From positions 48,039-112,038 of the forward strand of contig CAMBIR010000002.1 of assembly GCA_945867665.1 (NCBI GenBank): a DNA stretch of 64,000 nt, in the 5' to 3' direction. The notes beneath the pieces are model-generated. The model saw only the letters and a list, made by a program, of their open reading frames with translations, ran no database searches and was not told where the DNA came from. Source of the DNA: an uncultured Bacillota bacterium (lineage in GTDB: Bacteria; Bacillota_I; Bacilli_A; RF39; UBA660). Below, in pieces: positions 1 through 64,000 of this stretch (positions are counted from its first letter, which is position 1; the number at the start of each line of letters is the position of its first letter). Both the position numbers and the translations under genes were made by a program.

Positions 1-887
1 TTATTATTATTGGTATAATTCTTATCTTTATAGTTACGTATCGTTCGAGTACTGGTAGTGGAGTTTATAAATTTATTAATGAACAAACTACTAAGTTATA
101 TGATAAATATGCTCCTTATTCATATAAGGAGATGCGTAAAAAAATTAAATCGCTTGGTTTAGATTATACTCCTAGACAATATTTTGTTCAAGTTGTTCTT
201 TTTGCGGGGATAGCAGGTGCGATTGGGTATTTATATTTTTATAATTTAATTGTTTCAATTGTCTATGCGGTAATTGCTATTGCTTTTATTCCTTATATTA
301 CTTATTTACGTTCTAAAAGGCAATATAGTGAGTTTATTTTTGAACAAGTACAGGTTTATGTTACGAATACAATAATGGAATTTGCTACTACTCAGGCATT
401 TATTAAGTCATTAGAAGGAGTAGTTGAATCTGGTATTTTAGAGGATCCAGTTTTATCGGATGTTAAAACAATGATTGCTTTATCATATGAAAAAGGTGAA
501 GTAACTGATTCTATTGCTTATATGAATGCTAAATATCCTTATTTTATGGTTAAGAATATGCATCAATTATTTTTACAAGTTACTAAAGAAGGGGCGAAGG
601 ATACAGAAGAGACGTTTGATAATATGCTAACTGATATTGATGCTTTGGTTGAAGGAGTGTATCGTGATAGATTGGATCGTTCAGAGTTCCATAAGCAATT
701 TTTAATTTTTGGTGTTGCTTTGTATGGAATTGTCATGTTGATTCAATTATTGCTAGGGGTTGATTCCTATATTGCTATGCTAGATAATATTATTATTGTT
801 ATTTTGTTGCATGCCTTAGTAATTATTAATACATTATTTCTTCTTAAAGGAGAAAAATATTATAATGAGAATGTGGGGGCTGAATAA
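1..887 (+). CDS. tadB: Tad/Flp pilus inner-membrane platform protein, TadB-like (T2SS-F domain); 5' end probably outside the window
   Basis: The track ORF is 132..887, but the same reading frame is open with no stop back to position 3. That upstream stretch encodes a hydrophobic segment (IIIGIILIFIV), so the ATG at 132 is probably internal. The protein has a helical soluble domain followed by C-terminal TM helices. It is the first of two similar platform-like genes directly upstream of pilin-like genes. Confidence 0.55.
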   Translation, partial: IIIGIILIFIVTYRSSTGSGVYKFINEQTTKLYDKYAPYSYKEMRKKIKSLGLDYTPRQYFVQVVLFAGIAGAIGYLYFYNLIVSIVYAVIAIAFIPYITYLRSKRQYSEFIFEQVQVYVTNTIMEFATTQAFIKSLEGVVESGILEDPVLSDVKTMIALSYEKGEVTDSIAYMNAKYPYFMVKNMHQLFLQVTKEGAKDTEETFDNMLTDIDALVEGVYRDRLDRSEFHKQFLIFGVALYGIVMLIQLLLGVDSYIAMLDNIIIVILLHALVIINTLFLLKGEKYYNENVGAE

Positions 888-1684
888 TGTTTATTGAAAT
901 TTTTATCATCGGAGCAATAATATTATTTATTTTCTTTTATACAGGGAAGATTAATTCTGAAAAATTTGTTAATGACAATAAAGATTTGTTTTACCTTTTA
1001 AAAGAAAATGATTATGATTTTTTGTTATATGCAAAATATGGTGAAAAGGTATATGATCCTAATCAAGTTTTTATGAAAAGAATTCGAAATGGTGTTTTAG
1101 TTACAGTTTTACTTATTTGTGTATTTATTTCTGATTTATCATTTGTTAATATTATGCTTGGAATTATTTGCGGCTTTTTAACATTTAAAATGCAATATTT
1201 ACAGTTAAAACGTTTTTATAGGGCACATTTGAATGAGGTTGATTCTTTATTGCCATACTATTTAAAAGGATTGGAAATTTTGATTCAACATTATACTGTT
1301 CCAGTTGCTCTTGCTAGAAGTATTGAGGATGCTCCAGAGGTATTTAAGCCAGGTTTAAAAGCGATGATTGCTAAAATAGAAGCAGGGGATTCCTCAGTTC
1401 AACCTTATATGGATTTTGCTGCAATGTATCCAGTTAGGGATTCTGTTCGAATGATGCGTCTTTTATATCGTTTAGGTTTAGGAGAGCAAGAAAAAAAGCA
1501 TGCACAATTGGTTGCTTTTTCGAAAAGTGTTTCTTCTTTGCAACAAAAAGCTCGGGAACAAAAATATAAAAATAGATTAAGTAAAATGGAAAGTATGACT
1601 ATGGTAATGTTAGTTTGTACTGGTGGTGGGGGAATGATTTTATTAATTGTTTCGATGTTGATGTCGTTCTCTAGTGTAGCATAA
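887..1684 (+). CDS. tadC: Tad/Flp pilus inner-membrane platform protein, TadC-like (T2SS-F domain)
   Basis: TAATG stop/start overlap at 885-889. N-terminal TM, then a helical domain with a T2SS-F-like pattern (LPYYLKGLEILIQ...IEAGDSSVQPYMDFA...LLYRLGLG), then a C-terminal TM. Confidence 0.55.
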   Translation: MFIEIFIIGAIILFIFFYTGKINSEKFVNDNKDLFYLLKENDYDFLLYAKYGEKVYDPNQVFMKRIRNGVLVTVLLICVFISDLSFVNIMLGIICGFLTFKMQYLQLKRFYRAHLNEVDSLLPYYLKGLEILIQHYTVPVALARSIEDAPEVFKPGLKAMIAKIEAGDSSVQPYMDFAAMYPVRDSVRMMRLLYRLGLGEQEKKHAQLVAFSKSVSSLQQKAREQKYKNRLSKMESMTMVMLVCTGGGGMILLIVSMLMSFSSVA

Positions 1685-1715
1685 TATATACGATAATTTA
1701 AGGAGGTGATTTTGA

Positions 1716-1859
1716 ATGAAAGAATCTACAGGTGAATTAAGTATGGTAGTTGTTACTATTTTGGCAATTGCTTTGATTGCTGGTGTTGTTCATTTTTTAG
1801 TTCCTATGGCACAAGACTATGTGGCTGATAAATGGAAAAATATCACGGAGCAAAATTAG
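1716..1859 (+). CDS. 47-aa pilin-like hydrophobic peptide in the flp position of the tad locus (non-canonical: no G-xxxx-EY motif)
   Basis: Not in the ORF track because it is under 60 aa. AGGAGG at 1701-1706 precedes the ATG at 1716. Product: MKESTGELSMVVVTILAIALIAGVVHFLVPMAQDYVADKWKNITEQN. It has a short polar leader ending in Gly, one TM helix and a short tail, and sits between tadC and the pseudopilin-like genes. Confidence 0.4.
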   Translation: MKESTGELSMVVVTILAIALIAGVVHFLVPMAQDYVADKWKNITEQN

Positions 1860-1895
1860 GAAAATTAATGGTTTAAAATGGAGGTGAATTAAGTT

Positions 1896-2342
1896 ATGAG
1901 AGATGCGTTTGGTAGTACATTTATGTTTAAATTGATTATAATTTTTCTTGTTTTTTACGTATCTTTCATGACGATTGCCGTTAGTTATGCGAAGGTATTT
2001 CGAATAAAAAATGAAGTGATTAATATTTTGGAGCAGTATCAGTTTGACTCGAATAATTTATCTGAATGGAATAATATTGTTAATGGAAAAGTTGACCCAT
2101 ATTTATCTAGTTTTGGTTATAAGTACACGAATAATGCGGCAATTAGTAAAATTTGTAATGATAAGCATGGTCGTCTTTCTGATAATGGTGTTTGTATAGT
2201 AAGAAATGACTTGGGAAGAAGTGGACGTTCCGTTTATTATAATGTTATTGTATATTTGGTTATTTCATTTCCTATTTTTTCACAAGATTTTGTAATTCCT
2301 ATTACTGGAGAGACAACAACGATTAATTTTCCTCAAGTTTAA
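1896..2342 (+). CDS. Pseudopilin-like (TadE/TadF-position) membrane-anchored secreted protein, paralog A
   Basis: GGAGGTG RBS. N-terminus MRDAFG-STFMFKLIIIFLVF: short leader ending in Gly, then a hydrophobic helix. Cys pair C-x12-C (CNDKHGRLSDNGVC), like a pilin D-region. Conserved C-terminus IPITGETTTI, shared with the next gene. Confidence 0.4.
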   Translation: MRDAFGSTFMFKLIIIFLVFYVSFMTIAVSYAKVFRIKNEVINILEQYQFDSNNLSEWNNIVNGKVDPYLSSFGYKYTNNAAISKICNDKHGRLSDNGVCIVRNDLGRSGRSVYYNVIVYLVISFPIFSQDFVIPITGETTTINFPQV

Positions 2343-2364
2343 ATAAATTAGGTGGTGGTTTAGC

Positions 2365-2790
2365 ATGAAAGATGCGTTTGGTGGTTCTTTTATTTTACGT
2401 ATAATGCTTGTTTTTTTTGTTGTATTTATATGTTTTATGACTGTCGCAATTAATCTTTCTAAAACATATAGAATAAAAAATAATGTTATTAATATTTTGG
2501 AGCGTTCTAATCCTAATGATTTTAGTAAAGAAGGGGATAGTGGAACTATAAATAGAATAGATAGTTATCTTAATAAAGTTGCCTATAATTATTTTAATAA
2601 TCAAAAAGTTAAAGATAATTGTTCCAAAAACAATGGTATTCTTTCTAGTAATGGTGCATGTATTGTTAAGAAGGAAGGAAACAATAGTGTTTATTATAGA
2701 GTAATTACTTATTTTGTAGTTGATTTTCCATTATTTCGTTTAGGGATACTTATTCCTATTAGTGGGGAGACAAAAACAATTTATTATTAA
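2365..2790 (+). CDS. Pseudopilin-like membrane-anchored secreted protein, paralog B
   Basis: Collinear paralog of 1896..2342 (MKDAFG-GSFILRIMLVFFVVF, YRIKNNVINILE, CSKNNGILSSNGAC, IPISGETKTI). Confidence 0.4.
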   Translation: MKDAFGGSFILRIMLVFFVVFICFMTVAINLSKTYRIKNNVINILERSNPNDFSKEGDSGTINRIDSYLNKVAYNYFNNQKVKDNCSKNNGILSSNGACIVKKEGNNSVYYRVITYFVVDFPLFRLGILIPISGETKTIYY

Positions 2791-2805
2791 AGGAGGAAGC
2801 AGAAG

Positions 2806-3753
2806 ATGAATGTAATCATTTCTAATTTAAATGCTGATAAATTTAGCAATCTTGATATCGATGTTATTAAGTCTGTTAGTGGTGAATTTACAGCGGATGA
2901 GATTGTTCAAATGTTTTCGAATTTTTTCTTTAATCGAATGTTTTTGGATATTACGGCAGTTCAAAATTATTTAGATATTAATAATATTAAAAGACTTTCC
3001 GTAGGGCTAGATGTTAGTAAGATTATTCTTTTACTTTCTCATGATTCAGTGGTTAATAGTAGTAGTTATATTTCTAGTTTGATTAGTATGGGAATTTATA
3101 ATTTTGCTCATGATGAGAATGAGTTAAAATATCTTTATGATAATCCTAATAGTTATAAGGATGTTGCTCATTTACAAGTTATTAATGAACCGGTTATTCC
3201 TACTAATACTTTTGAAGGGGTGGATACTTCAGCTAGAGTAATTGGTTTTAAAAATTTTACTAATCATGCAGGAGCAACTTCTTTGATTTATATGCTACAA
3301 AAACAACTTTCTAAACATTATTACACTGTTTCTTTAGAAGTGAATAAACGAGATTTTATGTTTTATAATGATAAAAATATGGTTTCTTGTAGTGCAAAAG
3401 AAGTTAATAATTTATTGATAAAATATAAAGAGGCTAATGTTATATTGGTTGATTTAAATGATTTAGATAGTTCTTTTTGTCATTCTTTTTGTGACGATGT
3501 TATCTATTTAATGGAATCATCCGTACTTATGATTAATAAACTTGTAATGTTGGATAATCATTGTTTTGAAAAAGTAGCTAATGAAAAGGTTTTGTTGAAT
3601 CGTTCTTTATTAAACCAACATGATATTTTACAACTTGAAAATGAAGCTAATATATCGTTTTATTCGGTGTTACCACCGCTTGATGATAGAATTGATAATT
3701 CAAATGTTCTATTTCCTTTTTTGGAAAAACTAAATTTATATAGAAGAGTTTAA
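2806..3753 (+). CDS. TadZ/CpaE-like protein: receiver-like N-domain plus ParA/MinD-like domain with a degenerate Walker A
   Basis: AGGAGG RBS. The N-terminal ~130 aa alternate beta/alpha like a receiver fold. The segment ARVIGFKNFTNHAGATSLIYMLQKQL lies where CpaE/TadZ proteins carry xKGGxGKT, and it lacks the Lys. Later strand motifs: ANVILVDLNDLD, KVLLNRS, SVLPPLD. The call rests on architecture and context only. Confidence 0.4.
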   Translation: MNVIISNLNADKFSNLDIDVIKSVSGEFTADEIVQMFSNFFFNRMFLDITAVQNYLDINNIKRLSVGLDVSKIILLLSHDSVVNSSSYISSLISMGIYNFAHDENELKYLYDNPNSYKDVAHLQVINEPVIPTNTFEGVDTSARVIGFKNFTNHAGATSLIYMLQKQLSKHYYTVSLEVNKRDFMFYNDKNMVSCSAKEVNNLLIKYKEANVILVDLNDLDSSFCHSFCDDVIYLMESSVLMINKLVMLDNHCFEKVANEKVLLNRSLLNQHDILQLENEANISFYSVLPPLDDRIDNSNVLFPFLEKLNLYRRV

Positions 3754-3859
3754 GAGAGGACTACTGTTATGTAGTTTTTTTTGTTAACTTTCTTGTAGTT
3801 TTGGGATTTATATTATATATTTGATATATAAAGATTAAAGTTTAGGTAGGAGTAGGAGT

Positions 3860-5338
3860 GTGTTTTTTTTGAAAAGGAAGTATCGTTTTTTTGGATTTAT
3901 ATCTATTTTATTTTTGTGTATTGGTCTTACTTATAAGTATTTTCAAACGGATACATTTTATATGATAAAGTTAGGTGATTTTATTTATCATAATGGTATT
4001 GATTTTTTAGATCATTATTGTTGGGTAACTAGATTGCCATATACTTACCCTCACTGGTTGTATGATTTATTTGTTTATTTAGTTTATTCTAGATTTAATT
4101 ATTATGGAATTTATGTTAGTACAATTATTACTTTTATTTTTTTAATTTTTGCTATTTATTATGTTAATTTGAAGCTAAATAAGAATGAATTCTTTTCGAT
4201 TATTGTTTCTATTATTTGTATCTTTCGATTATCAATGTTTGCTGTTGCTAGGGCACAACTTATTAGTTTAATTTGTTTTGTATTAGAATTTTATTTTATT
4301 TATAGAATTATTGAAACAGGAAAGAAAAGATATTCCGTTAGTATTTTTTTTCTTTGTATTTTAATTGCTAATGTTCACGCTACTGTTTGGCCTTTTTTCT
4401 TTATTCTTTTTTTACCTTTTTTTGCTGAACATATTATTTCTTTAGTAGGTAGAAAATATTTTCAACTTTCTTCTTATTTTAAATTAAAAATCGAAGAGAT
4501 TCCTCATATAAAAATGTTATTTTTTACTTTTTTTATTAGTTTATTTTTGGGGATATTCTCACCAAGTAAAATTTGTTATACGTATATTTTTAAAGTGATG
4601 ATGGGAAATAGCCAAAAATTATTATCAGAACATCTACCGCTAACAGTTATAGAGCATCCGTTTTTTCTTGTTTCTATTTTAATTTTATTAATTGTTTTAA
4701 TTTTTACTGATACTAAAATTTATTTGCGTGAGTTATTTATGATTTGTGGTATTACTTTTATGTGTTTGACTTCAGTAAGGCATCTTTCTTTTTTCTATTC
4801 AATTGTAGTAATTATTATTGGGGTTATTTGTGTCAGATGTTTAAATGATAAGGGAGATGTTACTTTTGATACTTTAGGCAGAATGTTATTAGGAAAGAAA
4901 GTTATCTATTGTATTTTATTATTATTGATTGGGATATTTTCTTATTTTCAATTTTTTACTCATTCAAAAGAAGAGTTTATTTTAAAGAAAGATTATCCAG
5001 TTGGTGCTGTTCAATATATTAAAAATAATTTAGATTATCAAAACTTAAAAATTTATAATGGATATGATTATGGCAGTTATTTGTTATTTAATGACATTCC
5101 TGTTTTTATTGATGCAAGATGTGATTTATATTTGAAAGAATTTAATGGAATGAATTACAGTATTTTTGATAAAATGGAGAATATGCCTAGAAATTACGAA
5201 AAGGAATTTAAAAAAATGGGTGTTACTCATGTTTTGGTAAAAAAGAAAGAAATATTATTTCTTATTCTAAGTAAGGATAGTCATTATAAGGTGCTATATA
5301 ATGATAAGTATTTTACTTTATTTGAAAGAGTTAATTAA
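3860..5338 (+). CDS. Polytopic membrane protein, probable GT-C-fold glycosyltransferase
   Basis: About 12 hydrophobic helices followed by a ~110-aa soluble C-terminal domain. First gene of a block of GT-C-like genes. GTG start after AGGAGT repeats; the exact start is uncertain. Confidence 0.4.
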   Translation: MFFLKRKYRFFGFISILFLCIGLTYKYFQTDTFYMIKLGDFIYHNGIDFLDHYCWVTRLPYTYPHWLYDLFVYLVYSRFNYYGIYVSTIITFIFLIFAIYYVNLKLNKNEFFSIIVSIICIFRLSMFAVARAQLISLICFVLEFYFIYRIIETGKKRYSVSIFFLCILIANVHATVWPFFFILFLPFFAEHIISLVGRKYFQLSSYFKLKIEEIPHIKMLFFTFFISLFLGIFSPSKICYTYIFKVMMGNSQKLLSEHLPLTVIEHPFFLVSILILLIVLIFTDTKIYLRELFMICGITFMCLTSVRHLSFFYSIVVIIIGVICVRCLNDKGDVTFDTLGRMLLGKKVIYCILLLLIGIFSYFQFFTHSKEEFILKKDYPVGAVQYIKNNLDYQNLKIYNGYDYGSYLLFNDIPVFIDARCDLYLKEFNGMNYSIFDKMENMPRNYEKEFKKMGVTHVLVKKKEILFLILSKDSHYKVLYNDKYFTLFERVN

Positions 5339-5351
5339 TGAGGAGGTAGTT

Positions 5352-7976
5352 ATGAGTAGGTTGAAACACTTTTTTTGTAGAAAAAAACTTTCTTTATTGG
5401 TTTCTCCATTGATTGTTTTATTGCTATTATTTGTTGTTTTTATAATTAATGATGTTTATCCTTTTGGTAAAAATACTATAATTAATGGGGATTTTGGAAA
5501 GGCCTATTTACCAGTTTATTATTATATGTATGATTTTTTTCAGGGAAAAGTTTCTATTTTTATGAATTATAAAATTGGTTTAGGTAGTGATATGTATGAT
5601 TTGATATCCGTTTATGGAGTTTTATCGCCTTTATCTTGGCTATTAATTCTTACTTCTAGAAGTAACATTCCTTATTTTCTCTCTTATTTATTGATTATTA
5701 AATTATGTTTAATGTCGGTAACATCTTTTTTTCTTTTTGATAAAATTTATAAAAAAGTTTGTTTTTCGTGGAAAGTTTTTTTTAGTGTATTATATGCCTT
5801 GAGTAGTTGGGTTATTGTATACCATACAAATTTTGTGTGGTTAGATAATATTATTTTGTTTCCTATTTTGTTATATGGATTGAAAAAAATTAGCGATAAT
5901 GGAGACTATAAATTGTATGTTTTTATCTTATTTTTATCGACTATTTATTCTTTTTATATTACTTATATGGAGTTATTGTTTGTTTTATTTTTATCGTTTG
6001 GTTATGTTCAGTTTTTGTGTGATAAAAAAGAAAGAAATAAATTTTTGCTTAATTTAAGTCTTGGTACTATTTTAGCATTAGGGTTATCTTTTGGATTTGT
6101 ATTTCCAACTTTATGTAATATTTTGAATTCATCAAGGTTTTCTTCTTCGTTTTCATTAAAAGATATTGTTTTTTGTGATATAACTGATAAGTTGTTTATT
6201 GTTTGTTTTTATGCTTTTCCAATTATTTTATTTTTTATAATGTTAAAAAGTAAATTAACGAATAAAAAAATTAGGAATTTATTTATTTATTTGTTTGTTA
6301 TTATGTTTTCTGGAATTTTATTTAATCAAATTAATTCTATGTGGCATACTGGTAGTTATAATATGTTTCCTTATCGTTATGGGTTTATTTCAATTATGGT
6401 TCTTTATCTTGGGGTTCTTTATTATTTGGAATTCAATTCTAAGTTGCAGTTTCCTATAGAGAAAAATAATTATTTTTACATTGTTTTTGTTTTTTTGCTG
6501 TTATTGTTTGTTTATTTTAAGTATATACCAATTAGTGCTGCTAGTAATCCTAGCATTGGTTTACGTTCTTTAGAACTTATATTTTATATTTTGCTAATTT
6601 TGATTTTGTCTCTTCTTTTGGTCATTAATGTACTTCTTTTAAAAAATCTTTTTTTAAAGAAATATATTCTTTTGTTTTTTTCGATTTTTAGTTGTATTGC
6701 TTTATCTTTAGGATATGTTGGTATTCATTCTCCTAAACTAACGAATGAGAATACAGATTATTCTGCCAAAATTTCTAATGATTTATACTCTTTTTTAAAA
6801 CAAGAAAATCAGTTTTTTCGTTATCGAGATTTTGGTTCTAGTTTAGTTTCTAATTATGGTTTCATGGTGGATAAACCAGTGATTTCTGATTGGCATTTAA
6901 CCAATAAAAATACGATTACTTCTTTGAAAAAATTAGGATATAATGGGGATTCTGGTGGAACTTTGTTTACTGATAATTTGTTGGGAATTCATTGGTATTT
7001 GTCAAGGGAAAAAATAAATAATCCTAATTATGCCTTTATTTCTAATAATAAGTTGTATAATCTTTATGAATTAAAAAATAGTTTATTATTTTCAATTCCT
7101 TATTATTCTTTTGATGAGAAAAATTATAGCAATGATGTTGTTGAATATCAAAATCAAATTTATCAAAATTTATTTCATCAAAAAGGAAGGATTACTGAAA
7201 ATATTGAGGTAAATGGAAAAATAAAAAATAATATTTGTACAGATTCCAATCGTACTTTTACTTTTGATATTGATATTTCTGAGTTAAGTGAGTTATATTT
7301 AAATGTTTCTTCCATTGATTATACTGGTACTGATCAATTCTTTATTGAAAATGATAGTGTTATTTTACATTCTATAAGTGTTAATGATAATTTATTGTAT
7401 AATCCTAATGTTAATGAAGAAAATAATTATCATTTTAATTCTTCTTCTATAAAAGATTTGGGTATTTTTGAAAAGGGAAATGTTAAGGTTTCAATTTCTT
7501 TATATAAAGATACTTGTGTTAAAAATTTGAATTTTTTTAAGATTAATATTAATAAATTCAATGAATTTATCTCTAATTATAAGAAAGAAGATATTGTGGA
7601 TCATGTAGAGGTTGATAAAAATAAATTAAGTTTGCGTGTTAATACCCCGGATAAGGATAGGTTGTTTTTGCCTATAAATTATGTTGATAATTATGTTTGT
7701 TATGTTAATGGTAAAAAAGTAAAATTAGATAAGGTTTTCAATTATTTTATATCAATTCCACTTGTTTCTGGTAAAAATGATATTTCTTTATTATATTACC
7801 CACCATATATCAAAGTTAGTTTGGTTGTTTCTTTTATCTTTTTCGTATTATTTTTTGTTTTAGAAAAATTTAAACAATTTTTAAGTTTTATTCTTGTTAA
7901 GATTTTTATTTCTCTTTATTATATTGTTTTTGTGTTGATGTTTTTTTACATTTATATTTATGGATTTATTAGGTAA
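5352..7976 (+). CDS. yfhO: YfhO-family membrane glycosyltransferase (GT-C)
   Basis: Start moved from 5301 to the ATG at 5352, which follows AGGAGG at 5341-5346 and removes the overlap with the upstream gene. ~870 aa. N-terminal pattern VYPFGKNTIINGDFGKAYLPVYYYMYDFF...GLGSDMYDLISVYGVLSPLSW is typical of YfhO proteins. Many TM helices plus a large extracytoplasmic domain and a C-terminal TM. Confidence 0.65.
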   Translation: MSRLKHFFCRKKLSLLVSPLIVLLLLFVVFIINDVYPFGKNTIINGDFGKAYLPVYYYMYDFFQGKVSIFMNYKIGLGSDMYDLISVYGVLSPLSWLLILTSRSNIPYFLSYLLIIKLCLMSVTSFFLFDKIYKKVCFSWKVFFSVLYALSSWVIVYHTNFVWLDNIILFPILLYGLKKISDNGDYKLYVFILFLSTIYSFYITYMELLFVLFLSFGYVQFLCDKKERNKFLLNLSLGTILALGLSFGFVFPTLCNILNSSRFSSSFSLKDIVFCDITDKLFIVCFYAFPIILFFIMLKSKLTNKKIRNLFIYLFVIMFSGILFNQINSMWHTGSYNMFPYRYGFISIMVLYLGVLYYLEFNSKLQFPIEKNNYFYIVFVFLLLLFVYFKYIPISAASNPSIGLRSLELIFYILLILILSLLLVINVLLLKNLFLKKYILLFFSIFSCIALSLGYVGIHSPKLTNENTDYSAKISNDLYSFLKQENQFFRYRDFGSSLVSNYGFMVDKPVISDWHLTNKNTITSLKKLGYNGDSGGTLFTDNLLGIHWYLSREKINNPNYAFISNNKLYNLYELKNSLLFSIPYYSFDEKNYSNDVVEYQNQIYQNLFHQKGRITENIEVNGKIKNNICTDSNRTFTFDIDISELSELYLNVSSIDYTGTDQFFIENDSVILHSISVNDNLLYNPNVNEENNYHFNSSSIKDLGIFEKGNVKVSISLYKDTCVKNLNFFKININKFNEFISNYKKEDIVDHVEVDKNKLSLRVNTPDKDRLFLPINYVDNYVCYVNGKKVKLDKVFNYFISIPLVSGKNDISLLYYPPYIKVSLVVSFIFFVLFFVLEKFKQFLSFILVKIFISLYYIVFVLMFFYIYIYGFIR

Positions 7977-7995
7977 AACAAAGGTGTGGTTGATT

Positions 7996-9186
7996 ATGTT
8001 TAATTTTATAGAAAATAATTTTTTTCAAGTTATTCGATTTGCTTTGGTGGGTGCTTTTAATTCTTTAAATTCTTTAATTATTTATTATATTTTGCTTCAT
8101 TTTAATATTCATTATTTTTTGGCAAATTTTTTTGCTTATATTTTTTCTTGTGTTGTGGCATATGGTATTCAAAAAGGGTTTGTATTTAAAAGTAATAAGG
8201 GGAGTAAAAAGAGGTATTATGCAGTTTATTTGTCGTCTTTTTTTATTAATATGTTTTGTATTTATTTGTGGGTTGATGTTTTGCATATTTCTAGTAAAAT
8301 TGCGCCATTATTAACTTTATTTTTTACTGTTCCTTATAATTTTTTATTTAGCAAATATTGGACTTTTAAAAGTTGTAATAAAACTTATTCTCATACTTTT
8401 GTTATTTGTGCTTATGGCGAATGTTGTTACTTAGAGGAATGCATTTTATCTTTGTATCATCAAACTGTTTTTTCTAATATTATTATTGTGACTTCAACGG
8501 ATAATTCATTTATTAGATTTTTGGCAAATAAATATAGAATTAAATTATATGTGCGTCGTGGAAAAAGTGATATTCAAGATGATTGGAACTTTGGGTATAG
8601 AAGGGCAAAAACTGATTTAGTGACGATTGTTCATCAAGATGATGTTTATCGCCAAGATTATTTGGAAGAAATTTTAAAATTTTATAAGAATTTTGATAAT
8701 GTTTTATTTGTATGTACGGATTATTGTGTTTTGAAAAATGGAATGATTATGGAAGATTTGAATGGGAAAGTTAAAAAGTTTTTGAAACTATCTTTACGTT
8801 TTTCTTTTCTGAATCAATTAAAGTTTTTTAAAATTTTCTCTTTAGCTTTTGGGAGTAGTATTAATTGCCCATCGGTTACGTATAATAAGTTATTGCTTGG
8901 TAAAAAGGATATTTTTACTTCTGAACTTAAGTTTTCACTGGATTGGGATACTTTTTTAAAATTTGCTAAACAGAAGGGGAGAATTGGATATATTAGTAAA
9001 AATTTAATTTTTTATCGAATTCATAATCATGCAACGACGGTAAAATTTATTAATAGTGATTTGCGAAAAAAAGAAGATATTATTATGTTTTCTAAAATTT
9101 GGCCTAGCTTTGTTGTAAAAATAATTATGAAGTTTTATGTTAAGGCAAATAGTATTTATGATGATGTAAGAGATATTGATGATTAG
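7996..9186 (+). CDS. GtrA-like flippase domain fused to a family-2 glycosyltransferase (CsbB/GtrB-like)
   Basis: Start moved to the ATG at 7996 (AAGGTG at 7981-7986). The N-terminal ~125 aa carry GtrA hallmarks (FQVIRFALVGAFNSLNSLIIYYIL ... LFSKYWTFK). The remainder is GT2 (FVICAYGECCYLEECILSLYHQT, IVHQDDVY). Confidence 0.7.
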   Translation: MFNFIENNFFQVIRFALVGAFNSLNSLIIYYILLHFNIHYFLANFFAYIFSCVVAYGIQKGFVFKSNKGSKKRYYAVYLSSFFINMFCIYLWVDVLHISSKIAPLLTLFFTVPYNFLFSKYWTFKSCNKTYSHTFVICAYGECCYLEECILSLYHQTVFSNIIIVTSTDNSFIRFLANKYRIKLYVRRGKSDIQDDWNFGYRRAKTDLVTIVHQDDVYRQDYLEEILKFYKNFDNVLFVCTDYCVLKNGMIMEDLNGKVKKFLKLSLRFSFLNQLKFFKIFSLAFGSSINCPSVTYNKLLLGKKDIFTSELKFSLDWDTFLKFAKQKGRIGYISKNLIFYRIHNHATTVKFINSDLRKKEDIIMFSKIWPSFVVKIIMKFYVKANSIYDDVRDIDD

Positions 9187-9198
9187 GAGGAAGTAATT

Positions 9199-10548
9199 AT
9201 GAATAAAAAATTTATGGTTTATCTCATTCTTTTTTTGGGGGTTTTTGTTGTTAGTTTTTTGTATAAAGTTTTTTGGATTCCTATTACTGGGGATGAAATA
9301 TGGAATTATGGATTTAGTTATAACATTTCAAAGGGAATGATGATTTATCGGGACTTTAACTGTTTACAAACGCCACTTTATTTTATTATTAGTAGTTTTT
9401 TTATTAAACTACTTGGAAACTATTTAATCAGTGTTCATTTGTTTGATTGTATTTTAATTTCTTTTTTAATGATTATGCTTTATAAAACTATTGGATTATA
9501 TAAAAGTGTATTATTATATTTTGTTATTATTTTTAATTATTTTACTACTTATAGTTATTTTTGTATGTTTCTTTTGTTTGTGATTATTTATTTATTTGAT
9601 CATCATGAAAATGTTTCATATGATATTATTTCTTTTCTTGCAGGATTAATTTTGATTTCAAAGCAGAGTATTGGTTTATTTATGTTAATTCCTGTTTTGT
9701 TTTATAGTAAAAGTAAGCTAAAAAGTTTATTAGTTTATTTATTTCCAATTGTTTGCTTAAGTATTTATCTTTTAATTCAAGGTGCTTTTTGTGATTTTAT
9801 TAATTATTGTTTTTTAGGAATGATTGATTTTAATGATCACAATAAACTTTTTACAATTTATTTTGTTATTGAAGTGTTTTGTTGTTTATATTTAATTTAT
9901 AAGATTTTTAAAAGTAAGTTTAAGGATAAAAAATACTTATTTATTTTGATGTTTCAAGTTAATGCTTATCCTATTTTTGATATTTCTCATTTTATTATTC
10001 CTTTTATTCCTGTTCTGTATTGTATTTTAAAAGATCTTGATTTTAATCAGTTAAAGTTATATTATCGATTTTTAATTCTTGTTTTATTTTTGTCTTTTCC
10101 TACTATTTATGTCTTGAAATCTTTTTTTTGCTACGATTATGTAGTTAGTTTTGATTCTAGTAATTATTTATTTTTAAGAAATAAGGGAGATGTGAATAAT
10201 GTTCTTCAAAAAGAATCTGAAATAGTAGAAAAATATTATCATCAGTATGACTATGCTTTTTTATTAACAAGAAATAGTTATGCAATTAAGCTTTATTGTG
10301 ATATTCCTATTGGTCAATATGATTTATTATTGAATGGAAATATGGGATATCATGGTAGTGAAAGAATTACTAAAGAAATAGAAGATATTTGTAAACAAAA
10401 TACTTGTGTGTTTTTTATTGAGGATATGTCTTCAGAAAAGGATGGGCAATTTAGTAAAAAGATTTATCATTATGTTTTAAATCGATATCCAAAAAAACTG
10501 GGTAATGATAGTTTCTTTATCTATGATAATAAAAATATAGTAAGTTAG
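9199..10548 (+). CDS. GT-C-type (PMT_2/ArnT-like) polytopic glycosyltransferase, tandem paralog 1
   Basis: 449 aa. The first extracytoplasmic loop carries an acidic GDEIW motif followed by YRDFN...TPLYF. About 10-11 TM helices plus a soluble C-terminal domain. Confidence 0.5.
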   Translation: MNKKFMVYLILFLGVFVVSFLYKVFWIPITGDEIWNYGFSYNISKGMMIYRDFNCLQTPLYFIISSFFIKLLGNYLISVHLFDCILISFLMIMLYKTIGLYKSVLLYFVIIFNYFTTYSYFCMFLLFVIIYLFDHHENVSYDIISFLAGLILISKQSIGLFMLIPVLFYSKSKLKSLLVYLFPIVCLSIYLLIQGAFCDFINYCFLGMIDFNDHNKLFTIYFVIEVFCCLYLIYKIFKSKFKDKKYLFILMFQVNAYPIFDISHFIIPFIPVLYCILKDLDFNQLKLYYRFLILVLFLSFPTIYVLKSFFCYDYVVSFDSSNYLFLRNKGDVNNVLQKESEIVEKYYHQYDYAFLLTRNSYAIKLYCDIPIGQYDLLLNGNMGYHGSERITKEIEDICKQNTCVFFIEDMSSEKDGQFSKKIYHYVLNRYPKKLGNDSFFIYDNKNIVS

Positions 10549-10560
10549 GAGGATTATGAA

Positions 10561-11910
10561 ATGGGAAATAAAGAATTTTTTAAGCTGCTTATTCTTTTTG
10601 TTGTTTTTTTTGTTATTAGTTTTTGTTATAAGATATTTTTTCTTCCTTTGAATGGGGATGAGATTTGGTGTTATGGATTTAGCTATAATATAGCAAAGGG
10701 ATTGGTAATTTATCGTGATTTTAATGTTATGGTTACACCACTTTACTTTTTTCTTAGTAGTATTTTTATTCATTTATTTGGTAATTATTTGATTAGTATT
10801 CATTTGTTTGATTGTATATTAATTGGTTTTTTAGCAATTATTTTGTACAAGAGATTAGGGTTATATAAGTTACTATTATTATATCCACTTGTTATTATTT
10901 ATTATTTTCCTTCCTATAATTATTTTTCTATGTTTCTTTTATTTGTGATTATTTATTTGTTAGATAGTCATGATAATAAATATTATGATGTTGTTTCGTT
11001 TCTTGTAGGTCTTATTTTCATTTCTAAACAGAGTATTGGAATATTTTTGTTAATTCCTGTTTTGTTTTATAGTAAAAATAGGTTAAAAAGTTTATTTATC
11101 TATTTTATTCCTTTTTTTCTTGTTAGTCTTTATCTGTTTGTTCAGGGTGCTTTCTTTGATTTTATTAATTATTGTTTTTTAGGAATGGTAGATTTTGGGA
11201 AAAGTAATTTAGAATTTAGTATTTGCTTTTTATTAGAAGTTTTACTATGTTTATATTTAATAATTAAACTTTTTAGAGGAAGATTTAGAAATAAGAAATA
11301 TTTGTTTATTCTAATGTTTCAAATTAATTCTTATCCTATTTTTGATTTAGGACATTTTGTTGTTTGTTTAATTCCAGTTATTTATTGTGTGTTAGAGAAT
11401 TTTGAAGTAGGGAAATTACGACTTTACTATCGATTTCTTTTAATGAGTGTTGTTTGGTGTATATTTGTATTTTATGTTTTAAAGATAGTTTTTTCTTTGG
11501 ATTATAAAGTTGATTTTAATCAGGAAAAATTTTGGTATTTGAGAAATAATAGTAGTGGGGAAATTTCTATTATGAAGGAGTCGGAAGTAATAAAAAAATA
11601 TTATTTAGATTATGATTATTATTTTATTATTGGTGTTAGTAGTTATGCAATTAAATTGTATAATAATATTCCTATTGGGCAGTATGATTTATTATCTAAT
11701 GGTAATTTAGGTTATCGTGGAGATGTTAGAGTAATAAAAGAGATAGATAATCTTTGTGAGAAGAAAAGTTGTGTATTTTTTGTTGAAGAACAAGAATTTG
11801 AAAAATATAGTCAGTTTAGTGAAAAAATTTATGATTATGTTTTGAGTCACTATCAAAAAGTTGTAGGAAATGAACCATTTTTCGTTTATGATAATAAAAA
11901 AAATACTTAA
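10561..11910 (+). CDS. GT-C-type (PMT_2/ArnT-like) polytopic glycosyltransferase, tandem paralog 2
   Basis: Also exactly 449 aa. Collinear with 9199..10548, with roughly 60% identity by eye (GDEIWCYGFSYNIAKG, ISKQSIG, FINYCFLGM, IPIGQYDLL). Confidence 0.5.
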   Translation: MGNKEFFKLLILFVVFFVISFCYKIFFLPLNGDEIWCYGFSYNIAKGLVIYRDFNVMVTPLYFFLSSIFIHLFGNYLISIHLFDCILIGFLAIILYKRLGLYKLLLLYPLVIIYYFPSYNYFSMFLLFVIIYLLDSHDNKYYDVVSFLVGLIFISKQSIGIFLLIPVLFYSKNRLKSLFIYFIPFFLVSLYLFVQGAFFDFINYCFLGMVDFGKSNLEFSICFLLEVLLCLYLIIKLFRGRFRNKKYLFILMFQINSYPIFDLGHFVVCLIPVIYCVLENFEVGKLRLYYRFLLMSVVWCIFVFYVLKIVFSLDYKVDFNQEKFWYLRNNSSGEISIMKESEVIKKYYLDYDYYFIIGVSSYAIKLYNNIPIGQYDLLSNGNLGYRGDVRVIKEIDNLCEKKSCVFFVEEQEFEKYSQFSEKIYDYVLSHYQKVVGNEPFFVYDNKKNT

Positions 11911-11942
11911 TTAGTTTTTTACTTTTTTAGTAAAGAGTTTTT

Positions 11943-12518
11943 TTAAGTATTTTTAATTTTTATTCTTTTATTTCCTTTGACTAGGTAAGAGTTTTTTGCT
12001 TTTTGAAATAAAATTTGGTCATCATTTAGGCTATCAGTGTAGAAGGAGTCAAATATTTCATTGGGGTATTTTTCATTTAACATTTTTAATTTTTGGTCTT
12101 GATAACAAAGTTCTAATATTTTGCCAGTATTTTTATCTACTCTGGTAGCAATTGAATTTACTTTCAGGTGATTGCAAATTGGAGTGATTAAAAAATCTGG
12201 TGAACTTGTAATAATTAAATCGCTATTTTTTCTTTGGGATAGGTACCAACTTTTTATTTTTTTATAGTTGTATTTCCAAAAATTTAGAATTAATGAATCA
12301 ATGTTTTCGATTTCTGTTAAAAATTGGCAATAATCATTTTGGGATTTACTTAGTTCTAGTATTTTTGTTTTAACTCGAATTAAATCTGATAAATTTTTAG
12401 GAATGTATTTTACTAAGTTAGTATTTTGAAATAGACAAAAGATAAAGAAATCAATTGAACTGTTTCCATTGTAAATGGTTCCATCAAAATCGTATAAATT
12501 TTTTTCTTCTATAGGCAT
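11943..12518 (-). CDS. HAD-superfamily (subfamily IB-like) hydrolase
   Basis: Motif I YDFDGTIY near the N-terminus, ITSSPDF, and a C-terminal YTDSLNDDQIL. It is the only minus-strand gene in the first 38 kb. Confidence 0.6.
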   Translation of the reverse strand: MPIEEKNLYDFDGTIYNGNSSIDFFIFCLFQNTNLVKYIPKNLSDLIRVKTKILELSKSQNDYCQFLTEIENIDSLILNFWKYNYKKIKSWYLSQRKNSDLIITSSPDFLITPICNHLKVNSIATRVDKNTGKILELCYQDQKLKMLNEKYPNEIFDSFYTDSLNDDQILFQKAKNSYLVKGNKRIKIKNT

Positions 12519-12635
12519 AAAATTCTCCTTAACTATTTTTATTATAGTAAAATTTTTGGATTAATGCAATTGTTTGGTTTTACTTTGTTATTATTTCATG
12601 ATATACTTTAGATAATAAGAGATGAGGGAGGAATT

Positions 12636-13100
12636 ATGAGAAAAAAGATTGTTATTGATGATGTTAGTAATCCTAAAAAAAACTATTATCAGAGGCTTAT
12701 TGGTCATCCATTTTTTGAGTGGTTACTTTATATGATTTGTTATACCGTTGTACTAATTACAGTGTCGTTTATGTTTAAAAAACATTTTTATATTAATCTA
12801 TCTTATTGTGGAGGGTATGCTTTTTTAGCGTCTATTATTATTTATGTTTTAAATCAAACGATAAAGCCTATTTTGGTTTATATTACTTTGCCAATTACTG
12901 CTCTTACGATGGGGTTATTTTATCCTATTATTAATGTTTTTATTTTGTATCTTACTAGTTTTCTTTTAGGAAGTAATTTTCAAATAGAAGGAATTGTTTT
13001 GCCTTTTTTGATTGCGATTATTATTTCTGTTTTGAATATGTTTATGGAAGGAATGATTATTAAACCAATTGTTCATAAAAGAAGGGATAAGTATGAGTAG
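12636..13100 (+). CDS. DUF360 / superfamily-IV phage-holin-like 4-TM membrane protein (YvlD-like)
   Basis: GGGAGG RBS. Four TM helices. Pattern ITLPITALTMGLFYPIINVFILYLTSFLLG. Confidence 0.5.
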   Translation: MRKKIVIDDVSNPKKNYYQRLIGHPFFEWLLYMICYTVVLITVSFMFKKHFYINLSYCGGYAFLASIIIYVLNQTIKPILVYITLPITALTMGLFYPIINVFILYLTSFLLGSNFQIEGIVLPFLIAIIISVLNMFMEGMIIKPIVHKRRDKYE

Positions 13101-13899
13101 AGTTTTAGTACAAATTGGGCCTGTTACGATTTATTGGTATTCTTTTTTGATATTAGTAGCGGTATTGGCAGGGTATCAGATAGCGGTTGGTTATAGTCGA
13201 AAATTAAATTATAAGACTAATGCTATTATGGATATGGTTTTGCCTTTAGTGATTTGGGCAATTATTGGTGCGCGCGCTTATTATGTGATTTTTAATTTTT
13301 CTGAGTATCAGGGAGACTTACTTTCTATATTTATGATATGGAAGGGGGGACTTGCAATTTATGGGGGTGTGATTGCGGGAATTCTTTATCTTTTCTATTA
13401 TTGTAAGAAAAATGATTTAAGCTTTGTTCGTATTTTGGATATTTATTCTTTGTCTTTATTACTTGGGCAGGCGATTGGAAGATGGGGGAATTTTTTTAAT
13501 CAAGAAGCCTATGGGGGAAAGACAACTTTGATGGTGCTGGAGAAAATTCATTTGCCAAAGTTTATTATTGAGGGAATGTATATTGATGGTGCTTATCGAC
13601 AGCCGACTTTTTTATATGAATCTCTTTGGTGTCTTATTGGGGTATTTATTTTGATATTGATTCGAAAACGTTTTAGTAATCAAGTGGGAAGGCAAGTTTC
13701 TTTTTATTTGGTTTGGTATGGGATAGGAAGATTTTTTATTGAGGGACTTCGGAGTGATTCTTTGTATTTAGGTCCTTTTAGAATTAGTCAGGTTGTTTCT
13801 TTGATTATGGTTGTTATTGGAAGTATTTCTTTATTCTTGATAAAACATAAGGGAAGGTGGAAAAAAACTTCTATAGGAGGAAATAATGGAAGAATATAA
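13093..13899 (+). CDS. lgt: Prolipoprotein diacylglyceryl transferase
   Basis: Start moved to the ATG at 13093 (GAAGGGA RBS). Motifs: GPVTIYWYS, GGLAIYGGVIAG, GRWGNFFNQEAYG, FYLVWYGIGRFFIEGLR. Confidence 0.9.
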   Translation: MSRVLVQIGPVTIYWYSFLILVAVLAGYQIAVGYSRKLNYKTNAIMDMVLPLVIWAIIGARAYYVIFNFSEYQGDLLSIFMIWKGGLAIYGGVIAGILYLFYYCKKNDLSFVRILDIYSLSLLLGQAIGRWGNFFNQEAYGGKTTLMVLEKIHLPKFIIEGMYIDGAYRQPTFLYESLWCLIGVFILILIRKRFSNQVGRQVSFYLVWYGIGRFFIEGLRSDSLYLGPFRISQVVSLIMVVIGSISLFLIKHKGRWKKTSIGGNNGRI

Positions 13900-14779
13900 G
13901 GTAATTATTATTGGTGCTGGTATTAGTGGAATGTCTTGTGCTATTTATTTGAAAAGGGCTGGTATTTCTACTTTGTTGATTGAAAATAACGCTCCTGGTG
14001 GGCAATTAAATAAAATAAATGTTATTGAGAATTATCCTGGATATGAAGAAGTGAATGGTACAGATTTGGCGATGAAGTTATATTCGCAGGTGATGAATAG
14101 TGGAGTAGATTATGTTAGTTGTGAAGTAGAAAAAGTTGACTATGAAAAAAAGAAGGTTATTACTTTAGAAAATACTTATTCTTATTCTTACCTAGTGTTT
14201 GCTACGGGAAGGAGAGAAAGGCTATTAAATTTAAGTCATGAAGAAGAGTTTTTGGGTAGAGGAATTAGTTTGTGTGCAACTTGTGATGGAGCACTTTACC
14301 GAGGACGTGATGTTATGGTTGTTGGGGGTGGCAATAGTGCGGTTAGTGAAGTTTTGTATTTGGCTAATATTTGTAGGCGTGTTTATTTGGTAGTTCGAAA
14401 AAGTACTTTAAGGGCGGAAGCCATATTAAAGGATAGGTTACTTGCTCTTGATAATGTTATTCTTTTAAAAGATTCAGAGATTAGTAAGTATTTATATGAT
14501 TCTGAAAAAATTAAGGGTGTGTTGTTAGTTGATGGGAGAGAAATATTAGTTGATTGTATTTTTTTAGCGATTGGTTCTATTCCAAATAGTGAGTTGTTTC
14601 CAGGTGAAAAGCAGGATGGTTATATTAAGGTTTTAGAAAATGGAAAAAGTAGTATTGATTCTGTTTATGCTTGTGGAGATGTTACTTTTAAGCGGGTGTA
14701 TCAATTGATTACGGCTTCTAATGATGGGGTGATGGTAGCGAGTGATATTATTGATAAGTGTTTGGGAGTTGAGTTTTGA
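13886..14779 (+). CDS. trxB: Thioredoxin-disulfide reductase
   Basis: GAGISG FAD-binding motif, redox-active CATCDG, GGGNSA NADPH-binding motif, C-terminal GD motif (CGDV). Confidence 0.85.
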   Translation: MEEYKVIIIGAGISGMSCAIYLKRAGISTLLIENNAPGGQLNKINVIENYPGYEEVNGTDLAMKLYSQVMNSGVDYVSCEVEKVDYEKKKVITLENTYSYSYLVFATGRRERLLNLSHEEEFLGRGISLCATCDGALYRGRDVMVVGGGNSAVSEVLYLANICRRVYLVVRKSTLRAEAILKDRLLALDNVILLKDSEISKYLYDSEKIKGVLLVDGREILVDCIFLAIGSIPNSELFPGEKQDGYIKVLENGKSSIDSVYACGDVTFKRVYQLITASNDGVMVASDIIDKCLGVEF

Positions 14780-15333
14780 TGTTTCAGAAGAATTTTAATT
14801 TAAGTAGTGTACTTATGGGGATTTTATATTTGGTTTTGGGAATTGTTTTTATAGCGGCAACTGAGGAATTATTGAAGACTTTTAATTATATTTTGGTTTG
14901 TATTTGTTTAATTATTGGGGTTGTGCAGGTGATATCTTTTTTCTTGGAGAGGGAATATTTAAAAAATAATTATACTTCTCTTCTTATTGGGGTTGTCTTT
15001 ATTTGGGTTAGTTTGATTTTGTATGTTTATTATGGATTTATGATTAATATTTTACCTATTTTATTTAGTCTATATTTATTTGTGATGGCAATAGAGATGT
15101 GGGTTAGATATGTTCATTTAAAAGAGGTTGTAAATATTCGTCGTGGGAAGTATTTGTTGCTTGGTGTTTTAGCGATAGTGGTAGGACTTTTACTTATTTT
15201 CAATCCAGGTAGTGTGATTTTGACTTATTTAAAAGTTACTGGGGTTTATTTGGTTTTGGTTTCTTTATTATATTTTATGGAGTGTTTTCGGTTAATTGGG
15301 AAAGATAAGAGGAATAAAAATGCGAATGGATGA
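14776..15333 (+). CDS. HdeD/DUF308-family membrane protein
   Basis: Six hydrophobic helices with a repeated GxLxxxLGxxxI pattern. ATGA overlap with trxB. Confidence 0.45.
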   Translation: MMFQKNFNLSSVLMGILYLVLGIVFIAATEELLKTFNYILVCICLIIGVVQVISFFLEREYLKNNYTSLLIGVVFIWVSLILYVYYGFMINILPILFSLYLFVMAIEMWVRYVHLKEVVNIRRGKYLLLGVLAIVVGLLLIFNPGSVILTYLKVTGVYLVLVSLLYFMECFRLIGKDKRNKNANG

Positions 15334-15345
15334 ATAGAAATGAAT

Positions 15346-15371
15346 AAGACATATTTTAATTGTCTTTTTTC
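15346..15371 (+). terminator. Rho-independent terminator
   Basis: Stem AAGACA/TGTCTT with a 9-nt loop, followed by a T-run. Confidence 0.5.
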
Positions 15372-15417
15372 TTTTGGTTGGTGATATAAATTATAGCGAA
15401 CAAATGTTTTTGGTTGG

Positions 15418-15446
15418 TTGACTTTGGTAGGTAAAGATGGTAGAAT
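15418..15446 (+). promoter_or_regulatory. SigA-type promoter for yqeG-yqeH-mrnC-rlmB-sigH-uvrA
   Basis: TTGACT, 17-nt spacer, TGgTAGAAT. The track ATG at 15437 lies inside this promoter, which supports the downstream start at 15488. Confidence 0.6.
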
Positions 15447-15487
15447 TTAGGGTATGTTTAATCTTTAGTTTTTGTAAGGAGGGTTAT

Positions 15488-16006
15488 ATGAAAAGGTTTA
15501 TACCAGATATGTATCAAAAGAGTATTTATGAGATGGATTATAAGGCGTTAAAGAAGAAAAGAATTCGTCTTCTTTTGTTTGATTTAGATAATACTTGTGT
15601 AGGATATCATGAGAAATATCCTACGAATGAGATGAAAAAATTGTTTAAAAAATTAGAAAAAATGGGTTTTACAGTGATTATTTTTTCTAATGCTCCAAAA
15701 AAGAGATTGATTCCTTTTCAAGAATTAGGGGTAATTTGTCATCATTCTTCGATGAAACCTTTTTCTTATCATTTTAAGAAAGTAATGGCAAAGTATCAAT
15801 TTAAAAGAGAAGAAGTTTGTATTATTGGGGATCAGTTATTTACGGATATTCGAGGCGGAAATAAGGCTGGTATTGTTACTTGTTTGGTTGACCCGTTGAC
15901 TGAAGAGGACTTTATTTTTACCAAGATTTTTCGGGCAATGGAGGGATTTGTTTTTGCGAAGTTTTTTCGACAAGATATTTTAAAGAAGGGGCGGTATTAT
16001 GAGTAA
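15488..16006 (+). CDS. yqeG: YqeG-family HAD-IIIA phosphatase
   Basis: AAGGAGGG RBS. Motifs: LLFDLDNT, FSNAPKKR, GDQLFTDIRGGNKAG. Followed by yqeH, as in Bacillus. Confidence 0.8.
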   Translation: MKRFIPDMYQKSIYEMDYKALKKKRIRLLLFDLDNTCVGYHEKYPTNEMKKLFKKLEKMGFTVIIFSNAPKKRLIPFQELGVICHHSSMKPFSYHFKKVMAKYQFKREEVCIIGDQLFTDIRGGNKAGIVTCLVDPLTEEDFIFTKIFRAMEGFVFAKFFRQDILKKGRYYE

Positions 16007-16976
16007 ATGTAGTGGCTGCGGTGTAGTATTACAGGATGAGAATCAAGAGATGTTAGGGTTTACTAGAAATATGGAAAGAGGGCTATGTGAGAGGTGTTTC
16101 CGTCTTCGACACTATGGAGAGTATAAAAGTGTTTCTTTAGATAATGTGGATTATGAAAAGATTATTAAGCGGATTCATCCAGATAATTTAGTTTTGTATG
16201 TTACTGATATTTTGTCGCTTGACCTTTCTTTTTTAGATACTTTTTCTAAAGTTCTTTTGGTGATTACTAAGAGAGATATTATGCCTAAGAGTTTGGTGGA
16301 TGCGAAAATTAGGTCTTATTTTTTGAAAAAATATGATAATTTGGTTGATGTTTGTATTGTTAGTAGTCTTCGAAATTATCAGATGGATTTACTTTATAAA
16401 GAGATTCTTACTTATTTTGATGGAAAAAAGGTGTATTTGGTTGGGGATACGAATTCGGGAAAGAGTACTTTAATTAATCAATTTATTCATAATTATTTAG
16501 AGAGTGATACTTTGGTTACGACTTCGATGTATCCTTCAACAACTTTAAACGAGGTAGAAATTGATTTTTCTGATTTTACTTTGGTAGATACTCCAGGATT
16601 ACTTCATAAGGGAAGTTTAATGAATATACTAGATAGTGCTGAGTTAAAGAGAATTAGTCCTAAAAAAGAGATTCGTCCAAAGAGTTGTCAGGTTGAGGGG
16701 CATGGTAGTATTTTAATTGGCTCTTACGTTAGAATGGACTATGAAGTCAAGGAAAAGAGTAGTTTTATTGTTTATGTTTCTAATGAAGTGAACGTTCGTT
16801 TTTGTAATTATGAGAAAAATACTTATTTTGATTATCCTACTTATTGTTATTCTGTTTGTTTGGGAGAAGATATTGTTATTCCAGGACTTGGGTTTATTAA
16901 GTTTAGGGGAGAGTTTAAAATTACGTTGCATTTAATTTCTGGTGTAGAAGCAAGGGTAAGGGAGAGTTTTATTTAA
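15999..16976 (+). CDS. yqeH: Ribosome biogenesis GTPase YqeH
   Basis: N-terminal zinc-finger cysteines (CSGCG...CERCF) and a circularly permuted G domain (TKRD ... GDTNSGKSTLIN ... DTPG). Confidence 0.8.
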   Translation: MSKCSGCGVVLQDENQEMLGFTRNMERGLCERCFRLRHYGEYKSVSLDNVDYEKIIKRIHPDNLVLYVTDILSLDLSFLDTFSKVLLVITKRDIMPKSLVDAKIRSYFLKKYDNLVDVCIVSSLRNYQMDLLYKEILTYFDGKKVYLVGDTNSGKSTLINQFIHNYLESDTLVTTSMYPSTTLNEVEIDFSDFTLVDTPGLLHKGSLMNILDSAELKRISPKKEIRPKSCQVEGHGSILIGSYVRMDYEVKEKSSFIVYVSNEVNVRFCNYEKNTYFDYPTYCYSVCLGEDIVIPGLGFIKFRGEFKITLHLISGVEARVRESFI

Positions 16977-17362
16977 TGGATAAAGAAATAGATGTTAGGA
17001 CGATTAATGTTGTTGCTCTTGCTTATTTAGGGGACGCTATTTATGAGGTGTATATTCGAGAGAGGTTAATTTTAATGGGAATTTCTCATGCTTTGGAGTT
17101 ACAAAAAAGAGCTGTTTTATATGTATCCGCAAAAGGACAAGCTAGTATATTGAATTGTCTATTAGAGGAAGGTAAGTTAACGGAGGAAGAAATTCAAGTA
17201 GTAAAACGTGGTAGGAATTATAAGAGAAGTACTCATCCTAAGCATACGGATATTTTGACTTATAAATTATCTACTGGATTTGAGGCTTTGATTGGGTATT
17301 TATATTTATCTAAAAATCATGATAGATTGGCAGAAATATTAGGATATATTGAGGTGAAATAA
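16976..17362 (+). CDS. mrnC: Mini-ribonuclease 3
   Basis: ALAYLGDAIYEVYIRE RNase III-like signature, ~128 aa, ATG overlapping the yqeH stop. Confidence 0.85.
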   Translation: MDKEIDVRTINVVALAYLGDAIYEVYIRERLILMGISHALELQKRAVLYVSAKGQASILNCLLEEGKLTEEEIQVVKRGRNYKRSTHPKHTDILTYKLSTGFEALIGYLYLSKNHDRLAEILGYIEVK

Positions 17363-18075
17363 TGTATATATATGGAAAGAATGTTGCAAGAGAAAAATTA
17401 AGAAGTAAAGAAGATATTTTTCGTGTCTTTTTAAGTCGAAAGTTTCATGATGAAGAAATTTTGAAGTGTATTCGGGAGAGAAAAATCAAGACAACTTTTT
17501 TGGATAGTCAGGTGATGGACCGAAAGGTTTTGGGGAATCATCAAGGAATTATTTTAGAAATAGAGGAAGTGCCTACTTATTCTCTTGATTGTTTTTTGGA
17601 AAGTGTTCATGATAAGAATAAAGTACTGATAGTGATGTTAGACCATTTAGAAGATCCTCATAATTTTGGAGCGATTATTCGTACTTCTGAGGCACTTGGT
17701 GTAGATGGGATAATTATTCCTAATGATAGAAGTGTGACGGTTAATTCGACGGTGGTAAAAACTTCGGCGGGGGCAATTAGTTATATGAAGATTGTTCGCG
17801 TTCCTAATTTAGGAAGTACAATTACTAGATTAAAAAAGGAAGGTTTTTGGATAGTGGCAACAGATATGGATGGAGAAGATTATTCCGAGATTGATTATCC
17901 CAATAAACTTTGTGTTGTTATTGGAAATGAAGGTAAGGGTGTTAGTGATGTGATATTGAAATCCAGTGATTTTGTTGCTTCTATTCCAATGAGTGGTAAA
18001 ATTAATAGTTTGAATGCATCTGTTTCCTGTGGGATTGTTTTATCTTATATTGTTTTAAAGAGGAGCAAATCATGA
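17362..18075 (+). CDS. rlmB: SpoU/TrmH-family 23S rRNA (Gm2251) 2'-O-methyltransferase
   Basis: Motifs: LEDPHNFGAIIRTSEALGVDGIIIP, VIGNEGKGV, SLNASVSCGIVL. Position after mrnC, as in Bacillus. Confidence 0.8.
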   Translation: MYIYGKNVAREKLRSKEDIFRVFLSRKFHDEEILKCIRERKIKTTFLDSQVMDRKVLGNHQGIILEIEEVPTYSLDCFLESVHDKNKVLIVMLDHLEDPHNFGAIIRTSEALGVDGIIIPNDRSVTVNSTVVKTSAGAISYMKIVRVPNLGSTITRLKKEGFWIVATDMDGEDYSEIDYPNKLCVVIGNEGKGVSDVILKSSDFVASIPMSGKINSLNASVSCGIVLSYIVLKRSKS

Positions 18076-18668
18076 AAGAATTAAATGATTATGAGTTGGT
18101 TAGTTTGGCTCAAGAAAATAATGAAGAGGCTTCTGAAATTCTTTATTTAAAGTATCAGCCTTTGATTCAGAAAATTAGTCATAAGTATTTTAAGTATATG
18201 CAAAATAAGGGAATTGAGTTTAAAGACTTGGTGCAAGAGTGTACGATTGGATTTGAGGAGGCTGTTTCTCGGTTTAATGAACAGGATAATACTAGTTTTT
18301 ATACTTTTGTTTGTGTTTGTATGGAAAGACAAATGATGACGGAGGTAAGAAAATTAAATCGTGATAAACATCGGGCTTTAAATGAAGCGGTGCCACTTGA
18401 GACACTTGATGATGAAAATGATGCAAATTTGATTGATTATATTGGAGATAATCGAAATAATCCGGAAAAAGGACTGTTACTAAATGAAGATTTTAAGGAA
18501 TTGTATTTGCGGGTTGTGGATAAATTAACTGATTTTGAGGAATGTGTTTTTCGGCTTAAGTTGCAGGACTTTGATTATCAAGAAATTGCTTTAATTATGG
18601 ATAGAGATACAAAGAGTATTGATAATGCAATTCAAAGAATTAGGATGAAGATTAAGGATATTATTTAA
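18072..18668 (+). CDS. sigH: Sigma-70-family sigma factor, SigH-like
   Basis: Region 2 DLVQECTIGFEEAV. The C-terminal KSIDNAIQRIRMKI resembles B. subtilis SigH KSIDNALQRVKRKL. Located in the mrnC-rlmB-sigH context. Confidence 0.6.
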   Translation: MKELNDYELVSLAQENNEEASEILYLKYQPLIQKISHKYFKYMQNKGIEFKDLVQECTIGFEEAVSRFNEQDNTSFYTFVCVCMERQMMTEVRKLNRDKHRALNEAVPLETLDDENDANLIDYIGDNRNNPEKGLLLNEDFKELYLRVVDKLTDFEECVFRLKLQDFDYQEIALIMDRDTKSIDNAIQRIRMKIKDII

Positions 18669-18692
18669 TAAGATTGGGGTGTTTTAAGGATT

Positions 18693-21518
18693 ATGGATAA
18701 GATTGTTGTTAAAGGTGCTAGGGTTAATAATTTAAAGAATATTGATGTAGAAATTCCTAAGAATAAGTTGGTTGTGATTACTGGGGTAAGTGGCTCTGGA
18801 AAGAGTTCTTTAGCGTTTGATACGATTTATGCTGAGGGGCAGAGAAGGTATGTAGAATCTTTGTCTGCTTATGCTAGGCAATTTTTAGGAAATACAGAAA
18901 GAGTTGATGTGGATAGTATTGAGGGATTATCTCCTTCGATTAGTATTGATCAGAAGACAACAAATAATAATCCTAGGAGTACGGTTGGTACGGTTACTGA
19001 AATTTATGATTATTTGCGCCTTTTATTTGCTCGGATTGGTACGCCTTATTGTCCAAATCATCATGTTCCTATTACGAGCCAGAGTATTGAGGAGATGGTG
19101 AATAAGGTTCTTTCGTATGATGAGGGAACAAAGATTATGGTTTTATCTCCTATTGCTCGTGGAGAAAAGGGAAGTCATAAAGAGACTTTAGATATGTTAA
19201 GGCGCGAGGGGTATGTTCGAGTAAAGATTGATGGAGAAGTTTATGATTTATCTAGTGAAATAGAATTAGATAAAAATAAGAAACATACCATTTATGTTAT
19301 TGTGGATAGGCTTGTTGTTAAAGATTCGATTCGTAGTAGATTATATGAGGCGATGGAAGTAGCGACTAATCTTGGGAAGGGTAAGGTTATTGTTGATGTT
19401 GTTTCTGTGGGAGAAGTTTTATTTAGTGAAAATTTTGCTTGTCCTTATTGTGATTATTCACTAGAGGAGTTAGAGCCTAGGATATTCTCTTTTAATGCAC
19501 CTTATGGAGCATGTCCTACTTGTAAGGGGTTAGGTGTTCAATATAAGATTGATGTTGATTTAGTTATTCCTGATAAGAATAAGTCTATTAATGAAGGGGC
19601 TATTACGACAATTAGTGTGGATGATGATAATAATATTATTATGACGCAACTTCGAGCAGTTAGTGAATATTATGGAATTGATTTAAACCAAAAAATTAAA
19701 GATTTGAAAAAACAGGATTTGGATATTATTTTGTATGGTTCTCCTGATGTTTTAGAGTATCATTATGTTTCTAAGAATGGAAATACACGAGTTTCAAGGG
19801 ATTTCTTTGAAGGTGTTATTACCAATTTAGAGAGAAGATATATTGAGACAAAGAGTGGCTGGATTAGGGAGTGGATTGAGCGATTTATGATGGAATTTCC
19901 TTGTGAGGAGTGTGGAGGTGCTAGACTTAAAAAAGAGGTTTTATCCGTTCTTGTAGAGGGGAAGAATATTTTTGAAGTAACCAATTTATCGATTCGTGAT
20001 TTAAGAGAATTTATTGGGCATTTATCTTTATCGAAGGAACAAGCGGAGATATCAGAAATTTTAGTCAAGGAAATTTTATCGCGATTAGATTTTTTGATGA
20101 ATGTTGGTCTTGATTATTTGACTTTATCGAGGAGTGCTGGTACTTTATCTGGTGGCGAGAGTCAGAGAATAAGACTGGCTACGCAGATTGGTTCTAGACT
20201 TACTGGTGTTTTATATGTGCTTGATGAACCTAGTATTGGACTTCATCAAAGAGATAATCGAAAACTTATTGATTCTTTACTTAAAATGAGAGATTTGGGG
20301 AATTCTTTAATTGTTGTAGAACATGATACGGATACGATGCTAGCGGCTGATTATTTGATTGATATTGGTCCTCTTGCTGGTGATAATGGTGGGCTTGTTA
20401 TGGCTTGCGGAACACCTAAGGAGGTAATGCAGGATGAGAATAGTTTGACGGGTAAGTATTTAACGGGAGAATATAAAATTGAAGTTCCCGCTAAAAGAAG
20501 ACGTGGGAATAAAAAGTACTTAACAATAAAAGGGGCTAGTGAGCATAATTTGAAAAATATTAATGTGAAGATTCCTCTTGGAACATTTACTTGTGTAACG
20601 GGAGTAAGTGGCTCTGGAAAAAGTACTTTAGTGAATGAAATTTTATATAAAGCACTTGCTAATCATTTGTATCGTTCAAAAGAAAAACCAGGTAAATATA
20701 AGGAAATTAAGGGATTAGAAAATATTGATAAAGTTATCCAAATTACGCAAAATCCAATTGGTCGGACACCTCGGAGTAATCCGGCTACTTATGTTTCGGT
20801 TTTTGATGATATTCGGGATATTTTTGCAGAGACAAAAGAAGCTAAGATAAGAGGCTATGACAAGGGGAGATTTTCTTTTAATGTTAAAGGAGGAAGATGC
20901 GAAGCTTGTTGGGGGGACGGTGTTAAGAAAATTGAAATGCATTTCTTACCGGATGTTTATGTTGCTTGTGAAGTTTGTGGAGGTACACGCTATAATCGTG
21001 AAACTTTGCAAATTAAATATAAGGATAAAAGTATTTATGATGTTTTGAATATGCGGGTGGATGAGGCTTTAGAGTTTTTTGAAAATCACGCTAAGGTTCG
21101 GAATAAATTACAGGTTCTTCATGATGTGGGGCTTGGCTATGTCGAATTAGGGCAGCCAGCACCTACTTTATCTGGTGGGGAAGCAGCTCGAGTGAAATTG
21201 GCTAAAGAATTGCAAAAGAAGGCTACTGGTAAGAGTTTATTTATTTTAGATGAACCAACGACGGGTCTTCATTCTCATGATATTAAAAAATTATTAAAAA
21301 TATTAGAGCGAATTGTAGATAATGGGGATACAGTTTTAGTTATTGAACATAATTTGGATGTTATCAAGGTTGCAGACTATATTATTGATTTAGGTCCCGA
21401 AGGAGGAGATATGGGGGGGAATATTGTTGCAACAGGAACACCTGAGGAGGTTAGTTTGGTTGATTCATCTTATACAGGACAGTTCTTAAAGGAAATACTT
21501 AAAAAAGATAAGTCCTAG
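18693..21518 (+). CDS. uvrA: Excinuclease ABC subunit A
   Basis: Two ABC modules (GVSGSGKSSLAFDT, GVSGSGKSTLVNE, LSGGESQR, LSGGEAAR), zinc-finger cysteines, 941 aa. Confidence 0.97.
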   Translation: MDKIVVKGARVNNLKNIDVEIPKNKLVVITGVSGSGKSSLAFDTIYAEGQRRYVESLSAYARQFLGNTERVDVDSIEGLSPSISIDQKTTNNNPRSTVGTVTEIYDYLRLLFARIGTPYCPNHHVPITSQSIEEMVNKVLSYDEGTKIMVLSPIARGEKGSHKETLDMLRREGYVRVKIDGEVYDLSSEIELDKNKKHTIYVIVDRLVVKDSIRSRLYEAMEVATNLGKGKVIVDVVSVGEVLFSENFACPYCDYSLEELEPRIFSFNAPYGACPTCKGLGVQYKIDVDLVIPDKNKSINEGAITTISVDDDNNIIMTQLRAVSEYYGIDLNQKIKDLKKQDLDIILYGSPDVLEYHYVSKNGNTRVSRDFFEGVITNLERRYIETKSGWIREWIERFMMEFPCEECGGARLKKEVLSVLVEGKNIFEVTNLSIRDLREFIGHLSLSKEQAEISEILVKEILSRLDFLMNVGLDYLTLSRSAGTLSGGESQRIRLATQIGSRLTGVLYVLDEPSIGLHQRDNRKLIDSLLKMRDLGNSLIVVEHDTDTMLAADYLIDIGPLAGDNGGLVMACGTPKEVMQDENSLTGKYLTGEYKIEVPAKRRRGNKKYLTIKGASEHNLKNINVKIPLGTFTCVTGVSGSGKSTLVNEILYKALANHLYRSKEKPGKYKEIKGLENIDKVIQITQNPIGRTPRSNPATYVSVFDDIRDIFAETKEAKIRGYDKGRFSFNVKGGRCEACWGDGVKKIEMHFLPDVYVACEVCGGTRYNRETLQIKYKDKSIYDVLNMRVDEALEFFENHAKVRNKLQVLHDVGLGYVELGQPAPTLSGGEAARVKLAKELQKKATGKSLFILDEPTTGLHSHDIKKLLKILERIVDNGDTVLVIEHNLDVIKVADYIIDLGPEGGDMGGNIVATGTPEEVSLVDSSYTGQFLKEILKKDKS

Positions 21519-21569
21519 GGAATTCTTTTTTAATGGTGTCGGAAATATTTTTGGAAATAAGGGATAGAA

Positions 21570-22442
21570 ATGAAGGAAATATTAGCATATTTGAAATATT
21601 TACAGGCAGTAAGGAAGTATTCAGAGCATACTGTTTTAGGATATCGAGAAGATTTGATGGAATTATATGATTTTAAAAATGATGTTTTAGCCTACCAGGA
21701 GAAGGATGTTCGTGACTATTTAGAATATTTGTATTCAAGAGGATTATCAAGAAATACGATTTCGAGGAAACTTAGTTCAATTCGAAGTTTTTACCATTAT
21801 TTGGAAGATGAAGGGAAGATTTCTTTGAATTATTTTGGAGAGGTATCTAATCCGAAGCGACAGAGTTTGTTGCCTAAATATGTTCGGGATAGTGATTTGG
21901 AAAAGATGTTTCATGTGTTTTCTATGGATGATGCTTTGGGACAGAGGAATACTTTGCTATTAGAGATGCTTTATGCAACTGGGGTTCGGGTTAGTGAACT
22001 CGTGGGTATTCGGATTTCGGATATTAATTTGTATGATAGGACTATTCATATTTTGGGGAAGGGTCGGAAAGAGAGAGTTGTATTTTTTGGCACTTACTGT
22101 GATAATGTTTTAAGAGTTTATTTAGAGGATGGCTATAAAATACTGAATCAGAAAAAAAGTGGTTATTTATTTTTAAATAAATTTGGAGATGTATTATCCA
22201 CTAGATATGTGAGAAAAGTTATTGATGATGCAGTATTAAGATGTGGGATAGAGTATCATATTTCACCACATACTTTGAGGCATACTTTTGCTACAGATAT
22301 GCTTAATCAGGGTGCTGATTTAATGACGGTAAAAGAGTTACTGGGACATAGTTCTGTTAATACAACCGGAATTTATACGCATGTTAGTAACGAGAGACTT
22401 CGGCAGGTTTATGAATTTGCTCATCCTAGAGGGAAGGAATAA
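21570..22442 (+). CDS. Tyrosine recombinase of the XerC/XerD family
   Basis: 290 aa with catalytic-region motifs: ATGVRVSELVGI, HTLRHTFATDML, LLGHSSVNTTGIYTHV. Confidence 0.85.
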   Translation: MKEILAYLKYLQAVRKYSEHTVLGYREDLMELYDFKNDVLAYQEKDVRDYLEYLYSRGLSRNTISRKLSSIRSFYHYLEDEGKISLNYFGEVSNPKRQSLLPKYVRDSDLEKMFHVFSMDDALGQRNTLLLEMLYATGVRVSELVGIRISDINLYDRTIHILGKGRKERVVFFGTYCDNVLRVYLEDGYKILNQKKSGYLFLNKFGDVLSTRYVRKVIDDAVLRCGIEYHISPHTLRHTFATDMLNQGADLMTVKELLGHSSVNTTGIYTHVSNERLRQVYEFAHPRGKE

Positions 22443-22525
22443 TTCTCTCTTTTTTTTGTATTAATGGTACAGATTTGTTCGGCTTTAGAAGTATTTTTTT
22501 CCTATCAAGAACTGATGTTTTCTGT

Positions 22526-22554
22526 TTGACATTGAAGTGCCTTGATGTTATAAT
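22526..22554 (+). promoter_or_regulatory. Consensus SigA promoter of the F1-like ATPase operon
   Basis: TTGACA (22526-22531), 17-nt spacer, TGt-TATAAT (22549-22554). Confidence 0.7.
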
Positions 22555-22588
22555 TTTATGTAGAGTATAGGAGTGTTCCTAGAGATAA

Positions 22589-22849
<261 letters not shown>

Positions 22850-22850
22850 G

Positions 22851-23615
22851 ATGACTGTTTTAATTTTATTAGCGATTTTTTTGATTTGTCTACTTGTTGT
22901 GATGATGTTTTTCATTTTAAAAAGTACAGTGAAGAAGATAAATTCTCAGACAAAGTTGTATTTTGTGGATAAGTTGCAAGAGTATGACGAGATGATTGAT
23001 AAAAAGGAAGCCAAATTAAACCTTATTAATCAAGAAATTAAAGAAAAGGAAATAAAGGATTATGAAGAGAAGAAGGGGTTAGAGAAAAAGAATTATGAGT
23101 TTGATTATCAGATTATTGAACTTTTGAATAAGACTAAGTATCAAGATAAGAATTTATTTGAGTTAAATAAAATGATTGATGAGAAATTTTCAATTGATTA
23201 TGTTTGGTTGATTAAAAAGTTTTTAGCTCAGGTTAAGGATGATGGTGCCTATCAATTTTGTCTAGATTTTAGAAAAAAATTTACCAGTGGGGTTATTTAT
23301 GAATTAAAGGTAATGTCAGAAGAAGAACAAAATCGGTATATGAAGCAGTTTTTAACGGAGAAGGAATTCTTTTTGTATGAGACTTATCTTCAGTTAAATC
23401 AGAAGAGTGATATTGATTCTTTTCTTGATTATTTGAATGAGTTAGTTGATTTGAATAATCCTAATATTTTGGTATATGTGGGGGATAAGTCGACTAGTTA
23501 TGATTATTTATCAAAGTATGTTAAGACTGTTTATTCTAAGGAAATTTATAAGGGAATTAAGATAATTTATCGGAATCATATTTATGATTATAGCCTAAAT
23601 GAAAGGAATGTTTAG
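22851..23615 (+). CDS. Single-TM coiled-coil protein, candidate b/delta-like peripheral stalk
   Basis: N-terminal TM, then a K/E-rich predicted coiled coil, then a globular C-terminal part. It ends in GIKIIYRNHIYDYSL, reminiscent of the delta/OSCP C-terminus (G-hydrophobic-x-V-x-x-G-x-x-x-I-D-x-S). Located in the b/delta position upstream of alpha. Confidence 0.4.
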   Translation: MTVLILLAIFLICLLVVMMFFILKSTVKKINSQTKLYFVDKLQEYDEMIDKKEAKLNLINQEIKEKEIKDYEEKKGLEKKNYEFDYQIIELLNKTKYQDKNLFELNKMIDEKFSIDYVWLIKKFLAQVKDDGAYQFCLDFRKKFTSGVIYELKVMSEEEQNRYMKQFLTEKEFFLYETYLQLNQKSDIDSFLDYLNELVDLNNPNILVYVGDKSTSYDYLSKYVKTVYSKEIYKGIKIIYRNHIYDYSLNERNV

Positions 23616-23616
23616 T

Positions 23617-26652
<3,036 letters not shown>

Positions 26653-26654
26653 AT

Positions 26655-27191
26655 ATGAAGAATGAAGAGATTATTCAAGAATTAATTAGCTTTTTTAGTG
26701 TTGCTGTTGTATTCTTAGTGGTTATTGCTTTGATTTTTATGATATTTTGTAAACGATTTAAGTTTAATAATAAAAATATCGAATTATATGGTTTATTACT
26801 GGATTTAAATACGCCCTCTCTTATTTCCATATCGGCTCTTACCATTAATTATTTATTTTTAGTTTGGTGCACCATTAGTTTTAAAGGAATACAGGTTGTT
26901 TATGTAGCGATTACTTTAATTTTAGTTTTAATTAGTGAAGCAGTTATAGATAATTTTAAATCTCTTCCTTTGTCACTTGGTTTAACAATTGTTAATTGTT
27001 TGTCTATTCAAGTTGTTTATAAGTTATATCAATATTTAGTTGAGGAGAATTTTTCTTACATTTTGTTAATTGTTTTATTTTTATTAATTTTGTTTGTCTT
27101 CTTGTATTATACTTATAATTTATTTAGAGGAATTAATAATGTTGTTGTTGGACATAAATATTTAAAAGGAAAAAGACAATATAAAGTATAA
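26655..27191 (+). CDS. Membrane protein with about five TM helices, function unknown (X0-sector candidate)
   Basis: Starts 2 nt after the epsilon-like stop. About five hydrophobic helices. I see no recognisable a-subunit RLFGN-type stator motif within a helix. Confidence 0.4.
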   Translation: MKNEEIIQELISFFSVAVVFLVVIALIFMIFCKRFKFNNKNIELYGLLLDLNTPSLISISALTINYLFLVWCTISFKGIQVVYVAITLILVLISEAVIDNFKSLPLSLGLTIVNCLSIQVVYKLYQYLVEENFSYILLIVLFLLILFVFLYYTYNLFRGINNVVVGHKYLKGKRQYKV

Positions 27192-27221
27192 ATTTAGTTG
27201 TTTTTTTGAAGGAGGATAATT

Positions 27222-28004
27222 ATGGGAAGTATTAAAAATGTTGTAAAAGTTATGAATTTCCATTCCTTACTTCGAGTAGATAAGGCTAGAAAAAAGGCTG
27301 AAAATTATTTGAAGGTGGGGAATGAAATTACGACAATACTGAGTGAGATTTTATATAATAAAAATATTGTCTTAGATAAAAATATTTTAGTTCCTAATCC
27401 AGAAGCACCGATTTTAGATATTTATATTGCCAATGATTATGGATATTGTGGTGATTTTAATTCTAGTGTTCGAAGGGCAATTTTAAAGAATCCAGATAAT
27501 GATAAAATTATTATTGGGAAAAAAATTGTTTATAAAGATAATAAAACGGTGCTAAAGATTGAAAAAGATGATTTTAATCTTAGGTTTGTTGAGATACAAC
27601 ACTATATTGAAAAGTCACTTTTAGATATGTCTTACCGAGAGATTAATATTTACTATAATCATTATTATTCTTCAACTACATTTGCTTTTAAAAAAATACA
27701 AGCATTTCCTATCGAGTTTAAGGGTGAATATTATGAGGGGAATGATTTTGTATCAGAGACTGATTTAAAGAAAATGTTGAAAAGTTTAGTATCTTTTTAT
27801 ATTTGTTATCAATTAAAAATGTGTGAGTGTATTAGTGAAGCAGCAGAAAACTTAAACCGTAATCAGATTACGAGGGCTGCTTTAGATAAAATTGAGGAAA
27901 AAGAAGAAGAGGAAAGAGCGATGGTACTTCGAAAGAAGAATGAAGAAGCGGCATTTAAGAATGTTGAAAATTATAAAAAGGTTGTACAAATAGGTGATTC
28001 ATAA
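27222..28004 (+). CDS. F1 gamma-subunit-like protein (short)
   Basis: GGAGG RBS. The N-terminal IKNVVKVMNFHSLLRVDKARKKAE resembles the gamma N-terminal helix. IANDYGYCGDFNSSVRRAIL matches gamma's (S/T)DRGLCGxxNSN region. C-terminal helix with RNQITRAALDKIEE. Confidence 0.6.
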   Translation: MGSIKNVVKVMNFHSLLRVDKARKKAENYLKVGNEITTILSEILYNKNIVLDKNILVPNPEAPILDIYIANDYGYCGDFNSSVRRAILKNPDNDKIIIGKKIVYKDNKTVLKIEKDDFNLRFVEIQHYIEKSLLDMSYREINIYYNHYYSSTTFAFKKIQAFPIEFKGEYYEGNDFVSETDLKKMLKSLVSFYICYQLKMCECISEAAENLNRNQITRAALDKIEEKEEEERAMVLRKKNEEAAFKNVENYKKVVQIGDS

Positions 28005-28168
28005 TGAATAAGGAAAAAAATCAAGAGGATATCATTGATATTTTGAAAAGTGCTCAGGAGAAAGTTTCAGGAATTGTTTTACCATCAATGGGCCTTTTAG
28101 ATAATGAGGAGAGTATCTATGTTGATGGAAAGGAAGTCATCAGTCAAAAAGATGATAAGGAGGAGTAG
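28004..28168 (+). CDS. 54-aa acidic protein, function unknown
   Basis: Not in the track because it is under 60 aa. Its ATG shares the A of the gamma-like TAA (ATAATG). Product: MNKEKNQEDIIDILKSAQEKVSGIVLPSMGLLDNEESIYVDGKEVISQKDDKEE. Its 3' end carries the AAGGAGG RBS of flp. Confidence 0.35.
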   Translation: MNKEKNQEDIIDILKSAQEKVSGIVLPSMGLLDNEESIYVDGKEVISQKDDKEE

Positions 28169-28170
28169 GA

Positions 28171-28383
28171 ATGTTAAATAGAAAAGGTCAAACTTTGGTA
28201 GAATATGTGCTTATTATTTCATTAGTTACAGTTGTTGCTATTGCGGCTGTTCGTATTTTTGGTGGGTATTTGAAAGATTCTATTACAAAGATGAGTTGTT
28301 CAATGGTTGGTAAGGAGTATGTTGAGGCAAACACGATTGGTAAAGGATACTGCAAGGGGGATGAAGACAAGTTATTTGAGTAG
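28171..28383 (+). CDS. flp: Flp/Fap-family type IVb prepilin
   Basis: MLNRKG-QTLVEYVLIISLVTVVAIAAVRIFGGYL: basic leader ending in Gly, then xTxVEY and a hydrophobic helix, which is the Flp signature. 70 aa. Starts 2 nt after the preceding stop. Confidence 0.8.
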   Translation: MLNRKGQTLVEYVLIISLVTVVAIAAVRIFGGYLKDSITKMSCSMVGKEYVEANTIGKGYCKGDEDKLFE

Positions 28384-28489
28384 TCTATTTTATAATACTT
28401 ATGTAGATGATTTTTTAGTAAATGATATTCAGAGATAGTACTAGGACCATCAAAAAAATCTTACTTTTTTGGTAAGACTTCTTTGGTGG

Positions 28490-28651
28490 TTATTTCTTTT
28501 TTTCTATTTCTTTAATTTATTTAAGAGAAATACCTGTAATTTCAGAAATGGTTTCTATATTAATCTTTTTCTCTAGTCTAAGTTAGTTCATTATTTAAAA
28601 TCGTAATCGTAGCAAGGAAATAAATTTTTCTTCTATTCGGGTATTTGTCAT
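28490..28651 (-). pseudogene. Decayed remnant of a small helix-turn-helix-tail gene
   Basis: On the minus strand, GAAAGGAGAG then ATG. One frame reads MTNTRIEEKFISLLRLRF*IMN*LRLEKKINIETISEITGISLK*IKEIEKKK*. There are three in-frame TAA stops before the final one. The xxIETISEITGISLKxIKEIE part looks like the C-terminal HTH tail of Rpn/YhgA-like proteins. Confidence 0.3.
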
Positions 28652-28811
28652 TTTTCTCTCCTTTCTAAAGGGGCTACTTGTCCCTCTAATTATATTATTC
28701 GCCTGATTTTTTCAAAATCCTTCTTGTATTAAAAAAATATTAATATTTTTTGATTGTTATTAATTTTTAATAAAAAGAGTTAAACTGTAGGATAAAAGAA
28801 AGTTAAGTATT

Positions 28812-28853
28812 TTAGCAATATAAATTGACAATTGCTAATTAAGGTGCTATCAT
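28812..28853 (+). promoter_or_regulatory. htpG promoter overlapped by a CIRCE-like inverted repeat
   Basis: TTAGCAATA-N9-AATTGCTAA at 28812-28838, compared with the CIRCE consensus TTAGCACTC-N9-GAGTGCTAA. TTGACA at 28825-28830, 17-nt spacer, TATCAT at 28848-28853. Confidence 0.45.
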
Positions 28854-28893
28854 TAATGTTAGTTAAGAATTTAACTAGAAATGAGGGACATTT

Positions 28894-30819
28894 ATGGAAA
28901 AAGATAAAGATAAAAAAGAAAAGAAAGAGAAAAAACAATTTAAGGCTGAATCAAAAAAATTATTAGATTTAATGATTCATTCTATTTATACGAATAAAGA
29001 AATATTTTTAAGAGAATTATTATCGAATGCAAGTGATGCGATTGATAAACTAGCTTATCGGGCATTAACAGATGATTCTTTAGATGTTAAAAAAGAAGAT
29101 TTTGCCATTCATATTGATATTGATAAAGAAAGAAGAAAATTAATAATATCTGATAATGGTTGTGGAATGACCAAAGAAGAATTAGAAAATAATTTAGGAA
29201 CTATCGCGAAAAGTGGTTCGTTGGATTTTAAAAAGATGCTTGAGAAAAAAGATGGACAAGATGTTGATATCATTGGTCAATTTGGAGTAGGATTTTATTC
29301 TGCCTTTATGGTAAGTGATAAGATTAAAGTGGAAAGTAAATCAGTTGACTCTGATAAGGCTTATATTTGGAAAAGCGAAGGGGCTGATGGCTATGAAATT
29401 AAACCAGGAAAAAGAAAAGATACTGGTACAACAATTACCTTAAGTATTAAAGAGGATACGGATGAGGAAAATTATAGTGAATTTTTAGATACTTATCGTA
29501 TAGAATCCATTGTCAAAAAATATTCAGATTATATTCGCTATCCAATAAAAATGATGGTAGAGCATTCTAAATTAAAAGAGGGAAGTGAAAATGAATATGA
29601 AAAAGAGGTTGTAGAAGAGACAGTCAATAGTATGATTCCTTTATGGAAGAAAGAGAAAAAAGATATTACAGAAGAAGAATATCAAAATTTCTATAGTTCT
29701 AAATTCTTTGATTATGATAAACCTTTAAAAACAATTCATACTAAGGTAGAAGGTCAATGTAGTTATAATGCTCTTTTATATATTCCAGGTCATTTGCCAT
29801 ATGATTTTTATACTAAAGAATACGAAAAAGGATTACAATTATATTCTAGTGGTGTCTTAATTATGGATAAATGTGCGGATTTGTTGCCGGATTATTTTAG
29901 TTTTGTAAAAGGTCTTGTTGATACAGAAGATATTTCTTTAAATATTTCTAGGGAAATTTTACAACAAAATCATTCTCTAAAATTAATTGCTAAAAGTATT
30001 GAGAAAAAAATCAAAAAAGAATTAGAAACCATGTTGAAAGAGAAACGAGAAACTTATGAGTCATTCTTTAAAACATTTGGTATGCAAATTAAATTTGGTG
30101 TTTATGCAGACTATGGTACGCATAAAGATGATTTAAAAGATTTATTAATGTTCTATTCGTCAACTGAAAAAAAATTAGTTACTTTAGATGAGTATGTTTC
30201 TAGAATGAAAGAGGGACAAGAGAATATTTATTATGCTTGTGGAGAGAGTGTAGATAAGGTAGATAATATGCCTCAAGTAGAAGGAATTAAAGAAAAAGGC
30301 TATGAAATTCTTTATTTAACGGAGTATGTTGATGAATTCGCTCTTCAAACATTAACGACTTATAATGCGAAAAAGTTTGTAAATGTATCAAATGATACTG
30401 TAGATTTAGATAGTGAAGAAGAAAAGAAGGAACTAGAAGAAGCAAATAAGAATGCGAAAGAGATGTTTGAAGAAATGAAAAAAGTATTAGAAAGTAATAA
30501 TATTTCAGATATTAAATTTACGCATCGTTTGAAGAAACATCCTGTTTGCTTAACTACTGAAGGAGAACTATCTACTAGTATGGAAAAAGTTTTAAATGCT
30601 CTTCCAAATGATAATAAAGTGAATGCCAAAATGATTATGGAGATTAATGAGAATCATCCAATTAGTAAGAAAATTAAAGATTTATATGTGAATAATCGAG
30701 AAGAATTAGAAAAATATACAAAGATATTATATGCACAAGCAAGATTAATTGAGGGACTTCCAATTGATAATCCAACGGAGATTAGTAATTTGATTTGTGA
30801 TGTAATTTCAGAAAATTAG
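28894..30819 (+). CDS. htpG: Molecular chaperone HtpG (Hsp90)
   Basis: Motifs: IFLRELLSNASDAIDK, GQFGVGFYSAFMV, LNISREILQQ. 641 aa, with a K/E-rich N-terminal extension. Confidence 0.95.
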   Translation: MEKDKDKKEKKEKKQFKAESKKLLDLMIHSIYTNKEIFLRELLSNASDAIDKLAYRALTDDSLDVKKEDFAIHIDIDKERRKLIISDNGCGMTKEELENNLGTIAKSGSLDFKKMLEKKDGQDVDIIGQFGVGFYSAFMVSDKIKVESKSVDSDKAYIWKSEGADGYEIKPGKRKDTGTTITLSIKEDTDEENYSEFLDTYRIESIVKKYSDYIRYPIKMMVEHSKLKEGSENEYEKEVVEETVNSMIPLWKKEKKDITEEEYQNFYSSKFFDYDKPLKTIHTKVEGQCSYNALLYIPGHLPYDFYTKEYEKGLQLYSSGVLIMDKCADLLPDYFSFVKGLVDTEDISLNISREILQQNHSLKLIAKSIEKKIKKELETMLKEKRETYESFFKTFGMQIKFGVYADYGTHKDDLKDLLMFYSSTEKKLVTLDEYVSRMKEGQENIYYACGESVDKVDNMPQVEGIKEKGYEILYLTEYVDEFALQTLTTYNAKKFVNVSNDTVDLDSEEEKKELEEANKNAKEMFEEMKKVLESNNISDIKFTHRLKKHPVCLTTEGELSTSMEKVLNALPNDNKVNAKMIMEINENHPISKKIKDLYVNNREELEKYTKILYAQARLIEGLPIDNPTEISNLICDVISEN

Positions 30820-30828
30820 GAGTTTTTT

Positions 30829-31698
30829 ATGAAAAAAATACTGAAACGTCTTTTTGCTTATATGATTGATATTATGGTGGTAATGATTATTACACAGTGC
30901 TTATCAGGAATACCACTAATTAATCATCAGTTAGACCATTATAATCGATGTTATCAGGAATATTCTAATCATTTGAAAGAGTATACTGAATTTAAAATGG
31001 AACTACAATCTGCTTTTAAGGATGAAAAAATTACGGAAAAAGAATATAATAAGTTAGTAAGTATTAGTAGTGATTATCAAAAATATTTAAAAGAATATTA
31101 TGATGATAAGAAAATTACTAAGAATGAATATAATAAGATAAACAAAAATATTGATAAGTATTATATGAAAAACTATAAAAAAGAATATTATAATGTTGAG
31201 AGAAATTCGATTTGTTATTTTATTATTTATTTAATTGTGACACTTTTCTATTTTGTAGGATTTAATTATTATACTTCTGGTCAGACTTTAGGAAAGAAAT
31301 TATTTCGTTTGAAAATAGTAAATAGTCGGGAGAAAGGTGATAAGGTATCTCTTTTAAGTTATTTGATTAGAGGAATATTTTTGTATCAACCACTTTATTA
31401 TCTTGTTAAGTTAATTGGGGTATTTGTTTTAAATAGCAATAACTATTATCAGATTACATCTATTTTCTATGATATTAATTATTATTTAGAGTTTATTATT
31501 ATTTTAACGGTAATGATTAGAATGGATGGAAGAGGACTCCATGATTTGGCTTCTTCAACTAGAGTAGCGTCCTATGATAGAAATGGTAATGAGATTGATC
31601 GGGAAACAATATCATTTGTTACTAAAAGATTAGATGAAAAAGTAGTTGCCAAAAAGGAAGAAATGAAAAAGAAAAAGGGAGAATCTAACAAAAATTAG
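30829..31698 (+). CDS. RDD-family membrane protein
   Basis: N-terminal RLFAYMIDIMVV, C-terminal GRGLHDLASSTRV, and a K/Y/E-rich insert with an internal repeat KIT(E/K)(K/N)EYNK. Confidence 0.55.
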   Translation: MKKILKRLFAYMIDIMVVMIITQCLSGIPLINHQLDHYNRCYQEYSNHLKEYTEFKMELQSAFKDEKITEKEYNKLVSISSDYQKYLKEYYDDKKITKNEYNKINKNIDKYYMKNYKKEYYNVERNSICYFIIYLIVTLFYFVGFNYYTSGQTLGKKLFRLKIVNSREKGDKVSLLSYLIRGIFLYQPLYYLVKLIGVFVLNSNNYYQITSIFYDINYYLEFIIILTVMIRMDGRGLHDLASSTRVASYDRNGNEIDRETISFVTKRLDEKVVAKKEEMKKKKGESNKN

Positions 31699-31814
31699 GT
31701 TCTTTTTTCTGATTTAAATTTATTCTTTAGAAAAAAATAGAGTTAAGTATTTTACATTTATGAATAAAAAATAATCAAATATTGTCTAAATCAAAGAAAA
31801 GGAAGTAAAAATTC

Positions 31815-31843
31815 TTGTTTATTTAAACGTTTGATGTTATAAT
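31815..31843 (+). promoter_or_regulatory. SigA-type promoter for rpsU-yqeY
   Basis: TTGTTT, 17-nt spacer, TGt-TATAAT. The track start at 31843 lies in the -10 box. Confidence 0.55.
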
Positions 31844-31872
31844 TGTTACTGAATCGGAAGGGAGGGATAGAA

Positions 31873-32100
31873 ATGTCAGTAAATGTTCGAAATAATAATA
31901 TCGACGGAGCTCTTAGAATTCTTAGAACGCAATCGGCCCCAACCCTTTCTGTACTAAGAGATAAAAAAGAATACAAAAAACCTGGAGTTAGAAGAAGAGA
32001 AGAAAAGAAAAAGAATACCATCAATTCTAGAAAGAATAGTAAGAAAAATAACTATTCTAATAGAACAAGCAAGATGGCTAGTAAAAAATATGCGGCTTAA
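31873..32100 (+). CDS. rpsU: 30S ribosomal protein bS21 with a long basic C-terminal tail
   Basis: GGAAGGGAGGG RBS, then the ATG at 31873. MSVNVRNNNIDGALRILRTQ...KKEYKKPGVRRREEKKK matches the bS21 pattern. Followed by yqeY, as in Bacillus. Confidence 0.85.
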   Translation: MSVNVRNNNIDGALRILRTQSAPTLSVLRDKKEYKKPGVRRREEKKKNTINSRKNSKKNNYSNRTSKMASKKYAA

Positions 32101-32114
32101 GGGAGATGAAGTAA

Positions 32115-32558
32115 ATGACTTTAGCGGAAAGAATTAATGATGATGTCAAAACAGCAATGAAAAGTCAAGATAAAGAAAAACTTAATGTCATTAGGATGGT
32201 AAAAAGTGCAATTCAACTTGCTAAGATTGAAGCAAAGCATGATTTATCGGATGAAGAAGTCATTGATGTGATTTCTAAACAAATTAAGATGAGAAAAGAT
32301 TCTATCGTCGAATTTGAAAAAGCATCACGTACGGATTTAGCAGAGGCTTATAAGCGTGAGATTGATATTTTGAGTGAATATATGCCAGAACCTTTATCCA
32401 AAGAAGAAGTAGAAAAGATTATTGAAGAGGTTTTTGTGAAAATTAATCCTACTTCCCCTAAACAAATGGGATTAATCATGAAGGAAGTGACTCCTTTAGT
32501 AAAGGGAAAATTCGATATGGGTGAAGTAAGCAAGATGATTCGTGAAAAATTAAATTAA
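32115..32558 (+). CDS. yqeY: GatB/YqeY-domain protein
   Basis: 147 aa. Pattern LxERIxxDxKxAMKxxDKxxLxxIRMVKSAI, plus the position after rpsU. Confidence 0.8.
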   Translation: MTLAERINDDVKTAMKSQDKEKLNVIRMVKSAIQLAKIEAKHDLSDEEVIDVISKQIKMRKDSIVEFEKASRTDLAEAYKREIDILSEYMPEPLSKEEVEKIIEEVFVKINPTSPKQMGLIMKEVTPLVKGKFDMGEVSKMIREKLN

Positions 32559-32584
32559 GATAGGTAAAGCCTATCTTTTTTTTG
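32558..32584 (+). terminator. Rho-independent terminator
   Basis: AGATAGG-taaag-CCTATCT followed by T8. Confidence 0.7.
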
Positions 32585-32624
32585 TCTGCTATGATATACT
32601 TAAAACAAGAAAGAAGGAATAGTG

Positions 32625-32966
32625 ATGAGTGTAAAGTTAGAAAGATTAGAACATACATTTGTTGAACAAATTAGTCAAATTTTAATGTTAGAAATAAAAG
32701 ATGAGCGAATTCGTTTTGTGACAGTTACAGCTTGTTCTATTACGTCGGACTTATCTTTTGCTAAAGTTTATGTTACTGTTTTAGATGATACATCTAAAAA
32801 TAGTGTTTTAAAACTTTTAAATAAAGCGAGTAATTTTATTGAAAGGGAACTATCCAAAAGGGTTGACATTCGAAAAATGCCTAATATTACTTTTGTTTAT
32901 GATGAGTCGATAGCTTATGCGCAAAATATTGAAAAGATTATAGAAAGTACGATGGAAAATGAATAG
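32625..32966 (+). CDS. rbfA: Ribosome-binding factor A
   Basis: Motifs: RLEHTFVEQISQILMLEIKDERIRFVTVTACSITSDLSFAKVYV and MPNITFVYDES. Confidence 0.85.
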   Translation: MSVKLERLEHTFVEQISQILMLEIKDERIRFVTVTACSITSDLSFAKVYVTVLDDTSKNSVLKLLNKASNFIERELSKRVDIRKMPNITFVYDESIAYAQNIEKIIESTMENE

Positions 32967-33918
32967 CGAAGTTGAGTTAGATAGTATTATTGAAGTGATT
33001 AGTAGCGCTAATAAAATTGGGATATTTACTCATATCTCTCCAGATGGAGATGCGATTGGAAGTAGTTTAGCTTTTTATTTAGGACTTCTTCAATTAAAAA
33101 AAAATGTAGAAATAGTAACAGATGAATTTTCTAAGTGTTTTTCTTTTCTACCAGGGATAGGGGAGATAAAAAAAGAAACGAATAGTGCTTTTGATGTTTT
33201 TGTTTGTTTGGATTGTGCAACGAGAGGAAGACTTTTTGATCCTTTAGGATCTATGGATAAAAGTATGGTTAGTGTTGCGATTGATCATCATGCGAGTAAT
33301 ACTTTTTTTGCAAATTATAATTATGTTGAAGGCAGTAGTCCTGCGACTTGTAAGACTTTGGTTAGGGTATTTAAACGTCTTGGTATTAGTATTACTAAAG
33401 AAATTGGAGAATGTTTGATGGCTGGAATTATTACAGATTCTGGAGGATTTCGTTACGATACAGTAGATGATGAGACTTTTGAATTTGCGGCTTTAATGCT
33501 AGATAACGGGGTTAATATTAGTGATATTTATTATCGAACGTTTGATGTAAAGACAAAGTCACAGTTTACTCTTTCTACCATTGCTACTTCCCATCTTAAA
33601 TTTTATGCTCATGATCAGATTGCTCTTACTTATATAACAAGAGAAGATATGAAAAAATCCAAAGCACAAACTGGAGATCATGAAGGAATTGTGAATGTGG
33701 GAAGAAATATTGAAGGGGTTGAAGTATCTATTTTCCTAAGAGAAGTAGAGGATGATTTTTTTAGAGTTTCTTTAAGAAGTAATGATTATGTTGATGTATC
33801 TGAAGTAGCAAGTTTTTTTAATGGGGGAGGACATACGAAAGCTGCGGGTTGTGATATTCATGAATCTTTGGATGTTGCGATTAAAAAATTGGTAAAGGAA
33901 ACGACAAAAAAATTATGA
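32959..33918 (+). CDS. nrnA: DHH/DHHA1 phosphoesterase (NrnA-like oligoribonuclease/pAp phosphatase)
   Basis: Motifs: HISPDGDAIGS, AIDHHASN, GGGHTKAAG. Confidence 0.8.
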   Translation: MNSEVELDSIIEVISSANKIGIFTHISPDGDAIGSSLAFYLGLLQLKKNVEIVTDEFSKCFSFLPGIGEIKKETNSAFDVFVCLDCATRGRLFDPLGSMDKSMVSVAIDHHASNTFFANYNYVEGSSPATCKTLVRVFKRLGISITKEIGECLMAGIITDSGGFRYDTVDDETFEFAALMLDNGVNISDIYYRTFDVKTKSQFTLSTIATSHLKFYAHDQIALTYITREDMKKSKAQTGDHEGIVNVGRNIEGVEVSIFLREVEDDFFRVSLRSNDYVDVSEVASFFNGGGHTKAAGCDIHESLDVAIKKLVKETTKKL

Positions 33919-34766
33919 ATGGAGTACTTTTAATTGATAAAAAAAAGGGAGTAACTAGTAGAGATGTGGTCAGGAGAGTTGGCCAGATTCTTGGTACGAA
34001 AAAGGTTGGTCATACGGGAACTTTGGATCCTCTTGCAACAGGAGTTTTGGTTCTTTGCGTGGGTCAGGGGTTAAAGTTAGTAGAATTAATGATGAGGCAT
34101 GACAAAGAGTATATTGCAACGATTCAGTTAGGAATTGAAACAGATACTTTAGATATTACGGGAAATGTTTTAAAAAGAGAGAATCCCCCTCAAGTTTCAA
34201 AACAACAAATCGAAGAGGTGCTACGAGGGTATGTAGGAAAAATTAAGCAAGAAGTTCCTAAGTATTCGGCGATTAAGGTAAATGGTAAAAAATTATATGA
34301 ATATGCTAGAAAGGGAATAGAAGTTCCCCTTCCTGTGCATGATGTTGAAATTTATCATCTTGAACTTCTTGGAGATATTGTGGATAACTGTTTTCAGATA
34401 AAATGTTCGGTTAGTTCTGGAACTTATATTAGGAGTTTGGTTCGGGATATTGGGGCATCTCTTGGAACAGTTGCAGTTATGCTAGAATTAAGAAGGACTA
34501 GAGTGGGGGATTTTAAAATAGAAAATACTTATAGAGAAGAGGATGTTGAATCAGGAAATTATCAATTACTAAATCTTACGGATGTTTTAAATCTTCCTGT
34601 TTTAGTTGTTCGTGATGAGATAGAGAAAAAGGTTAGAAATGGTTGTAAGATGGAAAAGTTTTTTGATGAAGAAATGATAATATTAGAAAATAGTAAGAAG
34701 CAAATATTAGCAATTTATATGCAAGTAGGGGAAAATAAGGTAAAGCCTTATCGAATGTTTGTTTAA
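33915..34766 (+). CDS. truB: tRNA pseudouridine(55) synthase
   Basis: Motifs: GHTGTLDPLATGVLVL and YSAIKVNGKKLYEYAR. Confidence 0.9.
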   Translation: MNGVLLIDKKKGVTSRDVVRRVGQILGTKKVGHTGTLDPLATGVLVLCVGQGLKLVELMMRHDKEYIATIQLGIETDTLDITGNVLKRENPPQVSKQQIEEVLRGYVGKIKQEVPKYSAIKVNGKKLYEYARKGIEVPLPVHDVEIYHLELLGDIVDNCFQIKCSVSSGTYIRSLVRDIGASLGTVAVMLELRRTRVGDFKIENTYREEDVESGNYQLLNLTDVLNLPVLVVRDEIEKKVRNGCKMEKFFDEEMIILENSKKQILAIYMQVGENKVKPYRMFV

Positions 34767-34879
34767 AAAAATATAAGTTTGTTTATTTTTTTATTAAAGA
34801 GTAATAGATTTTTTCTATTATTTTTTTGATATATGGGTATCTAAACCTTTGAAAAATAAGGAGAAAAGGAATCATTCTA

Positions 34880-34908
34880 TTGACATGGGTTTTTCTTTTC
34901 GTTATAAT
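34880..34908 (+). promoter_or_regulatory. Consensus SigA promoter upstream of ftsA
   Basis: TTGACA (34880-34885), 17-nt spacer, TATAAT (34903-34908). Confidence 0.65.
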
Positions 34909-34913
34909 TAAGT

Positions 34914-36239
34914 ATGTATATGGATAGGGAAACTATTTGTATATTTGGTAGTAAATTTGCTATCTTTTGGAAAAGAGTTGATGCTATTTTGAGAAAAATA
35001 TATACAAGTATAGATATTGGAAGTTATTCCATTAAGTTTGTTGTTCTTGAATATTTTAATCAAAAGGTATATGTTTTGGCTTCTCATAGTGTTGATTCTA
35101 AAGGAATTAAAAAAGGATTAATTATTGAACCTAATTTGGTTAGTGAATGTATTCGGGAAGGAATGAAGGAAATTAATGAGATGCTTGGGATTGAAATTAA
35201 ACGAGTAATTGTTAATGTTCCGGATTATAATGTTCGTTTTACTGAGGTGGAGGGACACATTGATATTAGTCAAAGTGAAGTTATTACGGCTAGTGATATT
35301 AATCGAGTAATTAAAGATTCTATCTATAATCGTTTGGATGATGATTATGAATTGGTGACAATGATTCCAAGAGAATATAGGATAGATAACGAAAAGGGAA
35401 TTCGTAAACCAATAGGTAAAAAAGGACAAAAACTTGAAATAAACGGTATAATGATATCAACACCTAAGAAGAATATTTATTCTGTTTTACGTGTTATTGA
35501 AAATGCTGGTTTGGAAGTTGTGGATATTACTATTGCTGGTTTGGATAATTATTATGAAGTTCATGATAAAGGTTTAGATAAAAAAGATGGGGCAATTATT
35601 CATCTTGGCCATGAAACAACTACTGTTAGTATCTTTGATGAGGGTATTATTGTTGGTAATGAGACACTTCAAATTGGTGGGGTTAATGTAGAAAAGGATC
35701 TTGCTTATGTATTTGGTATTCAGGTAAGTGATGGTAGAATTTTGAAAGAAAAGTTTGCAAGTAGTCATAAAAGATTTTGTCAGATTAATGAAATCTATGA
35801 GGTTAAGAATACTATTGGTGATGTAATTAAATTAAATCAACTTGAGGTATCTGAGGTAGTCATGAGTAGAATGGTAGAGATTTTATCTTTAGCAAAGAAG
35901 CAGATTCGTTCACTTACTAATCATGAAATTAATTATATTATTTTAACTGGAGGGCTAACAGAGATTAAATCTTTTAAAAATTTGGCCTATGAAATCTTTG
36001 GGAAAGATGTTATAATATATACAGTTACAACATTAGGTATCAGGGATAATAAATATATAAGTGCTTTAGGAATGATTAAGTATTTTATTGATAAAATGGA
36101 ATCTCGTGGTAAGAATGTATCGATGTTGGATGCGTCAGAAGAGACTGCGTTAGTAACTCCTAATAATAAATTAAAAAAAGATAATGTGATTATCAATAAA
36201 ATTTTTGGAAATTTTGTAGCAAATAAGGAGGAAAAGTGA
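34914..36239 (+). CDS. ftsA: Cell division protein FtsA (start uncertain: ATG 34914 or in-frame TTG 34989)
   Basis: Actin-fold motifs: [37 protein letters not shown]. The ATG at 34914 lies 6 nt after the -10 box. It would add ~25 aa ahead of the usual FtsA N-terminus. Confidence 0.85.
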
Positions 36240-37315
36240 TGAATAATATGTTAGGTTTGGAAATGGATCAATTGGCAAAAATTAAGGTAATTGGAATTGG
36301 TGGTGGTGGTTGTAACGCTATTAATCGTATGATTTCCGGTGGTTTAAAAGGTGTAGATTTCATTGTCGCTAATACTGATGTTCAAGCTTTGAATCGTTCT
36401 CTTGCAACAACTAAATTACAAATTGGTAGTGAACTTACGGATGGTCTTGGAGCGGGAGCAAATCCGGAAGTTGGTCGGGAAGCTGCTTTGGAGAGTAAAG
36501 CGGCCATTGAGGATGCTTTGAAAGGTGCCGATATGGTTTTTGTAACTTGTGGAATGGGTGGTGGTACTGGTACAGGTGCTGCACCGGTTGTTGCTGAGAT
36601 TGCACAAGATTTGGGTGCTTTGACTGTAGGTATTGTTACTAAGCCATTTAGTTTTGAAGGAAAGAAGAGAATGGATCAAGCGGTTAAGGGACTTGACGAA
36701 CTTAGAAAACATGTTGATACGATTATTGTTATACCAAATGATCGTTTGCGAGAACTTATTGATAAAACAACACCTATGTTGGAAGCGTTTAGAGAAGTTG
36801 ATAATGTTCTTCATCGTGGAGTACAGTCTATTTCTGATTTGATTGCGGTTGCTGGATTAGTTAATTTGGATTTTGCGGATGTTAAAACAGTAATGAAAGA
36901 TAGAGGAAATGCTTTAATTGGTATTGGTGTAGGTTCTGGTGAAAATAGGGCTGTTGAGGCAGCTAAACAAGCGGTATCTAGTCCGTTACTTGAAACTTCT
37001 ATTGATGGGGCAACGGATGCAATTATTAATGTAACAGGTGGTTCGTCACTTACTTTATTTGAAGTAGAAGAGGCAGCTGAAGTAATTAGAAGTGCTGCTA
37101 ATACGGATATTAATACTATTTTTGGTGCGGTTATTAATGAAAACTTGAATGATGAGGTAATCGTTACGGTTATTGCTACTGGTTTTGAAGAACCTAGTGA
37201 ACCACTTTATCATGGATTTACAAATACAAGTAGGGAAGATTTGTATAAAGAATCTAATGATGATGATAGTGATTTTGATGTTCCTCCTTTCTTAAGGGAT
37301 CATAGTGATTATTAA
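36239..37315 (+). CDS. ftsZ: Cell division protein FtsZ
   Basis: AGGAGG, then 7 nt, then the ATG at 36239. Motifs: [24 protein letters not shown], and the C-terminal peptide DFDVPPFLR. Confidence 0.97.
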
Positions 37316-37334
37316 AATTGGAAGTTAGATAAAA

Positions 37335-37367
37335 AAATCATACTGTTTGGGGTATGATTTTTCTTTT
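37335..37367 (+). terminator. Rho-independent terminator after ftsZ
   Basis: 9-bp stem AAATCATAC/GTATGATTT with an 8-nt loop and a T-rich tail. Confidence 0.75.
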
Positions 37368-37479
37368 GAAAAGTTTTTTCCTTGTCGAAAAAAGGTGTAA
37401 ATATTTCTGTAAAATATATTGTCTTTTTTTTTATTCTGTATTATATTAAAAATATAGATAGTAGAGGAGTGTGATTTAA

Positions 37480-37680
37480 ATGATATATCCGTCAATTGAT
37501 AAGATATTAAATATTGTTGATTCTAAATATGCTTTAGTTTATATTGTAGCAAGTAGGAGTAAAGAAATGATGAAGACAAATTATTATCAAATGCCTGAGA
37601 AAAGTTATAAATCTTCTAAGTCTATTGGTAGGGCTCTAGAAGAAGTGTATGCTGATATGATTCATGTAACAAGGAAATAA
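37480..37680 (+). CDS. rpoZ: RNA polymerase omega subunit
   Basis: MIYPSIDKILNIVDSKYALVYIVASRSKEM...IGRALEEV parallels B. subtilis RpoZ ([27 protein letters not shown]...GKALEEI). Confidence 0.8.
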   Translation: MIYPSIDKILNIVDSKYALVYIVASRSKEMMKTNYYQMPEKSYKSSKSIGRALEEVYADMIHVTRK

Positions 37681-37682
37681 TT

Positions 37683-38057
37683 ATGAATAATAAGGGTTTT
37701 ACGCTAATAGAGGTATTGGCTGTTTTGACTTTGATTTCTTTAGCTGTGGTTATTACGGTTTCTAATTTTTCTTCTTCTATGAGTTTAGGAAAGAAAGAGG
37801 CTTATTTGCTTATGAAAAATAATCTTATTTCGGCTGGATATACTTATATAGAAGAGTGTGAAAAAGGAGTTCTTCAGTGTGATTTTTCTTTTAGTAAAAA
37901 AAATACTTTTCCGGCTAAAGTCTTAGAAGAAAGTGGTTATTTTAAGAGTTTGAAAAGTCCTTTAGATGGAAAGTATTTAGGGGAATGTCTTATTTTAAAT
38001 GCTAAAAAAGAAAATGGTGTTGTTATAGTTGATTTAGTGGATAAGTGTTATCTATAA
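37683..38057 (+). CDS. Type IV pilin / ComG-type pseudopilin with a prepilin N-methylation motif
   Basis: MNNKG-FTLIEVLAVLTLISLAVVI is the class III signal (KGFTLIE). 124 aa with C-terminal cysteines. Starts 2 nt after the rpoZ stop. Confidence 0.75.
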   Translation: MNNKGFTLIEVLAVLTLISLAVVITVSNFSSSMSLGKKEAYLLMKNNLISAGYTYIEECEKGVLQCDFSFSKKNTFPAKVLEESGYFKSLKSPLDGKYLGECLILNAKKENGVVIVDLVDKCYL

Positions 38058-38242
38058 TAAATGGGGTATGGTCCTGGATAAGGGACTGGCTGGTATGGGT
38101 ATGGATAAGGTCTTGGATAGAAGGCTGGCGCTAATAGTCCACCGGTGATTCCTCCTAGGACAAAGGGAACAGCAAAGCTTCCGGCAAAGCGATTATTATA
38201 TTGATTTGGTCTGTAGCCTCTCATGTAATAGTTTTGATACAT
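38048..38242 (-). CDS. 64-aa Tyr/Pro-rich small protein with one Gly-rich hydrophobic segment
   Basis: GAAAGGAGAG RBS on the minus strand. Product: MYQNYYMRGYRPNQYNNRFAGSFAVPFVLGGITGGLLAPAFYPRPYPYPYQPVPYPGPYPIYYR. Its 3' end overlaps the convergent pilin gene by 10 nt. Confidence 0.4.
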   Translation of the reverse strand: MYQNYYMRGYRPNQYNNRFAGSFAVPFVLGGITGGLLAPAFYPRPYPYPYQPVPYPGPYPIYYR

Positions 38243-38351
38243 TTCTTATCTCTCCTTTCAAAGTATTATATAAAAAAATATGAAAAAGTTTAATAAACTG
38301 TTTGATTTTATATATTTTTTTGATATAATAAGGAAAGAGTAGGTGTAGATT

Positions 38352-38990
38352 ATGTATAAGAAAATATTGTTCATTTGTTGCATTTTCTTACTTTCTGGAT
38401 GTACTAGAATTAGTAATGATAATCAATACATCGACCTAGTTAATCATTGTTTTGTGGAAAAAAAGATAACAAATGATGTTGCTTTGGGGTATAAGTACTA
38501 TATTCCAAGAGGAGTAGAGAAAATTCATGATTATGATTATAATCAAGAGTTTTTAGTAGACAATACTTCTATTTATTTATATGTAGATATTGTTAGTTAT
38601 TATTATAAAAAAGAATTACAGTATAAAGAGACGGGCACAGAGTTTTATTATGAAAAGTTTCATTATAAGAAAAATACAGGGTATATTAAGATTGATAAGT
38701 TGGGGGACGAGTATCTTCTTTCTATGGTATATCATTATTCTAAGATTGAGGTATATACTAATGAAAAAAATTTAAGTAAAATGGTTACTTTGTCATCAAT
38801 TATACTAAATAGTATTACTTATAATGATCGTGTGATAGAAAAAGTTTTAGAGGGTAATTTGGGAGAATTTTCTGAGGTTACTTATGAAATAAAGAAACCG
38901 GATGGAGCAAGTAGCAATTTTTCTCAATATTTGGAGGAATATGTTCAAAAAGAAGAGCAACAGAAGAAAGAGGATTTACCTGATGAATAA
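38352..38990 (+). CDS. Lipoprotein, function unknown
   Basis: Signal peptide with the lipobox LLSGC (Cys17). Confidence 0.6.
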   Translation: MYKKILFICCIFLLSGCTRISNDNQYIDLVNHCFVEKKITNDVALGYKYYIPRGVEKIHDYDYNQEFLVDNTSIYLYVDIVSYYYKKELQYKETGTEFYYEKFHYKKNTGYIKIDKLGDEYLLSMVYHYSKIEVYTNEKNLSKMVTLSSIILNSITYNDRVIEKVLEGNLGEFSEVTYEIKKPDGASSNFSQYLEEYVQKEEQQKKEDLPDE

Positions 38991-39008
38991 CAAAGAGAGG
39001 TGCTAAAA

Positions 39009-40184
39009 ATGGGTTTGATGGACAAGTTTAAGAATTTGTTTACGGATGAAGAAATCGATGAAGAGGAAGAAAATGAGGCTACCATTGAAATAAAGGAAAT
39101 TAAAAAGGAAGAAGAGGAACATAAGTTACCTACGTTTATGCGTGAGAAAATTGAAAGAGAAAAACAAGAACAAGAAGCGCAGGTGGCAAAAAAGTTGGAG
39201 TTTTCTTCTCAAGAAGAGCCGATTCGTATTAAGGAATTGAAAGTAGAAGAAAAGCTTGAGGATGTTGGTAGAGACTTATCTTCTAGAAAAGAGGAAAAAG
39301 AAGAGACTGAAAAACAGAATTTTAAATTTCCTATTGATATTAACGATAATGATTTCATTGAGACTAGAAGTAGACAATCTATTCATAAAGATAGAGTTGG
39401 AGCACCATCAAGAGTTAAGGTAGAGGCTGAAGTTAGAAAAGAAGTTCCTGCAAAAAAGGACTTGAAGGTTTCAGAATTATATAAAGATAAAAAAGAAGAT
39501 AAGAAGAAGGAAGAAAGACACTTTAAGGCAACTCCTATTATTTCTCCAATTTATGGCATTTTGGATCAAAATTATACTTCTGGGGATATGGAAAGTAATA
39601 GGGGGGAGAATTTAGAGCATCAACGTCATTCTAAAAATGTAGATTTTGATTCTGTTAGGAAAAAGGCTTATGGCAGTTTGACTGAAGAAATTAAAGAGAA
39701 TTTAATGTGTGAAAATTGTGAATATTTGAAGGAAGCAAAAGAGTGTAAAAAAGAAAAAGAACGTGATGGAGAATCGTATAGTGCTCAGTATCAGGATGAT
39801 TATTGTGATTATAAAGTTTCTGATACGAAAGATTATTCTTATGGTGAAAGAAAGCGTAATTATGATAATATAACTTTAGATGAGGCTACAGAAAATTATT
39901 ATGATTATGGTGTTGAGTATGATAAAAAGAATTATCGTCCTAATGAAGAAGAGAATGTTAAGATTGTTAATCATGAAGATTTAGAACATCATCATAAAAA
40001 AGAAATTCCTCCAGTTAAGAGTAGTATTAATTTATTGTCTACGTTGAAAAAAAGTATGAATGATGGGATTAATGATTCGATAGAAGAAAAGCCTAAGACT
40101 GAGGAAAAAAATTTGGAATTAACCGATGATTTGTTTAATTTAATTGATTCTATGTATGATGAAAGGAATGATTCAAATGATTGA
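39009..40184 (+). CDS. Highly charged E/K-rich protein with a SepF-like N-terminal amphipathic helix
   Basis: AGAGAGG RBS, then the ATG at 39009. Starts MGLMDKFKNLFTDEE, followed by a long low-complexity E/K region. Central motif FKATPIISPIYGILD and C-terminal LELTDDLFNLIDSMYDE. Confidence 0.45.
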   Translation: MGLMDKFKNLFTDEEIDEEEENEATIEIKEIKKEEEEHKLPTFMREKIEREKQEQEAQVAKKLEFSSQEEPIRIKELKVEEKLEDVGRDLSSRKEEKEETEKQNFKFPIDINDNDFIETRSRQSIHKDRVGAPSRVKVEAEVRKEVPAKKDLKVSELYKDKKEDKKKEERHFKATPIISPIYGILDQNYTSGDMESNRGENLEHQRHSKNVDFDSVRKKAYGSLTEEIKENLMCENCEYLKEAKECKKEKERDGESYSAQYQDDYCDYKVSDTKDYSYGERKRNYDNITLDEATENYYDYGVEYDKKNYRPNEEENVKIVNHEDLEHHHKKEIPPVKSSINLLSTLKKSMNDGINDSIEEKPKTEEKNLELTDDLFNLIDSMYDERNDSND

Positions 40185-40470
40185 TGCTAGTACTTTTTTG
40201 CTCGTATTTTTGGGAATTTTATGTTCTATTCTATTAGTTGTGTTAATAGTATTAAGTGTAAAATTAATTGATACCATTAATCGGGTAAATCGTATTATTG
40301 AAGAAGTTGATGTCAAGTTAAGTAAATTTGATAAAGCTTTTAGTTTAGTGGATATTTTAACTGATAATATGGCTTTAGTTAGTGATAAGTTAGTAGATGG
40401 AATCAGTTATGTGATTCGAAGATTATTTGTTAGGAAAAGTAAAAGAAAGGAAGAGGAAATCAATGAGTAA
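40177..40470 (+). CDS. DUF948 (YtxG-like) membrane-anchored stress protein
   Basis: N-terminal TM followed by helical repeats. Followed by a YtxH-like gene, as in the B. subtilis ytxG-ytxH pair. Confidence 0.55.
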   Translation: MIDASTFLLVFLGILCSILLVVLIVLSVKLIDTINRVNRIIEEVDVKLSKFDKAFSLVDILTDNMALVSDKLVDGISYVIRRLFVRKSKRKEEEINE

Positions 40471-40867
40471 TACGAAAAAACATGGTTTTGGTAAGTTTTT
40501 AGCAGGTGTTGGTATTGGGGCTGGATTAGGATTATTATTTGCACCAAAGTCTGGTGATGAGATGAGAAAAATACTTAAAAAGAAATTTGATGAGTTTATT
40601 ACTGAAGCAAAAAAGATTGATATTAATGAGGTAAAAGATGATTTTTTGGCAAAAATAGAGGATATTCGGAATGAACTAGAGGATTTAGATAAAGAGAAAG
40701 TATTGAAGATTGCTCAGGAAAAATCAGAAGATATTAAAAATAAAACTGCTGAATTGGTTCAGCTTGCTAAAGATAAAGGGACTCCAATTTTAGCAGGGGT
40801 TGCTAATGATGTTCGTGAGAAGGCTGTTATGGTTACGAAAGAAGTACTTAAAAAATTAGAAAAATAA
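40463..40867 (+). CDS. YtxH-domain protein
   Basis: GKFLAGVGIGAGLGLLFAPKSGDEMRK is the YtxH signature. The rest is helical and K/E-rich. Confidence 0.7.
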   Translation: MSNTKKHGFGKFLAGVGIGAGLGLLFAPKSGDEMRKILKKKFDEFITEAKKIDINEVKDDFLAKIEDIRNELEDLDKEKVLKIAQEKSEDIKNKTAELVQLAKDKGTPILAGVANDVREKAVMVTKEVLKKLEK

Positions 40868-40877
40868 GATATTTTTT

Positions 40878-40907
40878 AGAAATAAATTTTGTTTATTTCT
40901 TTTTTTG
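40878..40907 (+). terminator. Rho-independent terminator
   Basis: AGAAATAAA-ttttg-TTTATTTCT followed by a T-run. Confidence 0.7.
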
Positions 40908-40952
40908 TTCTAAAATGGATATTTTCTTTGTATAAATTATTAGAGGTGTGTG

Positions 40953-41651
40953 ATGTTTTTTAGTATTTTAAATCTGTTGCTTGCGAATACTTTTTTTATG
41001 GGATCCTATTCTAATGAAGTATTTCCTGAGCCACTTACTAATGAAGAAGAGGCCGAATATATTAAGAAAATGAAATTAGGGGATAAGGAGGCTAGAAATA
41101 AATTAATTGAACATAATTTAAGATTAGTTGCACATATTGTGAAAAAGTTTGAAACAAGTGGGAATGATATTGATGATTTAATTGGAATTGGGACGGTTGG
41201 TTTAATTAAGGGAATTGATACATATTCTTTAGATAAAAAGGTAAAATTAACAACTTATGCCGCTAAATGTGCTGAAAATGAGATATTAATGTTTTTTCGA
41301 AGTAATAAGAAGAATGCAAAAAATGTCAGTATTTATGATGGAATAAGTTATGACAAAGAGGGTAATGAAATTACGATTTTGGATGTTTTTAAAACAAAAG
41401 ATCCTGATTATTTGGAAGATATTTATTTAAAAGATAATATTCAATTGTTGAAGAAATATTTAAGTATTCTTTCTAAAAGAGAAAGGAAGATTATTAATAT
41501 GCGCTATGGATTATCGAATGAAGAGGAAAAGACGCAAAAAGAAATTGCTCATATTATGGGGATAAGTCGGAGTTATGTTTCTAGAATTGAAAAAAGGGCT
41601 ATTACAAAGATATTAAGAGAGTTTATTCGTAATAAAAATTATAATGAGTAA
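40953..41651 (+). CDS. sigK: Sporulation pro-sigma factor, SigK-like (uninterrupted)
   Basis: Hydrophobic pro-sequence ending YSNEVFPEPL (B. subtilis SigK has YVKNNAFPQPL). IEHNLRLVAHIVKKFE matches the SigK region 2.1/2.2 segment exactly. Also DKEGNEI and GISRSYVSRIEKRA. Confidence 0.8.
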   Translation: MFFSILNLLLANTFFMGSYSNEVFPEPLTNEEEAEYIKKMKLGDKEARNKLIEHNLRLVAHIVKKFETSGNDIDDLIGIGTVGLIKGIDTYSLDKKVKLTTYAAKCAENEILMFFRSNKKNAKNVSIYDGISYDKEGNEITILDVFKTKDPDYLEDIYLKDNIQLLKKYLSILSKRERKIINMRYGLSNEEEKTQKEIAHIMGISRSYVSRIEKRAITKILREFIRNKNYNE

Positions 41652-41765
41652 AGAAGATAAATTTGTTTTAGGAATTGGGTAGTGTTATCTAATTCTTTTT
41701 TTCTTATTGACTTTTTTTTGTATTTTATAGTATGATGGAGGGGATTTATGAGATAAGGAGTTGTT

Positions 41766-42512
41766 ATGATTATGGAGAAAAGACCTATTTTGGTGCAAGT
41801 GGCTATGGAGGTGGAATGTAGGAAATTATTAGATAAAGTGGTTCATGTTAAGGAAGTTATGGATAGTGGTTATTTATTTTATGAATTTGAAATTGATGGT
41901 TATCCTGTTGTTTTGTCTTTATCTAAGGTTGGTCTTATTGAGGCTGCTTCTTCTTTGAGCATAGCGATTAGAAAGTATCGACCTAAAGTTATTATTAATT
42001 ATGGTATTGCAGGGGCTACTACGAATAAGTTACATGTCTCTGATATGGTGATTGGGACAAGTTGTATGAATATCAATTCTTATCGGACATCTTTTTTAGA
42101 AAAGGGCATGGGAAGTTGTCCTGAAAAATGGGAATTTTTGACTTTTTTAAGTGGGGAAGAAGACCGATTTGTTTCTTATTCCTCTTCTTTAGAGTTGGTT
42201 GATTTGGCAATAGATAATCCTCCTTTAACAAAATACTTATGTGGAAGAATTGGTAGTGGTGATGTCTGGAATAGGGAGATAGATAGAATTTTATTTTTAA
42301 ATAGGGAGTATGGGGTTCTTTGTGAAGATATGGAGTGTGTATCTACTTATCAAATTGCTGAGGATAGGAATATTCCGGTGATTTCTTTTAAAATGATTTC
42401 GGATAATATTCTTCTTGGTGAAGAATATAATCGTGAGGTAGGAATTTATTTGCAAGAGTATATTTATTTATATGTGTCTAAATTAATTGAAAAGATGTGT
42501 GAAGATAATTAG
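41766..42512 (+). CDS. PNP_UDP_1-family nucleosidase (MTA/SAH nucleosidase-like)
   Basis: Motifs: ILVQVAMEVE, SKVGLIEAASS, GIAGA, GSGDVW, EDMECVS, MISDN. These are in the same order as the MtnN motifs. Confidence 0.55.
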   Translation: MIMEKRPILVQVAMEVECRKLLDKVVHVKEVMDSGYLFYEFEIDGYPVVLSLSKVGLIEAASSLSIAIRKYRPKVIINYGIAGATTNKLHVSDMVIGTSCMNINSYRTSFLEKGMGSCPEKWEFLTFLSGEEDRFVSYSSSLELVDLAIDNPPLTKYLCGRIGSGDVWNREIDRILFLNREYGVLCEDMECVSTYQIAEDRNIPVISFKMISDNILLGEEYNREVGIYLQEYIYLYVSKLIEKMCEDN

Positions 42513-42565
42513 TTGTAATTTTTGTTAAAATAATGATATAATATTGAACGTGGTGGTGGTATAGG

Positions 42566-42928
42566 ATGTCTAATATAAATAGAAATGATATTGTCAGAGT
42601 TAGGGTTACAGGAATTCAAAAGTATGGAGCTTTTGCGGTTATTGATAAAGAAAATTATAATGGATTGATTCATATTTCGGAAGTATCTTATGGATATGTT
42701 CGAGATATTCGTGATTTTGTTGATGTTGGGGATAATATTTATGCTGAAGTTATGCAAGTAGATGAGAATGAAAAGAAATTAAAGTTGAGTATTAAGGATA
42801 TTGATTATAAAAAAAGTGGGATTAAGTTAAAGAGAATGGCAGAAACCAAAAGTGGTTTTCAGCCCTTAAGTGATCATCTTGAAGGATGGATTAATGCTAA
42901 AATAAAAGAAATTACCGATAATTTTTAA
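42566..42928 (+). CDS. S1 RNA-binding-domain protein (YugI/GSP13-like)
   Basis: GDIVRVRVTGIQKYGAFAVI...GLIHISEVSYGYVRDIRDFVDVGDNIYAEVMQVDENEKKLKLSIK. Confidence 0.75.
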   Translation: MSNINRNDIVRVRVTGIQKYGAFAVIDKENYNGLIHISEVSYGYVRDIRDFVDVGDNIYAEVMQVDENEKKLKLSIKDIDYKKSGIKLKRMAETKSGFQPLSDHLEGWINAKIKEITDNF

Positions 42929-42945
42929 AAAATTTATAAAATCAC

Positions 42946-42975
42946 TTGACAAGATATAGGGTGAAATGGTATATT
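42946..42975 (+). promoter_or_regulatory. SigA-type promoter of the tRNA array
   Basis: TTGACA, 18-nt spacer, TGg-TATATT. Confidence 0.6.
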
Positions 42976-43002
42976 ATTAACTGTCAATTGGTTACGGGTT
43001 AC

Positions 43003-43079
43003 GGGCGATTAGCTCAGTTGGTTAGAGCACCTGCCTTACAAGCAGGGGGTCATAGGTTCGAGTCCTATATCGCCCACCA
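43003..43079 (+). tRNA. tRNA-Val (anticodon TAC), CCA encoded
   Basis: Cloverleaf folded by hand: acceptor GGGCGAT/ATCGCCC, anticodon arm CCTGC-CTTACAA-GCAGG, T arm ATAGG-TTCGAGT-CCTAT. Confidence 0.9.
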
Positions 43080-43088
43080 TTTATTTTT

Positions 43089-43164
<76 letters not shown>

Positions 43165-43174
43165 TCTTTTTTTT

Positions 43175-43258
43175 GGAAGGGTAGCGAAGTGGCTAAACGC
43201 GGCAGACTGTAAATCTGTTCCTTCGGGTTCGATGGTTCGAATCCATCCCCTTCCACCA
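43175..43258 (+). tRNA. tRNA-Tyr (anticodon GTA), long variable arm, CCA encoded
   Basis: Acceptor GGAAGGG/CCCTTCC, anticodon loop CTGTAAA, long variable arm, T arm GATGG-TTCGAAT-CCATC. Confidence 0.9.
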
Positions 43259-43278
43259 CTCTTAGATTTTTATCTAAT

Positions 43279-43353
43279 TGCCCCGTAGCCAAGCGGTAAG
43301 GCACCACACTTTGACTGTGGCACTCGTTAGTTCGAATCTAGCCGGGGCAACCA
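43279..43353 (+). tRNA. tRNA-Gln (anticodon TTG), CCA encoded
   Basis: Acceptor TGCCCCG/CGGGGCA, anticodon arm CCACA-CTTTGAC-TGTGG, T loop TTCGAAT. Confidence 0.9.
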
Positions 43354-43358
43354 TTATC

Positions 43359-43434
43359 GTTCCGTTAGCTCAGTCGGTAGAGCATTTGACTTTTAATCAA
43401 AGGGTCTGGAGTTCAAATCTCCAACGGGACACCA
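43359..43434 (+). tRNA. tRNA-Lys (anticodon TTT), CCA encoded
   Basis: Acceptor GTTCCGT/ACGGGAC (one G-U pair), anticodon arm TTTGA-CTTTTAA-TCAAA, T arm CTGGA-GTTCAAATC-TCCAA region. Confidence 0.9.
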
Positions 43435-43446
43435 TTTTTTGAATTT

Positions 43447-43478
43447 AACTCTTACATAAAATTGTGAGAGTTTTTTTT
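43447..43478 (+). terminator. Rho-independent terminator after the tRNA array
   Basis: AACTCTTACA-taaaat-TGTGAGAGTT (one G-U pair) followed by T8. Confidence 0.7.
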
Positions 43479-43545
43479 GTTTTTAAGTTAAGTGTGTATG
43501 CAAAGAGAATAAATATGATTATATTATAGTAAAAGGGGGAATAAA

Positions 43546-44595
43546 ATGAGGGGAATTGATGTTAGTTCTTATCAAGGGGTTATTGATTGGAATAAGTTTA
43601 AAAATTCTAGGTATCAATTTGTAATTTTACGTTTGGGAATTGGAGATGATATTACTAGTCAAGATGATGAGAAATTTTCCTATAATTTAAAAAAGTGTCA
43701 GGAATTGGGAATTCCTTATGCATTCTATTTGGTTAGTTATGCTAAAAACTTAGAAGGAGAGGAATCTGTTCAAAGTGAAATTGCTCATACAGAAAGATTA
43801 ATTCAAGGTACTAGTCCATTTTGTATTTTTTATGATATGGAAGTAGATAGTATTAGAAGTCTTGGGCGGGAAAAACTAACCCGTTATGCAGTACGTTATT
43901 GTGATTATTTTAGATCTTTGGGATATCAAGTTGGGGTTTATGCTAATAAGAATTGGTTTAGTCATTATTTAGATTATGATTTATTAAGAGAAAAGGGATA
44001 TAAGATATGGCTTGCGCATTATGGTATAGATAGGCCTAGTTTGACTTGTGATTTGTGGCAATATACGGATAAAGGTGTAGTAGAGGGAATTTCTAGTAAT
44101 ACAGTTGATTTGAATGAGATGTATGGCGATTTCTTTTTAAAAAAAGATGTGGATGAGATTGTTTTGGAAGTTATTGCTGGTCGTTGGGGAAATGGTGATT
44201 TAAGAAAGCAAAAGTTAATTGAAGCAGGATATTCATATGATTTGGTTCAAAAGAAAGTAAATGAGCGATTAGAGAAAAAACAGGGGAAAGAGATTTCTTA
44301 TGTTGTTAAAAAAGGAGATACTTTATCTAGTATTGCTTTAAAATATCAAAGTACTTATCAAGAACTTGCTATTTATAATGGAATAAGAGATGTGAATAAG
44401 ATTTATGCTGGAGAGATTATTCGTATACCAATTCGTAATGATGTAGTGAAAAGAGAATATTATGTTGTAAAAAGAGGTGATAATTTAACAAAGATTGCTA
44501 AGTTATATCGTGTTGATATAGAGGAATTAATGAAGCTTAATTCTATTCAGGATGCAAATTTAATTTATATAGGTCAAAGACTTCGGGTTAAGTAA
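43546..44595 (+). CDS. GH25 muramidase with one CW_7 (Cpl-7-type) repeat and two LysM domains
   Basis: N-terminus GIDVSSYQGVIDWNKF...FVILRLG (GH25). VIAGRWGNGDLRKQKLIEAGYSYDLVQKKVNERL (CW_7). Two LysM repeats (YVVKKGDTLSSIALKY...IYAGEIIRIP; YVVKRGDNLTKIAKLY...IYIGQRLRV). No signal peptide. Confidence 0.8.
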   Translation: MRGIDVSSYQGVIDWNKFKNSRYQFVILRLGIGDDITSQDDEKFSYNLKKCQELGIPYAFYLVSYAKNLEGEESVQSEIAHTERLIQGTSPFCIFYDMEVDSIRSLGREKLTRYAVRYCDYFRSLGYQVGVYANKNWFSHYLDYDLLREKGYKIWLAHYGIDRPSLTCDLWQYTDKGVVEGISSNTVDLNEMYGDFFLKKDVDEIVLEVIAGRWGNGDLRKQKLIEAGYSYDLVQKKVNERLEKKQGKEISYVVKKGDTLSSIALKYQSTYQELAIYNGIRDVNKIYAGEIIRIPIRNDVVKREYYVVKRGDNLTKIAKLYRVDIEELMKLNSIQDANLIYIGQRLRVK

Positions 44596-44640
44596 AAATA
44601 AATATTTTTTTTAGGGAGGTAATAAAGAAAAATATCTTGC

Positions 44641-44669
44641 TTGACATCTTTGTTAATTTGTAGTAAAAT
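44641..44669 (+). promoter_or_regulatory. SigA-type promoter
   Basis: TTGACA, 17-nt spacer, TAAAAT. The track ATG at 44670 directly abuts the -10 box, so the real start is downstream. Confidence 0.55.
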
Positions 44670-44690
44670 ATGAAGTCAATTAAGGGGGAA

Positions 44691-45143
44691 ATGGTTATGG
44701 ATAGAGAATTAAAGGGGATTGTTGTAGAAATTTTTTCTTTGGTCATATTACTTATTATTGCGGTGCCTTTATGTGTTAGGGCTAGTAGTAATTACCAAGA
44801 GAAGAAGGATAAGATGTATGTTGGAAATCATGCTAATGTTGATATTAATAATTTAGGAAGTGTAAAGAAAGTTATTGTTAGTAGTGAGGATAAGGAAGAT
44901 ATTTCGATTTATCTTATGTTAAAGATTAGTAAATTTGATGATGAGTATGTGATTTATTTGGATGATAAGATTTTTCGTTTGAGTGATATGGAATATACTG
45001 AGGATAGTGAGTACCGCTATTATAATTTGGGACTTTATGCAATTTCAGGAAAGAGGACGTTTGATTTTAAGATTGCTGTTTTAGATAGGAGTTATTATAA
45101 TGAGACAATTAGTTATAGTTTTTATACTAAGGGGTTATTTTAA
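44691..45143 (+). CDS. Secreted/membrane-anchored protein with a prepilin-like (TadE-like) N-terminus
   Basis: AAGGGGG RBS, then the ATG at 44691. MVMDRELKG-IVVEIFSLVILLIIAVPL: short charged leader ending in KG, a Glu early in the hydrophobic helix, and a beta-rich C-terminal domain. Confidence 0.4.
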   Translation: MVMDRELKGIVVEIFSLVILLIIAVPLCVRASSNYQEKKDKMYVGNHANVDINNLGSVKKVIVSSEDKEDISIYLMLKISKFDDEYVIYLDDKIFRLSDMEYTEDSEYRYYNLGLYAISGKRTFDFKIAVLDRSYYNETISYSFYTKGLF

Positions 45144-45376
45144 TGGATGAGGATTATCGTAAGTATTTATCTTATGATAATGGTCATGGTCTTTTGATTT
45201 CTTCTTATGATAAGATGGTTATTGATCGTTATTTTGTTAATTATGATTGTTTGACTAAGGTAAGTGATTTGATTGTTTTGTTAGAGAAAGTTTTGGAAGA
45301 ATTTGATGATGAGGAACTTTTGAATGTGATAGAACATTTGAGTGAGGTTCATTATTATCAAGAGGTACATAAATAA
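45143..45376 (+). CDS. 77-aa acidic protein, function unknown
   Basis: TAATG overlap with the upstream gene implies translational coupling. No recognisable motifs. Confidence 0.4.
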   Translation: MDEDYRKYLSYDNGHGLLISSYDKMVIDRYFVNYDCLTKVSDLIVLLEKVLEEFDDEELLNVIEHLSEVHYYQEVHK

Positions 45377-45384
45377 AGAAGAAA

Positions 45385-47076
45385 CTAATTTTTTGGGTTA
45401 GTTTCTTCTTTTTCGTTAATATTCATAATAATTGGTAAAATGATTGGGACTCTGCCTGTTTTATCTGCTAGGAAAGGCATTAGACCATTAATAAGTTCTG
45501 ATTTAATGTCTGTATAGTTTGTATTTTTTGATTTTAGTGCATTTTCGATAATGTTACCTGCATTTTTTTCTATTTGTTTAATTAAAATTTCATTTTCATT
45601 AACTAATATATAACCTCTTGTTGTAATCATTGGTTTTGCTAATAATTTTTTTGCTTGTAGGTCAATATTAGCGATAATGACTAAAATTCCATTTGAGGAC
45701 ATTAGTTTACGGTCTTTGATTACCATATTTCCAACGTCTCCGATTCTAGAGCCATCAACATAAATATCATCAGCAGGGACATGTCCTTCTTTGAAAACTT
45801 TATCTTTGGTTAAATTTAAGACGTCACCATTTTGTAAGATAAAGGTGTTTTCTTTTGGTATATCACAAGATACGGCTAAATCACAATGGGTTTTTAACAT
45901 TCTGTATTCCCCATGATATGGGGCAAAATATTCTGGTTTGAATAGACGAATCATAAGTTTTAATTCATTTTGACAGCCATGTCCTGAGGAGTGAATTTCG
46001 GTTGTGCCATTGGTATATACTTTTACTCCTTTTAGGTAAAGTTTATTGATTGTTTTAGCAACACTAGCAGCGTTTCCCGGAATTGGGGAGGAGGAGAAAA
46101 TAACAATGTCATTTGGTGTCAATTTGATTTGCTTGTGACTTCCATTGGCGATTCTAGATAATGCTGCTAATGGTTCTCCTTGGCTTCCAGTGCAAAGAAG
46201 GCATACTTGGGATGGTTTTAGGCGATTGGCTTCTTCTGGAGTCACAATGATTTTTTTATCTTTGATATAGCCACATTTGATGGCAATATCAATAGAGGTA
46301 TCCATACTTCTTCCAAATAGGGCAACTTTTCTTTTGTTTTTGCGGCATATTTCAATGATATGCTTTAGTCTGTAAATATTTGAAGCAAATGTTGCTAGTA
46401 TGATACGATTTTGTTTTTCATTTGCAAATATTTCACTTAAATTTTCATCGACAACCGATTCACTTAAGGAAGTTCCTGGAATGGTAGCGTTGGTTGAGTC
46501 ACTCATTAGAAGACGAACTCCTTCTTCTCCAATTCTAGCCATTTTATGAATATTAGACATTGGGCCAATTGGTGTTAAATCAATTTTAAAATCTCCTGTC
46601 ATCACGATTGTTCCGTTTGGGGTTTTTATGGCGATTCCATGAGAATCTGGTATTGAGTGAGTTGTTCTAAAAAATTCTATATTAAAATATTTGGTTTTGA
46701 TTTTTGTATTTTCGTTATAAATAATTAAATTTTTATATTTGATATTTTTTTCTTCTAATTTTTTATCAATTAAAGCTTTTGCTTGAGCTGGGGCATAAAT
46801 TTTTGGAATATTTACACTTTGTAATAAAAAAGGAATGCTCCCGATGTGATCTTCGTGTCCGTGTGTAATTAATAGTGCTTTAATTTTATCTTCGTTTACT
46901 TTTAAATAAGTATAATCAGGAATGACATAGTCAATTCCTAGTAAATCATCTTCTGGAAACATTACTCCAGAATCAATAATAACAATTTCGTCTTTATTTT
47001 GTACACAGTACATATTTTTTCCCACTTCGCCTAGTCCACCTAGTGCGAATACTTTGGTTGTATTTTCTTCTTTCAT
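45385..47076 (-). CDS. rnj: Ribonuclease J
   Basis: Motifs: FALGGLGEVGKNMY and ITHGHEDHIGSIPFL (metallo-beta-lactamase), beta-CASP region, 563 aa. Confidence 0.93.
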   Translation of the reverse strand: MKEENTTKVFALGGLGEVGKNMYCVQNKDEIVIIDSGVMFPEDDLLGIDYVIPDYTYLKVNEDKIKALLITHGHEDHIGSIPFLLQSVNIPKIYAPAQAKALIDKKLEEKNIKYKNLIIYNENTKIKTKYFNIEFFRTTHSIPDSHGIAIKTPNGTIVMTGDFKIDLTPIGPMSNIHKMARIGEEGVRLLMSDSTNATIPGTSLSESVVDENLSEIFANEKQNRIILATFASNIYRLKHIIEICRKNKRKVALFGRSMDTSIDIAIKCGYIKDKKIIVTPEEANRLKPSQVCLLCTGSQGEPLAALSRIANGSHKQIKLTPNDIVIFSSSPIPGNAASVAKTINKLYLKGVKVYTNGTTEIHSSGHGCQNELKLMIRLFKPEYFAPYHGEYRMLKTHCDLAVSCDIPKENTFILQNGDVLNLTKDKVFKEGHVPADDIYVDGSRIGDVGNMVIKDRKLMSSNGILVIIANIDLQAKKLLAKPMITTRGYILVNENEILIKQIEKNAGNIIENALKSKNTNYTDIKSELINGLMPFLADKTGRVPIILPIIMNINEKEETNPKN

Positions 47077-47162
47077 TTTACATCCTTTCTAAAATATTTA
47101 AAACCGTTCACAAAATAAAATAATATAAAATTTAATAAAAGTTTTTCTCACCAATATTTAAG

Positions 47163-47228
47163 ATTATACTATAAAATAAAAAATTTTTCAAGTAGCTACT
47201 TGAAAAATAAATTCTTCTATATTATAAT
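47163..47228. promoter_or_regulatory. Back-to-back divergent promoters sharing a 26-bp perfect palindrome
   Basis: Palindrome ATTTTTCAAGTAG|CTACTTGAAAAAT at 47183-47208. Plus strand: TTGAAA (47200-47205), 17-nt spacer, TATAAT (47223-47228). Minus strand: TTGAAA (47191-47186), 17-nt spacer, TATAAT (47168-47163), driving rnj. Confidence 0.6.
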
Positions 47229-47257
47229 TGGTTTATATTATAGAAAGAGGTGTTGAT

Positions 47258-48400
47258 ATGACATTAGAGGGAGCCAATGCTTTTTTGGAGAATGAAAATT
47301 TTACGCTTTATACAGTAAATAGTTTGTCTAGTGGGGAATATGCAGTGGTCATGCCTAAGAGTGTAATGGGGATGATTAATGTTTTAATTGATTTTCATCA
47401 AAAGAGTAATTTTGATGCTTTACAAACGGGGAGTAAAACGAAGGAAGATTTGTTAAATGAGGTAAATAGTACTTATAAGATGGTTAAAAGTACTTATTCA
47501 AATTTTATTTTAGTGTATCCAATGCTTAATGAGGATGATTATGTTAATGTTGTTCGGTCTAATGATAAACAAAAGCTATTTGATGAGGTAAAAAAGATTG
47601 GTGCGGTTACGAGTGAAATTTATAAGAAAATAACAGAAAGTGGAATGGACGCGAGTAAGATTGATCAAAAAATTATTATTTTAGAAAAGACTACAGAAGA
47701 TACTGATTTTGTTACTTGGTTAAAGGGACAAATGCCTAATTTTGTAGAAGGATTAAAAATTATTGAGGAAAAAAAGGAAGAGGTTAATCCATTTATGGGA
47801 ATGAATCCTTTTGGTCCTGCTCCTGTTCAAGAAAAGGTAGTAGAGAACACAACTCCACCTGTTGCTCCAACAACGGGAAGTAGTATTTTTGATAATGTTG
47901 CACCTAGTACTCCTATTCCTCCCGTTGCCCCTAACCCTGTTCCTCCCGTTACAGAGGAAGTAAAACCACAAACTGTAAGTAATGATATTTTTGCATCTCC
48001 TGTTGCAAAGACTCCAGTGAATGAGGCGGTACCAACAAGTAATGGACAAGTAGAACAACAAGCAAGTTCTAACTCTATTTTTGGGGAGCCATCAGTAAGT
48101 AGTAGTTCAGTGAATAACGCTTCTTTAAATACACCACCTACTACTGAGACTCCAAAGCCAGTAAATAGCGTTGATTTAGAGGGGACAACGGCGTTTCGAC
48201 CAATTCCAGGGGATACTACGCAAGTTCAAGAGAATATGCAATCTCTTGTAAATGAAGCTAAGAGTATCGAAGAAGTTCAAGCAGAACATAAAGGTAGTAG
48301 GGGAATTGCTAACTTATTAATTTTATTAGTTATTTTAGTTGGGGTAACTATTGCTAGTATTGAATTAGGTAAGTTTTTATATAATGTTTATGGAAGATAA
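47258..48400 (+). CDS. Tail-anchored protein: globular N-domain, Pro/Thr/Ser-rich linker, single C-terminal TM
   Basis: AAGAGGTG RBS, then the ATG at 47258. No signal peptide. The linker has three (S/N)xIF(D/A/G) motifs (SSIFDN, NDIFAS, NSIFGE). C-terminal TM IANLLILLVILVGVTIASI. Confidence 0.5.
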   Translation: MTLEGANAFLENENFTLYTVNSLSSGEYAVVMPKSVMGMINVLIDFHQKSNFDALQTGSKTKEDLLNEVNSTYKMVKSTYSNFILVYPMLNEDDYVNVVRSNDKQKLFDEVKKIGAVTSEIYKKITESGMDASKIDQKIIILEKTTEDTDFVTWLKGQMPNFVEGLKIIEEKKEEVNPFMGMNPFGPAPVQEKVVENTTPPVAPTTGSSIFDNVAPSTPIPPVAPNPVPPVTEEVKPQTVSNDIFASPVAKTPVNEAVPTSNGQVEQQASSNSIFGEPSVSSSSVNNASLNTPPTTETPKPVNSVDLEGTTAFRPIPGDTTQVQENMQSLVNEAKSIEEVQAEHKGSRGIANLLILLVILVGVTIASIELGKFLYNVYGR

Positions 48401-48473
48401 TCTTTATCTTCTTTTTCTTTTTGATAAATTAATTCTTTGTTAATTTTTATGTGAAAAAAAGTGATAAAATGTC

Positions 48474-48502
48474 TTGTATTTTTATTTTATTTTTGTTATA
48501 CT
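48474..48502 (+). promoter_or_regulatory. SigA-type promoter of TasA-like gene 1
   Basis: TTGTAT, 17-nt spacer, TGt-TATACT. The same -10 context and the TAAGGAGGA RBS are repeated upstream of gene 2. Confidence 0.5.
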
Positions 48503-48529
48503 CATTATAGTAAGGAGGAAAGATAAAAG

Positions 48530-57843: not shown

Positions 57844-58647
57844 ATGAGTAAATTTATTCAAAGTGAGAAATTTTTTATGCCAATTATTTATATTGGTGTT
57901 GGTGTTTTGATTTATATGCTTATTGCTAAAGTTATTACCGATCTTAGTCGGATTAATATTAAGCATGTTGGAAAAGGAAGTGGAATTGATAAGAGAAAGG
58001 TTACGGTTGTTAATTTAATTAAGAATATTATTAAGTATGTTATTGCCATTATTGTGATTATTTTGATTCTTAATTTATATGGAATTAATACCACTAGTAT
58101 TATTGCTTCTTTGGGGGTTGCTGGTGTTGTTGTTGGTCTTGCTTTTCAAGATATTGTTAAAGATTTTTTAGCGGGAATTTTTATTATTTTTGATAATGCC
58201 TATGCTGTTGGGGACTGGGTTGAAATTAATGGATTTAAGGGAGAGGTGATTTCCCTTGGTTTAAAGACAACAAAGGTTAAGGCTTATACGGGAGAAGTAA
58301 TGATTTTATCCAATTCTTCTTTTAATAAGGTCGTTAATTTTAATTTAAATCATACGAAGTTAGTATTAATGATTCCTGTTTCTTATGATACTAAGATAGA
58401 ACATTTAGAAAGTGTTTTAGAAGAAATTAAAAAAGAAGTGGTAAAGATGAAGCATGTTTATACGATGGAACTTTTGGGTGTTGATGAATTTGCAGATAGT
58501 AGTGTTAATTATGCTGTTATGATAGATTGTGCCGCAATGCAACATGTTGGGATAAAAAGGCAAGTTCTTAAGTTAATTAAGCTTCGGTTTGATCAGGAAG
58601 GAATAGAAATTCCTTATCAAAAAGTTGATGTAAATATAATGAAATAG
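57844..58647 (+). CDS. MscS-family mechanosensitive channel
   Basis: GVAGVVVGLAFQDIVKDFLAGIFIIFDNAYAVGDWVEINGFKGEVISLGLKTT. Confidence 0.85.
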   Translation: MSKFIQSEKFFMPIIYIGVGVLIYMLIAKVITDLSRINIKHVGKGSGIDKRKVTVVNLIKNIIKYVIAIIVIILILNLYGINTTSIIASLGVAGVVVGLAFQDIVKDFLAGIFIIFDNAYAVGDWVEINGFKGEVISLGLKTTKVKAYTGEVMILSNSSFNKVVNFNLNHTKLVLMIPVSYDTKIEHLESVLEEIKKEVVKMKHVYTMELLGVDEFADSSVNYAVMIDCAAMQHVGIKRQVLKLIKLRFDQEGIEIPYQKVDVNIMK

Positions 58648-58666
58648 AAGTAGGAGATGTTAGATA

Positions 58667-59257
58667 ATGAAAAAAACAGATAAGATAGCCGTTTTTAAAA
58701 CAGAGATAAATTATGTTAAAGATAGTACTTTGAGAGAAGATTTGAAAGTGTTAATTGGATTACTTCCTGATTATTTTTTTGAGATTCCTGCTAGTTCTAC
58801 GGGAAAATATCATCCTGCATTTTCTTTAGGGGATGGTGGGCTTGTTCGTCATACGAAGGCTGCGGTTCGAATTGCTAATGAACTTCTTAATAATAATACA
58901 GTTGGTTCTAAATTTAGTTTGCATGATAAAGATTTAATTATTATTGCACTAGCTTTACATGATGGTGTGAAAAGTGGAATGGAACATAGTCAGTATACTA
59001 AATTTGATCATCCGTTGCTTGCTTCTAAGTTAATTATGGAAAATAAGGATAAAGTATCAATGGAGGTAGATGATTTACGTAAAGTATGTTCGATGATAGA
59101 GTCTCATATGGGCGAATGGACTTATGATAATTATCATAAAAAAGAGGTATTACCTAAACCTAGAACGGCGGAACAAAGATTTGTTCATATGTGTGACTTT
59201 TTAGCGAGTCGAAAGTTTTTAGATATTAAATTTTTAGATAATGAAATTATAGAATAG
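58667..59257 (+). CDS. HD-domain phosphohydrolase
   Basis: Motifs: GKYHP...VRHT...ALHDG...ESHMG. Confidence 0.6.
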   Translation: MKKTDKIAVFKTEINYVKDSTLREDLKVLIGLLPDYFFEIPASSTGKYHPAFSLGDGGLVRHTKAAVRIANELLNNNTVGSKFSLHDKDLIIIALALHDGVKSGMEHSQYTKFDHPLLASKLIMENKDKVSMEVDDLRKVCSMIESHMGEWTYDNYHKKEVLPKPRTAEQRFVHMCDFLASRKFLDIKFLDNEIIE

Positions 59258-59443
59258 AAGGATTTTACAGTAGTAGTTGATGAGGAAAATACTTAATTTA
59301 GATTTATTTATAAGATATAGATAGATTTATTTTTAAGTATTTTTCTTTTTTCAAGTATTTGTAAAGCAATTGTCAAGTGAAGATATTTTTTTCTAGTAAA
59401 GTACTTATTTTATGTTATGATAATGATAAGAGGATGTGTGGAT

Positions 59444-60619
59444 ATGAAAAAAGTATTTTCTAAATTAGATAAACCATTACTTTTTATGATTATTTCTTTT
59501 TTTATCTTTGGACTAGTAATGGTTCTTAGTGCCTCTAGTATGGAAAGTTATATGCGCTACGGTTATGGACCTTATCATTATTTTTGTAGACAAGCTATTT
59601 TTATTGGAATTGGCTTTTTGTTATTTCTTTTTCTTATTCATATTCCAACAAAGTTTTACCGAGGAATAACTTATGTTTTGATGTTTGGAATTATTGGTGT
59701 TTTAATTGCCTTAAATATTTATGGTCATGTTGCGAATAGTGCTCAAAGTTGGTTTAAGGTAGGTGGGATATCTATTCAGCCTAGTGAGTTTGCTAAGGTG
59801 ATTATTATTTTATTTTTAGCAGCTTATTATGAAAAGCATAAGGATGGTATGGATAATCTTTTTGTCATCATTCGACCAATTATTCTTGTCGTTGTTATTT
59901 TTTTACTGGTTGCGACTCAACCAGATTTGGGGACTGCTTTGATTATTGCGGGGATTACTTTTTTTATTTTTATGTCACTTCCGATTCCTAAAAAATTGTC
60001 GAGGAAGATTTCTTTTTTCTTAATTATTGCTGTTATTGTAGGTGGTGGTGTGCTAGCGATTTCTTCAAAGTATTTTTTAAAAAGTTATCAGTTGGAACGT
60101 TTTAATTTTAAAGATCCTTGTTTAAGGTATAAGGATGAGTCAGGATATCAGTTATGTAATAGTTTTATTGCTTTTAAAAATGGGGGAGTGACAGGACAAG
60201 GAATTGGGAAGAGTACTCAAAAATACTTATATTTACCGGAATCTTACACTGATTTTATTTTTCCTATTATTGTAGAGGAATGGGGAGCAACGGTTGGGGT
60301 TATTATTGTTTTTATGTATCTTTTTGTGATTTATCGTTTGTATCGAATTGCAAGGAGGGCTGTTAATTTACAAGGTTCAATTCTAGCTTATGGGGTTTGT
60401 GTATATTTATTTTTGCATATTTCGATTAATTTGATTGGAGTTACTGGTCTTGGTCCTTTGACTGGGGTGCCGCTACCTTTTTTAAGTTATGGTGGGAGTT
60501 ACGTGGTTAGTTTGTTTTCTTCCCTTGGTATTGCTCAAAGGGTATGTATTGAAAGTGTTAGTAAAAAAGAAAGTCAAGAGAGAAAAAAGGCAAAAAAAAA
60601 GAAGTCAGGAAACGTGTAG
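59444..60619 (+). CDS. SEDS-family peptidoglycan polymerase (FtsW/RodA/SpoVE)
   Basis: Start at the ATG at 59444 (MKKVFSKLDKPLL). Motifs: QPSEFAK, QPDLGTAL, LPFLSYGGS. Confidence 0.85.
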   Translation: MKKVFSKLDKPLLFMIISFFIFGLVMVLSASSMESYMRYGYGPYHYFCRQAIFIGIGFLLFLFLIHIPTKFYRGITYVLMFGIIGVLIALNIYGHVANSAQSWFKVGGISIQPSEFAKVIIILFLAAYYEKHKDGMDNLFVIIRPIILVVVIFLLVATQPDLGTALIIAGITFFIFMSLPIPKKLSRKISFFLIIAVIVGGGVLAISSKYFLKSYQLERFNFKDPCLRYKDESGYQLCNSFIAFKNGGVTGQGIGKSTQKYLYLPESYTDFIFPIIVEEWGATVGVIIVFMYLFVIYRLYRIARRAVNLQGSILAYGVCVYLFLHISINLIGVTGLGPLTGVPLPFLSYGGSYVVSLFSSLGIAQRVCIESVSKKESQERKKAKKKKSGNV

Positions 60620-60639
60620 TGTTTGGACTGACTTTTTTT
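60602..60639. terminator. Hairpin terminator between convergent genes
   Basis: AAGTCAG...CTGACTT 7-bp stem with a 19-nt loop, followed by T7. It overlaps the stop of the SEDS gene. Confidence 0.45.
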
Positions 60640-61060
60640 ATACTCCTTCAATGAAAGTATCATCTAGGCAACGAATGCAACAAACACAATTTAAGTTAAT
60701 TGTAAAGAATGAGTTTGTACTGGTGTAAGTATTATTGGAATTTGCGACTAATACTCGACAAGTTGCACAACATTCATCTAATTTTTCTACTCTGCAGATT
60801 GAAGATGTTGTTTCTTCTGTTGGTGATTTTGAGATTGGTAAGCTTAGTGGAATTCCATTAGAACCACAGGTATAGAGAACGATTGGTCTTGTATTATAAC
60901 ATGATGGGCAGCATTGTTGGCCTAAAAATCCACGGTCGCAGGTTTCTAGGCAGGTATCTGATTGGGTAGCACTTTGTTGAAGGATTAAGATAACCTTTAG
61001 GATGTCAGCGATGCAGTTATCGCAGGTATTTTTACATTCTTGATTATTCATTTTATCCAC
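60638..61060 (-). CDS. cotZ: Cys-rich spore coat/crust protein of the CotZ/CotY (ExsY) family
   Basis: CDNCIADILKVI near the N-terminus. CRVEKLDECCATCRVL parallels Bacillus FRVEKLCDCCATL. C-terminal INLNCVCCIRCL parallels VDLGCFCAIQCL. Confidence 0.7.
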   Translation of the reverse strand: MDKMNNQECKNTCDNCIADILKVILILQQSATQSDTCLETCDRGFLGQQCCPSCYNTRPIVLYTCGSNGIPLSLPISKSPTEETTSSICRVEKLDECCATCRVLVANSNNTYTSTNSFFTINLNCVCCIRCLDDTFIEGV

Positions 61061-61264
61061 CCCTTTATTATTAATTTCATTATAGTTTATGTATTTTTGA
61101 ATTAAAAATGTATTATTAATACCTAGTTTATGGAATTTGTTGTGAATGTTTTTTAGATGATATTTCGTTTATTTTTAATTATCTTATGGACAAAATTATT
61201 ATTAATTGATAAGATAGATGAAAAAGCAGTTATTGATAAATAGAAATTTATGGAAACTTACTAG

Positions 61265-61777
61265 ATGGGGATGAAAAAAATGTATAGTGTAGATAAAATT
61301 GCTCGCTACGTTGTTGCTTATTGTAATGGAAATGGTTATTATATTAGTAATTTGAAATTGCAAAAACTACTTTATTTTATTCAAATAAAGTTTTTAGTTG
61401 AGAAAAAGAAATTATGTTTTAATGAGGATATTATTGCAGTTGATTTTGGGGTAGTAATTCCTTCTGTTTTTGATCAGTATAAGAAGTATGGTTCTTCTTT
61501 AATACCGGCTGCTGGTGTTTTTAAGAGGGCATATTTTCCAATTGCTGATGAGGATAAAGATGTTATTGATGAAGTGATTAGTGATGTTGGAAATTATTCT
61601 TCTGAAATACTGTTGAAGGGAATAATTGAACATGATGTATGGAAGGATGCTTATCAAAATGGAACTTCAATTGTGATTCCTCAGGAAAATGTGGATAAAT
61701 ATTTGACGATTAGGCGAGAAAAAAGACCGGTAGTAAAGGCTAGGATATATAATTTTAATGAATATTTAAAAAAGTGA
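61265..61777 (+). CDS. Panacea (DUF4065, SocA/GepA-like) domain protein, candidate antitoxin
   Basis: SNLKLQKLLYFIQIKFLVEKKKLCFNEDIIAVDFGVVIPSVFDQYKKYG matches the DUF4065 core (KLQKLLYxxQ...AWxxGPVxxxVY). Confidence 0.7.
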   Translation: MGMKKMYSVDKIARYVVAYCNGNGYYISNLKLQKLLYFIQIKFLVEKKKLCFNEDIIAVDFGVVIPSVFDQYKKYGSSLIPAAGVFKRAYFPIADEDKDVIDEVISDVGNYSSEILLKGIIEHDVWKDAYQNGTSIVIPQENVDKYLTIRREKRPVVKARIYNFNEYLKK

Positions 61778-61799
61778 ATTTTTATTTGAGGAGGAATTT

Positions 61800-62381
61800 A
61801 TGAAACCAGAGGAAATGAATTTATTAAGGAAAAGGTATTATGATTTGAAGGGGCAAAAGGAAAAAATAATGAAGGTGAAGATGGATTTGTTAGAGTTAGA
61901 AAAATCACCAGAAGTTCAGAGATATTTAGAATTGGTAGGAGAATATCAAGAAATTAGGGATGAAGGAATAGCGGATATTGAAAATAAGGATGATGATTTT
62001 TTTATAAGAAGGGCTATCAATTTTTCGAAAATTACACCCACGAATGATATTTATGTTTATATTGGGGCCTATAAGTATAATTATGAGACTGATATTACTC
62101 ATGGGGTTAGTGATTATTTAGTGGGAAGAGGTGATGTTACAGCTGATTATTTTGTTTATTATAATTTAGAGGAGAGGTATAGAAATTCGGTAGTAGTTCC
62201 TTATCAAGAAGTTAATGAATTTGAGGAAAGGCATCATATTATTATTCCTAAAGAATTTTTTAATCGAGATTATTATTTTTCTCATCTTCAAGAAGAATAT
62301 TTTAAGACTATTGTTTTAGAATCTGAGGAACAAGCATTTTTAAAGGTTAAAAAATTATTTAAAGAAAATACCAAGAATTAG
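61800..62381 (+). CDS. 193-aa protein of unknown function, candidate toxin partner of the Panacea gene
   Basis: GAGGAGG RBS, 22 nt after the upstream stop. N-terminal coiled coil followed by a Tyr-rich globular part. No TM and no motif I recognise. Confidence 0.35.
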   Translation: MKPEEMNLLRKRYYDLKGQKEKIMKVKMDLLELEKSPEVQRYLELVGEYQEIRDEGIADIENKDDDFFIRRAINFSKITPTNDIYVYIGAYKYNYETDITHGVSDYLVGRGDVTADYFVYYNLEERYRNSVVVPYQEVNEFEERHHIIIPKEFFNRDYYFSHLQEEYFKTIVLESEEQAFLKVKKLFKENTKN

Positions 62382-62612
62382 AAATTGTTTGGAAGAAGAA
62401 TTAATGATAATTATTTCTTCTATATTTTTAAGTATTATTTGTTAATTGTTAGTTTAGTAAAATAATGATTTTTATTTTTTTTGCTGTTAGTAAGGTGGTT
62501 CGTTTAAGAATTTGATTCGTGCAATGAAAAAACTCTCTTAAAATTGTGGGAAAATTACACGAATTCTTACACGAAGTTACTTTCTGATAGTGCGATTTTT
62601 GGAGGTGGCCAC

Positions 62613-64000
62613 ATGTTTAAATTGGTATCAAAATATCAGCCAAATGGAGATCAACCTGAGGCAATAAAAGAGTTAGTTAGTGGGATTAAAAATGGGCGTA
62701 AAGAGCAGGTTTTATTGGGTGCAACGGGTACTGGAAAGACATTTACAATTGCTAATGTTATCAATGAAGTTCAGAAACCAACTTTGGTTCTTGCTCATAA
62801 CAAAACTTTGGCTGGTCAATTGTATTCTGAGTTGAAGGAATTGTTTCCAGAGAACAGAGTAGAATACTTTGTATCATATTACGATTATTATCAACCAGAG
62901 GCATACGTTCCTAGTACAGATACTTATATTGAAAAGGATAGTTCGATTAATGATGAGATTGATGAGTTGAGGCATAGTGCAACTTCTGGTTTATTGTCAA
63001 GACGAGATATTATTGTCGTAGCGTCAGTGTCCTGCATTTATGGTATTGGAGAAGTGGAAGACTACAAGAATAAAATACTTACTTTGAATGTTGGCGATGA
63101 AATAGAGAGAGAAGAGGTATTAAAAAGACTTGTTGATATGTTATATGAAAGAAATGAAATGGATTTTAAAAGGGGAACTTTTCGCTCTAAGGGAGATGTT
63201 ATTGAAGTTATTCCTAGTTATGAGAGAAAAAATGGGATTCGTATAGAATTTTTTGGGGATGAAATTGATCGGATTTCTTCTTTTGATGTTGTAACTGGGC
63301 AAGCACTTAATAATAAAAAATCAATTTCTATTTTTCCAGCATCCCACTTTGTTACGGATGAGGAAAAGTTAAAAGTTTCTATTGAAAGAATTCGTCATGA
63401 ATGTGATGAGAGATGTCAGTACTTTAAGGAACATGGTAAATTGATTGAGGAACAAAGAATTCGGGAGCGATGTAATTATGATATGGAAATGCTTGAAGAA
63501 ACAGGATTTTGTCATGGAATAGAAAATTATTCTAGACATATTGCTTTAAGGAAAGAAGGAGAAACGCCTACTTGTTTAATTGATTTTTTTCCTAAGGATT
63601 TTTTGATGGTTATTGATGAGTCACATGTTACGATTCCTCAGGTAAGGGGGATGTATAATGGAGATAGGGCTAGAAAAATGAATTTGGTTGATTATGGTTT
63701 TCGTCTTCCTAGTGCTTTAGATAATCGTCCTTTAAAGTTTGATGAGTTTGAAAAAAAGATTAATCAGGTTATTTATGTTTCGGCTACTCCTGGGGATTAT
63801 GAGATGGAACATGTTAAGGGGCATGTTGTTGAGCAGATTATTCGTCCGACAGGGCTTTTAGATCCTTTGATTGAAGTAAGAAATACCAAAAATCAAATTG
63901 ATAATTTGGTTGAAGAAATTGAGAAACGTATTTCTCTTAACGAGAGAGTTTTGATTACAACTTTGACGATTCGAATGGCTGAAGAGTTAAGTAATTATCT
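62613..64000 (+). CDS. uvrB: Excinuclease ABC subunit B (5' part; runs off the window)
   Basis: [36 protein letters not shown]...[17 protein letters not shown]...[12 protein letters not shown]...VIDESHVT. Absent from the track because no stop lies within the window. Confidence 0.95.

Follow-up and report, generated by a model that had tools for sequence, protein, structure and literature searches.

Unlike the Flp/Fap pilin genes of Tad loci, the gene that we call flp70 forms, in its clade, the last cistron of an F-type ATPase operon, 24-28 kb from the tad-like genes. What ties a prepilin gene to such an operon? We addressed this question in 64,000 nucleotides of contig CAMBIR010000002.1 (hereafter the window; Table 1), from an uncultured Bacillota bacterium of the RF39 lineage, and in related loci. 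The original prediction had left two alternatives: either pilin and ATPase are functionally connected, or flp borrows a strong promoter. Our analysis leans, modestly, towards flp70 being a passenger on the ATPase operon, without a promoter of its own, the link being one of expression and inherited gene order and not of subunit composition. The pilin may also be linked to the ATPase in function, but our results lend this no support.

Table 1. Features of the window discussed in the text (positions counted from its first nucleotide).
Feature	Position	Strand	Description
Tad-like locus, 3' part	1..3753	+	
TadB-like	to 887	+	within 1..3753
TadC-like	887-1684	+	
47-aa pilin-like peptide	1716-1859	+	MKEATGE[VL]SMTV...
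Two TadE-like genes	1896-2342, 2365-2790	+	
TadZ-like protein	2806-3753	+	315 aa; reading from own sequence only
Terminator-like hairpin	22428-22450		upstream of operon promoter
Operon promoter (consensus match)	22526..22554	+	TTGACA-17-TATAAT, 12/12, TG 5' of -10 hexamer
c-like subunit	22598..22849	+	83 aa; ATP-synt_C (PF00137) 35.4 bits, cut-off 24; no ion-binding carboxylate
b-like protein	22851..23615	+	254 aa; one N-terminal TM helix and long charged region; named by position and shape only
F1 alpha-like subunit	23599..25047	+	482 aa; PF00006 239.7 bits
F1 beta-like subunit	25049..26404	+	451 aa; PF00006 226.3 bits; TIGR01039 480.1 bits, cut-off 462.85
83-aa soluble protein	26401..26652	+	epsilon position; conserved in all loci
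5-TM membrane protein	26655..27191	+	178 aa; not recognisable as an F-type 'a' subunit, no invariant Arg
gamma-like subunit	27222..28004	+	260 aa; PF00231 78.1 bits, cut-off 39.9
orf54	28004..28168	+	small acidic protein, 54 aa; shortened 'post-gamma' protein; carries flp Shine-Dalgarno
flp70	28171..28383	+	Flp/Tad-type prepilin (predicted), 70 aa; leader MLNRKG; mature N-terminus QTLVEY...; C-terminal loop Cys43-Cys61
Terminator-like hairpin and U-rich tract	28443..28507	+	hairpin 28443-28491; transcription-unit end; MFE -32.6 kcal/mol, z -2.77
p157	44670..45143	+	single-TM protein; ~16 kb from flp70

The product of flp70 as a Flp/Tad-type prepilin

A six-frame search of the whole window for open reading frames of at least 28 aa agreed with the original prediction that flp70 is the only one to combine G-x4-E[YFW] with a hydrophobic run. 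The product starts MLNRKG/QTLVEYVLIISLV..., and the processing motif leads into a hydrophobic helix (G/QTLVEYVLIISLVTVVAIAAV) for which a TM segment is predicted. The leader has six residues, and Gly6 is invariant across 30 homologues; the invariant residues of the family are G6, Q7, E11, Y12, C43 and C61. The protein scores above the cut-off of Pfam Class_IIIsignal (PF04021; 26.9 bits vs 23.7) and under the gathering cut-off of Flp_Fap (PF04964; 23.0 bits vs 32.2, E 6.8e-5), and many of its relatives have precomputed PF04964 matches. A family profile built from 30 homologues matches the Caulobacter crescentus Tad pilin PilA (8U1K, E 5.9e-6) and the Flp pilin 8U2B (E 8.3e-5); both alignments start at the mature N-terminus and cover 35 residues. 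In the AF2 model (mean pLDDT 80), residues 4-45 form a helix, followed by short paired strands (residues 49-50 and 60-61); a Foldseek search of this very small model against the PDB returned only meaningless matches, with E above 5.

By these sequence criteria, flp70 encodes a real Flp/Tad pilin homologue and can be classed as an orphan prepilin gene of the Flp/Tad (type IVc) type. The predicted product is small and bitopic: a leader of 6 residues up to Gly precedes a long hydrophobic alpha-helix, and two invariant cysteines close a short loop on the extracytoplasmic side. Flp/Fap pilins such as PilA and the 8U2B pilin have in common with it the short prepilin form, the leader to Gly, the G/xxxxEY motif, a hydrophobic alpha-helix at least about 20 residues long and profile-level homology from the mature N-terminus. 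Its mature part is longer (~64 aa, compared with ~45 aa in the solved Tad pilins), with an extra C-terminal loop between the two invariant cysteines. We found 997 homologues, with 80-94% identity across the full length among the matches listed. The dN/dS ratio is about 0.03-0.05, dS being saturated, and conservation extends along the whole protein, exposed loop included. A chance open reading frame was rejected because of this conservation and the low dN/dS.

An atypical F-type ATPase cluster

The operon begins further 5' than the original prediction had noticed, with the c- and b-like genes. A catalytic alpha3beta3-gamma core is indicated by PF00006 matches in the two large subunits, a PF00231 match in gamma and a beta score over the TIGR01039 cut-off; the alpha-like subunit does not reach the cut-off of any NCBIfam alpha model. 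In the beta translation one can read a P-loop as well as the motifs GERSREG and ELSEED. In these respects, and in the PF00137 match of the c-like subunit, the cluster resembles canonical F1Fo operons. It departs from them in its gene order, c-b-alpha-beta-(83 aa)-(5TM)-gamma, and in lacking a and delta genes, which are absent within the cluster in the window and 80 relatives. It also lacks the ion-binding Glu/Asp of c in 81/81 homologues: a Ser stands opposite the Na+-binding Glu of Acetobacterium woodii c2 in helix 2 (4BEM alignment), and E or D occurs in that helix in 0/81. The enzyme is thus atypical and, with these subunits, is predicted to be incapable of conventional ion pumping.

The 83-aa and 5-TM proteins had no match in Pfam, NCBIfam or PDB-profile searches, so the label 'epsilon-like' for the former rests on position and size only. 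Pfam and NCBIfam scans of the 254-aa b-like protein were empty, and Rfam returned nothing relevant for 21400-29200. The gamma-like family counts only 188 representatives among 1.84 billion, and matches to it were obtained in 350 species.

Comparable clusters are known from Mycoplasma, where F1-like X0 ATPases of Type 2 and Type 3 have been described (PMC3369863; bioRxiv 10.64898/2025.12.04.692339), the Type 3 system as mycoplasma-specific (bioRxiv 10.64898/2025.12.04.692339). Like these systems (Type 2, the gliding motor; Type 3, associated with MIB-MIP), the window has a cluster of about seven genes in which alpha-, beta- and gamma-like subunits are combined with unknown membrane proteins, and it has no a subunit, ATP hydrolysis being presumably uncoupled from ion flow. 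The host lineage is related to Mollicutes, and Tenericutes or Mycoplasma sp. appears as the label of several genome records. Unlike the Mycoplasma clusters, the one studied here has c-like, b-like and 5-TM proteins in place of the 12-TM and 2-TM X0 proteins, and its scores lie under the NCBIfam cut-offs for MSC_0618/MSC_0619 and MMOB1660/MMOB1670 (408.8 vs 570, 308.7 vs 520, 385.7 vs 600 and 373.6 vs 850).

Probable co-expression of flp70 with the ATPase operon

The close packing originally described between the gamma-like gene and flp70 was confirmed to the base. The gamma-like TAA (28002-28004) and the orf54 ATG (28004-28006) have one base in common, the orf54 TAG (28166-28168) is followed by two bases (GA) and then by the flp70 ATG at 28171, and the flp70 Shine-Dalgarno sequence AAGGAGG (28157-28163) lies in the 3' end of orf54, 7 nt 5' of that ATG. 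A consensus scan detected no terminator-like site in 28004-28170, again as predicted; within the operon, a hairpin of this kind occurs 3' of flp70 only, and an htpG promoter-like site lies at 28825-28853. Stop/start overlaps or gaps range from -11 to +14 nt, and the overlaps of up to 11 nt in relatives lead us to argue for translational coupling.

The original prediction had overlooked that orf54 is a genuine conserved gene (dN/dS 0.2-0.6). Pfam and NCBIfam scans of its product gave no match; it is the shortened form of a conserved 'post-gamma' protein, with the motif LPxMG..N...IDGKxxI, that follows gamma in most relatives.

This architecture gives good support to co-expression of flp70 and the ATPase genes: a single consensus promoter precedes the c-like gene, no terminator or credible promoter precedes flp70, the stop/start junctions are close, the hairpin comes after flp70 only and the junction is kept in 17/17 species-level loci of the window's clade. 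This part of the original interpretation stands; the functional connection that it also envisaged is the less favoured alternative. We consider it very unlikely that flp is transcribed mainly from a promoter inside orf54 and is not truly co-expressed with the ATPase. The one candidate, and the only promoter-like match in 28004-28170, is a weak sigma-70-like TTTACC-16-GATAAT (9/12) at 28078-28105. Promoter calls throughout this work are consensus matches, and the scanned region has no more of them than its shuffled counterpart (28 observed, 40 expected). The GATAAT of the candidate coincides with conserved LDN codons of orf54, a match of at least 9/12 recurs in none of 10 clade relatives, and the overlaps in relatives favour coupling instead.

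Distribution of flp and probable loss of its promoter

Conservation of the junction, one of the checks proposed with the original prediction, is complete in the window's clade: gamma-orf54-flp is present in 17/17 species-level loci, and the clade is monophyletic in the beta-subunit tree. Gamma and flp are adjacent without orf54 in a second deep clade; the loci with this arrangement are L082, L164-167, L172, L174 and L176. Elsewhere flp stands apart from the ATPase (L168/169, L170, L171, L173 and L175, at least five loci), and it is missing within 10 kb of 62 of the 80 related ATPase loci, all of which keep the seven core genes. Some neighbourhoods of flp are of housekeeping type (rpoZ, hup, ruvB, ireB), and the loci with gamma-flp adjacency differ downstream (htpG or p157, prs, ireB). 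A homologue of p157, a protein without a Pfam match, is encoded directly 3' of flp in 11 loci (9 of them non-redundant) from the window's clade.

In every locus from outside the window's clade, flp is preceded by its own promoter-like site. L082, L164, L172 and L170 have TTGACA-17-TAAAAT (11/12), whether gamma lies upstream or not, with 17-20 nt between the end of the site and the ATG; the site reaches 10/12 in L171 and L168 and 9/12 in L173. In 10 relatives belonging to the window's clade, no match of at least 9/12 was found in the 130 nt 5' of flp, and upstream of flp70 itself there is only the single weak match described above. To judge from these consensus matches, flp has lost its own promoter in the window's clade and keeps it elsewhere as a near-consensus site.

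We therefore prefer the borrowed promoter to the functional connection, since 62 of 80 clusters do without a nearby flp, flp stands alone in at least five loci and its own promoter-like sites persist outside the window's clade. In the scenario that we propose, flp in this group of uncultured gut Bacilli would normally be a mini-gene that is self-contained and strongly expressed from a promoter-like site of its own; in several lineages it lies directly 3' of the atypical F-type ATPase operon. The window's clade would have lost this promoter, leaving flp chained to the operon end via the shortened post-gamma gene orf54; transcription of flp would therefore depend on the consensus promoter of the operon, and translation would be coupled to orf54. 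This would be a clean, datable case of operon capture: a pilin gene that once stood free, with a strong promoter, gave that promoter up and was chained translationally to an unrelated neighbouring operon, the intermediate stage (adjacent, with its own promoter) being still seen in sister clades.

Against this reading as a passenger, two branches that lie apart in the beta tree both show gamma-flp adjacency, which needs either many losses or two gains; in the latter case, selection may have favoured the link. One could thus imagine Flp70 as a working partner of the atypical ATPase, either as a single-helix part of a non-ion-translocating membrane sector or as the subunit of a surface filament assembled or moved by the rotary motor. 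We regard this as rather unlikely on the sequence evidence. The adjacency does recur, with different genes downstream, in two or more deep clades; in that of the window, translational coupling ties flp into the operon. Between clades Flp is as conserved as alpha and beta (58-67%), gamma being at 45%. Ordinary ion pumping is predicted to be lacking (carboxylate in 0/81 c subunits, no a subunit), and ATPase neighbours include surface or fibre proteins. However, most clusters are free of flp within 10 kb with their seven core genes intact, flp is also found alone, and it retains its promoter-like site even where it abuts gamma. The stricter version, Flp as a core ATPase subunit, was rejected because Flp is absent in 62/80 clusters.

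In other clades, proteins with a SipW signal, of fibre type, and giant surface proteins adjoin the ATPase cluster. It is tempting to go further and to view the operon as an undescribed non-ion-translocating rotary F-type ATPase (carboxylate-free c-ring, no a subunit, 5-TM and post-gamma proteins) that powers a cell-surface structure, although we give this little credence. Its clients would be the Flp-type pilin in the window's and the L082/L164 clades and the SipW-signal fibre and giant surface proteins in the other clades, and the ATPase would be the non-mycoplasma counterpart of the F1-like motors of Mycoplasma gliding and MIB-MIP. If pilin and ATPase did work together, they would form a new kind of surface machine. 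A literature search found no paper joining 'F1-like ATPase' and 'Flp'.

The Tad-like locus and a possible use of Flp70

The tad-like genes of the window belong to a genuine Tad-like locus and begin with a TadB-like gene whose true start probably lies upstream of position 1; an exact-sequence look-up of its protein gave no match. The TadB/C/E-like proteins had no Pfam match and the 47-aa peptide no NCBIfam match. A TadA-type ATPase and a prepilin peptidase had been proposed as things to look for upstream. The former was recovered in relative L084 (94%), in which a T2SSE/TadA-type ATPase and two SAF/CpaB-type proteins lie upstream of the tad genes, but no peptidase was detected by motif search, either as G.GD.K in the window or as G[GAS]GD.K in ~170 related loci. 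A ComGC-type pilin gene at 37683-38057 suggests that some A24 peptidase is encoded elsewhere in the genome.

In Bifidobacterium breve the Tad genes are ordered tadZ-tadA-tadB-tadC-flp-tadE-tadF. Taken together with the upstream part of L084, the window's locus resembles such Gram-positive Tad loci in having CpaB-type, TadA-type, TadB, TadC, small pilin-like, two TadE-like and TadZ-like genes, the last of these at the end and not first as in B. breve. It differs from them in that the gene at the flp position lacks Glu +5, the canonical Flp is encoded far away and no peptidase is linked. As the original prediction had stated, the 47-aa peptide is without G-x4-EY; Glu +5 is likewise missing from both TadE-like products. 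Like flp70, each of the three pilin-like genes in the tad locus encodes a 6-residue leader to Gly, and the 47-aa peptide combines a conserved N-terminal with a variable C-terminal part, a pattern typical of a major pilin. A search for flp in 80 tad loci with 10-kb flanks, the tad genes of relatives being gathered by metagenome scan, gave no match, and flp adjoined tad genes in none of the sampled contexts. Literature on RF39 and pili yielded one match of note, on TANB77 gut Clostridia, whose pilus cluster is a different Tad-like cluster (PMC11680825).

Flp70 would presumably be processed by an A24 prepilin peptidase whose gene is unlinked, and would serve the Tad-like machinery encoded 24-28 kb upstream, either together with the 47-aa peptide of that locus or in its place. 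Several observations run against this: the missing peptidase in the motif searches, the separation of flp from tad genes, the small pilin-like gene that the tad locus already owns at the flp position, and a whole-length conservation unusual for an exposed major pilin. Flp70 might instead be a small membrane-anchored or released protein with class III signal-peptide architecture, whose conserved disulfide loop acts on a conserved partner. Full-length conservation extending to the exposed loop would fit such a role, as would the additional C-terminal part of ~25 aa missing from the 45-aa solved Tad pilins, the rpoZ, hup, ruvB and ireB neighbourhoods and the want of tad linkage. We nonetheless find it improbable that Flp70 is no pilus subunit, as Gly -1, Glu +5 and Tyr +6, the residues of peptidase recognition and pilin packing, are invariant, the profile homology to real Tad pilins is significant and the same genome carries Tad-like machinery.

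Two features of this locus deserve to be flagged. One is an F-type ATPase cluster, undescribed outside mycoplasmas, that appears not to be usable as an ion pump. The other is a highly conserved orphan Flp-type pilin with a predicted disulfide loop that is very abundant in uncultured human-gut Bacilli: more than 7000 blocks in the contig collection contain one and the same flp70 variant.

Organization of the ATPase-flp operon

The window (G+C ~30%) shows a strongly positive GC skew and carries nearly all of its genes on the + strand. The junction between the gamma-like gene, the 54-aa ORF orf54 and the prepilin gene flp (flp70) lies exactly where the original prediction had placed it, with a one-base stop/start overlap, a 2-nt gap before flp and AAGGAGG in place. 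A consensus scan agreed that no terminator-like site separates gamma from flp, and found a single, weak promoter-like match (9/12) between them. The operon is nevertheless longer than first described, as it starts upstream of the genes then recognized; by the same scan, its promoter directly follows a terminator-like hairpin closing the preceding xerC/D-like gene.

This XerC/D-type recombinase gene immediately precedes the operon promoter. At its position, the related loci L001, L082 and L164 have a giant surface protein, a ~450-aa protein (Gly-rich linker and repeats) and a ~240-aa single-TM protein, all absent from the window.

Features of the ATPase-flp region and other genes discussed (window positions)
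Feature	Position	Strand	Remarks
Peptide of the tad locus	1716-1859		47-49-aa family
Membrane protein, 154 aa	12636-13100		Pfam Phage_holin_4_2, 67 bits
XerC/D-type tyrosine recombinase	21570-22442
Sigma-70-type promoter, perfect	22526-22554		TTGACA-17-TATAAT, upstream TG; consensus scan
c-like, 83 aa	22598-22849		Pfam ATP-synt_C
b-like, 254 aa	22851-23615		by position and shape only
alpha	23599-25047
beta	25049-26404
83-aa protein, epsilon position	26401-26652		no family match
5-TM protein	26655-27191
gamma-like ORF	27222-28004	+	TAA stop 28002-28004
orf54, 54 aa, acidic	28004-28168	+	ATG takes last A of gamma stop; TAG 28166-28168
AAGGAGG	28157-28163	+
flp, 70-aa ORF	28171-28383	+	ATG directly after GA, which follows orf54 TAG
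Hairpin, long, U-rich tail	28443-28491		3' of flp
Next strong promoter-like site	28825-28853		before htpG
ComGC-type pilin/pseudopilin	37683-38057		MNNKG/FTLIEVL; Pfam N_methyl
p157, single-TM protein	44670-45143
SipW-dependent-type signal proteins	48530-49549, 49702-50700, 50774-51493		…GATFAYFTA…, TasA/camelysin-like

A Flp/Tad-type prepilin and its bridging ORF

The flp gene is real, and its homologues, invariant residues, dN/dS, profile matches and structural model identify the product as a Flp/Tad-type prepilin that carries an additional C-terminal loop between two cysteines. A regular-expression search for G-x4-E[YFW] plus a hydrophobic run, covering ORFs of 28 aa or longer in all six frames, returned this protein alone, confirming that it bears the only textbook Flp signature in the window. 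It scores 26.9 bits against Pfam Class_IIIsignal (cut-off 23.7) and 23.0 bits against Flp_Fap, under the cut-off of 32.2. A word-indexed search yielded 997 homologues, the 120 matches listed showing 80-94% identity along the whole length, and a further search starting from a distant member added 683; one variant, which NCBI names 'Flp family type IVb pilin', is present on no fewer than 1000 contigs and in over 7000 blocks of the collection. Eighteen residues are invariant in 30 members from both clades with gamma-flp (N3, G6, Q7, L9, V10, E11, Y12, F30, G31, G32, L34, D36, T39, K40, S42, C43, G57 and C61), and dN/dS is 0.03-0.05 against relatives with saturated synonymous change. The family profile matches C. 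crescentus PilA, the solved Tad pilin 8U1K (E 5.9e-6), and the solved Flp pilin 8U2B (E 8.3e-5), its alignment to solved Tad pilins beginning at the mature N-terminus. AlphaFold2 predicts a single long helix (4-45) and a short paired-strand segment (49-50/60-61; mean pLDDT 80), flanked by C43 and C61, which could form a disulfide.

An ORF of 54-63 aa bridges gamma and flp in every member of the window's clade, starting over or against the gamma stop and ending anywhere from 11 nt inside flp to 14 nt before it, with the conserved core LPxMG[IL]I.N....[IV].G. In nearly all flp-less loci, gamma is followed by a longer protein (89-735 aa), mostly coiled-coil or acidic in other clades (L018-L080), which ends in the same motif as orf54, LPxMG..N....IDGKDYI. 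We conclude that orf54 is a shortened form of this post-gamma protein and, since it shares the conserved core, a genuine cluster gene and not filler. The post-gamma protein appears to represent an eighth conserved cluster gene.

Conservation and distribution of the linkage

A genome-collection scan with the gamma alignment matched 350 species, of which the best 80 were fetched. Where the locus is long enough to judge, all 80 share one arrangement of the seven core genes; the exception is L081, in which gamma sits between alpha and beta. At 99% identity, the nearest locus comes from the MAG of an 'uncultured Bacilli bacterium' sampled from the human gut; the labels on other relatives are Bacilli, Erysipelotrichaceae, Tenericutes, Clostridium sp. 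CAG:302 or CAG:914, or Mycoplasma sp. The gamma/small ORF/flp junction, whose conservation the original prediction proposed to check, is kept in all 17 loci of the window's clade: L004-L017 from genomes and L001-L003 from metagenome contigs obtained by Flp look-up. The neighbour-joining beta tree groups them as a single clade set within flp-less ones. No Flp homologue occurs within 10 kb on either side in 62 of the 80 genome loci.

Gamma-flp is also found in one distant genome locus, L082, whose gamma is 45% identical; here orf54 is missing and 45 nt separate the two genes. Look-ups of its Flp relatives revealed a large second clade with gamma-flp, continuing into prs (L164-167, L174, L176) or ireB (L172). 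The linkage is not obligatory. Away from ATPase genes, flp lies between rpoZ and M16 peptidases (L168/169; L175 has the same M16 downstream context), in spoIVA-hup-flp-ireB-ruvX-mltG (L170), after ruvA-ruvB (L171) or in a glycosyltransferase context (L173). Downstream of flp, L170 has the same genes as L082 and L172, but upstream it has hup in place of the ATPase. No flp context sampled coincides with a tad locus, and no Flp homologue occurs in 80 tad loci taken together with 10-kb flanks.

In 11 loci of the window's clade (9 non-redundant), p157 lies directly 3' of flp and is followed by an RNase J gene on the minus strand. The window retains the order p157-RNase J, yet p157 is 16 kb from flp, so that the block at 28384-44669 (htpG ... 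ftsA/ftsZ ... a sporulation-type sigma factor ... a gene resembling, by eye, a GH25 lysozyme) was inserted or transposed between them. Genes for SipW-dependent-type signal proteins, three of which are in the window, directly follow the ATPase cluster in ~42 of 60 flp-less relatives (many at most 4.5 kb after gamma), and L048 and L164 encode SipW-like signal peptidases in the vicinity.

Probable promoter loss and operon capture

One near-consensus site, TTGACA-17-TAAAAT (11/12), precedes flp both where flp abuts gamma (L082, L164, L172) and without an ATPase nearby (L170), with 17-20 nt between its end and the ATG; the -35 hexamer of L164 starts within the final gamma codons. Weaker sites precede flp in L171 and L168 (10/12) and L173 (9/12). 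Within the window's clade, the 130 nt preceding flp contain no match of at least 9/12 in 10 relatives, and the -10 hexamer of the single 9/12 match in the window falls on conserved LDN codons. This distribution suggests that flp was ancestrally a self-promoted mini-gene. It would then have been absorbed into the ATPase operon in the window's clade, gamma-flp adjacency coming earlier and operon fusion later.

Co-expression of flp with the ATPase operon, as originally proposed, is well founded. Two explanations had been offered, and the presence and absence of promoters favours the one in which flp borrows a strong promoter over a functional connection. A direct role of Flp with the atypical ATPase appears unlikely, although the adjacency occurs in two separated branches of the beta tree, which needs either ~7 losses or 2 gains, the latter hinting at selection. 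The better-supported reason for the co-expression is that an orphan Flp-type pilin gene already adjoining the operon lost its promoter and was captured by it.

The tad locus and prepilin processing

The window opens inside a Tad-like locus. In a 94% relative, L084, the genes preceding this point are, in order, YunB-like, two unknowns, DUF5411, two SAF/CpaB-type proteins and a 536-aa T2SSE/TadA-type ATPase, a candidate for the TadA sought upstream of the window. TadB-like, TadC-like, a 47-49-aa peptide, two TadE-like proteins and a 315-aa protein follow, the last without family match and read, from sequence, as possibly TadZ-like. The peptide indeed lacks the Flp motif. Across its family (the window and L084-L163), the N-terminus MKEATGE[VL]SMTV is nearly invariant and the C-terminus hypervariable, and such a combination is the usual pattern of major pilins. 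Glu +5 is absent from the peptide and from both TadE-like genes, so the pilin set may be a non-canonical one.

The 47-aa peptide, the TadE-like proteins (MRDAFG, MKDAFG) and flp70 (MLNRKG) all have six-residue leaders ending in Gly, compatible with one shared peptidase. The search for a TadV/CpaA prepilin peptidase failed, no A24 motif being found in the window or in ~170 loci. Flp70 may plausibly be used by the Tad-like machinery.

A ComGC-type type IV pilin/pseudopilin gene stands alone downstream of ftsA/ftsZ, and its presence implies that the genome encodes an A24 prepilin peptidase at another site. The Phage_holin_4_2 protein adjoins lgt in a housekeeping neighbourhood where no further phage genes were seen.

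An undescribed F-type ATPase variant

The ATPase cluster (22598-28004) is an undescribed F-type variant, a more unusual object than the flp linkage, and merits separate follow-up. We found no paper tying F1-like ATPases to Flp. Neither an a nor a delta gene is in the cluster, which instead has an additional gene for a 5-TM protein that lacks an invariant Arg and detectable PDB relatives. Aligned to Acetobacterium woodii c2, the c-like subunit has Ser at the position of the Na+-binding Glu, and helix 2 is devoid of Asp and Glu in all 81 c-like homologues. F1-like X0 ATPases are described as mycoplasma-specific (PMC3369863; bioRxiv 10.64898/2025.12.04.692339). Alpha and beta here score under the cut-offs of the mycoplasma Type 2 and Type 3 F1-like families. 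Beta retains the P-loop, GERSREG and ELSEED and scores above the atpD cut-off. The gamma-like family is tiny, with 188 representatives (E up to 0.001) among 1.84 billion proteins.
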